In this document: one piece after another, positions 1 through 64,000 of the stretch
How positions within the stretch are numbered: the first letter of the stretch is position 1
Layout of the letters: each line of letters opens with the position of its first letter
Assembly: GCA_050246315.1 (NCBI GenBank)
Contig: JBFWWG010000001.1
Span: 608,001 to 672,000, forward strand
DNA: 64,000 nt
Reading direction: 5' to 3'
Origin: Nitrospiraceae bacterium
GTDB taxonomy: Bacteria; Nitrospirota; Nitrospiria; Nitrospirales; Nitrospiraceae
Position numbers and translations under genes: made by a program
The notes under the pieces: model-generated
The model's database searches: none
Told to the model about the DNA's origin: nothing
Seen by the model: the letters and a program-made list of their open reading frames with translations, nothing else

Positions 1-1096
1 TCTCCCAAACCCCCTTCCGCCCAAGCTGACTTTGAGCTGGGACTTGGTGAATCAGCTTTCTGACGCTGATAGGGCGCTCAGCGAACTTGCGGGAACGGCT
101 CGCACCTTGCCGAACCCTCACTTGCTCATCGGTCCCTTTATCAGACGCGAGGCGGTGCTCTCCAGTCGCATCGAGGGGACCCAGGCTTCGCTGTCCGATC
201 TCCTATTTTTCGAGGCGTCGGGGTCGGTCGATCCGAACGTACCTGATGCCCGTGAGGTGGGGAATTATGTGAAGGCAATGGAATATGGACTTGCACGTCT
301 GAAAAATTTTCCGCTGAGCCTTCGCTTTATTCGGGAACTGCACGAACGTCTCATGGAGGGCGCACGCGGGGACCACCTGACTCCCGGTGAGTTTCGTCGC
401 TCCCAGAATTGGATAGGTCCGGCCGGATGTACTCTGATGGATTCCCTGTATGTGCCGCCTCCGGTCGAAGAGATGGAACAGGCACTGGCTCAGTTCGAAA
501 CCTATCTTCATGCGTCCTCCACGCTGCCGCTCCTTGTTCGACTCGCAGCCATCCACTACCAGTTTGAGGCGATTCACCCGTTCTTGGATGGGAATGGCAG
601 AATCGGGCGACTCCTCATCACGCTCCTGCTTTGCAAAGAAGGAATATTATCGGAACCGCTCCTCTATTTGAGCGCGTACTTTGAGCGCCACCGAGATGAG
701 TACTATCAGCTCCTACTGGCCGTGAGCCAAAGAGGCCAGTGGGCTGAGTGGATGTCATTCTTCCTTCGCGGTGTCGCGGAACAGTCGCGAGATGCACTGG
801 TCCGTTCCGGTAGCCTGCGTCAGTTGTGGCAAGGCTACCGTGGGGAATTCCAGTCTGCTCGATCGTCGGCGCTCCAGCTTCGCTTGATCGACCAGTTGTT
901 TGCGTACCCGGCGATTACGGCCAGTCAGGCAGCAAGGCTCTTACAGGTGACGCATCGCTCGGCGCAGTTGAATATTGAAAAGCTGATCCGCAAGGGCATT
1001 CTAAAGGAAGCCACTGGAAAGCAACGCAATCGCATTTTCATCGCTCCGCAGATCATCAAAGTCATTGAAGCGCCGCATGCAAGCAAACGCATGTGA
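1..1096 (+). CDS. Fic family protein (Fic_N/DUF4172 + Fic + C-terminal HTH); 5' end lies upstream of the window
   Basis: Fic motif HPFLDGNGRIGR; EAVLSSRIEGT N-terminal motif; frame is open from position 2 (LPNPLPPKL...). Confidence 0.92.
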   Translation, partial: LPNPLPPKLTLSWDLVNQLSDADRALSELAGTARTLPNPHLLIGPFIRREAVLSSRIEGTQASLSDLLFFEASGSVDPNVPDAREVGNYVKAMEYGLARLKNFPLSLRFIRELHERLMEGARGDHLTPGEFRRSQNWIGPAGCTLMDSLYVPPPVEEMEQALAQFETYLHASSTLPLLVRLAAIHYQFEAIHPFLDGNGRIGRLLITLLLCKEGILSEPLLYLSAYFERHRDEYYQLLLAVSQRGQWAEWMSFFLRGVAEQSRDALVRSGSLRQLWQGYRGEFQSARSSALQLRLIDQLFAYPAITASQAARLLQVTHRSAQLNIEKLIRKGILKEATGKQRNRIFIAPQIIKVIEAPHASKRM

Positions 1097-1146
1097 CTCG
1101 GATCAGTCCCCCTCCCGACCTGAACAACCTCATCCATGCCTGTCTG

Positions 1147-1279
1147 GCAGACTGCGGAAAAACCATCCGTTCATCCTTCGAGGACCTCAGGACGAACGGA
1201 GCGATTGTTGAATACACTGGGGTTTTTCGATCCTGCTAAGCCCGTCGATGCAAATGAATCGAGTTTTTCCGCAGCCTGC
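1147..1279. mobile_element. MITE-like element with ~17-bp terminal inverted repeats and an internal REP-like hairpin
   Basis: Left GCAGACTGCGGAAAAAC vs reverse complement of right end GCAGGCTGCGGAAAAAC; internal hairpin CCGTTCATCCT-TCGAGGACCTC-AGGACGAACGG. Confidence 0.6.
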
Positions 1280-1280
1280 A

Positions 1281-1370
1281 AGAGTCCCGGCCACATCGTG
1301 TTCGACTTAAGGGAAGAGGATGCGACTTCCTCACGGTCCCGCTGCCGTAACTGGGGACGGCTCCCGCACC
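1281..1370 (+). repeat. Truncated 5' half of a cobalamin riboswitch; direct repeat of 3351-3440
   Basis: 82/90 identity to 3351-3440; GGGAA, P4 and P5 present; GTCACTG/GGGAAG extension and B12 box absent. Confidence 0.9.
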
Positions 1371-1553
1371 TGTTGTTGGTCGACCCAGGCGGGCGATGAG
1401 TCCTGACCATCAGACTCAGCCCCGCGCCTAGCAGACGAAAGGCCGCTAGTGCCTGGCAGTGTCGTTTCGAGACGAACAGGCCAATACCTGGAATCGCAAA
1501 ACGGGTTCTCATCTATGCAGAAGGAAGAAATGCGCTGGAAGCGAGTCTGCGGA

Positions 1554-1886
1554 TCAGAGAAATTCGACGTGGCGGATCATGTCTTCGGGGGTCAACACAT
1601 CGTGGATCAGCATGAGCGATCTCAGAATATGCGGCATCGGTGTGTGTTGAGGGGCATACACAATCCCGCTATGGGCCATTCCGGCCGCGTGCAACCGTAG
1701 AGAGTCGGCATCTTGCGTAAAGACGACTCGCCCTTCTTGATCCGCCCGTTCAAGATGCTGGTGATCGGTGGCCGCCTGTAAGCCGGCTTCCTGAACTGTC
1801 GTCACGTCCACTCCACGCCTGCGCAAACCCTCTGTTACGGCTCTGGGGACATGCTCGTCCATGTAGGTCCGGATCCGGTCAGCCAC
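1554..1886 (-). CDS. DUF5615 PIN-like toxin (VapC45-type)
   Basis: YMDEHV...LRRRGVDV...ATDHQHL...GRVVFTQDAD...HSGIV pattern; overlaps the DUF433 gene. Confidence 0.85.
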   Translation of the reverse strand: MADRIRTYMDEHVPRAVTEGLRRRGVDVTTVQEAGLQAATDHQHLERADQEGRVVFTQDADSLRLHAAGMAHSGIVYAPQHTPMPHILRSLMLIHDVLTPEDMIRHVEFL

Positions 1887-2178
1887 CTGGCTTTCCGCTC
1901 AGCTTGGAGGGTGTGCCGCTTCGGAGGCTGGCCACATAGGAATCGTCAGCCAGGATCGTCGCATCGATCGCCAGGCGGTGATCGTAGTAGTAGGCCAGCG
2001 CGGCATACACTTCGGCCAAGGACAATCCGTGATTGGAGGCGATCTCGTCCGCGCTCAGGCCCATGCGCTCGTGCCAGATCATGACGTTCTGTACCGTGAT
2101 CCGGTGTCCAACAATCCGAGGTTTACCACCAGCGATGTCCGGCGAAACCGCGATGTGCTGAGTTGTGACTGTATCCAT
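1879..2178 (-). CDS. DUF433 antitoxin (VapB45-type)
   Basis: SPDIAGGKPRIVGHRITV...LSLAEVYAALAYY signature. Confidence 0.9.
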   Translation of the reverse strand: MDTVTTQHIAVSPDIAGGKPRIVGHRITVQNVMIWHERMGLSADEIASNHGLSLAEVYAALAYYYDHRLAIDATILADDSYVASLRSGTPSKLSGKPGG

Positions 2179-2250
2179 TGCGGACCTTCAAGCAGCCAGA
2201 TGGCATTATAGGCTACAGGGAAATTCCCTTCCATAAAAGGAGCGGCGCGG

Positions 2251-2366
2251 CTACCCCTCATGATTCACGATGACCTCTACTGCAACTGCCGTGTGACCCG
2301 TTGCGGGGTGCTGCTTCCTATGCAACGGATGGAACGCGACGAACCGTCATGAATAGTGCGGGTTCA
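2251..2366. mobile_element. Short, degenerate copy of the CCCGCATTATTCATGAC-ended MITE family
   Basis: GCAACGGATGGAACGCGACGAACCGTCATGAATAGTGCGGG (2322-2362) matches 22118-22158 and the reverse complements at 24255 and 30499; degenerate left end CCCTCATGATTCACGA. Confidence 0.6.
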
Positions 2367-2448
2367 GTGACCGCCTTGTGCGCCTCGGCATTGAGAAGAC
2401 GAGATTTTTCAGGGGTCGTACGATGCTCGCTGGATGGCCGAATGTCGA

Positions 2449-2874
2449 TTACGGCCCTCGCCATTTTTTCAGCAGCGCCACATGACCCTTTCGGCTTGCC
2501 CGCTTTTCGTAGGCCGCATCCGCCGTGAGGTAGAGTCCGTTGGCGCGCAACGCGAGGACATGGTATGCGGAGTCATAAAAAGTGACGCCCTTGACCTCCT
2601 GCATATGTTCGAGCACCGCCAGGCTATACTCGGTTCTGAGCGGAACCTCTTCGAATTCGTAGGCCAGCAGGGCGCTCATTAAGTCCGTAGCGAAGGCCGA
2701 CTGCTTCAGGCCCAAGACATGTCCGACTTCGTATCGCCACAGAGTCGGCAAGCGAATCTCGACCTCCTGAGCGAGGAACGCTTGCTGAAGCCGCAGGGCC
2801 TGGGGATAATCGGGCTCGTCCTCTTTCTCCAGCACCCACTTCAAAATGACGGACGCGTCAGGCACGACCATCAT
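2449..2874 (-). CDS. vapC: PIN-domain VapC toxin
   Basis: VVPDASVILKW...EE...TFYDSAYHVLA...LTAD acidic PIN residues. Confidence 0.88.
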   Translation of the reverse strand: MMVVPDASVILKWVLEKEDEPDYPQALRLQQAFLAQEVEIRLPTLWRYEVGHVLGLKQSAFATDLMSALLAYEFEEVPLRTEYSLAVLEHMQEVKGVTFYDSAYHVLALRANGLYLTADAAYEKRASRKGHVALLKKWRGP

Positions 2875-3104
2875 TGATCTGATCGAGTTCGATCCTTCCG
2901 CACTGCCGCTACAATTTCTTTTCCGCTGAAGGTCGCACTTCGCTTTCGGAGATGCTTGATCACCTCCGTGGCATGCTGGCGCTTTCGTCTGAGTAGTTCG
3001 TTCCGGAGCGCTTCATTCACGACTTGACTGCGCCGGCGGGGAGGAACGAGATTGAACAGTTCTTCCCGGAGCTGATCGTCGATCGACACATTCAATTTGG
3101 CCAT
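2871..3104 (-). CDS. RHH-like antitoxin (VapB-like)
   Basis: 77 aa, MAKLNVSIDDQL...RSQVVNEALR; 4-bp overlap with vapC; SD AGGAGG. Confidence 0.75.
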   Translation of the reverse strand: MAKLNVSIDDQLREELFNLVPPRRRSQVVNEALRNELLRRKRQHATEVIKHLRKRSATFSGKEIVAAVRKDRTRSDQ

Positions 3105-3137
3105 GACCTGGCAGCCTCCTCTTATAACCGGAGCAGT

Positions 3138-3176
3138 CTAGATGCCTACAGCATGCGTCTTCTATAGGCGTCCAAG
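3138..3176. promoter_or_regulatory. Inverted repeat upstream of the vapBC pair, probable autoregulatory operator
   Basis: GATGCCTACAG...CTATAGGCGTC imperfect palindrome ~35 bp before the antitoxin start. Confidence 0.45.
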
Positions 3177-3325
3177 CAAGGCTCCGCCTAGAAGCTGCGC
3201 GCCACTCTCGCTACCGAGGGACATCGAGAGGCATCCAAGACGGGTTGTTCTCATTTTTCGGCGGTTCCTCCCTCTCCAAGCGAAGGAACTCCAACACCCG
3301 TTCCTCCGGCTCGGAGCCGCGGACC

Positions 3326-3355
3326 TTGACAACCCCATTCACGCCCATCTAGAGT
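3326..3355 (+). promoter_or_regulatory. Sigma70-type promoter of the btu/cob operon
   Basis: TTGACA-18 nt-TAGAGT immediately before the riboswitch. Confidence 0.6.
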
Positions 3356-3365
3356 CCCGGCCACA

Positions 3366-3520
3366 TCGCGTTCGGTTCAAGGGAAGAGGGTGCGACTCCC
3401 TCACGGTCCCGCCGCTGTAACTGGGGACGGCTCCCGCACCATGTCACTGTTCGCTTCAGGCGAATGGGAAGACGCGGGTCGTCGGATGATCCAGGAGTCA
3501 GAAGACCTGACCGACACGCA
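3366..3520 (+). ncRNA. Cobalamin (AdoCbl, class I) riboswitch
   Basis: AAGGGAA-GAGGGTGCGACTCCCTC-ACGGTCCCGCCGCTGTAA; GTCACTG...GGGAAGAC; B12 box GAGTCAGAAGACCTG; lies upstream of btuF. Confidence 0.95.
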
Positions 3521-3578
3521 AGACCATAGTCCCCCCGTGGGGTGGGGAATAGGGTGAGGATGAAGGAGCTGGGTGCAG

Positions 3579-3621
3579 TCCTCCGGGTCTGTCTTGTTTG
3601 GCGACCCCGAGGATTTTTGTT
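3579..3621 (+). terminator. Intrinsic terminator-like hairpin in the btuF leader
   Basis: TCCTCCGGGTC...GACCCCGAGGA followed by TTTTTGTT. Confidence 0.5.
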
Positions 3622-4557
3622 GTGTCGAGCTCCCGGTTTCACCGACAGCCTCGTTGGCTCTTCCTTCTCGGGCCGGTTCTTGCCGCCAGCCTCCTTGTCG
3701 CGGGTAAATCGGCTGGAGCGGCCGATCGAATCTTCGTCGATGACCTGCACCGTTCCGTTTCGGTTCCCGACCATCCCGCCAGAGTCGTCTCGCTCGCTCC
3801 CAGTCTGACCGAACTGCTCTTCGCGCTGGGGTTAGACCGGGAGATCGTCGCGGTCACGCCGTTTTGCGATTATCCACCACAGGCCGCGACGAAACCCAAG
3901 GTCGGATACACCAACCCCAGTATCGAGGCGCTGGTCGGCCACGATCCCGACCTGGTTCTGGCGCCGCGGGAGTTCATGCGCGCCGATCTCCTCGGGCGGC
4001 TGGAACAGTTGCGCATCCCGGCCCTTGTCTTCTCGGCCGGTTCCGTCGCGGATATCACTGCGCATCTTCAGACTCTCGGACGAATCTTCCATCGTGAGCC
4101 GCAGGCGGAGAACGTCGCGACCTCGCTCCGACGACAGCTCGACGCTATTCAATCAAGAGTGCGCACCCTCCCGCCGCAGCGCGTGCTCTATGTCCTCAAC
4201 AGCCATCCGTTGATCACCGTCGGGCCGGGCAGTTTCATCCACGAGTTGATCGGTTTGGCGGGAGGCCAGAATGCCGCGGCAGAGGCGGCGATGCCGTATC
4301 CTCGCCTCAGTATGGAGGCGGTGTTGAAGGCCGACCCGGAGGTTCTGCTGTTTCCGGTCGGGAAGACGGAAGGGATCCCTCCCAGCGAGCAACAGGTGTG
4401 GCGGCAGTGGTCGGGACTGTCTGCCGTGCAACAAAACCGGCTCCGTTCGATTCCATCCGATCTGTTGAATCGCCCCGGTCCGCGAATCGGCGAGGGACTG
4501 GAAGCCCTGGCTCGCGCCATTCATCCGGAAGCCTTCACCAACGAAACCAAGCCATGA
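3598..4557 (+). CDS. btuF: Cobalamin ABC transporter substrate-binding protein (start uncertain)
   Basis: RVVSLAPSLTELLFALG, CDYPP, RPGPR motifs; riboswitch context. Confidence 0.9.
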   Translation: MATPRIFVVSSSRFHRQPRWLFLLGPVLAASLLVAGKSAGAADRIFVDDLHRSVSVPDHPARVVSLAPSLTELLFALGLDREIVAVTPFCDYPPQAATKPKVGYTNPSIEALVGHDPDLVLAPREFMRADLLGRLEQLRIPALVFSAGSVADITAHLQTLGRIFHREPQAENVATSLRRQLDAIQSRVRTLPPQRVLYVLNSHPLITVGPGSFIHELIGLAGGQNAAAEAAMPYPRLSMEAVLKADPEVLLFPVGKTEGIPPSEQQVWRQWSGLSAVQQNRLRSIPSDLLNRPGPRIGEGLEALARAIHPEAFTNETKP

Positions 4558-5717
4558 GACCGACAGGCGATATGATGCAGCGCCCCTCCGTCTCCCAGAC
4601 GATGGCGCAGCCCGCGCAAGCTGCACCGCAGCCGACCGGGGCGCCGTCACGGACATCCGATCGCAGCCGTCATCTTGCCCGCGGCCGGTCCGCACGCGCC
4701 CTGCGCCTCCTCGTCGGACTCGCGACCGGCCTGCTGATCTTGATGGTGCTCTGCCTGCAGGTCGGAACCGAATTCATCGGCTTGTCGCAGATGGCGGAGC
4801 TAGTCAGGAGGGGGTTCGGGCAGGGCGACTGGAACCGGGAATCGATCGGCACCGCCGGCATGATCCTGTTTCACGTGCGGTTGCCGCGGGTGTTCCTGAG
4901 CGTGATTGTCGGGGCGTCACTGGCCTCAGTCGGCGTCGTCCTTCAGGCGTTGCTCCGCAATCCCCTGGCCGATCCCTATGTGGTCGGGGTGTCGAGCGGG
5001 GCCGCGTTCGGGGCGGCGCTGGCGATCCTCTTCGGCATCGGAACCTCGTTCTTGGCCCTCACGGCGCTCCCGCTCTTCGCCTTCGCCGGGGGATTGCTCT
5101 CGCTGGTTCTCGTCTACCGATTGGGCGCGAGCCAAGGCCGGCTCTCCATCCACAGTCTGCTGTTGGCCGGCGTGATTCTGAACGCGATCTTCTCGGCGCT
5201 GATCATGTTTTCAACCTTGCTCATGGACCCGAACCGATCCTTCGGGTTGATGGCGTGGTTGATGGGGACGCTGACGTTACAGGTGTCGTCGGGTCTCACC
5301 GTGTTGCTCGTGTATATCCTCTGTGGCCTGCTCGTGCTCATGACCCAACTGCGTTCGCTCAATCTCATGACGCTGGGAGAGGAGTCGGCGCGTGCCTGCG
5401 GGGTCGATACGGAGCGGGTGAAGAAACGGCTCTTCGTAACCGCGGCCCTTGTGACGGGGGCCGTCGTCTCCGTGAGCGGGATGATCGGCTTCGTCGGGAT
5501 GGTCGTGCCTCATGCGGTGCGGATGCTGTTCGGCGCCGACCATCGCCTGCTGTTTCCGGCCTCGGCGCTGGTCGGAGGCATGGCCTTGCTGGTTGCCGAT
5601 ACCGCGGCGCGGACGCTGCTCGCTCCCACCGAGATTCCGGTGGGGATCGTCACGGCTCTCGCGGGAGGGCCGCTCTTTCTCTACCTCCTGCTGTGGCGAA
5701 AGGATCGATCGGCGTGA
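4554..5717 (+). CDS. btuC: Cobalamin ABC transporter permease (FecCD family)
   Basis: RLPRV, QALLRNPLADPYVVGVSSGA, GMIGFVGMVVPH, EIPVG motifs. Confidence 0.92.
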   Translation: MRPTGDMMQRPSVSQTMAQPAQAAPQPTGAPSRTSDRSRHLARGRSARALRLLVGLATGLLILMVLCLQVGTEFIGLSQMAELVRRGFGQGDWNRESIGTAGMILFHVRLPRVFLSVIVGASLASVGVVLQALLRNPLADPYVVGVSSGAAFGAALAILFGIGTSFLALTALPLFAFAGGLLSLVLVYRLGASQGRLSIHSLLLAGVILNAIFSALIMFSTLLMDPNRSFGLMAWLMGTLTLQVSSGLTVLLVYILCGLLVLMTQLRSLNLMTLGEESARACGVDTERVKKRLFVTAALVTGAVVSVSGMIGFVGMVVPHAVRMLFGADHRLLFPASALVGGMALLVADTAARTLLAPTEIPVGIVTALAGGPLFLYLLLWRKDRSA

Positions 5718-6631
5718 GGGAGGGGGCAGACGAGGGGAGTATGATCGCCGATGAGCGGCCGATCTCCGGTTCGACCTCGGTTGTTCAGGTCATGACGCCG
5801 GCGCCCATCTATGAAGTCCGTTCGTTGAGCCTCAGCTATCGGACCGACCATCGCGCCGGGCTGCTCTGGGCGCTGAAGGGTGTGAGTTTCGACGTTCAGC
5901 CCGGAGCATTCGTCGGCATCGTCGGCCCGAACGGGTCGGGCAAGACCTCGTTGTTGAAGCTGTTGGGCAAGGTGCTCCATTCGAAGTCCGGTACCATCCG
6001 TCTGCGTGGGCGAGACCTGGCGACGATCCCGCAGGTCGAGGTCGCGCGAACGGTGGCGATGGTGCCGCAGGAGCAGCATCAGGTCTTTCCCTTCACCGTG
6101 CTCGAGACCGTCCTCATGGGCCGGCATCCGCATCATGGATCGACGTGGCGCGCCGGGTTCAGTTGGGAGAATCAGGAGGATCTCGACATTGCCATAGAAG
6201 CGATGGAAGCGACCGATGTCGCACACCTCCACGATCGCGCTGTCACGGATCTCTCGGGAGGAGAACGGCAGCGCTGTTTGATCGCCCGCGCCCTGGCCCA
6301 GACGCCGCAAGTGCTGCTGCTGGATGAGCCGACCGCGTTTCTCGACCTGCCGCACCAGATCGAAATCAGCGCGCTCCTGCGACGGCTCGCGGATCGGAAG
6401 GGCCTGACCCTGTTGTTGATCTCGCACGATCTCAACATCGCCGGGCAATATGCCGATCGGATGTTGATGCTGAAGGAGGGGACGTTGTTTGCCGCCGGCA
6501 CGCCTGAAGAGGTGATTCGGCCGGACATTCTCAAGGCCGTCTACGGATGCGAGGTATTGGTGGACGGCCATCCCGAGTCGGGGCGACCGCGTGTGACCCT
6601 GCCGGTCGGACGCGGGAGCAGGACTGGTTGA
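5714..6631 (+). CDS. btuD: Cobalamin ABC transporter ATPase
   Basis: Walker A GPNGSGKT, LSGGERQR, LLLDEPT. Confidence 0.92.
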   Translation: MREGADEGSMIADERPISGSTSVVQVMTPAPIYEVRSLSLSYRTDHRAGLLWALKGVSFDVQPGAFVGIVGPNGSGKTSLLKLLGKVLHSKSGTIRLRGRDLATIPQVEVARTVAMVPQEQHQVFPFTVLETVLMGRHPHHGSTWRAGFSWENQEDLDIAIEAMEATDVAHLHDRAVTDLSGGERQRCLIARALAQTPQVLLLDEPTAFLDLPHQIEISALLRRLADRKGLTLLLISHDLNIAGQYADRMLMLKEGTLFAAGTPEEVIRPDILKAVYGCEVLVDGHPESGRPRVTLPVGRGSRTG

Positions 6632-6724
6632 ACGAAATCGTCGATGCGGGTCGGATGTGTACCCGGTCCACCTGTGCATCGTTGGGGTACGGAGAAAACC
6701 ACAGGAGAGGGAGTTTCGCAGAAC

Positions 6725-6960
6725 AGACGTCGGGGACGGGGAAGAGGGTGCGAAGCCCTCACGGTGCCGCCACTGTAAGCGAGGAGTGGTTCCGCACAAG
6801 AGCCACTGGTTGCAGGCGTCAACCGTCAGCCGTCACTCGTCAATCGAATGGGGAAGGTCTCAGACTTCCCGCGAATGACGAGCGACCAATGACGAGTGAC
6901 GACTGAGCCGGGAAGGCGCGGGATCGCGACGATCCGCGAGTCAGGAGACCCAGCCGACGG
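6725..6960 (+). ncRNA. Cobalamin riboswitch (class I) with a ~90-nt heptamer-repeat insertion
   Basis: GGGAAGAGGGTGCGAAGCCCTCACGGTGCCGCCACTGTAA; GCCACTG...GGGAAGGC; GAGTCAGGAGACC; downstream hairpin CCCTTCGAGCTAAAGGG overlaps the SD of btuB. Confidence 0.93.
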
Positions 6961-6998
6961 AGGTGTTGATTCACCCTTCGAGCTAAAGGGAGGAGAAT

Positions 6999-9035
6999 GT
7001 GCGCCCAGCCTGTTGGAGTCGATTCGGTTTTGTCCTCGCCTGGTGTTTGATCGTTCTATTCATCGACGGACCGCCGCCAGCCGCTGCTGAGGAAAAAGCC
7101 TCGATCGAGGAGGTGGTGGAGACCAAGGAGATCGTGGTCAGCGCGACCAAAACAGAACTTCCGGCGAAGCAAGTCACCAGCGCGGTGGAGGTCATCACCG
7201 GCGAAGAGATGGAACAGCGGAAGCTCAGATCAGTTGTTGAGGCGCTTCGCTGGGCCCAAGGACTTTCAGTCAATCAGAGCGGAGGGCCCGGCACGGTTGC
7301 GGACGTCCGGATGCGCGGAGGCACGCCGGAGCAAACTCTTGTGCTGATCGACGGCGCCATCGTCAATAGCGCCACGATAGGCACCTACGATTTTTCCAAC
7401 CTGACCTCGGACAACATCGAACGGATCGAAATTCTTCGTGGAAGCCAGAGCATGCTCTGGGGGTCGGATGCCATGGGCGGGGTCATCAACATCACGACCA
7501 AACGGGGACGTGACCAGCCCAATCTCTCCGGCTTTGCGGAATATGGCTCGTTCAATACGATTCGGGAGGGAGCCACCCTGGCCGGCAAGCGAGGGCCGAT
7601 CGACTTTTCCGGAACAATCTCTCGTTGGGACACGGCCAACTTTTCGACGATCAATTATCGGCGCGGGGCGACTGAGCGCGATGGATTTCACAACTGGCAA
7701 GGGTCGGTTCGGCTTGGAGCCGATCTTCCCAAGGATGGACGGCTGGAGTTCAGTTTTCGATGGTTGGACGGGATTACGAACTTGGACGGATTTGCGTTTA
7801 ACCCCGTTACCTTTGCGTCCGATCCGGCGGATGTCTTGGGCGCGAAAACGAACAGGACCCAATACATCTATGCCGGAACCTGGGCGCAGCCGATTACCTC
7901 GTGGTATTCGCAACGGCTGACGGCATCACGAGCGACCGACAATCTGGTGAGTAATGGAGGAACGTTTCAACGGAACCTCGTGACCGGCGTGACGGAGCCG
8001 GTCGGGTTTCCTCTTAACTCTCAAATTGGGACGACGAGTAATCGGATTGAATGGCAACACAATGTTCAAATCGCCAAACCGTTGTTGCTGACGGCGGGCT
8101 ACCAGTTCAGGGAACAAACGGGCGAGAATATCAATCTCGCCACGAACACCGCCACCATCCCGAACAAGAGCCTTGTCAGCAATGCGGGGTTCGCCGATGC
8201 CCAGTTGAACCTCTGGGACCGCCTGTTCGGAACCGCGGGCATCCGGTACGACGATTACAATGTCTTCGGAAGCGCCACGACCTATCGCCTGACGGGCGGC
8301 TATCTGCATCGTGAAACCGGCACCAAACTCCGCGGCAGCTACGGGACCGGATTTCGCGCGCCCACCATCAATCAATTGTCCTTCCCCGACTTCGGGAATC
8401 CCAACTTGCAACCGGAAAAAAGCCAAGGATGGGACGTGGCCGTCGACCAGACCCTGTTCAACGATCGCGTGACGCTCAGTGCCGGGTATTTTTATACGAA
8501 GTATCGCAACCTCATTCTGTCGGTCTTCGATCCGGTCGGATGCGGCTTCACGTTGTTCGGATTTTGCGCCCAGAATGTCGGCATCTCCAAGTCCGAGGGG
8601 GTCGAGGCGAGCGCGAAGATCAAACTGCTCAGGGACCAGCGGTGGATCAAGAGCTTGGATTTGCAGGTTCAATACACGTACACGAGCACAACGAACTTAT
8701 CGAACAACCCGAACACGCGTCTGCCGAGGTGGCCGCTGAACCAATGGTCGGCCATCCTGAGCTATGAGCCGATCAAGGGGTTGCGGGCGAATCTCGAGGG
8801 GCGGTATTTCGGGCAACGATTTAACGATGCCAGTAATAATCAATCGCTCCCCTCCTTCTATGTCTGGAACCTGTCGGCGACCTATGACGTGAACAACAGA
8901 GTTCAGCTCTATATGCGCGCCGACAACATCTTTAACCGGAACTATGAGGAAGTGCTGTACTTCGGAACTCCGATCCGCTCGGTCTTCGGGGGCGTGAGAG
9001 TAAATTTCGACGTCCCGCTGGGAGCCCGATCGTGA
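6999..9035 (+). CDS. btuB: TonB-dependent cobalamin receptor, copy 1
   Basis: Signal peptide; TonB-box region IVVSATKTE; plug LVLIDG...IERIEILRGSQSMLWGSDAMGGVINI; riboswitch upstream. Confidence 0.88.
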   Translation: MRPACWSRFGFVLAWCLIVLFIDGPPPAAAEEKASIEEVVETKEIVVSATKTELPAKQVTSAVEVITGEEMEQRKLRSVVEALRWAQGLSVNQSGGPGTVADVRMRGGTPEQTLVLIDGAIVNSATIGTYDFSNLTSDNIERIEILRGSQSMLWGSDAMGGVINITTKRGRDQPNLSGFAEYGSFNTIREGATLAGKRGPIDFSGTISRWDTANFSTINYRRGATERDGFHNWQGSVRLGADLPKDGRLEFSFRWLDGITNLDGFAFNPVTFASDPADVLGAKTNRTQYIYAGTWAQPITSWYSQRLTASRATDNLVSNGGTFQRNLVTGVTEPVGFPLNSQIGTTSNRIEWQHNVQIAKPLLLTAGYQFREQTGENINLATNTATIPNKSLVSNAGFADAQLNLWDRLFGTAGIRYDDYNVFGSATTYRLTGGYLHRETGTKLRGSYGTGFRAPTINQLSFPDFGNPNLQPEKSQGWDVAVDQTLFNDRVTLSAGYFYTKYRNLILSVFDPVGCGFTLFGFCAQNVGISKSEGVEASAKIKLLRDQRWIKSLDLQVQYTYTSTTNLSNNPNTRLPRWPLNQWSAILSYEPIKGLRANLEGRYFGQRFNDASNNQSLPSFYVWNLSATYDVNNRVQLYMRADNIFNRNYEEVLYFGTPIRSVFGGVRVNFDVPLGARS

Positions 9036-9061
9036 GTCGCTACACGGTTCAGCCCATCGGT

Positions 9062-9095
9062 GAGAACAACGCTGGCGGGTTTTTTCAGCATCCTG
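9062..9095 (-). repeat. CAGGATGCTGAAAAA-CCGCCAGC intergenic repeat
   Basis: Reverse complement CAGGATGCTGAAAAAACCCGCCAGCGTTGTTCTC; related copies at 14414, 41063 and, degenerate, 21990 and 44378. Confidence 0.7.
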
Positions 9096-9181
9096 GAAAA
9101 CGCCGGCTGGGTGCGTACCCAGCCCAGCCGGTGCCATGTCGGGGTATGGAGGTCATCACAGGGGAAGGAACGTCGCAGAAC

Positions 9182-9417
9182 AGACGTCGGGGACGGGGAA
9201 GAGGGTGCGAAGCCCTCACGGTGCCGCCACTGTAAGCGAGGAGTGGTCCCGCAAACGAGCCACTGGTTGCAGGCGTCAACCGTCAGCCGTCACTCGTCAA
9301 TCGAATGAGGAAGGTCTCAGACTTCCCGCGAATGACGAGCGACCAATGACGAGTGACGACTGAGCCGGGAAGGCGCGGGATCGCGACGATCCGCGAGTCA
9401 GGAGACCCAGCCGATGG
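9182..9417 (+). ncRNA. Cobalamin riboswitch (class I), near-identical to the 6725-6960 copy
   Basis: 9173-9414 differs from 6716-6957 at only 4 of 242 positions; SD-sequestering hairpin CCCTTCGAGCATGAGGG. Confidence 0.93.
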
Positions 9418-9456
9418 ACAGATCTGCTCAGCCCTTCGAGCATGAGGGAGGAGTGT

Positions 9457-11397
9457 ATGAAGTCGTGGGGGAGGTATGTCTTGAACCTGGGGCTGGTTTG
9501 GTTGGTGGGTGGCATGGGCACGGTGGCTGGGGCGAAGCCGGCGGACGAGCCGACGGAGGAGCCTCTCGAGGTCGGCGAGGTCGTCGTGAGTGCGACGAAA
9601 ACGCCCCTTCCCGTTGCGCAAGTGACGAGCGCGGTCGAGGTCATCAAAGGTGAGGACTTGGAACAGAGAAAATTCAGAACGGTGGTGGATGCCTTGCGCT
9701 TGTCACAGGGGACGGCCGTGTTCTCGAACGGTGGGCCCGGCACCAATGCCACGGTACGCATTCGTGGAGCCAACTCGGCCCAAACGCTCGTCTTGATCGA
9801 TGGCGCCATCGTCAACAGTCCCACGAGCGGCGACTTCAATTTTGCCAATCTCACGGCGGAGAACATCGACCGGATCGAGATCCTGCGCGGCGCGCAGAGC
9901 ATGTTATACGGGTCGGACGCGATCGGGGGTGTGATCAACATTATCACCAAGCGGGGGGCAGGAAGGCCCACGGGCAGCGCCTTTGTGGAGTATGGCTCGT
10001 TTGCCACGTTGCGCGAGGGAGGACAGCTCTCGGGTGCGAAAGGGCCGGTGGACTTTGCCTTTTCACTGTCTCGGTGGGACACAAGCAACTTCTCCGTGGC
10101 CAACTATCGGCGTGGTGCGACGGAACGCGATGCGTTTCACAACTGGCAGGGATCCGGGCGACTGGGGTTCGCCTTGCCGAAGGAGGGACGCATTGACGTG
10201 ACCGCGCGTTGGTGGAATTCGGATGTGATGCTCGACAATGTCACCACGCTCGCGAAATTCGATGTGCTCGGGTCGAAGCAAACGACGAACACGCTGATCC
10301 TGAGTGCGTCCTACGAGCAACCCTTGACCACGTGGTGGTCTCAGAAGCTTACGGTCGGGCAGAGCAACGAGCGGTTGCAGTTCGACCCCGGATCGTTTCG
10401 GCGGAACATCGAGACCGGCGCGGTCAATACGATTTCCCCGCGCATCACCTCCGACATCGAGATCCTGAATCGCCGAATCGAATGGCAACACAACTTTCAG
10501 GTCGGAAAACCGCTCTTGCTGTCCGCCGGGTATCAATATCGAGATGAACAGGGTGACAATCCCAGCTTCCAGCCGGCGACCTCAGCGACCAAGATCCTGT
10601 CGTCCCATGCGGGTTTCGCGCAGGCGCAGGTGAACCTCCAGGAGCGGCTGCTCTTCACCGCCGGAGTGCGCCAGGATCGTTACAATACGTTCGGCGACGC
10701 CACGACCTACCGCATCACGGGCGGCTATCGAATTCCGGAGATGGGGACGAAATTTCGAGGCTCGTACGCCACCGGCTTCCGTGCGCCGACGATCAACCAA
10801 CTGTTCTTCCCCGGCTTCGGGAATCCGGATCTCCAACCGGAGGAGAGCCGGGGATGGGATGTGGGTATCGATCAATCCCTCTGGCGGGAGAAGCTCTTTC
10901 TCTCGTTCACGTATTACCACAACGATTTCGAGAACCTGATCCAGAATGCGGTGGTCGGCGGCTTGTTCAAACCGGAAAACGTGGGTGAAGCCAGGACACA
11001 GGGATGGGAAGCCGGCTTCAAGGTCGAGGTGCTACAGAACCTCAGCTTCCGCGGGCAGTATACCTACACGTCCAATCGGAACCTCACGAACGGAAACCGG
11101 CTGGCCCGCGTGCCGATCGACCAAGCCGGTCTCGGCCTGAGCTACCGGCCGATTCCCGCGCTGCAGTTGCATGTGGACTATCGGTTTGTGGGCGCGCGCA
11201 ACAACGATGCGAACAATGCCCCGGCCGGTAAGTTGGGAGCGTTTGGGGTCGTGAGCGCGACGGCGACCTACGACCTCAACAAAACCGTGCAACTGTTCGG
11301 CCGGGTCGAGAACCTGGGCGATCAGCAATATGAGGAAATTATCGGATACGGCACGGCCATTCGGTCGGTCTTTGGCGGAGTCAAGCTCACCCTCTGA
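9457..11397 (+). CDS. btuB: TonB-dependent cobalamin receptor, copy 2
   Basis: VVVSATKTP, IDRIEILRGAQSMLYGSDAIGGVINI; paralog of 6999-9035; riboswitch upstream. Confidence 0.88.
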   Translation: MKSWGRYVLNLGLVWLVGGMGTVAGAKPADEPTEEPLEVGEVVVSATKTPLPVAQVTSAVEVIKGEDLEQRKFRTVVDALRLSQGTAVFSNGGPGTNATVRIRGANSAQTLVLIDGAIVNSPTSGDFNFANLTAENIDRIEILRGAQSMLYGSDAIGGVINIITKRGAGRPTGSAFVEYGSFATLREGGQLSGAKGPVDFAFSLSRWDTSNFSVANYRRGATERDAFHNWQGSGRLGFALPKEGRIDVTARWWNSDVMLDNVTTLAKFDVLGSKQTTNTLILSASYEQPLTTWWSQKLTVGQSNERLQFDPGSFRRNIETGAVNTISPRITSDIEILNRRIEWQHNFQVGKPLLLSAGYQYRDEQGDNPSFQPATSATKILSSHAGFAQAQVNLQERLLFTAGVRQDRYNTFGDATTYRITGGYRIPEMGTKFRGSYATGFRAPTINQLFFPGFGNPDLQPEESRGWDVGIDQSLWREKLFLSFTYYHNDFENLIQNAVVGGLFKPENVGEARTQGWEAGFKVEVLQNLSFRGQYTYTSNRNLTNGNRLARVPIDQAGLGLSYRPIPALQLHVDYRFVGARNNDANNAPAGKLGAFGVVSATATYDLNKTVQLFGRVENLGDQQYEEIIGYGTAIRSVFGGVKLTL

Positions 11398-11400
11398 GGG

Positions 11401-12804
11401 ATGATCGTGAAGGCACCGCGGCTCATCATTGCCGGCACCGGCAGCAACGTCGGAAAGACCACCGTCACGCTGGCCTTGCTGGCCGCGTTCACAGCCAGAG
11501 GCCGGATCGTTCAATCGTTCAAGGCGGGACCGGACTTCATCGATCCCGGCCATCACGAGGCGGTGACTGGTCGACCGTCACGCAATCTGGACGGATGGCT
11601 GTTGGGGCGGGAGGTCAACCGAGCCACCTTCATTCGCGCAGCGGCCGGCGCGGACCTTTCGATCGTAGAAGGCATGATGGGACTGTTCGACGGCAGCTCG
11701 CCGGTCAGCGAGCAGGGCAGCACGGCGGAGTTGGCGAAGCAGTTGGAGGCGCCGGTCCTACTTGTGATCGACGGCAGCGCCATGGCCCGTTCCGCCGCCG
11801 CGATGGTCGAAGGGTTTGTCCGATTCGATCCCATGCTCAATATTGTGGGTGTCCTGTTCAATCGGGTTAACAGCGACGGCCACTATCGGCTCCTGAAGGA
11901 AGCGGTCGAACAGCGAATGACAATCGCGGTGGTGGGCTACCTGCGGACAGATCAGGCCGCGGTGATTCCCGATCGCCATCTAGGATTGGTCACGGTGACC
12001 GAACGGGGATCGGCCGATCTCTATCGACGCTTGGGCCGGGCGGCAATGGAGACGGTCGATCTGGATCTGATCGAACGTTTGGCCGGTTCGAGCGGCGAGT
12101 GGCCGGCCGCGCCGGTCGTTCCGCTGCCGCCGCACATCGGCCGGGAAATCAGCATCGGCATCGCCCATGATCACGCGTTTTGTTTCTACTACCAGGACAA
12201 TCTCGATTTGCTGGAGGCGGAGGGAGGCCGGTTGATCCGGTTCTCGCCGATCACGGATCACGAGTTGCCGGACGTCGATCTGTTGTACTTGGGCGGCGGC
12301 TATCCGGAACTGTACGGAGCGGCGCTGGCTGCGAACGTTCCGATGCAGCGGGCTATCCGGACCTTCGCCGAACGAGGAGGGACGATCTTCGCGGAATGCG
12401 GCGGGATGATGTATCTCACCGAGGCGATCCGGGATTTCGAGGGGCGCAGGTATGAAATGGTCGGCCTGTTCGCGGCTGAAGCGACCATGCGGAAGCCCGG
12501 CCTCACGCTCGGCTATCGAAGCGTCGAGCTATCCCAGCCCTGCATTTTGGGTGAGCGCGGGACGACCGTGCGAGGACATGAATTCCATTACTCCACGTTG
12601 AACGCGACCGGTGACCTCAGCTATGTCTGCCGGCTCACCGATGCGCGAGGCGAACCGAAGGGGCCGGACGGGCTCCTCATGAAGAACACCGTGGCGCTGT
12701 ATGCCCATTTGCATTTCGGCAGCCAACCGCAGGTGGCACAGGCGTTGGTCGAGTCGGCCAGGCAAACCAAGGTGAGCGCCAAGGTTGGGAGGTCGGTCGG
12801 ATGA
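11401..12804 (+). CDS. cbiA: Cobyrinate a,c-diamide synthase
   Basis: GSNVGKTT, FKAGPDFIDPGHH, EGMMGLFDG, GGGYPEL, AECGGMMYL, GHEFHYS. Confidence 0.95.
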   Translation: MIVKAPRLIIAGTGSNVGKTTVTLALLAAFTARGRIVQSFKAGPDFIDPGHHEAVTGRPSRNLDGWLLGREVNRATFIRAAAGADLSIVEGMMGLFDGSSPVSEQGSTAELAKQLEAPVLLVIDGSAMARSAAAMVEGFVRFDPMLNIVGVLFNRVNSDGHYRLLKEAVEQRMTIAVVGYLRTDQAAVIPDRHLGLVTVTERGSADLYRRLGRAAMETVDLDLIERLAGSSGEWPAAPVVPLPPHIGREISIGIAHDHAFCFYYQDNLDLLEAEGGRLIRFSPITDHELPDVDLLYLGGGYPELYGAALAANVPMQRAIRTFAERGGTIFAECGGMMYLTEAIRDFEGRRYEMVGLFAAEATMRKPGLTLGYRSVELSQPCILGERGTTVRGHEFHYSTLNATGDLSYVCRLTDARGEPKGPDGLLMKNTVALYAHLHFGSQPQVAQALVESARQTKVSAKVGRSVG

Positions 12805-13400
12805 CGGATCACAACGACCATAAGAACAAGATGGTCCGGTTGAAGGCTTCGGTGGATCGTCGCATCGAGCAGGCGCAGCAGGAGAAAGGGCTGCTCATCG
12901 TCCACACGGGAGCGGGCAAGGGCAAGACCACCGCCGCGCTGGGTATGGCGCTCCGCTGTGTCGGCCACGGAAAGAGGATTGCGGTGGTGCAGTTCATCAA
13001 GGGGGCGATCGATACGGCGGAGGAGCGGGTCCTCAAGAGTCTCGGTCCGCTTGTCACGTTCCTGCGCATGGGGGAGGGTTACACCTGGGAAATACAGGAT
13101 CGTGCGCGGGATACGGCATTTGCCCAGCGAGCTTGGGAGCAGGCCGGCGAGTTCCTGCGCGATCCCTCCTACGCGATGGTGATCCTCGACGAGTTCAACA
13201 TCGCCTTGCAACACGACTACGTTCGGCTGTCCGACGTGTTGCCGGCCTTGTCTCAACGGCCGCCGATGCAACATGTGGTCATCACCGGTCGTGGTGCCAA
13301 GAAGGAATTGATCGAGGCCGCAGATCTGGTAACGGAAATGAAGCAGATGAAACATCCCTTCCGAAAGGGAATCAAGGCGCAGGCAGGGGTGGAATTTTGA
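12801..13400 (+). CDS. cobO: Cob(I)yrinic acid a,c-diamide adenosyltransferase (CobO/BtuR/CobA)
   Basis: TGAGKGKTTAALG, VVQFIKG, ILDE, VVITGR, KHPFRKGIKAQAGVEF. Confidence 0.95.
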   Translation: MTDHNDHKNKMVRLKASVDRRIEQAQQEKGLLIVHTGAGKGKTTAALGMALRCVGHGKRIAVVQFIKGAIDTAEERVLKSLGPLVTFLRMGEGYTWEIQDRARDTAFAQRAWEQAGEFLRDPSYAMVILDEFNIALQHDYVRLSDVLPALSQRPPMQHVVITGRGAKKELIEAADLVTEMKQMKHPFRKGIKAQAGVEF

Positions 13401-13417
13401 CTCTGAACGGCAATTCC

Positions 13418-13612
13418 AGGTCCAGCGGGACCCGTTGCTTTCGCGCCTCCGGAGCGGCCCCTCCGGGGTCTGCGAGGCGGAACCCTTCCGGAATTTCCGT
13501 GCCTGTGGTCGAGGACCACAGCGGCGTGGTCAGTTCCGGTTTTCCCGCCTCGCCAACCCGCGGTGGGCACCCCGCTCCTCTCGGCGAAGAAAGCGTCCGG
13601 CCCGCTGGACCT
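13418..13612. repeat. ~195-nt nested inverted repeat (rod-like hairpin) between cobO and the CWC gene
   Basis: AGGTCCAGCGGG/CCCGCTGGACCT; GCTTTC/GAAAGC; GGAGCGG/CCGCTCC; GCGAGGCGG/CCGCCTCGC; apex CTGTGGTC-GAG-GACCACAG. Confidence 0.7.
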
Positions 13613-13668
13613 CCGAAATCCAGGATAGGGACCATCGCAGGATGGAGTCGTATGGGCGAGGAGCGCAG

Positions 13669-13866
13669 ATGAAGGGACCAGTTGTGAAAACCTGCGAAGC
13701 CTGCGGACGGACGTTTGAGTGCGGGCAATGGGGCTGTTGGTGCGGGCAGCTCGGCGTCACGGAACGGCAGTTGGATTGGATCGCGGCTCGATTTCAGAAC
13801 TGTCTCTGCCCCGATTGCTTGAAGAAGGTCGTGCAAGGTGAATATGGCAAGCTCATCGAACGGTAG
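13669..13866 (+). CDS. Cysteine-rich CWC family protein (65 aa)
   Basis: CxxCGxxFxC...CWC...CLCxxCL pattern; SD GAGGAG. Confidence 0.8.
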   Translation: MKGPVVKTCEACGRTFECGQWGCWCGQLGVTERQLDWIAARFQNCLCPDCLKKVVQGEYGKLIER

Positions 13867-14413
13867 GACGGGATCGGTGAAGCGCTCGAGCAAACGACGA
13901 TCCAGACTGATTCTCATATTGGGAGGAGCAGGATCGGGCAAGAGCCAGGCTGCGCTCGATTTGGCGGGGGATGCCGAGCCAAAGGCCTTTGTGGCGACCG
14001 CGCAGGCCCTCGATCGGGAAATGGCCGAGCGGATCGCTCGCCATCAAGTCGCACGATCGTCCGATTGGGAGACGGTGGAGGTTCCGATCGATCTCGCCGG
14101 ATGGTTTCGAACGCAGGGGAAGCGGTATCGGACCATTGTCGTCGATTGCCTCACGCTATGGCTGAGCAATCAGAGCGGTAGACGCGTCAGCGATGAGACG
14201 ATCCTGGACTGCGTGGCCGATCTCCTGGAGGCGATTCGCGCGACGCCGGCGCTGGTCGTGCTTGTCGGCAACGAACTGGGCCTTGGATTAGTGCCGATGG
14301 GTCGAACCGCTCGGCGCTTTCGGGACGTGGCCGGGAAGGTCAATCAACAGATCGCGGCCGAAGCGGATGAAGTGCGCTTTATCCTGTGCGGCCAAACGTT
14401 GAGACTGAAATAG
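13844..14413 (+). CDS. cobU: Bifunctional adenosylcobinamide kinase/cobinamide-phosphate guanylyltransferase
   Basis: LGGAGSGKS, EMAERIARH, VDCLTLWLSN, NELGLGLVP, RFRDVAGKVNQ. Confidence 0.95.
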   Translation: MASSSNGRTGSVKRSSKRRSRLILILGGAGSGKSQAALDLAGDAEPKAFVATAQALDREMAERIARHQVARSSDWETVEVPIDLAGWFRTQGKRYRTIVVDCLTLWLSNQSGRRVSDETILDCVADLLEAIRATPALVVLVGNELGLGLVPMGRTARRFRDVAGKVNQQIAAEADEVRFILCGQTLRLK

Positions 14414-14448
14414 CAGGATGTTGAAAATGTCCGCCAGCGTGTTCTCGC
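14414..14448 (+). repeat. CAGGATGTTGAAAA-CCGCCAGC repeat directly after the cobU TAG stop
   Basis: TAG-CAGGATGTTGAAAATGTCCGCCAGCGTGTTCTCGC. Confidence 0.7.
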
Positions 14449-14461
14449 GGAATGGCTCGAT

Positions 14462-14559
14462 CGTCATGCGTCACACGTCAACCGTCTATCGACAAAGGCT
14501 GAAGAAGAGAGCCCACCAAGACTTGGTATTCCTGTTGGAGTGGCGAATGACGAGTGACG
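14462..14559. repeat. Heptamer tandem repeats in inverted arrangement
   Basis: CGTCATG CGTCACA CGTCAAC CGTCTAT ... AATGACG AGTGACG. Confidence 0.65.
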
Positions 14560-14665
14560 GAAATCCATCATCCTGTTTACTGAGGCTGTGCCCTCTGTGC
14601 TCATCCCTGCCATCCGAGGCTGATGGCTAGGGGAACTCCTGGGAAAACGGTATTGAAAGGGAATC

Positions 14666-15727
14666 ATGACCATCGATGATCTGTTGCTTCGCATTCAACC
14701 GCCCGATCAGGGCCTGTGGGAGCAGGCGCAGCGCCGCCTCGACCGATTGACCAAACCGCCCGGAAGCCTTGGCCGGCTGGAGGAGTTGGCTGCCCGCTAC
14801 GTCATGCTCTCTGGAACGCTCATGCCGGACATTCCTCGAGCGGCGGTCTACACCTTCGCGGCGGATCATGGGATCGTTCAGGAAGGGGTGAGCGCCTATC
14901 CCTCGGCGGTGACGGCGCAGATGGTGCTGAACTTCTTGGGGGGAGGCGCCGGCGTCAATGTGCTGGCGCGACATGTTGGCGCAGAGGTGCGGGTCGTCGA
15001 TATCGGTGTGGCGTCGGAGTTCTCCGCCATTCCCAAGCTGATCAGACGAAAGATCGCGCCGGGCACGAAGAATTTTCTGCACGAGCCGGCCATGACCAGA
15101 GACCAGGCCTTCCGCGCGTTGGAAATCGGGAGCCTGTTGGCGGAGGAGGCGGCCAGGGAAGGGATCGGTCTGCTCGGGACCGGCGACATGGGAATCGGCA
15201 ACACGACGCCGAGCGCTGCGATCACCGCCGTGTTGACCGGTAACCCGGTGAGGGATGTGACGGGGCGAGGGACGGGGATCGATGCGCAAGCTCTGTCGCG
15301 CAAGATCGGCGTGATCGAGGCCGCGCTGGCGCGGCATCGTCCCGATCCTGCCGACGCGCTGGGCGTGCTTGCCAAAGTGGGCGGCTTCGAGATTGCCGGC
15401 ATCGCAGGACTCATACTGGGCGCTGCGGCGGCTCGCATCCCGATTATCTTGGACGGGTTCATCTCAGGCGCGGCGGCGCTGATCGCGGTGGCCCTGGCTC
15501 CCGCTTGCCGAGACTATCTGATCGCCTCCCATCGGTCCGTCGAATGCGGCCATGGGGCTGTCTTGAATCGGCTGGCGCTCACGCCTCTCTTGGATCTCGA
15601 CCTTCGGCTCGGCGAAGGGACGGGCGCCTGTTTGGGGATCGGCCTCGTGCAGGCGGCGCTCAAAGTGTATGCGCAGATGGCCACCTTCGATGAAGCGGGT
15701 GTGTCCCAACGGAGTGCTGAGGACTGA
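14666..15727 (+). CDS. cobT: Nicotinate-nucleotide--dimethylbenzimidazole phosphoribosyltransferase
   Basis: [49 protein letters not shown]. Confidence 0.96.
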
Positions 15728-15846
15728 GTGCCGAGTATTGAAACCGCAAAGTGCTGAGGACCGAGTGCTGAGATGAATCTGAGACAGGATTCCTTTCAAT
15801 CAACGAAGGAATCGGCGCTGAGCCCCGAGTCCTCAGCCCTCAGCCC
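15713..15846. repeat. Heptamer repeat hairpin spanning the cobT stop and cobS start
   Basis: AGTGCTG AGGACTG AGTGCCG AGTATTG ... AGTGCTG AGGACCG AGTGCTG ... TCGGCGC TGAGCCC CGAGTCC TCAGCCC TCAGCCC. Confidence 0.75.
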
Positions 15847-16612
15847 GGGACTCCGGTGCTTTCGTTCCCTGATCGTCGCGTGGCAATTCCTAACGGCGAT
15901 TCCGGTGAGTCGGGTACACCACCCGATATCGCCGGACCAACTGGCCCGATCCATGATGTGGTTTCCAGCCGTCGGATTGATCCTGGGCGGCATCCTTGCC
16001 GGCGCCATGTGGCTGTTCGACCTTCTCGTGCCGAGAGCCGTGAGCGACGGACTCGTGATGTTGCTCCAGATCCTGCTGACGCGCTGTCTCCATCTGGATG
16101 GCTTGGCCGACACGGTTGACGGGTGGGGCGGCGGACGAACGCCGGAGGAGCGGCTGGCGATCATGCGCGATCCCCACATCGGCGCCATGGGAGTTGTGGC
16201 GTTGATCGTCGCGCTCGGCCTTCGGTACCTTGGCCTTGCAACCTTGCCGGATGCCGGGCGGGCCCTTGCCGTGATGAGTATGCCGCTCGTCGGCCGATGG
16301 GCCATGACGGTCGGGGGGCTGGGCGTCCCCTATGCCCGTGCCGAAGGAGGATTGGCGCAACCCTTTCTCTCGGCCCTGAAGACCGAGCATGTCATCATCG
16401 CCACGATCATGGCCGGGCTGTGGGTGATCTGGGCCTTTGGGCTTGCCGATGGGCTGATCATTTTGACGCTGGGTGGACTTGTGGCAAGGGGGATCGCCTG
16501 GCTGTCATTACGGCTCTGTCGGGGGATCACCGGGGACGTGTTCGGCATGATCAATGAGGTTGCAGAGGTGGCGTTCCTCCTAGTGATCCCTTCTCTCCTG
16601 TCCCGGCGATGA
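15773..16612 (+). CDS. cobS: Adenosylcobinamide-GDP ribazoletransferase (cobalamin synthase)
   Basis: QFLTAIP, LHLDGLADTVDG, RLAIMRDPHIGAMG, GITGDVFG. Confidence 0.95.
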   Translation: MNLRQDSFQSTKESALSPESSALSPGLRCFRSLIVAWQFLTAIPVSRVHHPISPDQLARSMMWFPAVGLILGGILAGAMWLFDLLVPRAVSDGLVMLLQILLTRCLHLDGLADTVDGWGGGRTPEERLAIMRDPHIGAMGVVALIVALGLRYLGLATLPDAGRALAVMSMPLVGRWAMTVGGLGVPYARAEGGLAQPFLSALKTEHVIIATIMAGLWVIWAFGLADGLIILTLGGLVARGIAWLSLRLCRGITGDVFGMINEVAEVAFLLVIPSLLSRR

Positions 16613-17556
16613 CCGTCACCGTCTTTCTCGGGGCCTGCGCCTTGGATCTTGCGATCGGAGATCCACGGTGGCTGCCGCATCCGATCCGGGGGATCGGCCG
16701 GCTCATCGGCTGGATCGAGCCGGCTCTCCATTCGACCGCTCGACGTCCGGTCATCGCCATCTGGGCGGGCGTCGCCGTCGCGCTGGTAGTCCCGGTCCTG
16801 ACCTATCTCGTTGTCTGGGGTTGGGTGGCTGGGGCTCATCAGGTTCATCCAGAGCTTGGGCTGGTCGTCGAGCTGGTCTTCTCGTTCTTCGCCCTTGCCG
16901 CTCGCGATCTTCAGGACCATGCCAAGGCTGTCGAGCAGGCGCTGGTCGGCGGCTCATTGGGGAATGCTCGACAGGCGGTCGGGCGGATTGTCGGACGGGA
17001 TACGGCCTCGTTGTCCGAGAGCGAGGTCGTCAGGGCGACAATTGAAACGGTGGCGGAAAGCGCCTGCGACGGCATCGTCGCCCCGTTATTCTTTCTGGCT
17101 CTCGGCGGAGCGCCGCTGGCGTGGGCCTATAAGGCCGTCAACACGCTCGATTCGATGATCGGCCATCCCGAACCTCCCTATCGTGACCTCGGCTGGGCGT
17201 CGGCTCGGTTGGACGACGTGATGAACTGGCTACCGGCACGAGTGACCGGCCTGCTGATCGTCGCCGCCGCGGGCGTGCGATTTCTGAGTCTCGCGCGGCT
17301 GCGTCAGGCCTGGATGATTCTGCGCCGCGACGGAGGGCGCCATCCGAGTCCGAACAGCGGTCGGCCCGAAGCCGCCATGGCCGGGGCTCTGCTTGTTCGA
17401 CTCGGCGGGGTGAACGTCTACGAAGGGATCGCCAAGGTAAGACCGATGATCGGTGCGGACGTGCGGCCCCTTACGCCCGACCTGATTCCCGAATCCTTGT
17501 CGCTGATGTGGGTCGCATCAGCCCTGGCGGCGGCGCTGGCCTGTTGGATGCTGTGA
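16609..17556 (+). CDS. cbiB: Adenosylcobinamide-phosphate synthase
   Basis: LDLAIGDPRWLPHP, IVGRDT, ETVAESACDG, YKAVNTLDSMIGH, HPSPNSGRPEAAMAGAL. Confidence 0.95.
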   Translation: MTVTVFLGACALDLAIGDPRWLPHPIRGIGRLIGWIEPALHSTARRPVIAIWAGVAVALVVPVLTYLVVWGWVAGAHQVHPELGLVVELVFSFFALAARDLQDHAKAVEQALVGGSLGNARQAVGRIVGRDTASLSESEVVRATIETVAESACDGIVAPLFFLALGGAPLAWAYKAVNTLDSMIGHPEPPYRDLGWASARLDDVMNWLPARVTGLLIVAAAGVRFLSLARLRQAWMILRRDGGRHPSPNSGRPEAAMAGALLVRLGGVNVYEGIAKVRPMIGADVRPLTPDLIPESLSLMWVASALAAALACWML

Positions 17557-18641
17557 TGATGGACGATCGCCACGGGGGCAACCTCTATCGCGCGGCGCGC
17601 GATCTGCAGTGTCGTCCATCCGACTTGGTGGATTTCAGTGCCAGCATCAATCCGCTGGGGCCGTCTCTTTCGGTCCTTCGGGCTCTGCGAAAGAGCCAGT
17701 GGATGCTGCGCCATTATCCAGACCCGGAGGCTCATGATCTGGTCGAGGCGCTGAGCAAACGATCCGGTCTCAGCTCCGCCTGCTTCCTGCTCGGCAATGG
17801 ATCAGCGGAACTGCTGTACCTGCTTCCCGTCGCTATCCCGATCACACAGGCTTTGATCATCGGGCCCACGTTTTCCGAGTACGAACGGGCCGTCAGTCGA
17901 GCGGGAGGTCGTTGCACGCATCTCTCGGCACTGCGTGCCGATGAGTATCGACCACCGATTGAAGCGGCGTTGGACCTGATCCGAACGAGTCGGACGCGCA
18001 TCGAGGCCGTCTTCCTCTGCAATCCCAACAGTCCGACCGGTCGCGTGATCGACAAGGGCGACCTGCTCGAATTTATCGCGGCGCTGGCCGGTGTGAATGT
18101 CCTGATGATCATCGATGAATCATTCATCGAGTTTGCGGCGAATCAGTCGGTGCTGCAGGACGTGCCGAATCATCCGCATCTCCTGGTCCTGCGCAGCTTC
18201 ACGAAGTTTTATGCTATCCCCGGTCTTCGGATCGGCTATCTGGCGGCCCACCCGGATGTCGTGGCACGGATGAGGCGGCGGCAGCCTCCCTGGTCGGTCA
18301 ATGCGATGGCCCAGGCCGCGGCCTTGGCCGGTCTAAAGGACGCGACCTATCGGCGAAAGACTCTGGCGATGGTGAGGGATGAGCGCGCGCGACTCAGCGG
18401 AGCCTTGGGCGCGATGTCGGGCCTCCACGTCTTTCCCTCCGAAGCCAACTTCCTCTTGGTGGAACTCCCGGCATCCGTCCGCTCATCCGATCTGGTCGAC
18501 CGGCTCCGCCATGATGGACTGCTGCTTCGAGACTGCGCCACGATCCTCGGACTGAGCGAGCGCATGATTCGCATCGCGATCCGAACCCCCAGAGAGAACG
18601 ATCGGTTGGTGCGGTGCCTCAAGGCGATTCTACATGGGTAA
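17556..18641 (+). CDS. cobD: L-threonine-O-3-phosphate decarboxylase
   Basis: HGGN, DFSASINPLG, GNGSAEL, LCNPNSPTG, DESFIEF, RSFTKFYAIPGLRIGY (PLP Lys). Confidence 0.92.
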   Translation: MMDDRHGGNLYRAARDLQCRPSDLVDFSASINPLGPSLSVLRALRKSQWMLRHYPDPEAHDLVEALSKRSGLSSACFLLGNGSAELLYLLPVAIPITQALIIGPTFSEYERAVSRAGGRCTHLSALRADEYRPPIEAALDLIRTSRTRIEAVFLCNPNSPTGRVIDKGDLLEFIAALAGVNVLMIIDESFIEFAANQSVLQDVPNHPHLLVLRSFTKFYAIPGLRIGYLAAHPDVVARMRRRQPPWSVNAMAQAAALAGLKDATYRRKTLAMVRDERARLSGALGAMSGLHVFPSEANFLLVELPASVRSSDLVDRLRHDGLLLRDCATILGLSERMIRIAIRTPRENDRLVRCLKAILHG

Positions 18642-19374
18642 GCGAAGGCACGGACATGCCGAGTCGATCACGACTCGCTTTATGCTGAAGGATCGGACCT
18701 TGCTGATCGATCTGGGGCGGTCTCGCCGAATCCTTTCATCCGCGCCGCGAGGCGGCGGTCTGGTTCGGGCGCGCTCCATCATCAACCATCAAGTCCCGGA
18801 CAATCCCATTCGAGGCGCCTCGCCCGCTCCCCGCATCGCCGATCTCGCTGCGGTGCGACGCTGGGGCGATCCAGCTCGGTATCTGGGCTGCGTCGCAGCG
18901 AGGCTCCAGGCCCATCCGCCCGTAGTTGGCCTGATGACGGCCGTGTCATTGGACCGGCTGATGATCTGTCGCGAGCAACAAGAGGAATTCTGGGTGGAAG
19001 GATTCTTCACGGTAGGAGTCACGAATGCTGTGAGGGTGGGTGAGGCGGCCGACCTTGGCGAACGGCGAGTGGCATCGCGAGAGGCCGGGACGATCAACAT
19101 CATCCTCATCACCAACGCCGCGCTCACGGTTTCGGCAATGGTCACAGCGGTCCAGGTGGCGACGGAAGGCAAGACGGCGGCCCTGTTGGAGGCCGAGATT
19201 CCCAGTTGGACCGGTCGTCCAGGGGCGACAGGGACCGGAACGGATGCGGTGGTCATCGCCGGAGGCGACGGGCCGCCTGCTCGCTATAGCGGTACCCACA
19301 CGACGATCGGATGGCTGATCGGACGGCTCGTTCGCCGTGCGGTGGCCAAGGGGTTGCGCCATGCTCGGGCATGA
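18634..19374 (+). CDS. cbiZ: Adenosylcobinamide amidohydrolase
   Basis: GLMTAV, TVGVTNA, GTINIIL, ATEGKTAAL, ATGTGTDAVVI. Confidence 0.88.
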   Translation: MGKRRHGHAESITTRFMLKDRTLLIDLGRSRRILSSAPRGGGLVRARSIINHQVPDNPIRGASPAPRIADLAAVRRWGDPARYLGCVAARLQAHPPVVGLMTAVSLDRLMICREQQEEFWVEGFFTVGVTNAVRVGEAADLGERRVASREAGTINIILITNAALTVSAMVTAVQVATEGKTAALLEAEIPSWTGRPGATGTGTDAVVIAGGDGPPARYSGTHTTIGWLIGRLVRRAVAKGLRHARA

Positions 19375-19743
19375 CCACCCGGTGCATCTTGATGGCCCGT
19401 GACAGAGGCCGGCGGTACTGTGATCGCGATCGCTGGAAAGGCCGGGTCGAGGCAGGAACACCGGGCTCATCCGCGACACATGAGCTACCTGACGGTGCTG
19501 CAGGTGGGCCGTGCGCTGATATGTTGGGCCGGGTGTGGCGAGTGCGACGATCAGTTTCAGGTACTCCCGGTGGAGGAACGGGAACGGCTCCATCTGGAGT
19601 TGTAGGATCAGCCGGGCGACCTTGCGGGTTCCCCGTCGGCTACCCCTCGACCGCACTTCCCCAGCCGAGTTGTACAGCATCCGGCCCGTTTGTATTATGA
19701 GATCGTCTGTCGGTTTCACGTTTGCTGGAGCGGTGAACTCATC

Positions 19744-21162
19744 ATGATGCGAAGGATGGGCGTGCTGGCCTGCGGACTGTTGTCGGCGGTGCTCTGTCTC
19801 GGGGCGTCGTCGCCGCCTCCTTTGCGCGTCAGTGACAACGGCCGGTTCCTGGTCACGAAGGAGGGAACGCCGTTCTTCTGGTTGGGGGACACCGCCTGGT
19901 CCTTGACGAAGCTGAGCAAGGACGAGATTAGCCGGTATTTGGCTGATCGTGCGGCCAAGGGCTTCACCGTCATTCAGGTGACCGGCGGGTTCAATGAGGA
20001 CTGGATGGGCTTTCGCGAATCACCGTTCCTCGACAACGACACCGATCAGCCACGGGAATCCTATTGGCGGCACGTCGATTTTATTGTGGATGAAGCCGCG
20101 CGGCAGGGGCTCTACGTCGATCTCGTCGTCATGTGGGGCCAGGCCTATCGGCCGGCGTTCGGAGAGGATGCGGAGAAGGCGCGCCGGTTGGGAGGGTGGC
20201 TCGGCACCCGTTATCGGGATCGATCGAATGTGATCTGGGTGGTCAGCGGCGAATACGACTCGATCAATGACTACAATCCTGCTCTTTCTTCCGATCAACG
20301 TGCGCTGTTAGTGGCGATGGCCCAAGGGCTGCGTAACGGCCATGGCGGGCGGCAGCTCATGTCGATCCATCCGGGAGTTCCGGCCACTTCCGCCATCGAA
20401 TTTCATCAGGAGCCCTGGCTTGATTTCAACATGCTCCAGTCCGGGCACATGGATGATGCACAGGCCTGGCGATGTGGGTGGTCTGATGGACCCTGCGCCG
20501 AGTCCTATGAGCTGGTCACGGCGGAGTATCAACGCAAACCGGTCAAACCGGTGATCGATGCCGAGCCGATCTACGACACGAAGCCCGACGGCTTCTATAT
20601 GGGCGAGCCCGGTCCCGGGCCGCGCGTCGGCGAGGAGGTGATTCGGAGAAAAGCCTACTGGGCGGTCTTTGCCGGCGCATTCGGCCATGTCTATGGGCAC
20701 AACGACATCGAGGTGTTCTATGTGCCTGGCGAGCCGACCACCAACGGTCAAGCTGGGCATTGGCAGGATGCGTTGCAGGCGCCCGCAGCGGGACAGCTTC
20801 GGTATCTACGAACGCTTGTGGAGTCGCGTCCCATGCTCTCGCGCGTTCCGGATCAATCTCTGATTGCGTCCGATCCCGGGCGCGGCATCCACCATGTTCA
20901 GGCCACGCGTTCATCTGACGGCGCCTATGCGTGGCTCTACCTTCCCACCGGCAGTTCTGTGGCGGTGAATCTGGAGCGGTTGGCCGCCTCCGGGACGGCG
21001 TCCTGGTTTGATCCACGAACCGGCCGGTCGATACCAATCGGAGAGTTTATCAAGAGCGGGATCCGAGAGTTCGACCCGCCGGGGGAAACGGCGAGTGGGA
21101 ATGACTGGGTATTGGTCTTGGACGCAGGCACAGGTCAACCGAGGAACGGAAAGGAGGAGTGA
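19744..21162 (+). CDS. Secreted DUF4038/GH140 (apiosidase-like) glycoside hydrolase with a C-terminal collagen-binding-like domain
   Basis: NGRFLV..GTPFFWLGDTAW, KGFTVIQ, WLDFNMLQSGH, KPVIDAEPIY, RRKAYW.VFAGAFG, WFDPRTG. Confidence 0.85.
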   Translation: MMRRMGVLACGLLSAVLCLGASSPPPLRVSDNGRFLVTKEGTPFFWLGDTAWSLTKLSKDEISRYLADRAAKGFTVIQVTGGFNEDWMGFRESPFLDNDTDQPRESYWRHVDFIVDEAARQGLYVDLVVMWGQAYRPAFGEDAEKARRLGGWLGTRYRDRSNVIWVVSGEYDSINDYNPALSSDQRALLVAMAQGLRNGHGGRQLMSIHPGVPATSAIEFHQEPWLDFNMLQSGHMDDAQAWRCGWSDGPCAESYELVTAEYQRKPVKPVIDAEPIYDTKPDGFYMGEPGPGPRVGEEVIRRKAYWAVFAGAFGHVYGHNDIEVFYVPGEPTTNGQAGHWQDALQAPAAGQLRYLRTLVESRPMLSRVPDQSLIASDPGRGIHHVQATRSSDGAYAWLYLPTGSSVAVNLERLAASGTASWFDPRTGRSIPIGEFIKSGIREFDPPGETASGNDWVLVLDAGTGQPRNGKEE

Positions 21163-21194
21163 CGGGAGCGGGCCTCACCCGCTCCCGTACGTGC

Positions 21195-21851
21195 CTAATA
21201 GAAGAAGAGGCGAACGCCGACCAGGAACCCGAACGAGGAGGCGTTCCAATCATCCGACCGCACGCCATTGATCGTGACATGACCGTCGTTGCGCTTGTAG
21301 GCCATCTCCACGTTCAATGCCAGTTGTTCCGTGAACGCATAGTCGGCGCCCCATCCAAGCCGCCAGGCGAAGTTGTTGCTTGGGCTGATCGTGGTATTGC
21401 CGATGTTATCGCGATCTTCCCCGAATCCGTTCACGTTGACGCCGAAGCTCATGTTCGCATAGGGACTGATCGGTCCGGCCCGAAAGGGTCGGAGTTCAAT
21501 TGTGGGGAGCACGGACACGACGTCCTGATGGCCTAGATTCAGGCTCGGTTGTTCCGAGTCCACCGAATGGCGTTCCCACTCGATCATCATCCCCAGGAAA
21601 ACCCACTTATTGACGGCATACATTGCCTGGAAATTCAACAGACTGCCGACGTCTGTATCCGTATTTTGTGCCAACTCCTGTGTCAACGGGGCGAACCCGG
21701 CCCGCATGCCCAAGTACCAGGTACCGGGCTTCACACCTTCATAGGTCTGCTTCCATTTATCCTCTGCCTGGGCGGTCGAGGGACTGAGGAAGGCCGGCAA
21801 ACACCAACTCAGGAACAGCAACAGGATCAACGCAAGACGGGACAGTCGCAT
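21195..21851 (-). CDS. Outer membrane beta-barrel protein (OmpA/OmpW-like)
   Basis: Signal peptide, amphipathic beta strands, PYANMSFG, FAWRLGWGADY; aromatic C-terminus; SD AAGGAGG. Confidence 0.8.
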   Translation of the reverse strand: MRLSRLALILLLFLSWCLPAFLSPSTAQAEDKWKQTYEGVKPGTWYLGMRAGFAPLTQELAQNTDTDVGSLLNFQAMYAVNKWVFLGMMIEWERHSVDSEQPSLNLGHQDVVSVLPTIELRPFRAGPISPYANMSFGVNVNGFGEDRDNIGNTTISPSNNFAWRLGWGADYAFTEQLALNVEMAYKRNDGHVTINGVRSDDWNASSFGFLVGVRLFFY

Positions 21852-22057
21852 TCGAAACCTCCTTATCGATGTCGATCTCATCATACGAGAGAGGCGGTCG
21901 TCCGGCCGCATCGGAGTCATAGTGCCGCGACTCGCTGATGGCTCGATGTTTCCGTCGCCGCAATCTTGAGAAGACGAGCTGCCTTCCTATAGCCGGAGTG
22001 GAGAAAAAACGCCAGGGTTTTCTTGAGCCGGGGCCGTACCCAACCGAGGGTGACTTC

Positions 22058-22162
22058 GCCCACCTTGTTCATGACCGCTTCTCCTGCAAGCACCGGACGA
22101 CCTATGACTCTCGACAGGCAACGGATGGAACGTCACGAACCGTCATGAATAATGTAGACCAG
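22058..22162. mobile_element. Short MITE copy (CCCGCATTATTCATGAC family)
   Basis: Left GCCCACCTTGTTCATGAC; right GCAACGGATGGAACGTCACGAACCGTCATGAATAATGTAG. Confidence 0.6.
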
Positions 22163-22475
22163 CCGGTTCAGCATTCCAACGGTCGAGTCGGAGAGAGAGG
22201 ACGAGTCGCGTCGGCGGAAGGTTCCGACGACGTGCCCGGCTGCTTCGTCGAAGCGGGGCGCGGGTTCGCCGGCCAGTAGCAATCAATCGGGTGTTTGTGA
22301 TCTCCTAAGAAGAAGCCGATCGACACAGTGGCCGCTCTCTTGATCAGGCTGGAACAGAAGCGGAATCTGTGCGATCAGAGAGAGAAAGGCGGAGATTCGT
22401 GGAAGGTACGACCGTACGGACGTCATCCGGATCATCTTCATCCGCCTCTCTCGTAGGTTGAAACGGAGCAACCCG

Positions 22476-23177
22476 ATGCCGTGGAGACAAGATTATCTGT
22501 TCAAAGATCGACGCGATGCAGGCCGGCAACTGGCCCAGGCGCTCCAGCGATATCGTAATGCCACGCAGACCCTCGTGCTCGCATTGCCGCGGGGCGGGTT
22601 GGTCGTGGCCTATGAGATCAGCCTTGCCCTTCATCTTCCACTTGATGTACTGGTGACCCGCAAGCTCGGGACGCCGGGCAATCCCGAACTGGCGATGGGG
22701 GCCTTGTCTGAGACAGGCTACCGGCATCTGAACCGGGATGTCTTGGACTCCTACAATGTGCCTGCTCGTGAACTGGAAGAGGAAGTCCACCGTCAGCAGC
22801 GGGAGATTGCTCGGCGGATCGAACGGTATCGGCAGGGGCACGCATTGCCGGCGCTAGCGGGATGGACGGTCATTCTTGTGGATGACGGGATTGCCACGGG
22901 AGCGACGTTCTATGCTTCGTTGGCGGCCTTGCGTGAGATGAAGGTGGGGCGGCTCGTCGCAGCCGTGCCGGTCGGCCCGGATCGAACGCAGGAGGATCTG
23001 CGCGGGCTGGTCGAGGAAGTCGTCATTCTGTATACCCCTGCGTCGTTTTACGGTATCGGGCAATTTTATGCCGACTTTCATCAGATCGACGATGAAGAAG
23101 TGCTGGCGTGCCTGGAGGGGGCGCGCGCCGCGCTGAAACGGACGTCACTTCTGCACAAGCCCGATCGGAGCACCTGA
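22476..23177 (+). CDS. Phosphoribosyltransferase (COG1926-like)
   Basis: FKDRRDAGRQLA, LALPRGG, RKLGTPGNPELAMGA, PRPP loop VILVDDGIATGAT. Confidence 0.9.
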   Translation: MPWRQDYLFKDRRDAGRQLAQALQRYRNATQTLVLALPRGGLVVAYEISLALHLPLDVLVTRKLGTPGNPELAMGALSETGYRHLNRDVLDSYNVPARELEEEVHRQQREIARRIERYRQGHALPALAGWTVILVDDGIATGATFYASLAALREMKVGRLVAAVPVGPDRTQEDLRGLVEEVVILYTPASFYGIGQFYADFHQIDDEEVLACLEGARAALKRTSLLHKPDRST

Positions 23178-23236
23178 GGGACGACCGACCAACCATGTCT
23201 CATTCATGATTATTTTCAGACAGGGAGACTTGCACG

Positions 23237-24130
23237 ATGCACATTTTGCTGGCTGTGGACCAATCTGCCTATGCGAACACGGTGCTCGCGTGGATGCGGG
23301 AGTTTCCCCATCCGTCCGGCACGCGCCTCACGATCGCGCACATCATCGAACCGTTCGACGTGCTGGACACGTTGCCGGGAGAACCGCGGTCTCGCGTGGA
23401 GCGGAGACGGGCGGATGAAGCCCAGTCGGTCTTGGAGCGAGCCACCTTGGTCCTGCGCAAACGCTATCGCGTCATCAAGTGCGCCCTCCGACAAGGGCCG
23501 GCCATCTATGAACTCCTCAAGCTTGTTCGCGAGAGCCAACCGGATCTCATTGTGACCGGTACGCGCGGACTTGGGGTCGCCAAGGGACTGGTTCTCGGCA
23601 GCGTATCGCAACGACTGTTGAGTTACGCTCCTTGCTCCGTGTTGCTCATTCCGCCGCAGGCGAAGCTCAAGGCGCCGCTGAGGGTGCTTCTCGCGACCGA
23701 TGGCTCGCGTGGGGCCAAGACAGCCGCCGGGATCGTGGCGATCCTGCCCAAGATCGGGCGCATTGGCCTGGTGTCCGTCGTTCCGCCGGTGGATCAGCAA
23801 GAGGTCAGACTCTATGAGCGGGAGACGAAGCAGCCGGCCGGTCTGATCAAGCGCCAAATTCAATTGGCGCGCTATGATTTGGCCAAGCGGGCGATGGACG
23901 CGACGCGAACCGTTTTGGGTGGGGTGAAGGCCGAGGTCCGGACCAAAGTCCTGGTCGGACGTCCGGGCGATGCGCTTCCCCTTGAGGCCAAGCGACAGAG
24001 CAGCGGTCTGCTTGTCCTCGGCTCCCGAGGCTTGACCGGCCGACTCGCTGAGGTGTTGGGGAGCGTGTCGTTAACCGTCGCCCAACGAGCGACCTGTCCG
24101 GTGTTGGTGGTGAAGCGCCCTCTCTCATAA
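23237..24130 (+). CDS. Tandem-domain universal stress protein
   Basis: ILLAVD.S, VTGTRG..LGSVS..PCSVL and LVLGSRG..LGSVS..CPVLVVK. Confidence 0.9.
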   Translation: MHILLAVDQSAYANTVLAWMREFPHPSGTRLTIAHIIEPFDVLDTLPGEPRSRVERRRADEAQSVLERATLVLRKRYRVIKCALRQGPAIYELLKLVRESQPDLIVTGTRGLGVAKGLVLGSVSQRLLSYAPCSVLLIPPQAKLKAPLRVLLATDGSRGAKTAAGIVAILPKIGRIGLVSVVPPVDQQEVRLYERETKQPAGLIKRQIQLARYDLAKRAMDATRTVLGGVKAEVRTKVLVGRPGDALPLEAKRQSSGLLVLGSRGLTGRLAEVLGSVSLTVAQRATCPVLVVKRPLS

Positions 24131-24252
24131 CCAGGTGTCCGTGGTCACGTCGATCGCGCTCACCATGTACCCGGATATCCAGCCAAGAGTACGGTGCGAT
24201 CCCGGTGCTTCTACGAAATAGCTGCTGGGGCTTCGCTTGGCCACCAAACTCT

Positions 24253-24470
24253 TAGCCTGCATTATTCATGACGGTTGTCGCGTCCCGCCCGTTGCACATG
24301 AAGCCGCAACGGGTACCCGGCAGTCGCCAAGCGAGACGGCCTCGTGGAGTCGCAAGAGAGTGAGGGGTACTTGGAACAGTACGTCGGACCGACCGAGCGG
24401 CGAGCTCGGCCCCTGGCATGCCGTGAAGCCGCATGCCAGCTTGTCGCAGCGGCGAATTCGCGGAGCCAAA
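24253..24470 (+). mobile_element. Partial copy of the ~280-bp MITE at 30495-30780
   Basis: TAG-CCTGCATTATTCATGACGGTT; CCGTTGC..GCAACGG hairpin; AGTCGCCAA; GTACTTGGAACAGTACG; AGCGGCGAGC; GCTTGTCG..GCGGCGAAT, all colinear with the 30.5-kb copy. Confidence 0.75.
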
Positions 24471-24845
24471 GGCAGGGCCATCAGATTTGCCGTCGGCGAG
24501 TTCGACCGCTGCCGGGAGATGCTGAAGTCGCAAACCACCCCGTTGTCACGAACGTATTCGAAAACCCCGCTTGCCGAATGGTCGTAAATGCGAACCAGGA
24601 CGGTGACCACAGTACCATCCACACGGAAGGGTTGATTCCGGTCGCCCTCCCGTGAAGCATCTTGCGCCGCCCTGGTAGGCTTCGGGAAGACAAATGCAAA
24701 GGGGAGGTCGGTCGGGGAGATGATCAAGCCGCATTCCCGGCGTCTGCGCGGCCCGGAGGTGGGTCTCCAACCTGTGTGTTGTCAGCACTCCGGGCATTGA
24801 CCTAGAATGCAGCCCCAGCTTCTTTGCCGCCTACTTCGAGGCGTC

Positions 24846-25550
24846 ATGCGATATCTTGCCGGGGTCCTTCTGCTGATCAGTTGTTTGCCCGGATGTGCCG
24901 GGAACATCAAAGATACTGATCTGATCTCCAGCAATACGTTCTTCCTCCAACCCAGTGTCCAGAACAGGGTCTTCGTCCAGGCGCGCAATTTGTCGGACAA
25001 TCAGGCGGCGACCCTGACCGACCTTGGCGCGCGGTTGACGGCGAAAGGCTATCAGGTGGTGCAGGATCCGGACGCGGCGAACTATCTCGTTCTCGCCAAC
25101 ATCGTCTACTGTAACGTGACGAAACCGGAGTTGCCGGTTGAGGCGATGGTCGCCGGCGGCTATGGGGCCGGTTTCGGATCGTCGATGATGGGCGGCCTGA
25201 ATAGCTTGGCAGGCCTGGCCAGTATGGCCGGACCGCAGGGCGCCATGGCAGGCGCCGCGGCTTCGATGGGACTTGGGGCAATCGAGGGTATCGGAAGCGC
25301 GGTCGGCAGCCTGTTCGGAGGATCATCAGGTCGAACGAGCACCGACGAAATCATCTATGCCTGCGTCACCGATCTACAGATAACCGATCGATCCGCCGCG
25401 GCCTCCGGCCAAGCGGCCGATGCCGGTGAGCCATCTGGCGTCTATCAAACGCGTCTTGCGGCCAGCGTGCACCAGAAGAAGATGAAGGAGGAGGAGGCCA
25501 CGCTGATGCTCCAGCAGAAACTCAGCTCGGCCGTGGCGGGAAATTTCTGA
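24846..25550 (+). CDS. traT: TraT-like (complement resistance family) lipoprotein, copy 1
   Basis: Lipobox LPGC; SNTFFLQP...VFVQARNLSD...LTAKGYQVVQDPDAANY..LANI; Gly-rich segment; Y..VTDLQITDR. Confidence 0.75.
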   Translation: MRYLAGVLLLISCLPGCAGNIKDTDLISSNTFFLQPSVQNRVFVQARNLSDNQAATLTDLGARLTAKGYQVVQDPDAANYLVLANIVYCNVTKPELPVEAMVAGGYGAGFGSSMMGGLNSLAGLASMAGPQGAMAGAAASMGLGAIEGIGSAVGSLFGGSSGRTSTDEIIYACVTDLQITDRSAAASGQAADAGEPSGVYQTRLAASVHQKKMKEEEATLMLQQKLSSAVAGNF

Positions 25551-26284
25551 TGGGAAACGTATCCGAACGCTTCACGCCGCCCCGTGTCTGCATCGCGAGG
25601 GCGCTGCTTCTGCTGCTCTGCCTCAGTGGCCTGACCACCGGCTGCGCCAATGTCATCCGGGCCGGTCTCATCAATAGCAACACGATCTTTCTTGAGCCGA
25701 GTACGAGTCGCACGGTCTATCTCCAGCCCCGCAACGTGTCGGAAAACCAGCTTGTGAACCTGGGGATCGTCGGCCAGAAACTCGCCGCCAAAGGCTATCA
25801 CGTTGCCGCCGACCCTGATCGGGCGAACTACTGGATACAAGTCAAGGTGGTGTATTGTCACAAGGCCGGCCAGGGCGTGAAGCCCGAGACCATCGCGCAA
25901 AGCGGGTTCGGTTCCGGAATCAGCACCGGTGGGAGTACGGCGCCGTCTGTGATGAGGGGAGGAGACCCTTCCGCCATGATGGGCGGAATGGACATGAACG
26001 CGCTCATGCGGATGGCCATGAGCGGCCGAGGCGGGTTTGGGATGGAACCGCCGCCGGAAGAAGAAGGTGTGACCTATCTGTGCGTGGTTGATGTGCAGAT
26101 CACCGATCGCAGGCTGGGCAAGCCGCTCGGTCGACCAGTCGGAGGGTCGGCACCAACCGGTTCCGCTCCCAAGGTCCAGCAGATGCGGATGGTCGGTCAT
26201 ACGCTGCAGAAGGATCTGGACATTCAGGAAGCGACGCCGATTGTGCAGGAGAAGATCAGCACCGGCATCGCCGGGCTGTTCTGA
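25550..26284 (+). CDS. traT: TraT-like lipoprotein, copy 2
   Basis: Lipobox TTGC; SNTIFLEP...VYLQPRNVSE...KGYHV..DPDRANYWIQV; YLCVVDVQITDR; ends IAGLF. Confidence 0.75.
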   Translation: MGNVSERFTPPRVCIARALLLLLCLSGLTTGCANVIRAGLINSNTIFLEPSTSRTVYLQPRNVSENQLVNLGIVGQKLAAKGYHVAADPDRANYWIQVKVVYCHKAGQGVKPETIAQSGFGSGISTGGSTAPSVMRGGDPSAMMGGMDMNALMRMAMSGRGGFGMEPPPEEEGVTYLCVVDVQITDRRLGKPLGRPVGGSAPTGSAPKVQQMRMVGHTLQKDLDIQEATPIVQEKISTGIAGLF

Positions 26285-26467
26285 ACCATCGAAGATGAGA
26301 GGGCGGACGGTTGAATCATGCGGCCATGAAGGCCTCCTGGTCGGTCACACCAACAATACCTCTAACTGGAGGGAGTCTGTCCTCAGCGAAGGTGCCGGAC
26401 TGCGTTGTGGTGGGACAACGAGAGTAATCAAGGTGGGAAGGAAAATTTCGGACTGAGGACGGTGGAA

Positions 26468-27121
26468 TCAGGAAGAAGGCGCCAGGTATCGTTGAAACCA
26501 GCCAAGCGCGAGTGTGGCCACCTGCTCCAACATTCCCGGTTCTTCGAACAGATGCGAAGCGCCGGGAACAATGACCAATTTCTTCCGGCAGGTGAGTAAC
26601 GCCAGGGCGTCCCGGTTCAGTTCGACGACTGTTTCGTCGTCTCCTCCCACGATGAGCAGGGTCGGCGCCGTCACGCTCGGCAGATAGGTCGCGGCGAGGT
26701 CTGGCCGCCCACCGCGGGAGACCACGGCGTCGACGATCCCGGGTGCCTCGGCCGCAGCCTGTAATGCCGCTCCTGTGCCGGTGCTGGCTCCGAAATAGCC
26801 GATTCGGAGTCGAGCAGTTCTGGATTGTCCGGTCAGCCAGTCGGTTGCCCCGCGCACTCTGCTTGCCAGCAAGGAAGTATCGAAGACATTTCGACGGTCC
26901 TCCGCTTCACTCTCCTCTAGCAGATCAATCAACAAAGTGGCGATCCGCCCTTGCTGTAGGTGCCTGGCAACGAAGCGATTGCGGGGGCTCAAGCGACCGC
27001 TCCCGCTTCCATGCGCGAAGAGCACGATGCCCTTTGGGTCGTCTGGGAGCCCAAGTATGCCCTGAAGTCGATGACGCCCCATTACTAACTCGACGTCCTG
27101 TTCGTGCGGGCCGAGTGCCAT
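26468..27121 (-). CDS. Dienelactone hydrolase-like alpha/beta hydrolase
   Basis: FAHGSGSGRLSPRN, GYFGASTG, VSRGGRPDLA, LLIVGGDD, PGASHLFEE. Confidence 0.88.
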   Translation of the reverse strand: MALGPHEQDVELVMGRHRLQGILGLPDDPKGIVLFAHGSGSGRLSPRNRFVARHLQQGRIATLLIDLLEESEAEDRRNVFDTSLLASRVRGATDWLTGQSRTARLRIGYFGASTGTGAALQAAAEAPGIVDAVVSRGGRPDLAATYLPSVTAPTLLIVGGDDETVVELNRDALALLTCRKKLVIVPGASHLFEEPGMLEQVATLALGWFQRYLAPSS

Positions 27122-27290
27122 GGTGATTCTCCTCTTACATTGCATAGCAGGACAGCGGGATCAATGCCAGTCTCCCGCATCAAGTCTGACGCGAAGACAG
27201 AATAACCAGCCATTTTCAGGGCTACGGCCTTATCAAGCGGGCGATCGCTCCGCCGCGTCCATACAAGAAGATCCTCGCTAATGTTGCAAA

Positions 27291-27325
27291 TGGTATTGAA
27301 AATCGAAATCAATTTATCCTAGAAT
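27291..27325 (+). promoter_or_regulatory. Sigma70-like promoter with an overlapping AT-rich palindrome
   Basis: TTGAAA-18 nt-TAGAAT; ATTGA-N9-TCAAT palindrome (27295-27313). Confidence 0.4.
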
Positions 27326-27376
27326 CGAGACCCTCGTGCTGTCTACGAGGTAACTTGTCCAGTGAGGGAAAGCCAA

Positions 27377-29215
27377 GTGACGCAGCGTCCCGTCCTCATC
27401 ATCGGTGCCGGTCCTGCCGGACTGACTACCGCTTACGAACTTTCCAAACAAGGACTGTCGTCGACTGTGCTGGAAAGTGGCGCCCAGGTCGGCGGGATTT
27501 CAAAGACCGTGAACTACGCCGGGTATCGGTTCGATATCGGTGGGCATCGGTTTTTCTCGAAGGTGCCGTTAATCAATGAGTTGTGGCAGGAAATTCTGGG
27601 AGAAGAGTTCCTCCTGCGTCCCCGCAAGTCACGCATCTACTACAACGAACATTTCTTCGACTATCCCCTGAAGCCGATCAACGCCTTGATCGGGTTAGGG
27701 CCGGTCGAGTCCGTTCTAGTAGCCCTCAGCTATCTGAAGGCGAGGTTCGCCCATATTCACGAGGAAAGGACCTTCGAGGATTGGGTGTCGAATCGATTCG
27801 GGTACCGACTATACAGAATTTTCTTCAAGACCTACACGGAGAAGGTGTGGGGGATTCCTTGCACGGAGATCTCGGCGGATTGGGCGGCGCAACGGATCAA
27901 GAATCTGTCCCTCAAGCAGGCTCTCCGCAACGCGCTCTTGGGGGCGTCGCGGGGAGTGGACGGCAAGACGATCACTTCCTTAATCGAGCAGTTTCACTAC
28001 CCGAGGTTCGGACCGGGAATGATGTGGGAACGCTGTGAGATGGTGATCGGCCAACGAGGCACCCGGACGGTTCGCGGCATGCACATCAATCGTATCCGGC
28101 ATGCACGGGGACGGGTCGAATCCGTCTCCGGGACGACGTCGACCGGAGAGCGGACGGAGTTCGAGGGATCCGACTTTGTCTCGACGATGCCGCTTCGGGA
28201 GCTCATGTTTGCCTTGACTCCCATGCCTCCTGCCCAGGTGCTTGATGCCGCAGCTCGGCTTCGCTACCGGGATTATCTGACCGTGGTGCTGGTCGTCAAG
28301 CGCGAGGCCGTCTTCCCGGACAACTGGATCTATATCCATTCTTCGGATGTGAAGGTTGGGAGGATCCAAAATTACAAGAACTGGAGTCCCTACATGGTGC
28401 CCGATCCTGCCACCACGTCGTTGGGTCTGGAATATTTTCTCTGGGACAAGGATGAGGAATGGTCGTGGCCGGACGAGCAACTCATCCAAATGGGCATCCG
28501 CGAATGTCATCAACTGGGGCTGGTCGATCCGAAGGACGTGGTCGATGGAACGGTCGTGCGGATGGAGAAGGCCTATCCCGTATACGATCAGACCTACCAG
28601 GCCAATGTGGCGGTCATTCGAGACTATCTGGCGACACTTCCCAATCTACAGACCATCGGACGGAATGGGCTTCACCGCTACAACAACCAAGACCATTCGA
28701 TGCTGACCGGGATCTATGCGGCTCGGAACATCACGGGCGAGCGGTGGGATGTGTGGTCTGTCAATACCGAAAAGGAATATCACGAGGAGGGACGCGTCGC
28801 CAAACTCAACCCCGGCGATCGGTTGGTGCCGAAACCGATAGCCGTTCCGGTACAGGGCATGCCGACTGGGCTGGATCGGGTGCTCGAGCGCGCCTTCGCG
28901 CAGGTGGATCCTGTTGCCATGGGCGTGGCGACGGCAGTAGTCGGCGGTGTAGGGATCTTCCTTGTCACGGTCATCCTGTTGATCAAGGGCGGCAGGGTGG
29001 TGGGGCCGAATCTGTCGCTCCTCGCACAATTTCTCCCGGGCTTCAGTGTGACGTGGGCCGGCGCGGTGATCGGCCTTGTCGAGATGGGACTCTGGGGATT
29101 TCTAATTGGATACGCCAGCGCCTGGCTGTGCAACCAGGTCGCCGTGCTGTACGTGTCGCAGATTCGGTCCCGTGCGGAGGCGGCGGAACACCGGGATCTG
29201 CTGGATAAGGTATAG
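27377..29215 (+). CDS. FAD-dependent oxidoreductase (HemY/UDP-galactopyranose-mutase-like fold) with a C-terminal membrane domain
   Basis: IIGAGPAGLT, GGISKT..Y.GYRFDIGGHRFFSK, FPDNWIYIH, GRNGLHRYNNQDHSM; hydrophobic C-terminal helices. Confidence 0.85.
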   Translation: MTQRPVLIIGAGPAGLTTAYELSKQGLSSTVLESGAQVGGISKTVNYAGYRFDIGGHRFFSKVPLINELWQEILGEEFLLRPRKSRIYYNEHFFDYPLKPINALIGLGPVESVLVALSYLKARFAHIHEERTFEDWVSNRFGYRLYRIFFKTYTEKVWGIPCTEISADWAAQRIKNLSLKQALRNALLGASRGVDGKTITSLIEQFHYPRFGPGMMWERCEMVIGQRGTRTVRGMHINRIRHARGRVESVSGTTSTGERTEFEGSDFVSTMPLRELMFALTPMPPAQVLDAAARLRYRDYLTVVLVVKREAVFPDNWIYIHSSDVKVGRIQNYKNWSPYMVPDPATTSLGLEYFLWDKDEEWSWPDEQLIQMGIRECHQLGLVDPKDVVDGTVVRMEKAYPVYDQTYQANVAVIRDYLATLPNLQTIGRNGLHRYNNQDHSMLTGIYAARNITGERWDVWSVNTEKEYHEEGRVAKLNPGDRLVPKPIAVPVQGMPTGLDRVLERAFAQVDPVAMGVATAVVGGVGIFLVTVILLIKGGRVVGPNLSLLAQFLPGFSVTWAGAVIGLVEMGLWGFLIGYASAWLCNQVAVLYVSQIRSRAEAAEHRDLLDKV

Positions 29216-29490
29216 CGTGGTCAGCCCGGTCGGCGAGGGAGATGGCGGATCGGCGGAGATGATCGCGAAGAGTGGGAGCTGAGGGGGGCGGTGACGAGGA
29301 TTCAGGCCGGACGGCTTGCTCCCGACTTCGGAGTGGGGGCTGGGCCGGGTTCTCTCTCATGACCGTCTGGCTGCTGTTCGAAGGGAGCGAGCATGTCGGC
29401 CTCCATTTTCAGTTGCTGTCCGATTACTTTGTCGGTCACTAAGCCTGCGTGCCCGCGCCAGAGGCGCCGATCTGAAAGGAGATCTACCAG

Positions 29491-30498
29491 GTGAGCGAAA
29501 CAAACAACCCGTTGATGTCGGTCGTGATTGCGACGCCTGACCATTTCGATACCATCCGGATGACGCTCCAACACCTGATGCGCCAGACAGTCCGGAGATC
29601 GCTCGAGCTCATCATCGTGGCGCCGTCACGTGCGCATTTGAACGTCCATGAGGCCGAGCTCTCGGAGTTCGCTGCCGCGTTCGTGCGGATGCAGATCGTG
29701 GAAGTGGGAACGATCCATTCGATCGGGCGAGCCAATGCTGCGGGCATCCGTCGCGCCGCCGCTCCGATCGTCGTGCTGGCGGAGGACCATTGCTTTCCCG
29801 ATCCTCAATGGGCGGAAAGTCTGATTGCCGCGCATCGCGGCCCCTGGGCGGCGGTGGGGCCGGCCGTACGCAATGCGAACCCCGGGACCGCGGTGAGCTG
29901 GGCGGATCTGTTTATCGGCTATGGACCCTGGCTCTGTCCGGCGACCGGCCGGGAGATGGAGTTTCTCCCGGGGCACAATACCAGCTATAAGCGCGACCGT
30001 TTGTTGGATTACGGGCAAGACTTGGAGTCGATGATGGAGGCGGAAACCCTTCTGCATTGGGACATGCGCCGAAAGGGGCATCGCCTCTGGCTCGAACCAA
30101 CGGCCCTCGTCGCCCATACCAACTTCTCTTTGTGGCGTTCATGGGTGCCGGTGCAATACTACAACGGTCGCCTGTTTGCCGGTGCCCGTGCGCGGGGGAT
30201 GGCGGCATGGCGACGTCTGATCTTTGTAGCCGGCTCTCCGCTGATCCCGCCGTTGCGGCTATGGCGAATCTGGAAGGGAATCGAGGCCGGCGAACAGAAG
30301 CGGCGGTTTATGCTCAACCTTCCCGCCCTGGTAATCGGGTTAGTTCTGGATGGGGTCGGCCAATTGGTTGGTTATGCCGCTGGAATCGGTGACGCTGCCG
30401 ATGATGTAGCCCGGTATGAATTTCATCGGTTTCAGCACATTCGGGCCGAGGATCGGCTGGCTCTGGCTCCCGTTTCTGCCAAGGTCCCCATTGCCTAG
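29491..30498 (+). CDS. Glycosyltransferase family 2
   Basis: MSVVIAT, ANAAGIRRA.APIVVLAEDHC, PGHNTSYKR. Confidence 0.82.
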   Translation: MSETNNPLMSVVIATPDHFDTIRMTLQHLMRQTVRRSLELIIVAPSRAHLNVHEAELSEFAAAFVRMQIVEVGTIHSIGRANAAGIRRAAAPIVVLAEDHCFPDPQWAESLIAAHRGPWAAVGPAVRNANPGTAVSWADLFIGYGPWLCPATGREMEFLPGHNTSYKRDRLLDYGQDLESMMEAETLLHWDMRRKGHRLWLEPTALVAHTNFSLWRSWVPVQYYNGRLFAGARARGMAAWRRLIFVAGSPLIPPLRLWRIWKGIEAGEQKRRFMLNLPALVIGLVLDGVGQLVGYAAGIGDAADDVARYEFHRFQHIRAEDRLALAPVSAKVPIA

Positions 30499-30780
30499 CC
30501 CGCATGATTGATGACGGTTCGTCGTGTTCCACCCGTTGCAGTGAAAGCGCAACGGATACCAGGAAGTCGCCAACCGTTGGACCCATTGCCATTGAGAAGA
30601 GCAAGGGGTGTCCCAAGCCCGGCCGCGAGGGACCTTGGCGTACTTGAAACAGTACGCCAAGGGATCAAGCGGCGAGCACGCCAGCCGAAAGGCTTGTCGT
30701 GGCGGCGAATCGGTGCGCCCATTGCTTCTCTGTTGCAATCAGCCAAAGAAGCAGAAGCGTTCATGAATCATGCGGGCGAG
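30495..30780. mobile_element. Complete ~280-bp MITE-like element inserted at the CTAG containing the GT2 stop codon
   Basis: TIRs CCCGCATGATTGATGA / TCATGAATCATGCGGG (15/16); flanks CTAG and CGAG; no transposase. Confidence 0.8.
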
Positions 30781-30897
30781 GAGTGAAACGCGCCATCCTC
30801 CGTCGTTTGGCGCGGCGAATGTCCGCCGTGTCGCCGGTCTCCAGAGAATCGATCCCACGGAAACAGGCGTTGACGGTCGCCTGGACATGAGGCGTAT

Positions 30898-31848
30898 GTG
30901 AACGAGCTCGACGAGAATATCCGTAGTTCGAAGGAAACGCGCACGGAACCGTCCGTTCCCTTCTTCTCGATCATCATTCCCACCTGGAATCGGCCGAAAC
31001 AACTGCGGGCCTGCCTGCTGTCATTGGCGAAGATGGAGTATCCTCCAGACCGTTTCGAAGTGATCGTGGTGGACGACGGAAGCGACCCGCCGATCGGCGC
31101 ACCGGAGGATCGCGAACTGTTGGGCTGCTCCGTGACATGGCTCCGTCAAGTTAATGCAGGACCGGCGGCGGCCCGTAACGCAGGGGCGGCCAAAGCGAAA
31201 GGTCCGTATCTGGCCTTCACCGACGACGATTGTACGCCGGCCCCGGACTGGCTCCGGCGGCTGGCCGGCATATTCGAGGGTTCGCCGCATGCGCTGGTCG
31301 GCGGGCACACGATCAACGCCCTGTCGGACAATCTCTACGCGACCGCCAGCCAGACGATCGTGCAGGCCGCGCACGAATCGTTTCAGGCCGGATATAGCCG
31401 ATTGCAGTTCTTCGCCTCAAACAACATGGCTGTGCGAGCCGATTTCTTCTGGGCCGTCGGGGGGTTTGACCCGGCCTTCAGGACGTCTGAAGATCGGGAC
31501 CTCTGCGATCGGTGGGTGCGTGCCGGCTACCCGCTCATGTATGCTTCCGATGCGGTGATCTATCATCGCCATGAGCTGACCTTGGTCGGATTTTGGCGGC
31601 AACATTTCAACTATGGGCGGGGCGCCTATCGCTTTCATCGAGCACGCGCCAGACGAGGAGCCGGTCCCTTTCGGCCTGAGCTTTCGTTCTACCGACACGT
31701 CTTCCGCTACCCCTTCAGCAGAGGCGGACACGGTCGGCGGTGGTCGCTCGCCATGTTGTTCGTCCTCTGGCAATTCGCGAATGCAGCAGGATTTCTGTGG
31801 GAGAAGTGGTGGTCGGGAGAACGGCAGACCGACGAGAGGGTGCCGTGA
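30898..31848 (+). CDS. Glycosyltransferase family 2
   Basis: FSIIIPTWNR, EVIVVDDGS, GPAAARN.G, LAFTDDDC, GGFD..F..SEDRDL. Confidence 0.92.
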   Translation: MNELDENIRSSKETRTEPSVPFFSIIIPTWNRPKQLRACLLSLAKMEYPPDRFEVIVVDDGSDPPIGAPEDRELLGCSVTWLRQVNAGPAAARNAGAAKAKGPYLAFTDDDCTPAPDWLRRLAGIFEGSPHALVGGHTINALSDNLYATASQTIVQAAHESFQAGYSRLQFFASNNMAVRADFFWAVGGFDPAFRTSEDRDLCDRWVRAGYPLMYASDAVIYHRHELTLVGFWRQHFNYGRGAYRFHRARARRGAGPFRPELSFYRHVFRYPFSRGGHGRRWSLAMLFVLWQFANAAGFLWEKWWSGERQTDERVP

Positions 31849-33389
31849 GTGATGCTTCGTCACGACCGGGACGTCACTTGCTGGATGGAACCGTCTGGGT
31901 GTTGCTCGCGGAGGCGCTGTTCCCTCTCACCGCTCTGGTCACCTCCGCGTTTCTCACGAGGCGGTTGGGTCTCGACGGATACGGTCACTGGGTCCTGGCC
32001 GTCTCGCTTGTCGTCTGGGTGGAATGGAGTCTCGCCTCATTTTTTTCCAGAGCCACGATCAAACACGTCGGAGCGGCCAAGGACTGGCGGCCGCTCGGGA
32101 CCGCTGCCGTACAGCTTCAACTCAGGATGGGGCTCGGGGCGATGGCGGCAATCTGGGCGTTGGCGTGGCCGCTCGCCCAATGGCTCAGCGAACCGTCGCT
32201 CGCGGTGTATCTCGCGCTCCTGGCGCTGGATGTCCCGCTGTTCGCGCTCGCACAGGCTCACCGCCAGATTCTGGCCGGAACCGGTGCCTACCGCGAGTGC
32301 GCCTGGGCCGGCGGGGGTCGGTGGCTTGCACGCCTGCTGCTTGTTGTCCTCCTGGTCACCGCGGGTCTGTCGGTTGTGGGAGCCATCCTAGGCGTCATCG
32401 GCTCGACACTGCTGGAATTGTGGCTGTATCGTCGGACTCTGCGCCCGGCATGGTTTTCGCGGACGGGGACCGCGACGTGGTCGCTCTGGAGCTACTCATG
32501 GCCCTTGTTTTTCTCGACTGTGAGCCTGATGGTGGTGGGGCGCATGGATCTGTTCGTCATCAAAGCGCTGGGTTCCACCGCCGAGGAAGCGGGGCTCTAT
32601 GGGGCGGCCCAGAACCTGGCGTTGCTTCCCACTCTTCTGGGTATGGCAGCCTCGCCGTTGTTGCTGTCGAGCCTGAGTCGGGCGCTGGCTTGCGGCGACG
32701 CTGCGCTCGCCAGGACCATGACGAACCAGGCCATACGGATCGCCGTGATGATATTTCCGATGGCGGCGGCGGTTGCGGGGTCGGCGGAGGATATCGCCGA
32801 GTTCCTGTTCGGGGCGCCTTTTCGGGGAGCCGGCCGCTTTCTCCCTATGCTTGTGTTCGGAGCCGCTGCTACGCTCCTCCTGTCGGTGGCGCTCACCGTG
32901 CTGATCGCGGATGGACAACCACGGTTGACCTCGATGCTGACAGTGCCGCTCGTTCCGCTCGCGCTGATAGGTCATCTCATCGTCATTCCTCGGTACGGAT
33001 CGTTCGGCGCCTCGGTGGTCACTGCATTGGTGGGCTGTATGGGAATGGGCATCGGATTGGTCACCATCTGCCGCCTGTGGCGAGTCGTGCCATCCCTCGG
33101 AATCGTCGTCCGCACTGTGGCAGCCGGCCTGCTGGCGCTGTTCGTGTCGACGGTCTGGCCGACGTCCGGGGCGATGGTGCTCGTCAAGCTGGTCGCCGTC
33201 GGCGGTTTGATCCTCGTCGTCTACTGGGTGCTGCGAGAATTTACGGCGGACGAAACGGCCCTCGTGCGCGAGCTGATCGGTGAATGGACAAGAACCAAGA
33301 GACCGGCGGACACAACGGCAACCGGTCTGAGGTCGGAATCGCTGATCGAGTCGGAGGGGACCGTGGGGCGCGGAACGTTGGCGCCGTAG
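31845..33389 (+). CDS. Wzx-like oligosaccharide flippase (MOP family)
   Basis: Many TM helices; LTRRLG...YG, DLFVIK.L....AGLY.AA, LIVIPRYG.FGA. Confidence 0.85.
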   Translation: MSDASSRPGRHLLDGTVWVLLAEALFPLTALVTSAFLTRRLGLDGYGHWVLAVSLVVWVEWSLASFFSRATIKHVGAAKDWRPLGTAAVQLQLRMGLGAMAAIWALAWPLAQWLSEPSLAVYLALLALDVPLFALAQAHRQILAGTGAYRECAWAGGGRWLARLLLVVLLVTAGLSVVGAILGVIGSTLLELWLYRRTLRPAWFSRTGTATWSLWSYSWPLFFSTVSLMVVGRMDLFVIKALGSTAEEAGLYGAAQNLALLPTLLGMAASPLLLSSLSRALACGDAALARTMTNQAIRIAVMIFPMAAAVAGSAEDIAEFLFGAPFRGAGRFLPMLVFGAAATLLLSVALTVLIADGQPRLTSMLTVPLVPLALIGHLIVIPRYGSFGASVVTALVGCMGMGIGLVTICRLWRVVPSLGIVVRTVAAGLLALFVSTVWPTSGAMVLVKLVAVGGLILVVYWVLREFTADETALVRELIGEWTRTKRPADTTATGLRSESLIESEGTVGRGTLAP

Positions 33390-33475
33390 ATAGACGCCGG
33401 AACCGGGACGCAATGGGAGGGGAACGGGCGGACTATCCGGATACGAAGCTGCTGACTGGAGCGGTCCTGTCACCG

Positions 33476-35008
33476 ATGTCGCAGGATCGCCGGTACGATC
33501 TGATCGCCATCGCGTCCTGTCTCTTCGTCGGGATCCTTGGCCTCTGGGTGGGCGCATCGCGCGAAGTCGGCAACTGGGGAGTGGAGGCCGATTTCTTTTC
33601 GAGAGACGTCGAGCAGACTTCCCGGATTCTTGCCGGGGAACCCTACACGAACCGACATTACCCACCGGGCTATGCTTACCTGCTGGCCCTGTCGTCGCGT
33701 TTCACCTCCGACCTGTTTGTCGCGGGAAAGATCCTGACCAGCCTGTCGGCCGTGCTTTTTGGGGTTGTGACCTATCGGCTCCTTTCGAGCCTATGGGGGA
33801 AACGGCTGGCGTTGGCCGCAACCCTCTTGGTCCTGCTCACACTGGTGCCGTACACCTTCCTCGCCTCGGTCGACATGCCGGCCAACCTGGCATTGGTGTT
33901 GTCGATGTGGCTGCTGCTTCGACGGGAAACCAGCCTCGGGCTCTGTCTTCAGGCCGGCCTGGCGGCGGGGGCGGCCTATCTGCTCCGTTACAATGCACTC
34001 TTCCTGCTGGCTGGCATCCCGCTCGTCCTCCTAACAGCGGGTGATCCGGCCGAGCCCTGGCGGTCTCGGCTGACGAAGGTTGGATGGTTCTTGGGCGCGG
34101 CCCTCGTGGTGATGGCGCCATGGCTGCTCGTGAATTGGTATCGGAACGGAAGTCCTTTCGCCAGCGATCTCTATCAACAGGTTGCCGCGCGGTTTTATCA
34201 TCCGCAAAAGGATGCGTTCGTCTGGGCGACGGACGAAATGGGAAAGAAGTTCAACTCGGTATGGGAAGTCCTGGTCTATGACCCATGGCGGTTCACGAAA
34301 ATGTTCCTGAAAGACGTTGTCTACGGCAAGGCCCATCGACTCGCGTGGCGGGTCCTTGAATTTCCCTCGATCCTCTTTGCCGGGGCAGGGCTGCTGTTGT
34401 ATGTGCACCACCTGAACAGGCGGCGGGCGGCCTTTCTGATCCTGTGTCTAGCCGGATATCTGTTGCATGGGCTGGCGGGGTTCGCCGTCCGGTTTTACTT
34501 CTTTCTCTTTCCGCTGCTGTTCCTCGCGGTGGTGCTGCCGGTCTTTCAATGGGAGCGGCTCCCGTTGCCGTGGTCCGGTGGACGGGTGGAATGGGCCGCC
34601 GGCTGGTGGATCTTCGGGATTTTGGCGCTCGCCTCCGGCTACCATGCCTATGTCAGCACCACGTGGTTGTTGCAGACGCAGCCCACGTATCTCATGGAGG
34701 CAGCCACGGAGGTCAGGTCCCGTGCCGTCGCTGGCGACCGGATGATGGCGATCGAGCCACACCTCTCCTATCTGAGCAAGTTGCCGTTCAGATCCGGTGC
34801 GGTCGCGAATTCGCTCGATCGCTATGTTGAAATCGTGGCGGCCGAGGGCATCCGCTTCCTCGTCTACAGCAAGCACGAGGAAGAATATTGGCCGGGTTTG
34901 CGCGTCCTGAGTCAGCCGGATCACATGCCGAAGTCTCTTCAGGTCATCTATGAACACAAGCCCAGCAGCACGATCATCTATGAGGTCGTGCGATCTGGTC
35001 CTGAGTAG
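33476..35008 (+). CDS. GT-C fold membrane glycosyltransferase (ArnT/PMT-like); alternative start 33413
   Basis: N-terminal TM followed by acidic EAD loop, HYPPGYAYLLA, AYLLRYN, APWLL.NW...GSPF, FAVRFYF. Confidence 0.75.
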   Translation: MSQDRRYDLIAIASCLFVGILGLWVGASREVGNWGVEADFFSRDVEQTSRILAGEPYTNRHYPPGYAYLLALSSRFTSDLFVAGKILTSLSAVLFGVVTYRLLSSLWGKRLALAATLLVLLTLVPYTFLASVDMPANLALVLSMWLLLRRETSLGLCLQAGLAAGAAYLLRYNALFLLAGIPLVLLTAGDPAEPWRSRLTKVGWFLGAALVVMAPWLLVNWYRNGSPFASDLYQQVAARFYHPQKDAFVWATDEMGKKFNSVWEVLVYDPWRFTKMFLKDVVYGKAHRLAWRVLEFPSILFAGAGLLLYVHHLNRRRAAFLILCLAGYLLHGLAGFAVRFYFFLFPLLFLAVVLPVFQWERLPLPWSGGRVEWAAGWWIFGILALASGYHAYVSTTWLLQTQPTYLMEAATEVRSRAVAGDRMMAIEPHLSYLSKLPFRSGAVANSLDRYVEIVAAEGIRFLVYSKHEEEYWPGLRVLSQPDHMPKSLQVIYEHKPSSTIIYEVVRSGPE

Positions 35009-35287
35009 ACGAGCTTCCGACCGATGATCGAGGTTAACTTCGTGGTGATGCCATGCCGTCTTGTGCGGGTACGTCCCTCCTGAGCTTTCCGATGTCTCCA
35101 TTCCTGTCCTATTGCCGACGTCCCGACGCCGCCCGGTTGCTTCCGGCGAGGTCGATGGCCGGGGCGGAAGCTTTCGATGCAGAATTCGACCGGAGGTGCC
35201 TTGATGGCGTCCCCTCCGACTTGACCGACCGCCGAGCAAAGGGCTAGGCTGGGCGCGCCTCTGATGGGATGAGTAAACGGGAAGACC

Positions 35288-36670
35288 ATGGTGACCGCGG
35301 ATACAAAAGGATCGGTCCTTGTCGTCGACGACGACCCGGATATGGGGTCGCTGGTTGAGGACATCATGTCGGAACGGGGGTATGCCGTCACGGTCGTGAC
35401 GAATGGACAAGACGCGCTCAAGCATCTGGGACAAGCCGACTACGAAGTGGTGCTGACCGATCTCCGCATGAAGGGAATGCAGGGGCTAGAGCTTCTCTCG
35501 GAGGTGAAGCGGTCCTATCCCCATACCAACGTCATTCTGATGACGGCCTTCGGTTCGGTCGAAACTGCCGTGGATGCCATGAAGCACGGGGCCTACGACT
35601 ACCTGACCAAACCGGTGAAATCGAACGAACTGGTCCCGACGCTGGAACGCGCGATACGGGAAGCGAGGCTCCGTCGAGAGGTGGCGGCCCTGCGCCGCGC
35701 CGTCGGCAAGGAATATAGCTTTCATCAGATTCTCGGGAAGAGCAAGGTGATGCGCGAGTTGTTCGACCTCATCCAGCGGGTCGCGGACAGCCCGACCAAC
35801 ATCCTGATATCCGGGGAAAGCGGGACCGGCAAGGAACTGGTTGCCAAGGCCATCCACTTCAACAGCGATCGGAAGAATGCCCCGTTTATTCCGGTCAACT
35901 GTGCGGCGATTCCGGAAACCCTCCTCGAAAGCGAGCTGTTCGGGTACGTGCGCGGCGCCTTCACCGACGCAAAGGCCGACAAACGCGGGCTGTTCGAGGA
36001 GGCCAACCAGGGCACGCTCTTCTTGGATGAGATTAGTGAGATTCCGACCTTACTGCAGGCCAAGTTGTTGCGGGCCATCCAAGAAAAGGAAGTTCGTCGG
36101 GTGGGCTCCGCCCGCTCGCTGTCGGTGGAGGTCCGCATCATTGCGGCGACCAACGTCAACCTGGCCGAAGAGGTCAAGGCCAGGCGGTTCCGGGAGGATC
36201 TGTACTACCGGTTGAACGTGATCGAGGTCCGCCTCCCGCCCCTGCGCGAGCGTCGGGAGGATATTCCTCTGATGGTCGAGGCGTTCCTTCAGAAATGCGC
36301 CCAGACCGCTCATCGCCCCGTGCGAGGCGTGACGGAATCGGCCTTGGCACTCCTGATCGACTACGCCTGGCCCGGCAACGTGCGCGAGCTCGAGAACGTG
36401 ATCGAGCGGGCGGTGACCCTGTCGCGAGCCGACAAGATCGGTGCTGACGATCTTCCACCCATGATTCAGGGGGCCCGAGGCGACCGTCGAGTGATCGACG
36501 AGGCGGCGGAACGCACGCTGCCGCTCCATGAAGTCGAGAAGGAGTATATTCTTCGCATTTTGGAAAAGACCGCCGGGAACAAGTATCAAGCCGCCAACAT
36601 TCTGGGGATCGACCGCAAGACGCTCTACCGCAAGCTCGGCGAAATCGAAGAGAGCAAATCACAGCATTAG
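35288..36670 (+). CDS. Sigma54-dependent response regulator (REC-AAA+-Fis HTH; NtrC/AtoC family)
   Basis: VVDDD, TDLRM, GESGTGKE, ESELFG..RGAFTDA, WPGNVRELEN, AANILGIDRKTLYRKL. Confidence 0.95.
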   Translation: MVTADTKGSVLVVDDDPDMGSLVEDIMSERGYAVTVVTNGQDALKHLGQADYEVVLTDLRMKGMQGLELLSEVKRSYPHTNVILMTAFGSVETAVDAMKHGAYDYLTKPVKSNELVPTLERAIREARLRREVAALRRAVGKEYSFHQILGKSKVMRELFDLIQRVADSPTNILISGESGTGKELVAKAIHFNSDRKNAPFIPVNCAAIPETLLESELFGYVRGAFTDAKADKRGLFEEANQGTLFLDEISEIPTLLQAKLLRAIQEKEVRRVGSARSLSVEVRIIAATNVNLAEEVKARRFREDLYYRLNVIEVRLPPLRERREDIPLMVEAFLQKCAQTAHRPVRGVTESALALLIDYAWPGNVRELENVIERAVTLSRADKIGADDLPPMIQGARGDRRVIDEAAERTLPLHEVEKEYILRILEKTAGNKYQAANILGIDRKTLYRKLGEIEESKSQH

Positions 36671-36722
36671 CCCGTCCCTGCACGTCTGCACGCCCGCCCG
36701 GCCGAGGATAGGAAGCCACCGC

Positions 36723-38909
36723 ATGAAGCCCGAATCGGCGCTTCAAATCGGCACCGTGATCCTTCTCACCGGGGCCGTCTTCGCCTTGGACCTCATCACC
36801 CCGCGGGCCTGGGCGGTCCCCATCCTGTACCTGCTGCCGCTGTTCCTGAGCTATGACTTCCCCCGTCCCCGGCTCGTGTTCGAAGTCTGTCTCTTGATGA
36901 CCCTGCTCTCGGTAGTCGGGTATCTTTTGTCGGAGCCGGCGCTTGATCCGCGGGCGGCGCAATTCAACCGACTCACGACGATCGCAGTGCTATGGACAGC
37001 GGCCATCGGCATGCAGAGCCGGAAGCGTGCCGTCGGAATGGCGGCGGCCGAAGCCGAGCGGCGTAAGCGGGAGGCGGAACGGGCTGCAGAGCAGTTTCAA
37101 TTGTTGGTGGAATCGACGCCAAGCGGCCTGTTGCTTGTGGACCAAAATGGGCGTGTCGAGATGATCAATCAGGTGGTGGAACGGCTCTTCGGGTACGAGC
37201 GGGCCGAGCTGATTGGGCAATCGGTGGACGTGCTGGTCCCCGAACAGGTCCGGCCGGAGCATGTGGTGGAGCGGGAGCGGTTCATGCGGGCGCCCAGCGC
37301 CCGCCGGATGGGGAAAGGGCGGGACCTGCAGGGTCGCCGAAAGGATGGGACAGTATTCCCGGTCGAAATCGGGTTGAGCCCGATTCGGACAGCGGAAGGT
37401 CTACGAGTCCTTGCCGTCGTGGTGGATATTACGGAGCGCAAGCAGGCCGAGCAGCTCCTGAACCAAAGGGAAGAACAATACCGGCGATTGGTCGAAGTGT
37501 CGCCGGTCGCCATCCTGATCAGTCGCGGCAATCGGGTGGTGTTCATCAATGAGCAAGGCGTGAAACTGTTTGGAGCCGACCGAACCGAGCAGCTCATCGG
37601 GAAGTCCCTGTCCTCGCTGTTTCATCCCGAGGACCATGCCGTGATACAAGAACGGATCCACGGATTAGTGGAGGGGATACGGACGGTCCCCTTGGTCGAG
37701 GAACGGATCATCCGACTGGATGGATCGAGCGCGGATGTGGAAGTGACGGCGGCGCGATTCGTCGACCACGACGGCCCGGCGATCCAGGTCGTGCTGCGCG
37801 ACATCACGGACCGCAAGCGCGCGGAGGAAGCGTTGCGTGCGAGCGAGGAACGCTTCAAAGCTTTCATGGACCATAGTCCCGCCATGGCCTATATGAAGGA
37901 TGAGCAAGGCCGATATGTCTACATGAACGAACCGTTCGAACGCCTGTTGTCCGAGCTGAGCAACCGAGAGTTCGTGGAGTGGGAAGGGAAGACCGACGAG
38001 GCCTTCTGGCCGGCGGAGACCGCCCGACAGTTTCGGGCGAACGATGCGGAGGTGTTGTCGGCGAACAAGCCCGCGACGAAGGTTGAGCAGACGGTCGATC
38101 TCCGAGGGGGCACACAACATTGGCTCTCCTTCAAATTCCCGCTGGTGGACCCGCAGGGGACCACATATCTGGCCGGCGTATCCGTGAATGTGACCGAGGA
38201 GAAGCGACTGGAGGCGCAGTTGCGAAAAACGGAACGGATTGCGGAGCTGGGCACGCTGGCATCCGGGATGGCCCATGAAATCGGAACCCCGATGAACGTG
38301 ATTCTCGGCCGGGCCGAGTACTTGCTGCAGAAAACCGCGGATGAAACCATCAAGAAGGGGTTGACCACGATCATCACACAGGTCGAACGGATCACGAGGG
38401 TGATGAACCAGCTGCTCGCGTTCGCCCGCCGCAAGCCGCGGGAACGTGGTCCGGTCGAGCTCAAGGAACTGATCGAAGACGGCCTGGACATGTTTCACGA
38501 ACGCTTGAGCCGTCACCATATCGTCGTCGAGTGGACGGTGGACGGGTCGCTCCCGACGATGATCGCCGATCGGGATCAGTTGATGCAGGTGTTGATCAAT
38601 CTGGTCGCCAACAGCCTGCACGCGATGGATCAGGGAGGGACGTTGCGGGTCGTCGCGACGAGGGTGGGTGACCAAGCGCGTCTGGAGATCGGCGATACGG
38701 GCCGAGGCATTCCACCCGATGTCCAGTCCAAGGTGTTCGATCCCTTTTTTACGACCAAAGAATTCGGAAAGGGAACGGGTCTCGGTCTGACCGTGGTTAA
38801 GGGGATCGTCGAGGAACACGGCGGGAGCATCTCGATGGACAGCCGGGTCGGTGAGGGCACGACCGTCACGATCCTCCTGCCTCTTGATCCGGATCAGAAG
38901 CCGAGCTAA
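36723..38909 (+). CDS. Membrane sensor histidine kinase with three PAS domains
   Basis: N-terminal TM segments; FixL-like PAS (H...F...RRMG.GRDL.GRRKDG.FPVEI); H-box AHEIGTPM; G boxes DTGRGI, PFFTTK, GTGLGL. Confidence 0.93.
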   Translation: MKPESALQIGTVILLTGAVFALDLITPRAWAVPILYLLPLFLSYDFPRPRLVFEVCLLMTLLSVVGYLLSEPALDPRAAQFNRLTTIAVLWTAAIGMQSRKRAVGMAAAEAERRKREAERAAEQFQLLVESTPSGLLLVDQNGRVEMINQVVERLFGYERAELIGQSVDVLVPEQVRPEHVVERERFMRAPSARRMGKGRDLQGRRKDGTVFPVEIGLSPIRTAEGLRVLAVVVDITERKQAEQLLNQREEQYRRLVEVSPVAILISRGNRVVFINEQGVKLFGADRTEQLIGKSLSSLFHPEDHAVIQERIHGLVEGIRTVPLVEERIIRLDGSSADVEVTAARFVDHDGPAIQVVLRDITDRKRAEEALRASEERFKAFMDHSPAMAYMKDEQGRYVYMNEPFERLLSELSNREFVEWEGKTDEAFWPAETARQFRANDAEVLSANKPATKVEQTVDLRGGTQHWLSFKFPLVDPQGTTYLAGVSVNVTEEKRLEAQLRKTERIAELGTLASGMAHEIGTPMNVILGRAEYLLQKTADETIKKGLTTIITQVERITRVMNQLLAFARRKPRERGPVELKELIEDGLDMFHERLSRHHIVVEWTVDGSLPTMIADRDQLMQVLINLVANSLHAMDQGGTLRVVATRVGDQARLEIGDTGRGIPPDVQSKVFDPFFTTKEFGKGTGLGLTVVKGIVEEHGGSISMDSRVGEGTTVTILLPLDPDQKPS

Positions 38910-38949
38910 GACCGGCAACTCGACCAGTCTGCCCAGTCTCAAGCCCTCC

Positions 38950-38999
38950 TGGCGCAATCTGCGACAGGCGCTGCATGAACAATGTCGCGCTTGTCATCA
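38950..38999. promoter_or_regulatory. Candidate enhancer-binding-protein UAS
   Basis: TGGCGCA-ATC-TGCGACA palindrome plus a TGTCGC half-site, ~110-150 bp upstream of the sigma54 promoter at 39102. Confidence 0.45.
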
Positions 39000-39101
39000 G
39001 TCAAGCCGGTTGTCCCGATTGGGCGAGCCATGCAAGTCATAGAAAACACGAGACTATTGTTTGGGATCGCGTCGTGTCGAGAGGAGTGGCCGTCAGCGAC
39101 G

Positions 39102-39118
39102 CTGGCACTTTCCTTGCG
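39102..39118 (+). promoter_or_regulatory. Sigma54 (-24/-12) promoter
   Basis: CTGGCAC-TTTCC-TTGCG matches TGGCAC-N5-TTGC. Confidence 0.75.
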
Positions 39119-39202
39119 AGACCCTGTCATCCAGAATTGCTCTCATCCAGCAGCATTCGAAATGACCGGGAGTGCGCCTCGGTCGAGAGAGGGAGAGGGA
39201 CA

Positions 39203-39577
39203 GTGCGCGTCCTGCTGATCGTGGAAGATGACAGGGAGATGCGCAGCTTGCTCTGTGACGGGCTGTGGGACCTGGGGTTGTCGATTCGTGAAGCCGCGGA
39301 CGGCGACGAAGCACTGCGGGTGGTGCTCGAATCCTGTCCGGACGTGATTATTACCGATTTGCGGATGCCGGCGGGGGGGCTCGATTACGTGGCGCGGCTT
39401 CGTACCTTCGTGCCGCAGGCACCCATCATTCTCATGACCTCATTTGGGGACGCCCAAACCAAGGCCGAGGCCCTCGCTTTGGGCGTCTCTGCCTACTTCG
39501 ACAAACCGCTTCGGATGAGCGAGCTTCGGGCCAAGGTGCAGGAGATCTTGGGGCCTTTTTCGGTTCCGTTGTCGTAG
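39203..39577 (+). CDS. Stand-alone receiver-domain response regulator
   Basis: LLIVEDD, DVIITDLRMP, ILMTSFG, YFDKP; GTG start with purine-rich SD. Confidence 0.88.
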   Translation: MRVLLIVEDDREMRSLLCDGLWDLGLSIREAADGDEALRVVLESCPDVIITDLRMPAGGLDYVARLRTFVPQAPIILMTSFGDAQTKAEALALGVSAYFDKPLRMSELRAKVQEILGPFSVPLS

Positions 39578-39658
39578 GAGACAGGATGTAGCCCGATCTC
39601 GATCAAGCCCGAATCAGCCATTCATTCGCAGTAAGCAGTGGCGTATAATAGGGGCGCC

Positions 39659-41062
39659 ATGGCCGGAAGCTCCCCTGACATGTCCGACACCCCCATCGAT
39701 CCAGTCCTTGCGGCGCGAGTCGAAGCGATCCGCGCGTTGGCTGACCATCAAAGCGAACGGGTGATGGTCGTCAGCCCGAACCTGACGGTGATCTATGCCA
39801 ACCACGCCGCATGGCCGACTGGAGAAGTGCCGATCACTTCTTCGAAACCCACCAAGTGCTACGAAGCCATACTCCATCGACAGGTCCCCTGCAGTGCTTG
39901 CCCGGTGACGGAAGTCTTCGCGTCGGGCGAGGTGAAATCGGTGGCCTGTTCGGCCGGAGGGGTGAGACACGCCTGCGGGATGTCTCAGGCCTATCCGCTG
40001 AAGGCCAGTACTGGCCGGACCGATTCCGTCCTGGTCCTCTTCCGCGACGTACGAGATTCGGATGCCGGTGCTCAGACGGTCACAGATCGCCCCGGGTCTG
40101 TGTCGAATGAGCCGCAGGGTGCGGGGCTCGGTGACCTGGTGGGTCGCGGGCCCGCCATGCGAAAGCTGTTCGATACGATCACGCTCGTGGCCAACAGCCA
40201 GGCCACGGTGCTGCTTCAAGGAGAGAGCGGAAGCGGGAAGGAACTGGTCGCCCGCACCATCCACCGCCTCAGCCCTCGTCGGGAGAAGCCGCTGGTGGTT
40301 GTGGAGTGCAGCTCCCTGCCCGAGACGCTGCTCGAAAGCGAGCTGTTCGGTCACGTCAAGGGCGCCTTCACCGGAGCGGTGACGACGAGGCGCGGCCTGT
40401 TCGAAGAGGCCGACGGTGGCACGATCTTCCTGGATGAAATTGCCGATACCACGCTGACCTTTCAAGCCAAGCTGTTGCGTGTGCTGCAAGAAGGGGAGGT
40501 CAAACCGGTCGGGAGCAGCCGATCGGTGAAGGTGGACGTGCGGGTCGTCTCCGCCACCAATAAGAGCCTGTTCGACCTGGTGAAGGCGAAGCAGTTCCGT
40601 GAAGACCTCTATTACCGCTTGGCTGTGCTGCCGATCTTCATGCCGCCGCTCCGCCACCGGGCCGAAGATATCCCGCTGCTGATCGATCGGTTTGTGGCCC
40701 AAACAAGCCGGCGGCATAACCGTCCATGCAAGCCGGTGACCCAGGAGGCGGCGGAGGCCCTCGCGGCCCATGAATGGCCGGGGAACGTGCGCGAGTTGCT
40801 GAATCTGGTGGAGCGGGTGGTCGTCACGGCCAAGGGGGACCGGTTGACCCTGGAAGACTTTTTCGGCCCGGCCGCGGCGTCGCCCGGCTTACAGGACCTG
40901 CGGACGGTTGTGCGCGACGTCGCCTCCCAGACGGAGCGGACCAAAATCGTGGAAGCACTGGCGCAGGCCGATGGAAACCGCGTCAGGGCCGCGAAGCTGC
41001 TCAACATCAGCCGTGCAAGTCTCTATAACAAACTCCGCGTCTATGGCCTGGCCGACGCATAG
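39659..41062 (+). CDS. Sigma54 enhancer-binding protein with a Cys-rich PAS-like input domain
   Basis: KCYE..PCSACP..C..HAC in the N-terminus; GESGSGKE, GHVKGAFTGA, WPGNVREL, AAKLLNISRASLYNKL. Confidence 0.92.
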   Translation: MAGSSPDMSDTPIDPVLAARVEAIRALADHQSERVMVVSPNLTVIYANHAAWPTGEVPITSSKPTKCYEAILHRQVPCSACPVTEVFASGEVKSVACSAGGVRHACGMSQAYPLKASTGRTDSVLVLFRDVRDSDAGAQTVTDRPGSVSNEPQGAGLGDLVGRGPAMRKLFDTITLVANSQATVLLQGESGSGKELVARTIHRLSPRREKPLVVVECSSLPETLLESELFGHVKGAFTGAVTTRRGLFEEADGGTIFLDEIADTTLTFQAKLLRVLQEGEVKPVGSSRSVKVDVRVVSATNKSLFDLVKAKQFREDLYYRLAVLPIFMPPLRHRAEDIPLLIDRFVAQTSRRHNRPCKPVTQEAAEALAAHEWPGNVRELLNLVERVVVTAKGDRLTLEDFFGPAAASPGLQDLRTVVRDVASQTERTKIVEALAQADGNRVRAAKLLNISRASLYNKLRVYGLADA

Positions 41063-41092
41063 CCGGAGGTTGAAAAAGCCCGCCAGCGTTGG
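41063..41092 (+). repeat. GTTGAAAAAGCCCGCCAGC repeat directly after a TAG stop
   Basis: TAG-CCGGAGGTTGAAAAAGCCCGCCAGCGTT; same family as 9062 and 14414. Confidence 0.6.
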
Positions 41093-41154
41093 TTGGGGCA
41101 CCCATTGCCGACCTTTCCTGATGCAATGGGTCTTACGCGAAGCGGCTCGAGCTT

Positions 41155-41667
41155 TCAGTCCTTCAGCCCGACCATGAACTCACTGAATTGTCGGTTCTGC
41201 AGAACGCCTCCGCCGGGGTGAAACAGCACGACCTGGCCTTCGGCGTTCAGCAGCACATAGGTCGGCGTCGCGTTGATCTTGAACGATTGCGCCACCCACC
41301 GGTCTTCATCGTAGGCGGTCGGGAAGACAAAGGTGTCGGGCCGCCCCTTCACGAATTGCTCGACATTCGTTCTCGTGTCCGCAAATCCGATCGACAGGAT
41401 GCGGAGCGGCGCCGGCTTGCCGCGCCGAGAGAATTCCCCGAGCAGCGGCAAGTCGCGTTGACAGACTCTGCACCAGGGTGCCCAGAAGACTAGCAGAACC
41501 GGCCGTCCCTTGAGCGACTCGTTGCTGTAGGCCTGGCCCGCGAACGTCACCAGTTCGAAGGACGGCGCCGGTGAGTTCAAGGTCGCCGCCTCCGATTCCG
41601 TCGGAATGCAAAGTGCGAATAGACACGCGACAATGCTGAGGCTGATCCAACGCATGGTGACGCTCAT
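41155..41667 (-). CDS. TlpA/redoxin-family exported thiol-disulfide oxidoreductase
   Basis: Signal peptide; APSFEL, LKGRPVLLVFWAPWCRVC, cis-Pro ATPT. Confidence 0.88.
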   Translation of the reverse strand: MSVTMRWISLSIVACLFALCIPTESEAATLNSPAPSFELVTFAGQAYSNESLKGRPVLLVFWAPWCRVCQRDLPLLGEFSRRGKPAPLRILSIGFADTRTNVEQFVKGRPDTFVFPTAYDEDRWVAQSFKINATPTYVLLNAEGQVVLFHPGGGVLQNRQFSEFMVGLKD

Positions 41668-41669
41668 CC

Positions 41670-42149
41670 TCAAGGCTTGATGTACAGATAGCCCTCTCTC
41701 TGTAAGTCCGCGATCCGCTTGACCGCGACCGGATGTAACGTGGCGACAAAGCCCTTCGCCAACTTGTCGATGGTCTTGCCGAACATCTTCATCGAGACTT
41801 GACACATCTCCGCCTTGGCCCCTTTCTCGATGATCTGATCGAACCGTTTCGTCATCTCCGGGTCCATCGTATCCTTCTCGAACAATTCGAGCGCCGGGCC
41901 GTGCACGACCAACTCGACATCGATCTTGTCCGGACCGCCTTCGGCGTCGATATGTTTGTTGATGAGCGCCAGCGCATACTTGGCCACCTCGGGGTCCTTG
42001 CCGTCCACATGATACAGCACCTTGACCTTCTCCTTTGGCGCGTCCGCCGCCAAGGCGTGGCTTGGGGCCAAGGATGTCAAGGCCATGAAGGCCGCTGCCA
42101 CTACTATCATTGTGATGCATAACTGGTTCCTTCTCGATTTCGTCACCAT
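41670..42149 (-). CDS. Exported DsrE/DsrF-like protein
   Basis: Signal peptide; KVLYHVD, ELVVHGPAL, AEMCQVSM, LQREGYLYIKP. Confidence 0.85.
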   Translation of the reverse strand: MVTKSRRNQLCITMIVVAAAFMALTSLAPSHALAADAPKEKVKVLYHVDGKDPEVAKYALALINKHIDAEGGPDKIDVELVVHGPALELFEKDTMDPEMTKRFDQIIEKGAKAEMCQVSMKMFGKTIDKLAKGFVATLHPVAVKRIADLQREGYLYIKP

Positions 42150-42471
42150 GGCTCTCTCCTCTCCATATGAAGGGTCATAATCCCTGCCCGCTCAGGTTCA
42201 TGCATAGATTGTAGTCGCCAATGCTCAGCAGAATACAGAGGATGAGCACGGCGGGAGGAAACTATTCTTCCCCTAGCCGATAGGGGAGAGCACCCCTATC
42301 GGCAATAACCGCGGATGTTGCAGAGAGATCAAACGGTTCACAGTGATGAGGGCAACACCAGATCTCTCGATGCAAGACAAGACTGGTACTCCAAGCCATG
42401 GGTCGGTGGCGCGTCAGGTCGGGAGGCGAGAAGTGGGCTATCTCAGTATAGAGTAGGACTGCTGCCACGTC

Positions 42472-42920
42472 CTATGTGGCTGGCTCTGCACTTGTTGTTT
42501 CTGGAAATTCAGGTAGGTCTAGGCAAGTCTTGTGGTAGGGTCGATCGCCAAAGAATTTCTTCCATTCGTCCTCCTTCGAAAAGTTTCGGTTGGCCATTTT
42601 GCACGCCCGTTCTTTTAGCGATCCAGGATCAAAATCCCACAAGCGGATGCTCCCATCGAAACTCGCAGAGGCAAGCGTGCGGCCATTTGGGCTGAAGGTG
42701 ACGCTTGACACCGTCTTAGTATGGCCTTCGAGGAGAGGTTTGAGGGGTTGGCGGATTTTCACATCCCACAAGCGAACAGTCATGTCTGAACTCGCAGAGG
42801 CAAGGGTACGGCCATCGGGACTGAAAGCGACGCTGAGCACGCTGCTGGTATGACCGGCAAGGGAACCAGTAGGTTGTCTTGTTTTACTATCCCACAAGCG
42901 AACAGTCTTATCGAGACTCG
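42472..42920 (-). pseudogene. 3' remnant of a WD40-repeat protein (C-terminus typical of STAND-NTPase-WD40 proteins), truncated by the RAYT element
   Basis: GHTSSVLSVAFSPDGRTLASASSDMTVRLWD repeats; tail RACKMANRNFS..EWKKFFGDRPYHKTC; frame breaks mid-repeat (SLDKTVRLWD) at ~42920. Confidence 0.85.
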
Positions 42921-43850
42921 TGAGGGTCTATATGAGGGTCAGCATATATGAGGGTCATGTCTTGTAATCACGCAAGACGTTGGCTACATTGGCGCGTCTA
43001 TGGCACGGCCATAGCGCATTGAGTACGCCGGGGCGGTCTATCATGTCACGAGTCGCGGGAACGCGCGGCAGGATGTGGTGGCAGACGACCGAGATCGGGT
43101 CACCTTCCTCGCGCTGCTCGCTCACGTGGTCCATCGCTTTGCATGGCGCTGCCATGCCTATTGCCTGATGGACAATCACTATCATCTCCTTATCGAAACA
43201 CCGCAGCCCAACCTCTCACGGGGTATGCGCCAACTAAATGGACGCTATACCCAAGACCTATAACCGGAAACATCATCGTGTGGGGCATCTGTTCCAGGGG
43301 CGCTTCACCGCGATTCTCGTGGAGAAAGACGCGCATCTCCTCGAGCTCTGTCGCTATGTGGTCCTCAATCCCGTGCGAGCGAGCCTAGTCCCCCATCCGC
43401 GGCTATGGCCGTGGAGTAGTTATCGTGGCACAGTGGGCGAGACGCACGCTCCCCTTTGGCTGACGACAGACTGGATTTTGGGTCAGTTTGGCCAACGAGT
43501 CGGGCCGGCACAAGAGAAGTATCGCTCCTTTGTCGCCGAAGGACGGGGCGGACCCCGGCCGTGGGAGCAGTTGAGGGGGCAGATCTATCTGGGCTCGGAC
43601 AAGTTCATTGCCACCCATCAACCGGATCGGCCTATCCGCGAGATCCCGCGCCGTCAGACACAAGCCCAGCGGCCTTCCTTACAGACGTTATTTCATCGAC
43701 AAAGCGGGACGGCGCGGCAGATCGCTGTGGCCTACCGACGCTATGGTTATCGGCTGACGGAGATCGCGGACCATTTGGGCGTACACTACGCGACGGTGAG
43801 TCGCCGGCTGAGGCAAGTCGAGAGGGAGGATGTGTGATTGCAAGACCCCA
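42920..43850. mobile_element. RAYT (IS200/IS605-superfamily Y1) element with flanking inverted REP-like ends
   Basis: Left GGGTCATGTCTTGTAATCACGCA, preceded by tandem TGAGGGTC repeats; right TGTGTGATTGCAAGACCCC. Confidence 0.75.
43000..43837 (+). pseudogene. REP-associated tyrosine transposase (RAYT) with C-terminal HTH; nonsense codon 5 and frameshift near 43258
   Basis: MARP*RIEYAGAVYHVTSRGN, AYCLMDNHYHLL (HUH), GHLFQGRF, RYVVLNPVRA, WSSY; TAG at 43012-43014. Confidence 0.9.
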
Positions 43851-43952
43851 CAAGGGAAAATAATCAGCCACACCAAAGGAAGTGAGAATCCTCGCCGGGC
43901 CATCGTAGCATGACCGGATCTGTCCCTTCCCGCCCCATTTGAGATCTCCAAA

Positions 43953-44037
43953 TGTCCAAAGAAATAGACAGTCTAACCGCTTGAAATCTGGTAGAGCGGC
44001 TTTGGTTTCCTGCCCGCACTGTCTAACCGTTTGGAAA
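43953..44037. promoter_or_regulatory. Candidate EBP binding sites (UAS) for the MCO promoter
   Basis: TGTCCA-N6-TAGACA (43953-43970), GTCTAACCGCTTGAAA, TGTCTA-N6-TGGAAA (44020-44037). Confidence 0.55.
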
Positions 44038-44136
44038 TCGCGAGAGCCGAATTCGGTTGGAATCGCGTGATCCGAACGGACCTAACTATTGGTTTTGTCT
44101 GAACAAAGTCATGGGCTGTGGTATCCAACGCCGAGA

Positions 44137-44153
44137 TCGGCACGCAGATTGCG
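44137..44153 (+). promoter_or_regulatory. Sigma54 (-24/-12) promoter of the multicopper oxidase cluster
   Basis: TCGGCACG-CAGA-TTGCG. Confidence 0.7.
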
Positions 44154-44416
44154 CTAAGCCCAAGCCGCCGGTGGAGGTATGGGTGATTAGGACCGGCCTC
44201 CGAATGACCCTGCCCATCACGCGATGGGACCCTCCACCGGCATTAACCGATGATCTCGTGAGGCGCCCAGGGTCAACAGGGAGACGGAACCGACCTGGAG
44301 CGAGACACGGACCAGAGTAGAGGCAGGGTGGAGAGGCAGACAGGGAAGGGTTGCGATCCAAGTCCATACAACCGACCGCGATGTCGCGGTCTTTTTCAAC
44401 ACAAGGAGGCCGTCGT

Positions 44417-47400
44417 ATGACGAGCTTGTTACATCAACATAAGCGAAGGCGCCGCCGGGGGACCTTGTTGCCTCTCCAGGCGGCGTTGCTGGCAGGGAGT
44501 TTGGCCGCAGGCCCAGGACTCTTTGCAGCCGGAGAGGGTGACCTCTCCCATGAAGGCCATGCCACTCCGGTGGCGTTGCCTGGATGGACCCAGGCCCTGA
44601 AGGGCCAGACGGTGGTCGAGGATGCCATCGAAGGGCGGGCCGGCCGTTCGGAGAAGATCGAGCTGCAGCACCATCGGGTCATGCGCAAGATGGAAGAGCA
44701 AATGGCGGCCGATGCGCAGGTGCAGCAGACATCCGGTGCATTCAACGGGATGTCGATGATGCACCAGTACATGGGGCAGGATGGTTCGAGCTTCCTGCTC
44801 ATGACGGACCCGTCCAAGGGAGAGCCTGTCTCCCTGTCAGGCGGCAAGTGCCCGTCCGGGGTACCGACCAAGCAGTATGACATCTCGATGATCAACGTCG
44901 AGGTCACGCTGAATCGCTGGTTGGACTTCTATCCCGGTTACATGTATGCGCTGACCAAGGATCTCGACAAAGTCCGCGCGGAAGAGGCCAAGAACAAGGC
45001 GGCCCGCGAGAAGGATGGGTATGACCCAGGAGCGGTCACGACCGGCCTTCAGGGCGACGCGATTCAGCCGCTGGTGCTCCGAGCCAATCAAGGCGACTGC
45101 GTGAAGTTCACTTTGCGCAACCAGATGGAGGGGGAGGACGGGAGCTTGCACATCCAATCCTCCAGCATGGTCGTCAGTGCCACCGGCAAGGCGGCCACGA
45201 CCACCAATCCGGAGTCCATCGTAGAACCGGGCAAGGCGGTCGAGATGGAATGGTACATCCATCCGGGGACTCAAGAAGGGGTTCGCCAGTTCCACTCCTT
45301 CAGTCATGATCGGGAATTGACGGTGTTGGGATTGTTCGGCGCGTTCGTGATCGAGCCGAAGGGCTCGAAGTATCTGGATCCGCTTGGGACCGGGGCCGCG
45401 CCTGACACGCAGAGCGGCTGGCAGGTCATGATCGACAATGGGACCGGGCCCGACTTCCGCGAGTTCGTGATCTTCTATCACGAGATCGGCGACGAGGCTT
45501 TTCGGCCGGTCAACAAGAAGGGCGACTTCCTCCCGCAGCGCGATCCCTTGACCGATGCCTATCGTCCGGGCGGCCGGGCGATCAACTATCGCAGCGAGCC
45601 ATTCGGGATCGATCAGATGCACCTCCAGCACGAGTACTTCGGCTTCGAGGATGAATCGTTGGCCTACAGCGCCTATACCTTCGGCGATGTGCCGACGACG
45701 ATTCCACGCGGCTACCTCGGCGATCCGGTGAAATGGCGCATCGTGCACGGCGGGTCCGAAGTATTCCATTCGCATCATCCGCATAGCGGATCGATCCGCT
45801 GGCAGCGCAGTCCGGGCACAGAGCCCAATTCGCTCTGGGCCGCTGGGCAGGATGGGCCGGTGAAGTATCCGGTCGTGCGCACCAAGTCCGATCGTGTGGA
45901 CGTGGAAGTGATCGGACCATCCGAAGCGTTGGATCTCGAACCGGAATGCGGTGGTGGTGGATGCCAGCACCTCGCCGGCGAGTTCCTCTTCCACTGCCAC
46001 GTGGCGCATCACTACGTCGCGGGCATGTGGGGCTATGGACGGTTCTACAACACCCTGCAGATGGGGGCCGGTCACACGGACACCATGCCCGACATGCGGG
46101 AGTTGCCGGATCGCGCCGGTCGCATGAAGCTGGGGGTCAGCTCGGCTGAGCTGATCGGCAAGACGATCGACTGGTTCGGGAAGACTTTCAAGATCGTCGA
46201 CAAGAACCAGAAGAGCAACTGGAAGTCTGATCCGGTTGTCGTGAACATCAAGGACTGGGTCGAAATGTTCATCCCGGCGCAAGGCAAGCCGGGCCATACG
46301 GACGACGAGAAGGGCCAGATCATGGCCTACGATGCGACTGTGTGGGATTGGAAGTGGGACGGTAACGTCGCCAAGGGTGAACGGGAAAGCACCACGGTGC
46401 ATCCCAAGTATCCCGCAGCGGCAAAGTGGGACGACAGCACCAGACCGGTGATCCAGTTCGACCCGACCACCGGGAAGATGGCCTGGCCGTTGTTCAAGCC
46501 GCACTACGGCAAGCGGGTGCCGTTCTCGGCCAACCACAGCGGGGCGCCCTGGCTGGAGCCGATCCACCAGGACGAAAACGGTGAGCGCACCTCCGAGCCG
46601 GCCAAGCCTGGCGAGCAGGGCAATTGGTCGCTGTGTCCGGAGAATGCGAACCAGAAATTCTACAACATCCACTTCATCCGGCTGCCGATCACCCTGGCGA
46701 AGAAACAGGGGAACGAGCCTCCAATTGTTGACAAGGACGGGTTGATCTACGTCCTGCACGAGGAGGAGCGGGTGACGCGCGCCAATGATGACCTGAAGTA
46801 TCCCTTGGTCATCCGCGCGAACGTCTACGATTGCGTAGACGTGGTGCTGACCAGCGAGTGGGACGATGACGACTTCACGAATTTCCAAGCGTCGAAGATC
46901 AACATCCATCCCCACTTCTTCCAATTCGACACGGGGAACTCCGACGGCGTGATCTCGGGATTCGAGTACGAGATGTCCACCCGTCCGTTCACGCAGTTCT
47001 CGAAGCCGAAGAAGACCGGTTTGCCGGTTCCGATGAACAGCAAGCTGGTGGAGGGTGTGAAGGCGGGGGCCAAGTCCATCAAGGTGAAGTTGGCCGCCGG
47101 TGCGAGCAAGTATCATGTCAACACCGAAATGCTTGTGGGGGCCGATTGTCTCCGCCCGCACAAGGATCCCTCGGTCTCCGTGGACCGCGATTTCAGTTGT
47201 TCCGAGGTCGCGCGCATCAAGGAGATCAACGGTGACACGCTCACGTTCTTCAAGCCGCTGAAGCACGACCATCCGGCCGGCGATATCGTGACGCCGGAGT
47301 TCGTGCGCTATCGGTGGTGGGTGGACGTGGATATGGGGACCGTGTTCTGGCACGACCATGCGTTCGGCGCCACGACCTGGCCGCACGGCGGGTTCGGCGT

Positions 47401-49369
47401 GACTTTGGTCGAGCCCTTTGGGGCAACGTACCACGATCCCAAGAACGGCAAGAAGGTGTGGAGCGGTCCGATTGCGGACATCCACGCCAATGAGCCGATC
47501 GGCCACGGCGTGAGCGGCAGCTTCCGTGAGCTCATGGTCTCCATCCATGACACGGTGCCGCACACCGTGAACATCATCCAGGCCGGCAACCCGCCCGGGC
47601 AGCCGGTCGAAGTGGCGTTGGAGGCCGGAAAAACCGTGTCCTTCCAGATGCCGGAGAAGATCCAGAATGCGCCGAATCCGTACCTCAACGGCGGCACGCA
47701 TACGACCGGCAGCGGCTTCAACTTCAGGGCCGAGCCGTTCCAACTGCGGCTGAACAACAATCCGGACACGTCGAAGTTGTTCAGCAGCACGATCCATGGA
47801 GACCCGGATACGCCGCTGCTTCGCGCGTACGTCGGTGACACCATGGTGTTCCGGTTGTTGCATCAATTGATGAACGAATCGCACGTGTGGACGATCGCGG
47901 GCCATACCTTCCTCACGGAACGGTACGCCGGGGACGCCAATCGGAAGAACTCGATCCACGTCGGGATCGCCGAGCGGTACGACCTGGTGACCAAGGCCGG
48001 CGGCTTCCAGGGCATGCCGGGTGACTACATCCACTTCAACGGCCGAAGCTCGCACTTCGCCGAAGGCGGATGGGGCATCGTGCGCGTGCTCGACAAGCCG
48101 GTGGCGGATCTGAAGCCGTTGCCGAAGGGTACGAATCCGATAGGGATTCCGCCCATTCCTTCCTCGGTCTGTCCAGCCGGCGCGCCGGCGAAGAACTTCA
48201 ATGTGGTGGCGTTGGATCGCCCGTTGAAGCTGAATCCCAAGGCGCCGGACGCGATCGAGGTGGACTTCGAGCGCAAGATCGAAATGACCGTGCCGGAAGG
48301 CAAGATCTTCGCGCTGGAGGATGAGGTCACCAAGGTGGCGGGGGATGTGATGCCGCATCCGCTCACGCTTCGAGTGAACCTCGGCGACTGCATCAAAGTG
48401 AACCTGAAAAACAAGATGAAGAACAGCCGGGCTTCCTTCTTCGCGCCCGGGCTGGCCTTTGACCCCAGGGATTCACAGGGTCTGAACGTCGGCAACAACG
48501 GCGGCGAGCAGACGGTGGGTTCGGGGGAGAGCCGCACCTACACCTTCTACGCGCATCCAGACAACAAGGAGACGACGTCGCTGGTGTGGGACGGCGGGAA
48601 CATTGTCGTGAATCCGCGCAACGGTCTCTATGGGGCGATCATCGTCGGACCGCGCGGGTCGCAGTACCGCGATCCGGTGAGCGGCGAGGATCTCTCGCAG
48701 AAGAACGCCTGGCGCGCGGACGTGATCGTCGATGCGTCGCTGCCCGAGAACGCGGGCAAGCGGAATTACCGGGATGTGGCCCTCTTCTTCCAGGATGAGG
48801 ACAACATCATCGGCACCGCGTTCATGCCCTATGTCCAGAACGTGGCGGGGTTGACGGCCGTGAACTACCGGTCGGAGCCCTACAAGTTCCGTGAGGAGCA
48901 GGGGTGTAACCTTGGGAAGATCTTCCAGCCTTGCACGGTGGATAAGCCCGAGGATCCGATCACCCCGCTCATCGAAGCGCACGCGGGCGATCCGGTTCGG
49001 ATCCATGTGATCGGCGCCAATAGCGAACAGAACGGCATGTTCTCGGTGGAAGGCCATGAGTGGCCGATCGAGCCCTATATGCCGGGTGCCGACATGATCA
49101 GCACGGTGGAGTACTCCGGGTCTGAAACCCTGGACGTGTTCCTCCGCGGCGGGGCGGGCGGACCGTATCGGTTGGCCGGAGATTACCTCTGGTCCAATCA
49201 GCGGCTCCCGTACACGCAATCCGGACAGTGGGGGTATTTCCGGGTGCTGCCGGCGGGCGATCAGCGGGTCCTCCCGCTGGGAGCGGCTGCGGCGGCAGGC
49301 CGGCGGGCCGAAGCGGAACCGGCACAACCGGTCAGGGAAGCACAGGCAGTTCCCACAGCCGCACGGTAG
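44417..49369 (+). CDS. Very large (~1650 aa) exported multicopper oxidase, MnxG/ceruloplasmin-like multidomain
   Basis: Arg-rich, probably Tat, leader RRRRRGTLL; Cu motifs FHSFSH, HSHHPH, FHCHVAHHYVAGM, INIHPH, FWHDH, ESHVW..GH; SD AAGGAGG. Confidence 0.9.
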   Translation: MTSLLHQHKRRRRRGTLLPLQAALLAGSLAAGPGLFAAGEGDLSHEGHATPVALPGWTQALKGQTVVEDAIEGRAGRSEKIELQHHRVMRKMEEQMAADAQVQQTSGAFNGMSMMHQYMGQDGSSFLLMTDPSKGEPVSLSGGKCPSGVPTKQYDISMINVEVTLNRWLDFYPGYMYALTKDLDKVRAEEAKNKAAREKDGYDPGAVTTGLQGDAIQPLVLRANQGDCVKFTLRNQMEGEDGSLHIQSSSMVVSATGKAATTTNPESIVEPGKAVEMEWYIHPGTQEGVRQFHSFSHDRELTVLGLFGAFVIEPKGSKYLDPLGTGAAPDTQSGWQVMIDNGTGPDFREFVIFYHEIGDEAFRPVNKKGDFLPQRDPLTDAYRPGGRAINYRSEPFGIDQMHLQHEYFGFEDESLAYSAYTFGDVPTTIPRGYLGDPVKWRIVHGGSEVFHSHHPHSGSIRWQRSPGTEPNSLWAAGQDGPVKYPVVRTKSDRVDVEVIGPSEALDLEPECGGGGCQHLAGEFLFHCHVAHHYVAGMWGYGRFYNTLQMGAGHTDTMPDMRELPDRAGRMKLGVSSAELIGKTIDWFGKTFKIVDKNQKSNWKSDPVVVNIKDWVEMFIPAQGKPGHTDDEKGQIMAYDATVWDWKWDGNVAKGERESTTVHPKYPAAAKWDDSTRPVIQFDPTTGKMAWPLFKPHYGKRVPFSANHSGAPWLEPIHQDENGERTSEPAKPGEQGNWSLCPENANQKFYNIHFIRLPITLAKKQGNEPPIVDKDGLIYVLHEEERVTRANDDLKYPLVIRANVYDCVDVVLTSEWDDDDFTNFQASKINIHPHFFQFDTGNSDGVISGFEYEMSTRPFTQFSKPKKTGLPVPMNSKLVEGVKAGAKSIKVKLAAGASKYHVNTEMLVGADCLRPHKDPSVSVDRDFSCSEVARIKEINGDTLTFFKPLKHDHPAGDIVTPEFVRYRWWVDVDMGTVFWHDHAFGATTWPHGGFGVTLVEPFGATYHDPKNGKKVWSGPIADIHANEPIGHGVSGSFRELMVSIHDTVPHTVNIIQAGNPPGQPVEVALEAGKTVSFQMPEKIQNAPNPYLNGGTHTTGSGFNFRAEPFQLRLNNNPDTSKLFSSTIHGDPDTPLLRAYVGDTMVFRLLHQLMNESHVWTIAGHTFLTERYAGDANRKNSIHVGIAERYDLVTKAGGFQGMPGDYIHFNGRSSHFAEGGWGIVRVLDKPVADLKPLPKGTNPIGIPPIPSSVCPAGAPAKNFNVVALDRPLKLNPKAPDAIEVDFERKIEMTVPEGKIFALEDEVTKVAGDVMPHPLTLRVNLGDCIKVNLKNKMKNSRASFFAPGLAFDPRDSQGLNVGNNGGEQTVGSGESRTYTFYAHPDNKETTSLVWDGGNIVVNPRNGLYGAIIVGPRGSQYRDPVSGEDLSQKNAWRADVIVDASLPENAGKRNYRDVALFFQDEDNIIGTAFMPYVQNVAGLTAVNYRSEPYKFREEQGCNLGKIFQPCTVDKPEDPITPLIEAHAGDPVRIHVIGANSEQNGMFSVEGHEWPIEPYMPGADMISTVEYSGSETLDVFLRGGAGGPYRLAGDYLWSNQRLPYTQSGQWGYFRVLPAGDQRVLPLGAAAAAGRRAEAEPAQPVREAQAVPTAAR

Positions 49370-49397
49370 TCCGGTTCTGACAGAGCAGTGAGGACCT

Positions 49398-49440
49398 GGG
49401 GGAGCTGCGTGGAGTCCATGCGGCTCCCCCGTTCTCTTTT
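49398..49440 (+). terminator. Hairpin/terminator after the MCO gene
   Basis: GGGGGAGCTGCGTGG-AGT-CCATGCGGCTCCCCC followed by a T-rich tail. Confidence 0.55.
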
Positions 49441-49587
49441 AGAACGTAAAGGGTTGAGTATTGGGGATCACGTGCTGGATGAGCGAAGGTTGGTGTGCAG
49501 ACGAGAGAATCACCGAAGGCTGTTCTTCGGCGGCGTCCATGAAGGGGGGCGTCGCCCAGTGAGCCGCCGGTTCTAGCAAAGCTTGGT

Positions 49588-50544
49588 ATGGAGGCCGGAA
49601 TGGGTAGTCACACAATGACCAGATGGGTAGCGGTGTTGGTGCTGGGGGGGTGGCTATGGGCTGGTCAAGCCCGTGCCTATGAAGAGATCACCGTATCGGA
49701 CGGTGGGACCGTCACCGGGGTCGTCACGCTTGACGGAAAGGTTCCTAAGCCCAAGGGGTACAACTTGACGACGTTGCCGGACCCGTTTTACTGCGGGCGC
49801 ATCTCGGATGGGGCGGGCTGGCGCATCTTGCAGCCGTTTCAGGTTGGGCCGGGAGGCGAGTTTCGCGATGTCGTCGTCTACTTGGAAGGCATTGAAAAAG
49901 GCAAGCCCTTTGAGGACACGGGGATCCCGCAGATCGAAGCGAAAGATTGTCTCTTCGTCCCGTTCACGACGGTGGTCCGGGACAGTCAAACGGTGACGGT
50001 GGTCAACATGGACCCCGTCATGCACGACATTCAAGCTTACGAAACCTCGCATTTGGGTCCGCGCGTGCTGTTCAACGTGCCGCTGCCGATGAACCCGCAG
50101 CATCCGCGTGAGTTGAAAGATCGGACCGACGCCGGCCTGTATCACCGGCATATGGCCGGCGCGCCGATGAAGCAACTGGTCAATCTCAGCAAGGGGCGCC
50201 GAATCTTCGTCATGCAGTGCGGCTTCCATGCCTACATGGAGAGCTGGGGTCTGGCCGTGATGAACCCCTACTTCGCTAAGACGGACGAGCGAGGCCGGTT
50301 CACCCTGTCGGATGTGCCGCCGGGTACCTACAAACTGGTCGTCTGGCACCCCTATGTTCGTTCGGCGACGGAACGAACCGTGACCATCGGTCCGAAGGAG
50401 AAGGTAGACGTGACGATTGCGGTCTCGGCCCCAACGGGGAGGCTCTATGCCAACGAGGTGTTGGATCATCCGTACAATCGTTACAGCGTGACCGAGGAAA
50501 CGCAGCAGGAAATCGATCCCCTGCTGCAGAAGCAGGATCGCTGA
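49588..50544 (+). CDS. Exported protein with a carboxypeptidase-regulatory-like domain and an internal cupredoxin-like copper site
   Basis: Signal peptide; GGTVTGVV, DVVVYLEG, MHDIQ, QCGFHAYM, TDERGRFTLSDVPPGTYKLVVWHP. Confidence 0.8.
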   Translation: MEAGMGSHTMTRWVAVLVLGGWLWAGQARAYEEITVSDGGTVTGVVTLDGKVPKPKGYNLTTLPDPFYCGRISDGAGWRILQPFQVGPGGEFRDVVVYLEGIEKGKPFEDTGIPQIEAKDCLFVPFTTVVRDSQTVTVVNMDPVMHDIQAYETSHLGPRVLFNVPLPMNPQHPRELKDRTDAGLYHRHMAGAPMKQLVNLSKGRRIFVMQCGFHAYMESWGLAVMNPYFAKTDERGRFTLSDVPPGTYKLVVWHPYVRSATERTVTIGPKEKVDVTIAVSAPTGRLYANEVLDHPYNRYSVTEETQQEIDPLLQKQDR

Positions 50545-50784
50545 ACATAGCCAAGACGTTGATGGTCAACGGTCGGTCGTGATGTCGTTCGTCTGGGAAT
50601 GAGGCTTGACGAATGATGATGATTCAGAGGACGCCGCTGTTGCGAGGACGGTCCAGGCAGCCGATCGGCGAATGCGCCGGAGGTCTGGATACCGTGGACG
50701 AATCGATCGTTCGATGGAGCTGGCTCGTCCTGGGATGGGGTGCGGTCACGTCTGTCGTTCTGCAGGGTGACGAGGAGGCCGAAC

Positions 50785-51786
50785 ATGAAACCGAATGAAA
50801 CCGATGTGCTCAAGGTCGTGGATAAGGTCGCCACGTTGTTGCTGGGGCTGGCCGTCCTCCTGATGGTGGCCAGCGTGGCATGGGGGCTGGATACGCAGGA
50901 CATCAGCGTCGAGTGGACGCCGGAGGGAAAGCGTCTGGCGATGGAGCGGGCCGCGCTTCCGACCAACGATGTGATGGTCCGCATCCCGGCCGGTGAGTTC
51001 CTGATGGGGAGTGTGCGCCAGGTGGATCGCAACGCCTACCCTGCCGAGTTCCCGCAGCGCCGCGTTTGGCTGGATGCCTACGATATCGACAAGTACGAGG
51101 TGACGGCGCTCCAGTACCTGAAGTTCGTCGTGGCCACCGACCGCCAGCCGCTGTTGGACTGGCGCTACGACGGGGGCAATTTTCAGGAGAACATGGCGCA
51201 TCATCCAGTCATGCACGTGACCTGGTTTGACGCCGATGCCTATTGCAAGTGGGCCGGCAACCGGCTTCCGACCGAAGCGGAGTGGGAAAAAGCGGCCCGA
51301 GGCGAAGACGGTCGTATTTTTCCCTGGGGCAATCAGATGGCCGGGTTGACGCGAGCCAACTACGGCCGGACCGGCCTATCTGGCCCGGTCCGCGATCGCC
51401 CGGAGCGGCTGCTGCTCTATCCTCCGATCATCAGCGTCGAGAAGTATGAGAACTCGGTCAGTCCCTACGGGCTTCATCAAATGGCCGGGAATGTCGCCGA
51501 ATGGGTGGCGGATTGGTACGACCGGGAGTACTACAAATCGGCGTCCGAACGAAATCCCAAGGGGCCTGACTCGGGCACAAACCGAGCCTTCCGCGGCGGT
51601 GGATGGATCGACAGCACTCCGACGGTTCGGGTGGCGCAGCGCAACGGGTCGCCGCCGGATACGAAAATGAACTGGCTTGGATTCCGGTGCGCTCGCGACG
51701 CGCAGGAATCATCGGGTGCGAAACTCTCCCTGGCTCAGCCCGAGAGAATAGGGCCGGCCGACGCCGGACCGAGCAGCGTGCGATGA
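50785..51786 (+). CDS. FGE-sulfatase (SUMF1/NirV/PvdO-like) domain protein
   Basis: IPAGEFLMGS, DKYEVT, PV..VTW.DA.AYCKWAG.RLPTEAEWEKAARG, MAGNVAEW, RGGGW, GFRCA. Confidence 0.92.
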   Translation: MKPNETDVLKVVDKVATLLLGLAVLLMVASVAWGLDTQDISVEWTPEGKRLAMERAALPTNDVMVRIPAGEFLMGSVRQVDRNAYPAEFPQRRVWLDAYDIDKYEVTALQYLKFVVATDRQPLLDWRYDGGNFQENMAHHPVMHVTWFDADAYCKWAGNRLPTEAEWEKAARGEDGRIFPWGNQMAGLTRANYGRTGLSGPVRDRPERLLLYPPIISVEKYENSVSPYGLHQMAGNVAEWVADWYDREYYKSASERNPKGPDSGTNRAFRGGGWIDSTPTVRVAQRNGSPPDTKMNWLGFRCARDAQESSGAKLSLAQPERIGPADAGPSSVR

Positions 51787-51800
51787 TCGACCAGGGGTGA

Positions 51801-51905
51801 TTCGTCAACCGTCATCCGCCACAGGTCAATCGAAAGGAAGCGGAGGCGATGAAGGAGATCCGGTCTCTTCCGAAAATGACGATTGGCCATTGACGGCTGA
51901 TGTCG
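51801..51905. repeat. Heptamer repeat inverted array
   Basis: CGTCAAC CGTCATC CGCCACA GGTCAAT ... AATGACG ATTGGCC ATTGACG GCTGATG. Confidence 0.55.
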
Positions 51906-51969
51906 GTGGTGCACGGCGATTGCCGCAGACATGTTGATGAATCGTGTGGGCGCGATGAGGAGACGACTC

Positions 51970-52725
51970 ATGGCGATCATGCCGCCCGATGTCGAGTCGA
52001 GGCTTCAGCAGATTCGCAACGATCTGGATCTCCAGTTGGTGCACAGCCAATATTGGCTGCAGGATGAATTCGTCGTGCTCGACAAATTGCTGCCGCAGGA
52101 TCTGATGGATGCGATCGTGGCCGAAGCCAGGCTTGTTCAACCCAGCATGAACCGCAATTACGTCCCGGGTCACAAGAAGGGCGGGAGCGTCAGTTTCTAC
52201 ACCTTGCGGGAACAGGCGCCGGCCACGCTCAGCCTGTACCGGTCCTCGGCCTGGCGGTGGCTCCTGAGCCGCATCACGGAATCGGATCTCCTATTGTGTC
52301 CAGAGGACGATCCCCATTCCTGCGCGCTCTATTACTACACCAAGCCCGGTGATCACATCGGATTCCACTACGATACCTCCTACTACAAAGGCCAGCGGTA
52401 CACCGTGCTGATCGGCTTGGTCGAACGATCGGACCATTGCCGACTGGTGGCCCGGGTCCGCACCAAAGGTCAGGCGGAAGAGATCAGGGAGACCAGGATT
52501 CCCATGGGGCCGGGCGCGGTCGTCCTGTTCAACGGCGATCGACTCTGGCACGCCGTGACTCCCTTGGCGGAGGGAGAAGAGCGCATCGTGCTGACGTTGC
52601 AATATGTGACGAATCAGGCGATGGGACCGGCGAAGCGTCTGTTCTCGAACTTGAAGGACGCCTTTGCCTACTTTGGACCGGCCGTGTTGGCGCGGCGCCG
52701 ATCCGGGACTGCCGGGGGAACGTGA
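51970..52725 (+). CDS. 2OG-Fe(II) oxygenase (HxD...H; hydroxylase-type)
   Basis: YYTKPGDHIGFHYD, FNGDRLWHAVTP, EERIVL; SD GAGGAG. Confidence 0.82.
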   Translation: MAIMPPDVESRLQQIRNDLDLQLVHSQYWLQDEFVVLDKLLPQDLMDAIVAEARLVQPSMNRNYVPGHKKGGSVSFYTLREQAPATLSLYRSSAWRWLLSRITESDLLLCPEDDPHSCALYYYTKPGDHIGFHYDTSYYKGQRYTVLIGLVERSDHCRLVARVRTKGQAEEIRETRIPMGPGAVVLFNGDRLWHAVTPLAEGEERIVLTLQYVTNQAMGPAKRLFSNLKDAFAYFGPAVLARRRSGTAGGT

Positions 52726-52847
52726 CCACGCGATCGCACAGGAGGGATGACGGGCGAACGAAACGACTGTGACACGACGAAACAGGCGCTCGGGGCCGGC
52801 CGAACGTTCATGCAATGCACCGATCTCATTCGAGGAGAGACACGAGC

Positions 52848-53546
52848 ATGGACAACCGGCGGTATCGCGAGACATGGATCTGTGTGGGTGTGATCGTGGT
52901 CGTGCTGGGCCTGACAGGGTGGCAGCCTGCCCGGGCGCAGGACGAACTCGGCAACATGGTGTTTTTCAGGGGCGGCTATGTGTACATGTTCAGCGATCGG
53001 GCGAATGAAATTTTCACCGACACGCAGAATGCGTTGGGGCAGGGGAACAATACGGGCGATCAGGGGTGGTATGTCGGGGCCGGACTCGATTTGGTCCTCT
53101 CGAAGGACACCTGGGGGGCGATGAGCAAGACCTGGGTAGTGGGGGAGATTGGTCTGCAATTCAATCGGTTGAACTCGAAGACCGTCACCAGCGCGGTCCC
53201 GACGCTGACGGCACTCGCCGGTGTGCCGCTTGGCGGAGGGACGACGCCGGCTCAGACACAATTGACGATGGTGACGATCAATGTGGCGCCGAAGATCAAG
53301 TTCATGGAAGGGAGCCGGTTTCGCCCCTGGATTATTCCGGTCGGATTGGACATCCACGTCATGAGTCCGCCTTCCAATCAAACGCAGTACCTGGACGTGG
53401 GCGTGCAGTTCGGGGCCGGGTTCGAGTTTCAACTCTGGAAGGCCTTCAAGCTCGGCGCGGATGCCCGGTACCATTTGACCGCCAACCTGACCAACACGAC
53501 GAACAACTATTTCCAGGCGGGACCGTACGTGGGCATTTCGTTTTGA
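52848..53546 (+). CDS. Outer membrane beta-barrel (porin-like) protein
   Basis: Signal peptide AQD; GWYVGAGLD, VAPKIKF, GVQFGAGFEF, LGADARYHL; terminal Phe. Confidence 0.8.
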   Translation: MDNRRYRETWICVGVIVVVLGLTGWQPARAQDELGNMVFFRGGYVYMFSDRANEIFTDTQNALGQGNNTGDQGWYVGAGLDLVLSKDTWGAMSKTWVVGEIGLQFNRLNSKTVTSAVPTLTALAGVPLGGGTTPAQTQLTMVTINVAPKIKFMEGSRFRPWIIPVGLDIHVMSPPSNQTQYLDVGVQFGAGFEFQLWKAFKLGADARYHLTANLTNTTNNYFQAGPYVGISF

Positions 53547-53585
53547 TCTGACAGGCGGGGTTCCATCGCCATGGGAGGATCGGCA

Positions 53586-54122
53586 ATGCGCCTCGACGTT
53601 CGTGTTCCGGCCGCCGCTGTTTGTGAGCGGCGGAACCTGTTCCTGCTGATGTTGGCCGCTTGTGCCGAGATGCATGACAGAGGGAGCCCCGGCGAAACGA
53701 TCGCGACGCTGGATGACTTTCCCGCGCAACTGGATCTGGCGTTAGACCTGGTCGAAGCCGTGAAGCCGCTTCCATCGGTCCGGGCGACCATGAATGGTCG
53801 CCCGGTCGCCAACCTCACCAGACTGTGGCACACGCTCTCGTGCTATCGCGAAAGCTTGGGCGAGACGGATCCCCGGACATTCTGCAGGAGGCAAGCCGTG
53901 CGCGTCGGTGGGACAGGGGGCTGTCCTGATCCCGCCTGCGGCTCGTCCTGCTCCTTCATCTGCGCCCGGTGCTGCCAGCTTGTCGGAGAGGAGGGGCAGA
54001 GGCCGAGCGGGGATCGCCTGTCCAGGGTCGCGGTCGATGCGGAAGTGGACTGGTGTCCCAATCTGCCCTTGTTCCGTTCGAATGAGAACCGGGAGGTCCA
54101 GGATGAACACGATTTACTATGA
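53586..54122 (+). CDS. Cys-rich hypothetical protein
   Basis: SD GGAGG; CPDPACGSSCSFICARCC and WCPNL cluster; overlaps the next gene. Confidence 0.55.
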   Translation: MRLDVRVPAAAVCERRNLFLLMLAACAEMHDRGSPGETIATLDDFPAQLDLALDLVEAVKPLPSVRATMNGRPVANLTRLWHTLSCYRESLGETDPRTFCRRQAVRVGGTGGCPDPACGSSCSFICARCCQLVGEEGQRPSGDRLSRVAVDAEVDWCPNLPLFRSNENREVQDEHDLL

Positions 54123-55032
54123 GGCTCCCTTCAGCGACGACATCAGACGGCAGCAGCTTTTCAGCGGGCAATTGTTCGTCTATGCTCCCCGTCCCAGCAC
54201 CATCGCCTTTTGTGACTTTGCCAGGACACTCATCCAGGAGGCGTTTGGAACCCTCTATCCGCCCACGGCGCAGCACCATCTCTCGGTGGAGCAGTACGCG
54301 GGCATTCTCGGGAAGCTCAAGCCGCGGTTTATTCATCACGCGGAATCGAAGAAACATATCCAAAACATTTTCTCCGAGATGGGCTGCGACTTGACCAAGT
54401 CCTTTTTCGATGTGCCGAAAATGCGAAGCTCGACGAGCGACAACTACCTCACGACGGGCATCGCCTATGCCTGGCATCCCCATCGGGACACCTGGTATGC
54501 CGCGCCGGACTGCCAGATCAATTGGTGGATTCCGATCTATGACATCGAGTCCCACAATGCCATGGCCTTTCATCCCTGTTACTGGAACCGCCCGGTGCGG
54601 AATACGTCGAGCGGCTACAACTACTATCAATGGAACCAACTCCACCGGGGGGAGCATGTCGCGCAGTATCTGACGGAAGATCCGCGTCCTCTGCCTCGCC
54701 CCAGCGAACCGTTCGAGCGCGAGCCGGAGATCCGCTTGATTTGTCCCGCCGGCGGGATCATCCTGTTCGCCGCCGCGCAGATGCATTCGAGCGTGCCCAA
54801 TACGTCGGGGCGGACCAGGTTCAGCATCGACTTCAGGACGGTGCATCTCGACGATGTCCTTGCCAAGCGTGGCGCGCCGAACCTGGATAACGAGTCGACC
54901 GGGACGGTCATGAGGGACTACCTCCGCGCATCGGATTTCTCGCGCCTTCCCGACGAGGTCGTAGCGCTCTACGACGACGAATCCGGAAGCTCCGGCGAAC
55001 TGGTCTATCGAGACCGAGAACAGGGTGTCTGA
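54103..55032 (+). CDS. 2OG-Fe(II) oxygenase-fold protein (PhyH-like)
   Basis: WHPHRDTWY (HxD), INWWIP, MHSSVPN.SG.TRFSIDFR (distal His + RxS). Confidence 0.75.
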   Translation: MNTIYYEAPFSDDIRRQQLFSGQLFVYAPRPSTIAFCDFARTLIQEAFGTLYPPTAQHHLSVEQYAGILGKLKPRFIHHAESKKHIQNIFSEMGCDLTKSFFDVPKMRSSTSDNYLTTGIAYAWHPHRDTWYAAPDCQINWWIPIYDIESHNAMAFHPCYWNRPVRNTSSGYNYYQWNQLHRGEHVAQYLTEDPRPLPRPSEPFEREPEIRLICPAGGIILFAAAQMHSSVPNTSGRTRFSIDFRTVHLDDVLAKRGAPNLDNESTGTVMRDYLRASDFSRLPDEVVALYDDESGSSGELVYRDREQGV

Positions 55033-55119
55033 CGCCGTTCCGCCCGGTGACCTGTGTGAATGTCGAAGCGAGGGACGCTTCCGACGGGCTTGCGACGCTT
55101 CACGAACGACGAGTTGCGA

Positions 55120-55596
55120 ATGACGATGGTGCTGACCTGGCTGCACGTTCTTGCTGCGGTCAGTTGGATCGGAGGCATGATCTTCTTGTCGGTGGTCGTC
55201 GTGCCGGCCATTCGGACACCGCCCTTGGCTCAGCAACGAGCGGTCCTCTTCCCCATCGTGGCCCGCCGATTTCGCCTCGTGGCCTGGGGAGCCATGCTGC
55301 TGTTGCTGGTGACCGGACCTATTCTCGCCGCCGGGCGCGGTATCTCTCTCATCAATCCAACCACTTGGCCCTCTGTCTTTACGATCAAGCTGACCCTCGT
55401 TGGTCTCCTGCTTGGACTGACGACTGCGCACGATCTTGCGTTGGGTCCTCGTGTGGCGGAGATCATGAAACGACCGGAGCCGGAACGCTCCACATCAGAA
55501 TTGCTGCTCCTTCGGTGGTCTCCCTGGGTGGCCCGAAGTTCGCTGCTGCTGGCCTTGGCCGTCCTGTTTTCGGCTGTCTCTCTGGCGAGGAGCTAG
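55120..55596 (+). CDS. CopD/DUF4149-like inner membrane protein
   Basis: WLHVLAAVSWIGGMIFL, KLTLV..L...HD; about 4 TM helices. Confidence 0.75.
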   Translation: MTMVLTWLHVLAAVSWIGGMIFLSVVVVPAIRTPPLAQQRAVLFPIVARRFRLVAWGAMLLLLVTGPILAAGRGISLINPTTWPSVFTIKLTLVGLLLGLTTAHDLALGPRVAEIMKRPEPERSTSELLLLRWSPWVARSSLLLALAVLFSAVSLARS

Positions 55597-55689
55597 CCCG
55601 GCCTTTCATGAAGGCGTTCGCTGCATTCACGGACGTGCAAGGACGGCACCCTGTCTACCGTTACCGTGTAGAACCGGGGACGGCTCGAA

Positions 55690-56260
55690 GAGATTTATGA
55701 ATTGGTGCGGAAGCTTGGCGCCGACGGCTGGCACCTCTCCCTGCTGGTCCCGGTCGGATGTGGAATGGAGATCACGCAGAGTGCCCAGCTTACGTCGCGG
55801 GATTACGAAGAGGTGTTGTATTGGATTGACGAGCTTGCGCAACGCGCAGCGACGGAAGTCCGTGCCACCTGTGCGCCGCACGCACAGCGCATCCGGCTCC
55901 CGCGGCAGGCGATGCACCCCCTCATCGTCACTGCTCCCCCCCTCAGGGGGCAGAGGGAAGGGTGAGGAGGGGTTGCAGACGCGCCGCGGCTGCTTAGCCG
56001 GGACTAGGATTTGTTTTGTCTTTCATTGCGGCGTGGTCTTTCCCTGCGGCTATCTCCCGGTGTCGGCCGGGAACGTGCGCAAGCAATCCTTCGCATCTAT
56101 CTGGGCGGAGGCACCCGTTTTCGAGGAATTGCGTGATCCGGACCTGCTGTTGGGGAAGTGAGGAGTGTGCGAATATCGAATCGTCTGTGGCGGCTGCCGG
56201 GCACGCGCGTTCGGAAGAGTGGAGACCATGTTAGCGACGAACCCGGATGTCGCTATTCAT
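55690..56260 (+). pseudogene. Radical SAM/SPASM remnant (AhbD/NirJ-like); 5'-truncated, frameshifted, nonsense
   Basis: HLSLLVPVGCG, YEEVLYW, RATCAPH, GCLAGTRICF, VFPCGYLP..AGNVR, GK*GVCEYR.VCGGCRARA; TGA at 56159-56161. Confidence 0.85.
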
Positions 56261-56743
56261 CGATTCGGTAACTTAGGTAGGTACCATGGCCTACAGATTC
56301 ACAAGGTGGTGTGAATCCTGTCAGCTTAACCTTCATCTTGCGTTGGTGCAAGACGATGATCCTCATTCTTGAGGGTGACCTTTGCTCATCGTGATCCACA
56401 TGTTGGCCTCCCACTGTCATCCGGATCCATCCCCTTCAACCTGGCGAGCAGGATCGTCCAATAGATAAACGTTGCCCTGTCGCGATCCGCCACGGTCTTC
56501 TCCCGCCGACCTGAGGCCTAATGCCCCGTTTGCGCTTGTCTGGATTCTCCCTGGCCCTGTATGAAGGAGCCGTTCCCGTATGCGAGGCAGGCCCGGCGTC
56601 AAGCCTGAGCGCGAAGGTACGGTCTTTGCTGTCTCACGCTGATCTAGGGTAAGCTGCGAATCGTCGCGGAAGAAAATGGTTGGCGAGCGGCCGGCATGCA
56701 GGAGACCTCCGGGATGGAACGAATGAATGAGAGGCAGGCGGAA

Positions 56744-57307
56744 ATGGGATCGATCGCGAAGTTTCTGACCGAGGATCACCGGCGTTTGGAACAACTACTC
56801 GATCGAGCCGGTGGGCCGGCGGGTCGCATCGATCACGCGCGCTACGAGGAATTCCGGGCAGGACTGTTGCGCCATATCGGGATGGAGGAAAAGATTCTGT
56901 TTCCGGCAATCCAACGGGCACATCAAGGCCAAGCCGATTCCTCGCTCGCATCGTCGCTTGCCTCCTCGCTTGCACAATTGCGGCTGGAGCACGGCGCCTT
57001 GGCGACCTTGCTGATGCCATCGCCGACCGAGCCGATCCTGGCCACGATCCGCGAGATCCTCAGGCACCATGACGAAATCGAAGAAACCGCCGATGGACCC
57101 TACAAGGTCGCAGACGATCTGTTGGGCCAAGAAGCAGAAGTGATAGTGGCCGCCCTCTGTGCCGCTCCGTCGGTCAACGTGATGCCTCATTCCGACAGCC
57201 CCGCCGTGGTCGCGACCCTGCATCGTGTTCTGGCCAGAGCCGGCTACAGCCTCGATGGCAGGCAGAAGGAGACGGACCGCCGGGAGGCACAATCGCCTGA
57301 ACGGTAA
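56744..57307 (+). CDS. Hemerythrin-like (HHE) domain protein (start could be up to 56696)
   Basis: EDHRRL, LRHIGMEEKILFP, RLEHG, HHDEIEE. Confidence 0.82.
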   Translation: MGSIAKFLTEDHRRLEQLLDRAGGPAGRIDHARYEEFRAGLLRHIGMEEKILFPAIQRAHQGQADSSLASSLASSLAQLRLEHGALATLLMPSPTEPILATIREILRHHDEIEETADGPYKVADDLLGQEAEVIVAALCAAPSVNVMPHSDSPAVVATLHRVLARAGYSLDGRQKETDRREAQSPER

Positions 57308-57357
57308 CGAGAGGGGCCGGCCACGGCAGCCGGCCGGAGCAAAGAGAAGGGTGATGC

Positions 57358-58278
57358 ATGAGAGACCAACCGTCCTTGTTCAACCGAATCCTCTTCGCGA
57401 CCGATTTTTCGGCCTGCGCGCGCCACGCCGAGGACTATGTGACGTTTCTCGCCACGGCCTATAAAGCTGCCGTGACGGTTCTGCACGTGTTGGAAATCTA
57501 CGAAGGGACGTATGTCACCACGGTGCAGGATCAAAGCGAATCGGGATCGCGGTTGGCCAATATCGCTCGACGCCTTAGGCAGCCGGGCTTGTTGGTGTCC
57601 CATGAGCAGCGGGCCGGCATTCCCGACGCGATTATTTGTGACGTGGCCGTGGACACTCAGACGGACCTGATCGTACTCGGCACTCATGGACGAATCGGGC
57701 TCAAGCATATTCTCCTGGGCAGTACGGCGGAACGGGTGCTGATGCTGGCTCCCTGTCCGGTCTTGACGATCAGGCAGCCGGATAGGGGCGAAGGGGAAGA
57801 GGCGAAGCGGCCGATCCAATTGAAGCACGTCGCCGTCCCGGTCGATTTCTCGGAATGTTCCATGGAGGCCCTGGAGTACGGCGTCCGAATCGCCAAGACC
57901 AACGGCGCATCGGTAACGCTCCTCCACATCTTGGAGCCGCTCTCCTACGGCATCGATTTGACGTTCGGGCACGCGGCGGAACAGAACCGGCAACAGATCG
58001 TTGCCCGGCTTAAACAGGTGGCGAACGAGATTCAATCGCAGGGGGTCTCTGTGCGTGCCGTGATGCGCGGCGGAGTGCCGGCCGATTCCATTCTGGACTT
58101 CATCGGCACCTCCGATTGCGATCTGGTGGTGATGGGCACGCATGGTCGACGCGGAATCGCTCATGTGGTGAAAGGCAGCGTGGCAGAAGGGGTGCTGCGC
58201 CGATCGCCCTGTCCGGTCCTGGCCGGAAAGCATTTCAAGCTGCTTGGCAGCGGCCGGCTTGCCGCACCGGTGTCGTAG
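57358..58278 (+). CDS. Tandem-domain universal stress protein
   Basis: RILFATDFS, VLGTHGR.G...LLGSTAERV, VPVDFSECS, VMGTHGRRG...GSVAE.V.R..PCPVL. Confidence 0.93.
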   Translation: MRDQPSLFNRILFATDFSACARHAEDYVTFLATAYKAAVTVLHVLEIYEGTYVTTVQDQSESGSRLANIARRLRQPGLLVSHEQRAGIPDAIICDVAVDTQTDLIVLGTHGRIGLKHILLGSTAERVLMLAPCPVLTIRQPDRGEGEEAKRPIQLKHVAVPVDFSECSMEALEYGVRIAKTNGASVTLLHILEPLSYGIDLTFGHAAEQNRQQIVARLKQVANEIQSQGVSVRAVMRGGVPADSILDFIGTSDCDLVVMGTHGRRGIAHVVKGSVAEGVLRRSPCPVLAGKHFKLLGSGRLAAPVS

Positions 58279-58454
58279 AACCTGAGGGTTGGTGCGAGGC
58301 GAGCAACGTTTCTCCGGCGCCATCATGAAGCTGTCTGATCGCAAGAATGTCAAGAGCAAGAGACACAGTGAAGGGGTTTCTCCGCGGGCATCATATTCCA
58401 AGAAACGATAAAGAGCCTCCGGTTCAACCGAAGGTTGGTGTGGAGGAAGAGAAG

Positions 58455-58691
58455 ATGGGCAAACCGACGATTGCCGCGAAACAGCCGGCCGTGCTGACGC
58501 TCGATCCGGGCACCTATTATTGGTGCCGATGCGGACGGTCCAAGACCCAGCCGTTCTGCGACGGGTCTCACACGGGATCGGAGTTCGCTCCACTCGACTT
58601 TACCATTGCGGAGCGCAGGCAGGTGGCCTTGTGTCAATGCAAGCATACCGGGCATCCGCCCTTTTGCGACGGCACGCACAAGACGCTGTAA
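58455..58691 (+). CDS. CDGSH iron-sulfur protein (two CDGSH motifs, MiNT/CISD3-like)
   Basis: WCRCGRSKTQPFCDGSH and LCQCKHT..PPFCDGTH. Confidence 0.92.
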   Translation: MGKPTIAAKQPAVLTLDPGTYYWCRCGRSKTQPFCDGSHTGSEFAPLDFTIAERRQVALCQCKHTGHPPFCDGTHKTL

Positions 58692-58772
58692 CCACCACGC
58701 CAGGTGAACGGACTGACCGATGCCTCCTTGCCAAGGTGATACGACCTCCGCCGGTTGATCGCAACCCTCTCC

Positions 58773-59879
58773 ATGAGCATGAGACGTGGCATCCTCATCA
58801 TCGGGCTGGCGATCGTACTGGTCGGGATTGGCGGCGCGTGGCTGTTCGGTCGAAGCCTCTGGAATCCCCGCCTGTCGGAGGGGCTTATTCAGACGAACGG
58901 CCGCATTGAAGGCGATCACCTCACCGTGGCGAGCAAGTTTCCCGGGCGTATCCAAGAACTCTTGGTGCGGGAGGGGCACAGGGTCACGGCGGGCCAAGTG
59001 ATGATCCGGCTCGATGACGTGCAGACCAGTGCCCGGGTCGAGCAGGCTCGCCATGGCTGGGCGGCGATCGAAGCGCAGGTGCAGGCAGCCCATACGACTT
59101 TGGCGGTCCTGAATCTGGAGGTGCCGCTGGCCATCGAATCGGCGCAGTCCCATGTGGATCAAAGCAAGGCGGAACTGGAGAAGGCCAAGGCGGTCGAGCA
59201 GGAGGCGCGGCGCGATGAGCAGCGGTTGCGCAACCTGCTTCCAGAGGAGGCGGTCGCCCGACAACAATACGATCAGGCCAGTGCCCGTTGGACTGTGGCG
59301 CGGAACGACATCAGTGCCTCACAGTCAGCGCTGACCAAAGCGACGAAGGAGCTGGCGCGGGCAGAGTTGGGCTGGAAACGGATTCGTGCGAAGGAGGAAG
59401 AGATCGCCGCGCTGGAGCGCCAGCGGGATCAGGCCGAGGCGGTGCTGAACGAAGCTGAGAGCATTCTGACCGACCTGACGATTGTCGCGGCGGCCAACGG
59501 AACCATCACGACCCGCATGGTCGACGTCGGTGAGGTCGTGACTGCCGGCACACCCCTGTTCGAAGTTGTCGATCTGGACCGACTCTACCTGAAGGCCTAT
59601 GTGCCGGAGGTGCAGATCGGTAAGGTTCGATTGGGCTTACCGGCGCGGATTTATACGGACGCCTTCCCCGATCAGCCGTTCGATGCGACGGTCCGCTACA
59701 TCGCCTCGAAAGCCGAGTTTACCCCCAAGGAAGTTCAAACGCCGGATGAACGGGTGAAGCTGATCTATGAGGTGCGACTCTATCTGGCGGCAAATCCGGA
59801 TCACCGGCTGACGCCGGGCCTCCCGGCGGACGCGATCATCCGGTGGAAGGATGACGTGGCCTGGGCGAAGCCGAGATGA
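58773..59879 (+). CDS. HlyD-family membrane fusion protein (YbhG-like)
   Basis: N-terminal TM, NGRIEG, coiled coil, AEFTPKEVQT.DER.KL. Confidence 0.92.
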   Translation: MSMRRGILIIGLAIVLVGIGGAWLFGRSLWNPRLSEGLIQTNGRIEGDHLTVASKFPGRIQELLVREGHRVTAGQVMIRLDDVQTSARVEQARHGWAAIEAQVQAAHTTLAVLNLEVPLAIESAQSHVDQSKAELEKAKAVEQEARRDEQRLRNLLPEEAVARQQYDQASARWTVARNDISASQSALTKATKELARAELGWKRIRAKEEEIAALERQRDQAEAVLNEAESILTDLTIVAAANGTITTRMVDVGEVVTAGTPLFEVVDLDRLYLKAYVPEVQIGKVRLGLPARIYTDAFPDQPFDATVRYIASKAEFTPKEVQTPDERVKLIYEVRLYLAANPDHRLTPGLPADAIIRWKDDVAWAKPR

Positions 59880-59883
59880 CGGC

Positions 59884-59990
59884 ACTGGTCATCGGTCAAC
59901 GATCACTGGTCGGGAATCTCGGTATCGTCCGTGACCCATGACCCATGACGGATGACTCTTGACCCGCGACCGTCCGAATGACGAATCAGC
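59884..59990. repeat. Heptamer repeat inverted array
   Basis: CTGGTCA TCGGTCA ACGATCA CTGGTCG ... GTGACCC ATGACCC ATGACGG ATGACTC TTGACCC GCGACCG. Confidence 0.65.
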
Positions 59991-61951
59991 CGATGGGTGA
60001 CGACCCAACCATTGTGCGCGTGTCCGGCTTCGTCAAGCGCTACAAGAAGCATGAGGCCGTGCAGGGCGTGGATCTCGAAGTCCGCAAGGGCGATATCTAC
60101 GGACTGATCGGGCCGGACGGTGCGGGGAAGAGCAGCCTGATGAAGGCGATCGCCGGGGTCCTGTCATACGAGGCCGGTGAAGTCGAGGTATTCGGGGTGC
60201 GGGTCGATTCAGAACGAGCTGCGGAGCAGGTGAAACAACGGATCGGGTTTCTTCCTCAGGGGTTGGGGCTCAATCTCTACCCGGAGCTCTCCGTCGAGGA
60301 GAACATCGACTTCTTCGCCCGGCTGCGATTAGTTCCGGAGGCTGAGCTTCGCGAGCGCAAGGCCCGGCTGCTGACGATGACGCGGTTAGAGCGTTTCCGC
60401 GGACGGCCGATGAAACAACTCTCAGGCGGAATGAAGCAGAAGCTCGGCCTGATCTGTACGCTGATACATGAGCCGGAGCTGGCCATTCTGGATGAGCCGA
60501 CGACCGGCGTCGATCCGGTGTCGCGGCGTGACTTCTGGGCCATCCTCGCTGAATGGCAGGGGGCGAAAGGCATGACGGCGCTGGTCTCGACCGCATACAT
60601 GGATGAGGCGGCGCGTTTCCATCGGCTCTCGTTCCTCTCCCGTGGCCGGGTGTTGGCATCGGGAGGTCCCGGAGAAGTCCAATCGCTGGTTCCGGGCCTT
60701 GTCGTCACCTTTGAATCGACTCCGCAACTGGAGGCGGTCGCACGCCTCAAGCGACAGTATGCCCAGATTGAATCATTGGGTCCCTTGCTGCACGTGTTCA
60801 CGCCTGAGCAGGAGACCGCCATCGCGGTTTCACAGATCCGGGACGCCTTGGGCGAGTTGCCGATTGAGCGCGTCCAGGCCGATGAACCGGAACTGGAAGA
60901 TGTCGTGGTGGCGCTCTTACTCAAAGAACAGCACGAGCAGGGTGGGGATCCAGGCGGGTCGGACAAACCGAGCCGCCCGCCCGGCAAGTCGCAGTTTGAC
61001 GGGCTTGCCGTCGAGGCCAGGGAGCTCGTCCGGGACTTTGGGGGTTTTCGAGCCGTCGATCGGGTGAGCTTTGACGTGAAGCAGGGCGAAATTTTCGGAT
61101 TGCTGGGCGCCAACGGCGCGGGCAAGACCACCGTCATCAAGATGTTGAACGGAATTTTGCGCCCGACCGGGGGGGAAGGGTGGGTGGCCGGCGCAGATAT
61201 GCGGAGGGCGGGAGGCGCGATCAAGGAACGGATCGGCTACATGTCTCAAGCCTTCTCACTCTATTTGGATCTGACGGTCATCGAGAACATCCGGCTTTTT
61301 GCCGGTATTTATGGGTTGGCTCGGCGAGAGGCGCAACATCGGATGGAGTGGATCGTGGAAATGGCGGGCCTGACGAGCTATGAGGACGAGCGAACGGGGA
61401 GCCTGCCGATGGGCGTGCGCCAGCGCCTGGCGCTGGGTTGCGCGCTGGTCCACAGCCCACGCGTGTTGTTTCTGGATGAGCCGACTTCCGGGGTGGACCC
61501 GATCGGCCGGCGCCAATTCTGGGAGCTGCTGTCGCAATTGGCTCGCGAGGAAGGAGTCGCGATTCTCGTCACCACGCATTATCTGAACGAAGCGGAGCAC
61601 TGTGATCGCCTGGCACTGATGTATGCCGGGCGCATCGTCGCGGAGGGGGCTCCGGCGGACTTGAAAAGCGAGGTCGAACGGGAGATCGGCCGATTGCTGG
61701 AGTTCGTGATCGACAGGCCGGGGAGCGCGCTCGCGCAACTGACGGCAAGCGGGTACACCAATGCGGCCCTCTTCGGTACAAAAATCCACGTGATGTCTGC
61801 CGATCCGCACCGGGACGAGGCGCGCATTCGGGATGTCTTGAGCCGCTCCGGTGTCCGGGTCGAATCGGTGCGGACACGAACGCCCAGCCTTGAAGATGTC
61901 TTTGTGTCGCGGGTTCTGGCGCTGGAACAGGCGGCGCAGAAGGAAACATAA
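59978..61951 (+). CDS. ABC transporter with two ATPase domains (YbhF/RbbA-like)
   Basis: GPDGAGKS / LSGGMKQKL / LDEPTTGVDP and GANGAGKT / LPMG.RQRL / LDEPTSGVDP. Confidence 0.93.
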   Translation: MTNQPMGDDPTIVRVSGFVKRYKKHEAVQGVDLEVRKGDIYGLIGPDGAGKSSLMKAIAGVLSYEAGEVEVFGVRVDSERAAEQVKQRIGFLPQGLGLNLYPELSVEENIDFFARLRLVPEAELRERKARLLTMTRLERFRGRPMKQLSGGMKQKLGLICTLIHEPELAILDEPTTGVDPVSRRDFWAILAEWQGAKGMTALVSTAYMDEAARFHRLSFLSRGRVLASGGPGEVQSLVPGLVVTFESTPQLEAVARLKRQYAQIESLGPLLHVFTPEQETAIAVSQIRDALGELPIERVQADEPELEDVVVALLLKEQHEQGGDPGGSDKPSRPPGKSQFDGLAVEARELVRDFGGFRAVDRVSFDVKQGEIFGLLGANGAGKTTVIKMLNGILRPTGGEGWVAGADMRRAGGAIKERIGYMSQAFSLYLDLTVIENIRLFAGIYGLARREAQHRMEWIVEMAGLTSYEDERTGSLPMGVRQRLALGCALVHSPRVLFLDEPTSGVDPIGRRQFWELLSQLAREEGVAILVTTHYLNEAEHCDRLALMYAGRIVAEGAPADLKSEVEREIGRLLEFVIDRPGSALAQLTASGYTNAALFGTKIHVMSADPHRDEARIRDVLSRSGVRVESVRTRTPSLEDVFVSRVLALEQAAQKET

Positions 61952-61979
61952 ACCGGGTCGGCCGTTCTCTCGCCCCGTC

Positions 61980-63143
61980 ATGCCTGTCATGAATCTCCGA
62001 CGTATCAGAGCCGTGGCGCTCAAGGAATGGAAGGAGACGACGAGGGATCGGCCGTTTCTGTTGTTAGCCTTCCTGCTGCCTTCCTTGTGGTTGGTGGCGT
62101 TCGGCTATGGGCTGGTCCTGGATGTCGAGCAGATTCCCTTCGCGGTGCTCGATCGAGATCACAGCGAGCTGAGCCGGGATTATCTCTACCGATTCATGCA
62201 GTCGCGATATTTCTCGTTTCGCGGTTACGCCGATCATGAGCGGGCTCTCGATCGCCTGCTGACGGAGACGAAAATCCGGGCGGCGATCATTGTCCCGGAA
62301 CGCTTTCAAGAGCGCTTGGCCGCAGGAGAGCCCGCGGCAGTCCAGACGTTGCTCGACGGAACCTTTCCGCTCCATACGGATATCGCGAAAGGCTATGTGA
62401 TCGCCATCAATCAGGCGTTTACGGAGGAACGGGTGATCGATCATCTGCGCCGATCTCGCGGGTTCACGCAGGAGCAAGCCCGCCGACTGGTCCGTCCGCT
62501 GACGGTGGAGGTCCGGTACCTGTACAACGAGGAAGTCCGAAGCACCTGGTCCATGGTGCCGGCGCTCGTCATGTTCACCCTGATGTTGGCGACGCCGTTG
62601 CTCACCGCGCTGGGGGTCGTGAGGGAGAAAGAAACAGGTTCGATCTACAACATCTACAGCTCCACACTGAGCCGCGCCGAGTTTTTGACCGGCAAACTTC
62701 TTCCCTATGTCGCGATTTCGCTGGTGAACGTCTGGGTCCTGTGGCTGATTGCCGTCACGCTCTTTCAGGTCCCCTTCAAAGGGAGTCTGCTTTTCTTTTT
62801 CTCCGGATCCGTCCTGTTCGTCCTCTGCGGAACCGGCGTCGGATTGCTGATTTCCCTGCTCGTGAACACCCAAATGGCGGCCCTCATCATTACCATGGTC
62901 GTGGCCATGGTGCCGACGATTCTGTTTTCCGGCCTTCTGGTGCCCGTGTCGTCCTTGAGCCGGGGGGCACAGGTCCAGGCGCATCTCTTTCCCGCTATGT
63001 ATTACACGGATATCGTCCGCGGGAGCTTTCTGAAGGGAGTGGGTCTGGACGTCATGTGGATCGATCTGTTGGCGCTGGCTATCTTTGCAACGGTCATGAG
63101 CGGGATTACGTATCGACTCTTCACCAAGAGGCCGAAGGCATGA
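61980..63143 (+). CDS. ABC-2 permease (YbhS-like)
   Basis: RAVALKE, VVREKETGS, GKLLPY, LFSG. Confidence 0.92.
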   Translation: MPVMNLRRIRAVALKEWKETTRDRPFLLLAFLLPSLWLVAFGYGLVLDVEQIPFAVLDRDHSELSRDYLYRFMQSRYFSFRGYADHERALDRLLTETKIRAAIIVPERFQERLAAGEPAAVQTLLDGTFPLHTDIAKGYVIAINQAFTEERVIDHLRRSRGFTQEQARRLVRPLTVEVRYLYNEEVRSTWSMVPALVMFTLMLATPLLTALGVVREKETGSIYNIYSSTLSRAEFLTGKLLPYVAISLVNVWVLWLIAVTLFQVPFKGSLLFFFSGSVLFVLCGTGVGLLISLLVNTQMAALIITMVVAMVPTILFSGLLVPVSSLSRGAQVQAHLFPAMYYTDIVRGSFLKGVGLDVMWIDLLALAIFATVMSGITYRLFTKRPKA

Positions 63144-63153
63144 CGGAGGCGCC

Positions 63154-64000
63154 GTGACGAATACGCGTCGCGCCACCAGGTGGTGGCGTCGTCTTTCCGC
63201 CTTGACGTGGAAGGAGGTGCTGCAACTGGGACGCGATCGACCGCTGTTGTTGTTTCTGCTGTACTCCTTTTCGCTCTCGGTGTACATCAGCGGCGCCGGG
63301 ATTACGATGCAACTTCAGAACGCCGGCCTGCTGGTGCATGATGCGGATCACAGCCAGTCTTCTCGCGAGCTGATCCACCGGTTTCAGCCCCCCTATTTCC
63401 GTTTCAATGGAGAGATCGCCGATCCTCGCCGGGGGATCCGACAACTCGACGAGGGCCGCGCGATGCTGATGTTGGAGATTCCTCCTCGATTTCACGAGGC
63501 GCTGGTCGGCGGAGAACAGACGGCGGTGCAGCTTCTGGTCGACACGACGAATGCGCCTCAGGGCCTCTCGGCGGCCGGTTATGCCGTGCGGATCGCCGGT
63601 GGGCTCGGTTCGGAAATCGGCTTAGCATCGCTCGGTCTTTCCGCGGCGAAGGCCAACCTGCCCATGGTCACCAGCGCCCATCGCGTGTGGTTCAATCCTA
63701 ACCAGGACGAGACCTGGTTTCAGTCCATTTCCCATCTGTTGCGCATGATCACCGTGTTCGCGGTGTTGTTGCCGGCCGCCGCCCTGGTTCGCGAAAAGGA
63801 GCGCGGCACCGTCGAGCAGTTGCTGGTCTCGCCGTTGTCTCCTTTCCACATCATGTTCTCGAAGGTGCTTGCGATGTCCGGCGTCATTTTGACTGCGACG
63901 AGCCTTGCTCTGTACGGGGTGTTGCGTCCCGTCTTCCATGTGCCGATGAAAGGGCCAGCCTGGCTGTTTTTCCTGTTGAGCGCGTTGCATATTTTTACCA
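63154..64000 (+). CDS. ABC-2 permease (YbhR-like), runs off the window end
   Basis: GTG with SD GGAGG; LTWKEVLQLGRD, WFNPN, LVREKERGTVEQLLVSP. Confidence 0.88.
   Translation, partial: MTNTRRATRWWRRLSALTWKEVLQLGRDRPLLLFLLYSFSLSVYISGAGITMQLQNAGLLVHDADHSQSSRELIHRFQPPYFRFNGEIADPRRGIRQLDEGRAMLMLEIPPRFHEALVGGEQTAVQLLVDTTNAPQGLSAAGYAVRIAGGLGSEIGLASLGLSAAKANLPMVTSAHRVWFNPNQDETWFQSISHLLRMITVFAVLLPAAALVREKERGTVEQLLVSPLSPFHIMFSKVLAMSGVILTATSLALYGVLRPVFHVPMKGPAWLFFLLSALHIFT

Follow-up and report, generated by a model that had tools for sequence, protein, structure and literature searches.

Organization of the locus

The window, a 64,000-nucleotide stretch of Nitrospiraceae DNA, contains between positions 43953 and 55596 two upstream palindromes, a −24/−12 sigma-54 element, a gene for a 1650-amino-acid multicopper oxidase (MCO) and seven further co-oriented genes (Table 1). 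The locus carries the Nitrospira version of a very large copper enzyme that resembles manganese oxidases and had been noticed earlier in nitrite-oxidizing bacteria. The first-pass annotation had read it as a sigma-54-controlled unit of eight genes that provides an unrecognized envelope copper enzyme with an electron shuttle and maturation factors. The sigma-54 control, the MnxG-type MCO and the cupredoxin and FGE-fold partners of that reading are retained here; the eight-gene unit, the maturation factor and the unrecognized enzyme are not.

For comparison, we used a neighborhood set of 62 fetched loci, including those of N. defluvii and N. moscoviensis (83–84% identity). All but two of them are Nitrospira-type and, since nearly all come from a single family (Nitrospiraceae), the conservation counts given below represent non-independent events. 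Downstream genes were counted in the 31 genomes that have an MCO gene with the leader RNA described below and at least 7 kb of sequence 3′ of it.

Table 1 Features of the MCO locus and of the regulatory genes upstream (positions in the window)
Feature	Position	Strand	Basis
Sensor histidine kinase, three PAS domains, 793 aa	36528..38909	+	Pfam PAS/HisKA/HATPase_c
Stand-alone receiver-domain protein	38975..39577	+	Pfam Response_reg, E = 1.4e-22
Sigma-54 enhancer-binding protein, AAA+ and Fis-type HTH	39638..41062	+	Pfam Sigma54_activat, E = 4e-68; HTH_8
Insertion between activator gene and MCO control region	41155..43837		Pfam, NCBIfam
Upstream activator site 1, palindrome TGTC-N10-GACA, TGTCCAAAGAAATAGACA	43953..43970	+	Sequence
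Upstream activator site 2, degenerate copy of the site 1 palindrome, TGTCTAACCGTTTGGAAA	44020..44037	+	Sequence
Sigma-54 −24/−12 promoter element, CGGCACGCAGATTGCG	44138..44153	+	Sequence and conserved core
Conserved structured leader RNA	44160..44254	+	Alignment, RNAalifold, covariation controls
Hairpin just 5′ of the ribosome-binding site, then a U-run	44374..44391	+	Terminator-like scan; UTR MFE fold
MCO extended Shine-Dalgarno GGAGGCCG, complementary to leader core	44405..44412	+	Sequence
Six-domain MnxG-type MCO, 1650 aa	44417..49369	+	PDB/profile matches, ligand conservation, model
Terminator-like hairpin, GGGGAGC...GCUCCCC, then a U-rich tail	49397..49431	+	Terminator-like scan
Exported cupredoxin fusion protein, 314 aa	49600..50544	+	Pfam, alignment, AF2, Foldseek
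FGE-fold (sulfatase-modifying-factor-like) exported protein	50785..51786	+	Pfam, E = 3.8e-58
2OG-Fe(II) oxygenase-like protein, HalD-like (g4)	51931..52725	+	Pfam HalD, E = 1.3e-10, above curated cutoff
Small outer-membrane beta-barrel-like protein (g5)	52815..53546	+	Pfam OMP_b-brl, weak, 22.7 bits (cutoff 28.7)
Cys-rich protein with lipobox-like LAAC motif (g6)	53571..54122	+	Conserved ORF
Weakly PhyH-like protein (g7)	54103..55032	+	PhyH, 21.5 bits (cutoff 22) on long ORF
CopD-like small integral membrane protein (g8)	55060..55596	+	Pfam CopD, 33.0 bits (cutoff 32.1)

The MCO is a six-domain enzyme of the MnxG type

The open reading frame of the MCO (44351–49369) encodes 1672 amino acids from a TTG codon, and Met23 (ATG at 44417) is kept in 42 of 42 orthologues, which gives the 1650-residue protein. 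In the TTG numbering, the copper motifs HxxHxH, HCHxxxHxxxxM, HPH and HDH occupy residues 473–478, 548–559, 853–855 and 1001–1003, respectively. The T1 motif is single and is accompanied by a trinuclear-cluster ligand set; no T1 or cluster ligand varies among 23 homologues, the most distant of them 35% identical. The His/Met-rich N-terminal segment remarked on in the first-pass annotation is likewise conserved, as H67, H70, H107, H108, M111, M134, M136, M137, H138 and M141 are kept in 88–100% of the sequences. The export signal is twin-arginine-like by eye, and NCBIfam gave no Tat-signal match for the MCO.

The sole PDB entry matched by sequence was MnxG (9bxa_A; E = 1.7e-81), and the family profile matched with E = 2e-236. 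Profile–profile comparison of sub-alignments related domains A, C and E to one another (probability 99.6–100) and, in the same way, B, D and F (99.9–100). An AF2 model of residues 430–1629 (pLDDT 88.8) retrieved MnxG as its best Foldseek match (E = 4.6e-74, TM 0.63/0.62), with ceruloplasmin next. The MCO has six cupredoxin domains, one T1 site and the trinuclear ligands; the suggestion that this is a large MnxG-type enzyme was supported.

Orthologues of ~1640 amino acids occur across Nitrospira at 68–90% identity. The representative P0121, 53% identical to the window MCO, groups with ~1640-residue Nitrospinota proteins, that of N. gracilis included, and with one protein of Ca. Manganitrophus sp. 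SA1 at about 60% identity. Judged by sequence, the MCO is the ~1640-residue MnxG-type “putative manganese oxidase” common to Nitrospira, Nitrospinota and Ca. Manganitrophus. An orthologue has been in print since 2013: the available text of Luecker 2013 (PMC3578206) describes the Nitrospina/Nitrospira protein as a putative periplasmic Mn-oxidizing MCO, and those of a metaproteomic study (PMC9477243) and a study of sand-filter MAGs (bioRxiv 10.1101/2024.12.25.630300) name it MnxG. As far as their available text goes, all three discuss the enzyme alone, with ROS defence or Mn cycling as its possible role.

Two gene families accompany the MCO

The product of the gene that follows the MCO combines an N-terminal T1 domain, which has an amicyanin-type C-x2-H-x2-M loop, with a C-terminal CarboxypepD_reg beta-sandwich. 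Its ligands C207, H210 and M213 are invariant and H142 is near-invariant, and the AF2 model (pLDDT 75) matched amicyanin and other cupredoxins in Foldseek, in agreement with the original assignment as a cupredoxin-bearing exported protein. This fusion gene lies beside the leader-bearing MCO in 28 of the 31 genomes. It is the immediate next gene for 36 of 44 MCO genes; for the other eight, another gene follows. In a second locus type, which has two MCO copies, the cupredoxin gene was found 3′ of the second copy wherever the downstream sequence was covered. At a single distant locus (L061, Chloroflexota), an unrelated plastocyanin-family gene lies immediately 5′ of a 43%-identical MCO.

The FGE-fold gene is beside the leader-bearing MCO in 27/31 genomes, and within four genes of it in 27/35. 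These proteins form two paralogue groups, one of which is represented in the window. The fold itself was correctly recognized at the outset. Alignment to human FGE, however, shows that both catalytic cysteines are absent, which makes the proposed role as a maturation factor a mere guess.

Beyond these two families, the neighborhood survey found the rest of the run mostly not kept beside the MCO. The first of two supposed 2OG-Fe(II) oxygenases (g4) is well assigned and occurs downstream in 4 of the 31 genomes. The second (g7) is a weak assignment, which gave no Pfam match at E = 1e-5 when read from its likely start at 54103 and no tblastn match in any of the 62 loci; by sequence, it is specific to the window and outside the conserved cluster. 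We regard both oxygenase-like genes as bystanders. The outer-membrane protein gene (13/31) is present as described, with a signal-peptide-like N-terminus and a C-terminal Phe, although its Pfam match is weak. The Cys-rich protein is a real conserved open reading frame, with homologues in 11 loci by tblastn and no match in Pfam, NCBIfam, PDB or Atlas. The CopD-like gene (14/31) holds its assignment by a small margin in Pfam, and scored 31 bits against the NCBIfam CopD cutoff of 195. Each of these three is found in fewer than half of the genomes; they are frequent but optional additions, and the run is not one conserved unit.

A conserved sigma-54 promoter and regulatory module precede the MCO

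The palindromes and the −24/−12 promoter that had been picked out by inspection were located. Site 1 is kept at about −185 relative to the −24 element in most loci, and site 2 corresponds to a conserved half-site at about −116 in many. A count of the half-sites TGTCYAA/TTRGACA over the 230 nt 5′ of the promoter in 39 loci gave 63; 200 mononucleotide shuffles averaged 2.0 and never exceeded 7. By itself, the −24/−12 element does not stand out in the window (31 matches when up to two mismatches are allowed vs. 25.4 expected by chance), yet a GGCAY-N5-TTGC core stands at a fixed distance 5′ of the leader in 55 of 59 sources.

Further upstream lie a sensor kinase, a stand-alone receiver and a sigma-54 enhancer-binding protein, whose N-terminal domain is weakly PAS-like (PAS_4, E = 0.0054, under the cutoff). 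A homologue of this activator was found 5′ of the MCO in 41 of the 62 loci by tblastn. The kinase belongs to family F5 and precedes the MCO in many loci, typically in the order F1 F5 F1 F1 and then the MCO; the receiver has the same arrangement in N. moscoviensis. Elsewhere, activator and MCO are immediate neighbors; in the window, they are separated by an insertion. It contains minus-strand thioredoxin-like and DsrE-like ORFs and, at 43238–43837, the HTH-containing remains of a REP-associated tyrosine transposase. In tblastn against the 62 loci, its thioredoxin-like ORF and a 126-residue ORF found no homologue, and its 199-residue ORF matched only at distant positions in L002 and L003. With conserved promoter and upstream sites and an adjacent activator gene, the case for sigma-54 control stands; we infer that the promoter is activated from the two TGTC-N10-GACA sites by the neighboring PAS-kinase/receiver/enhancer-binding-protein module, presumably as the first of three levels of control.

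A leader RNA and a terminator-like hairpin suggest two further levels of control

The leader is roughly 85 nt long, with a P1 stem of 44167–44177 paired with 44231–44241. Among the aligned cells, 97.6% form a standard pair, and both sides have changed in 13 of 24 pairs, against 6.4 in shuffles; none of 500 shuffles reached the observed pairing values, and slid controls paired in 40–57% of cells. No match was found among the 4227 families of Rfam 15, even at E up to 10. A covariance model placed a single plus-strand copy ahead of the MCO in each of 59 of 63 sources (the window plus 58 loci), scoring 65–103 bits on the plus strand and about 16–25 bits on the minus strand. The 28-nt unpaired core is almost invariant and the flanking UTR is not alignable.

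The invariant core GGACCGGCCUCCGA holds an anti-Shine-Dalgarno sequence at 44193–44202, complementary to the extended Shine-Dalgarno of the MCO; both elements are invariant, and the pairing is seen as complementarity, without covariation. The same ribosome-binding site recurs at 49590 and 50774, before the cupredoxin and FGE-fold genes. Across the loci, an in-frame GGAGGCC site precedes 54 of 69 MCO genes (78%) and only about a third of cupredoxin (19/53, 36%) and FGE-fold genes (20/70, 29%), compared with 8 of 515 others (1.6%). In the window, the sites of the three genes rank second to fourth of 30 in pairing with the leader core; that of the unrelated cobO pairs better than all three. At the place of the hairpin that precedes the MCO ribosome-binding site, other loci have hairpins of differing sequence, as read by eye. 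At a second level, then, core CCGGCCUCC of a structured leader at the mRNA 5′ end could pair with this unusual extended Shine-Dalgarno, which suggests that translation is switched in a riboswitch-like or factor-dependent manner, perhaps in response to a ligand.

Of 48 loci compared, 41 keep the hairpin directly 3′ of the MCO stop codon, and 37 have the T-rich tail. Its conservation makes one long operon doubtful and argues against simple co-transcription of the whole run. As a third level, the hairpin would uncouple or attenuate the downstream genes, and expression of the partner genes may not depend on that of the MCO.

In the available literature on the enzyme, we found no description of a sigma-54 promoter with upstream sites, a leader RNA, a terminator, or cupredoxin and FGE-fold partners. 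The control region (promoter, TGTC-N10-GACA sites and leader) and the two conserved partner genes appear to be new.

Function of the locus

The explanation that we favor, by a modest balance of probability, is a Nitrospira MnxG-type putative manganese oxidase whose expression is gated at three levels and which works with the cupredoxin and FGE-fold proteins. The exported MCO would consist of six cupredoxin domains, with a single type-1 copper site and with a trinuclear cluster located between the second and third domains, and would take single electrons from a metal-ion substrate and reduce O2 to water in the periplasm. Mn(II) is the leading candidate substrate; the available text of the sand-filter study cautions that, for MCOs, Mn oxidation is poorly predicted by homology (bioRxiv 10.1101/2024.12.25.630300). 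No counterpart of MnxE or MnxF, the completing subunits of the Bacillus enzyme, was found at the locus. The functional partners would be the next two gene families, namely the periplasmic T1 cupredoxin/beta-sandwich fusion, which most likely exchanges electrons with the type-1 site of the MCO, and one or two FGE-fold proteins that lack the catalytic cysteine pair.

A role in copper homeostasis or acquisition is the strongest of the alternatives, though we consider it rather unlikely. The MCO would then oxidize Cu(I) (or Fe(II)) in the manner of CueO/PcoA, with the N-terminal segment capturing Cu(I) and the cupredoxin-like, Cys-rich lipoprotein, outer-membrane and CopD-like proteins moving copper across the envelope. 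The conserved His/Met-rich segment, which we take to resemble the Met-rich regions of Cu(I)-handling MCOs, fits such a role, as do the recurring CopD-like and outer-membrane genes and a very weak NCBIfam copper_res_A match to the MCO (E = 0.0034). However, the nearest solved and profile relative is MnxG rather than CueO or CopA, more than half of the loci do without the three optional genes, the CopD match is marginal, and among the genes next to the cluster in the window none encodes CopC, CusF, a P-type ATPase or a regulator of the CueR/CopRS type.

The conserved T1 cupredoxin, and the different one beside the Chloroflexota homologue, could also mean that the MCO is not a metal oxidase but a cupredoxin:O2 oxidoreductase. 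As a periplasmic electron sink or respiratory branch, for O2/ROS scavenging or redox balancing, it would receive at its type-1 site electrons that the cupredoxin delivers and that come ultimately from nitrite oxidation, and would pass them to O2. In the available text of two studies, the N. gracilis MCO gene lies inside an NXR/electron-carrier gene cluster (PMC3578206), and in a Pacific metaproteome the Nitrospina protein ranks second in abundance among the oxidoreductases of that group, shows a negative correlation with O2 (r = −0.47) and is found together with NxrA where oxygen is depleted (PMC9477243). The window cluster, however, is not near nxr genes, and periplasmic O2 reduction would add nothing to the proton-motive force. 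Nor is any MCO known to work as a respiratory oxidase, and we think this reading improbable.

Least probable of all is that the MCO stands alone, its neighbors kept by descent, their conservation reflecting shallow sampling and the leader a mere 5′ stabilizing stem-loop: the terminator-like hairpin, the almost exclusively Nitrospira-type sample, the variable gene content 3′ of the two partner genes and the eight MCO genes followed by another gene would fit, but the MCO, cupredoxin and FGE-fold genes are precisely those in which the extended Shine-Dalgarno is overrepresented, the MCO–cupredoxin pairing outlasts rearrangement into the second locus type, and an almost invariant unpaired core amid an unalignable UTR exceeds the needs of a stabilizer.

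Comparison with known systems

The putative periplasmic multicopper (manganese) oxidases of Nitrospina gracilis and Ca. Nitrospira defluvii belong to the same orthologue group as the window MCO. The available text of Luecker 2013 (PMC3578206) mentions “cupredoxin-like” genes in the NXR cluster.

The Mnx complex of Bacillus sp. PL-12 (MnxG with an MnxE3F3 ring, PDB 9bxa) is the one solved homologue that sequence comparison returned, and it also matches the MCO model best. Both enzymes have six cupredoxin domains and an unusual motif order, in which HxxHxH and HCH lie in domain 2, before the HxH motifs of domain 3. Their structure-based identity is about 20%, and the window MCO is about 420 residues longer; its extras are the His/Met-rich N-terminal segment, an insert within domain 3 and a linker of roughly 185 residues that follows domain 2. 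Domain 2 of Bacillus MnxG reads HCHLYPAFGIGM, without a His four residues past HCH, whereas the Nitrospira protein keeps that His in the alignment. The Bacillus enzyme is a spore exosporium protein, whereas the window MCO has a predicted periplasmic export signal.

In Pseudomonas putida GB-1, according to the available text of PMC13689576, the sigma-54-dependent MnxR and the kinases MnxS1 and MnxS2 control mnxG and mcoA, both of which have sigma-54 sites. Common to the two systems are thus a very large MnxG-like MCO, a sigma-54 promoter, sensor kinases with a sigma-54-dependent activator, and accessory copper-related genes in the same gene clusters. Pseudomonas MnxG nevertheless belongs to a different subfamily: the window MCO scores 101 bits against the NCBIfam NF041487 cutoff of 3100. 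As far as the available sources go, the Pseudomonas accessory genes are SCO1/SenC-type rather than cupredoxin and FGE-fold, and no leader RNA is reported for mnxG/mcoA, whereas the window MCO has one. Unlike the MnxS1–MnxS2–MnxR two-component pathway, the activator beside the window MCO has no recognizable receiver domain.

Like Shine-Dalgarno-sequestering riboswitches and leader RNAs, the window leader has a covarying multi-stem structure in the 5′ UTR and a strongly conserved unpaired core that is complementary to the ribosome-binding site. It differs in following a sigma-54 promoter, in matching nothing in Rfam, and in that the extended Shine-Dalgarno recurs on downstream genes past a terminator.

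NirV has the FGE fold. As with nirK–nirV and with amicyanin/pseudoazurin-type carriers, the locus has an FGE-fold gene and a small blue-copper protein beside a multi-copper redox enzyme. According to the available text of PMC4770552, NirV is found together with NirK in about 61% of genomes, as an optional companion. The window cupredoxin resembles amicyanin in its loop and its fold, but the protein also has the fused beta-sandwich and is about three times as large. The FGE-fold protein may serve the MCO as NirV serves NirK, in an accessory role to a copper enzyme.

Core of the oxidase cluster

The cluster consists of eight co-oriented ORFs and a control region, in a Nitrospira-type genome segment with a G+C content of ~61%. 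Its core system is a sigma-54 module, a leader RNA, a MnxG-type multicopper oxidase (MCO), a cupredoxin and a protein with the fold of formylglycine-generating enzyme (FGE). The new elements are the leader RNA and the set of partner proteins. Every sequence feature listed in the first-pass annotation was found in its place, and its interpretation, a sigma-54-controlled envelope copper or metal-oxidation system with its own shuttle and maturation factors, proved partly right. Genes were called with a codon-usage model in the window and in 62 MCO loci, and were then clustered; this conservation survey covers almost only Nitrospiraceae.

Positions of the principal features within the window
Feature	Position	Strand	Remarks
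Eight co-oriented ORFs and control region	43953-55596	+	
Start codons (ATG): MCO gene, cupredoxin gene, FGE-fold gene	44417, 49600, 50785	+	
-24/-12 element, GG-N10-GC	44138-44153	+	sequence; position conserved
Structured leader RNA, ~85 nt	44160-44254	+	just downstream of the promoter; present in 59 sources
GGAGGCCG box	44405-44412, 49590-49597, 50774-50781	+	precedes the MCO, cupredoxin and FGE-fold start codons
Terminator-like hairpin, GGGGAGC...GCUCCCC	49397-49431	+	directly 3′ of the MCO stop codon
Insertion (2.7 kb)	41155-43837	minus for the thioredoxin-like/DsrE-like ORFs	between the activator gene and the upstream sites
Three cobalamin riboswitches (Rfam, 78-91 bits)	3335-3528, 6714-6972, 9195-9408		before a FecCD permease and two TonB-dependent receptors
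Cobalamin salvage/lower-ligand genes	4398-19374		
cobO ribosome-binding region	12780-12804		GGGAGGUCGGUCGG
154-aa ORF	55697-56161		
Hemerythrin-domain gene	56696-57307		

The oxidase is a six-domain enzyme of the MnxG type

The nearest relatives of the window are Nitrospiraceae metagenome-assembled genomes (MAGs) and N. tepida, with 87-90% protein identity for the large gene. The start of this gene is an ATG that gives a protein of 1650 aa; counted from an upstream TTG, as are the motif positions given below for the oxidase, this is Met23, which is kept in 42/42 orthologues. In a phmmer search the sole PDB match was 9bxa_A, the MnxG chain of the Mnx complex from Bacillus (E 1.7e-81), and a family profile built from 23 members matched the same chain at E 2e-236. 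An AlphaFold2 model of residues 430-1629 (pLDDT 88.8, pTM 0.89) again had MnxG as its top structural match (E 4.6e-74, TM 0.63/0.62), with ceruloplasmin and the coagulation factors V and VIII ranking below it. Domain 1, which lies outside the model, was assigned from Pfam Cu-oxidase_3 and the MnxG alignment. Comparison of family sub-alignments by hhalign resolved three two-domain units, in which domains A, C and E match one another with 99.6-100% probability and domains B, D and F with 99.9-100%. The predicted enzyme has six cupredoxin domains, one type-1 (T1) site and a trinuclear cluster.

The copper ligands comprise one canonical T1 site and eight trinuclear-cluster His residues, with C-terminal-type motifs in domain 2 (HxxHxH, 473-478; HCHxxxHxxxxM, 548-559) and N-terminal-type motifs in domain 3 (HPH, 853-855; HDH, 1001-1003). 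These ligands are invariant in 23 homologues and also in a set of 40, at identities down to ~32-35%. The extra length relative to MnxG has three sources: a conserved N-terminal segment, rich in His and Met, that comes after a twin-arginine-like signal peptide, a linker of ~185 aa following domain 2, and an insert in domain 3. Against NCBIfam NF041487, the model for the Pseudomonas-type 'manganese-oxidizing multicopper oxidase MnxG', the protein scored 101.3 bits, below the cutoff of 3100. A Pfam and NCBIfam search of the seven downstream proteins for MnxE or MnxF returned other families only, and neither the cupredoxin protein nor the Cys-rich protein matched Mnx chains among PDB sequences. 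The family is large: at E <= 1e-3 a library clustered at 50% contains 1767 representatives, many with lengths of 1400-2500 aa; a genome scan confirmed at least 835 relatives.

The orthologue group (~1640 aa) extends over Nitrospira (68-90% identity), the Nitrospinota including N. gracilis, and Ca. Manganitrophus, and it appears in several papers. Luecker et al. 2013 described a periplasmic MCO, resembling MnxG of Bacillus SG-1 and highly conserved in Ca. N. defluvii, and proposed that it serves in defence against reactive oxygen species via Mn(III) (PMC3578206). The Nitrospina orthologue, named MnxG, is the second most abundant oxidoreductase of Nitrospina in Pacific mesopelagic metaproteomes (PMC9477243). 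A sand-filter preprint found mnxG in every Nitrospira MAG of that study and cautioned that the function cannot be predicted from homology (bioRxiv 10.1101/2024.12.25.630300). We found no biochemical data for the orthologue group in these three sources. As the group already figures in these papers, the enzyme is known as such, though uncharacterised.

A conserved leader RNA precedes the oxidase gene

Searched with a covariance model, the window and 58 of the 62 loci each have a single plus-strand copy of the leader, placed before the MCO gene, which makes 59 sources. Its parts are a closing stem of 11 bp (P1), another stem, which surrounds an almost invariant 28-nt region, and a variable hairpin. 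Across the alignment 97.6% of the cells are paired, whereas slid controls reach only 40-57%. Compensatory double changes occur in 13 of the 24 pairs versus 6.4 in shuffled alignments, and 0/500 shuffles reach any of the observed measures. The signal is also strand-specific, with 65-103 bits on the plus strand versus ~16-25 bits on the minus strand. The four loci lacking a match are L030, L032, L058 and L061; three have no upstream sequence and the fourth, L061, is from Chloroflexota. Where a locus holds two MCO genes, one carries the leader and its paralogous second copy does not.

With Rfam 15, the leader gave no gathering-score match in the window, and within 43900-44450 nothing beyond chance level appeared at E values up to 10. 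We also found no description of it in the literature. The leader is well supported as a candidate new family of cis-regulatory RNA or class of riboswitch. The only Rfam gathering-score matches in the window are three cobalamin riboswitches; the genes of that region include a cobalamin salvage and lower-ligand set, namely CobQ, CobO, CobU, CobT, CobS, CobD, an aminotransferase and CbiZ.

The leader core is complementary to an extended Shine-Dalgarno sequence

The leader core, the invariant unpaired part of the RNA, includes CCGGCCUCC, which is complementary to GGAGGCCG, an extended Shine-Dalgarno (SD) sequence. This SD lies downstream of the leader in 55/59 sources. Counted in frame, the extended SD precedes 54/69 MCO genes (78%), 19/53 cupredoxin genes (36%) and 20/70 FGE-fold genes (29%), versus 8/515 other genes (1.6%). 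AGGCC boxes in the middle of the UTR are likewise enriched (0.95 vs 0.16 per UTR). When 30 ribosome-binding sites (RBSs) of the window were ranked by predicted pairing with the leader core, the three of the cluster came second to fourth. The first rank, at -30.4 kcal/mol, fell to the RBS region of cobO, a pairing that is probably due to chance.

The leader core and the SD are both invariant, and in the minimum free energy fold of the window's UTR the leader stays closed. Their complementarity suggests a switch that may act on translation. A hairpin before the RBS had been considered as an attenuator and was rejected; it has a U-run in the window that, judged by eye, is absent from many other loci.

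The two conserved partners are a predicted blue copper protein and an FGE-fold protein

The 314-aa protein encoded next to the MCO carries a signal peptide and two domains, one at the N-terminus and, at the C-terminus, a sandwich that Pfam assigns to CarboxypepD_reg; Pfam found no cupredoxin domain in it. In its AlphaFold2 model (pLDDT 75.2) the N-terminal domain resembles amicyanin and other cupredoxins, the Foldseek matches including amicyanin 1sfd_A (E 4.1e-5, probability 1.00, TM(target) 0.67) and purple cupredoxin 5fc9_A (TM(target) 0.69, rmsd 3.9). Among 29 sequences, with identities down to 26%, C207, H210 and M213 are invariant and H142 is nearly so. By modelled fold and by its His, Cys, His and Met ligand set, the protein is predicted to be a type-1 (blue copper) cupredoxin.

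The FGE-fold protein matches Pfam PF03781 over its full length (E 3.8e-58), and its matches to FGE in the PDB reach E ~4e-36. The cysteines of human FGE in ...SYMCHRSYCYRYR... align with an Asp and a gap in this protein, and the only conserved Cys residues among 59 family members are the structural Cys169 and Cys317. Because both catalytic copper-binding cysteines are missing, it cannot be a formylglycine-generating enzyme, and that function was ruled out. Of the remaining products, the 178-aa protein scores 33.0 bits against Pfam CopD (cutoff 32.1) and 31.2 bits against the NCBIfam CopD equivalog (cutoff 195), with weaker matches to UPF0093 and DUF4149; the Cys-rich protein had no usable match in the Atlas or the PDB.

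Conservation of the gene neighbourhood

Usually an activator gene comes first, followed by genes for a PAS kinase, a receiver and another activator, the MCO gene, the cupredoxin gene, a single FGE-fold gene or a pair of them, and finally a variable set. For 36/44 MCO genes with at least 1.3 kb of downstream sequence the cupredoxin gene comes directly after the oxidase, and an FGE-fold gene lies no more than four genes downstream of the MCO in 27/35. In the 31 genomes that have 7 kb or more of sequence downstream of the leader-bearing MCO, we found the cupredoxin gene in 28 and the FGE-fold gene in 27, the CopD-like gene in 14, the outer-membrane protein (OMP) gene in 13 and the first 2OG oxygenase gene in 4. 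The Cys-rich gene was present in 6/31 by the gene caller and in 11 loci by tblastn, and the second oxygenase-like gene had no homologue by tblastn in any of the 62 loci. The cluster as first drawn, reaching from the MCO to the CopD-like gene, therefore holds in part: the cupredoxin and FGE-fold genes are kept beside the oxidase, the CopD-like and OMP genes are optional, and the two oxygenases, with these counts, are peripheral.

A second type of locus carries two paralogous giant MCO genes ~7-9 kb apart (L016, L018, L023, L026, L031, L033, L038, L047, L050 and L051); in each of these for which sequence downstream of the second copy is available, a cupredoxin gene comes after that copy. Several of these loci have genes for a 213-aa protein and a HEAT-repeat protein further downstream, and in some, MutL-like, DUF6754 and Memo-like genes upstream replace the two-component module.

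The sole non-Nitrospira locus, L061 from a Chloroflexota MAG (MCO 43% identical), has neither the cupredoxin nor the FGE-fold family. It does encode an unrelated 407-aa protein of the plastocyanin/azurin family (L061:8544-9767; Pfam E 9.7e-16), whose gene ends 75 nt upstream of that of a 1425-aa MnxG-like MCO. This is one independent example of a blue-copper protein adjoining a giant MCO. Locus L032 is an 88%-identical Nitrospira MCO fragment on a 1983-nt contig binned as Gemmatimonadaceae, a label that most likely reflects a binning error and not gene transfer.

Beyond the cluster in the window, a 154-aa ORF resembles radical-SAM heme-synthase-like models over its last ~60 residues, which match their C-terminal (SPASM) part; the remainder of such an enzyme is missing, so the ORF is probably what is left of a gene. 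It adjoins a hemerythrin-domain gene. Hemerythrin (family F26) and Crp-family (F21) genes also lie downstream of the cluster in several loci.

Predicted sigma-54 control and a probably separate oxidase transcript

Taken by itself, the GG-N10-GC element does not exceed chance, as the window has 31 matches vs 25.4 expected. A GGCAY-N5-TTGC element stands at a fixed distance upstream of the leader in 55/59 sources, where the surrounding sequence cannot be aligned. Sites of the form TGTC-N10-GACA lie ~185 and ~116 nt upstream of the -24/-12 element, with 63 half-sites found vs 2.0 expected, and the gene for a sigma-54 enhancer-binding protein (EBP) adjoins the MCO gene in most loci. The upstream palindromes and -24/-12 promoter read from the sequence at first pass are thus confirmed, and we infer that this EBP binds the palindromes. 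No rpoN gene was found in the window, a sigma-70 promoter scan of 43000-57000 found nothing, and there was no second sigma-54 element between the MCO and cupredoxin genes in the 8 loci examined.

The module of N. moscoviensis comprises a REC-EBP, a PAS kinase, a REC protein and a second EBP without a receiver domain; the first EBP of a module of this type is absent in the window. A 2.7-kb insertion there leaves the TGTC-N10-GACA sites intact. The insertion holds thioredoxin-like and DsrE-like ORFs that differ in reading frame and may be either separate genes or a single gene with a frameshift. Also in it are an ORF of 126 aa without a family assignment and what is left of a REP-associated tyrosine transposase, joined to an HTH.

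A hairpin follows the MCO stop codon in 41/48 loci, with a T-rich tail in 37/48, and ~230 nt separate this stop from the cupredoxin start. Thus, the MCO is probably made mainly from its own transcript, and expression of the genes that follow would depend on read-through or on a further promoter. One operon from the MCO to the CopD-like gene is doubtful, given the terminator-like hairpin, the gap and the varying gene content beyond the FGE-fold gene. Since the GGGGAGC/GCUCCCC stem is conserved in sequence and not merely in structure, it might be more than a terminator.

Discussion

A far-reaching reading, to which we give only a slim chance, is that the leader belongs to a new class of riboswitch or factor-binding RNA that senses the signal inducing the MCO and co-ordinates translation of three proteins via GGAGGCCG, and that the MCO and the cupredoxin are partners in electron transfer. 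Either a metal ion or some redox-linked metabolite would be this signal, cueing nitrite oxidisers to make the giant MCO, and the regulon would consist of the MCO, the cupredoxin and the FGE-fold protein. The oxidase and the cupredoxin would then be tied to energy or redox metabolism, making the MCO more than a detoxifying oxidase. One example would be metal-ion oxidation feeding a periplasmic carrier, the question raised for Ca. Manganitrophus, which, according to PMC9040806, has two novel MCOs per genome that could support lithotrophy only if such a carrier took the electrons.

If this reading is true, the ligand of the leader would be a direct handle on the function of an oxidoreductase that is among the most abundant reported from Nitrospinae in the dark ocean.

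Both the sigma-54 activator module, with its PAS sensors, and the leader RNA are expected to react to the physiological signal. The dedicated cupredoxin and the FGE-fold protein are candidate co-expression partners for the MCO, which may be why the MCO alone has stayed uncharacterised.

The enzyme family and the sigma-54 logic both have precedents. For the regulation, PMC13689576 describes the MnxS1/MnxS2/MnxR sigma-54 pathway for mnxG and mcoA in Pseudomonas putida, which the module of the MCO mirrors.
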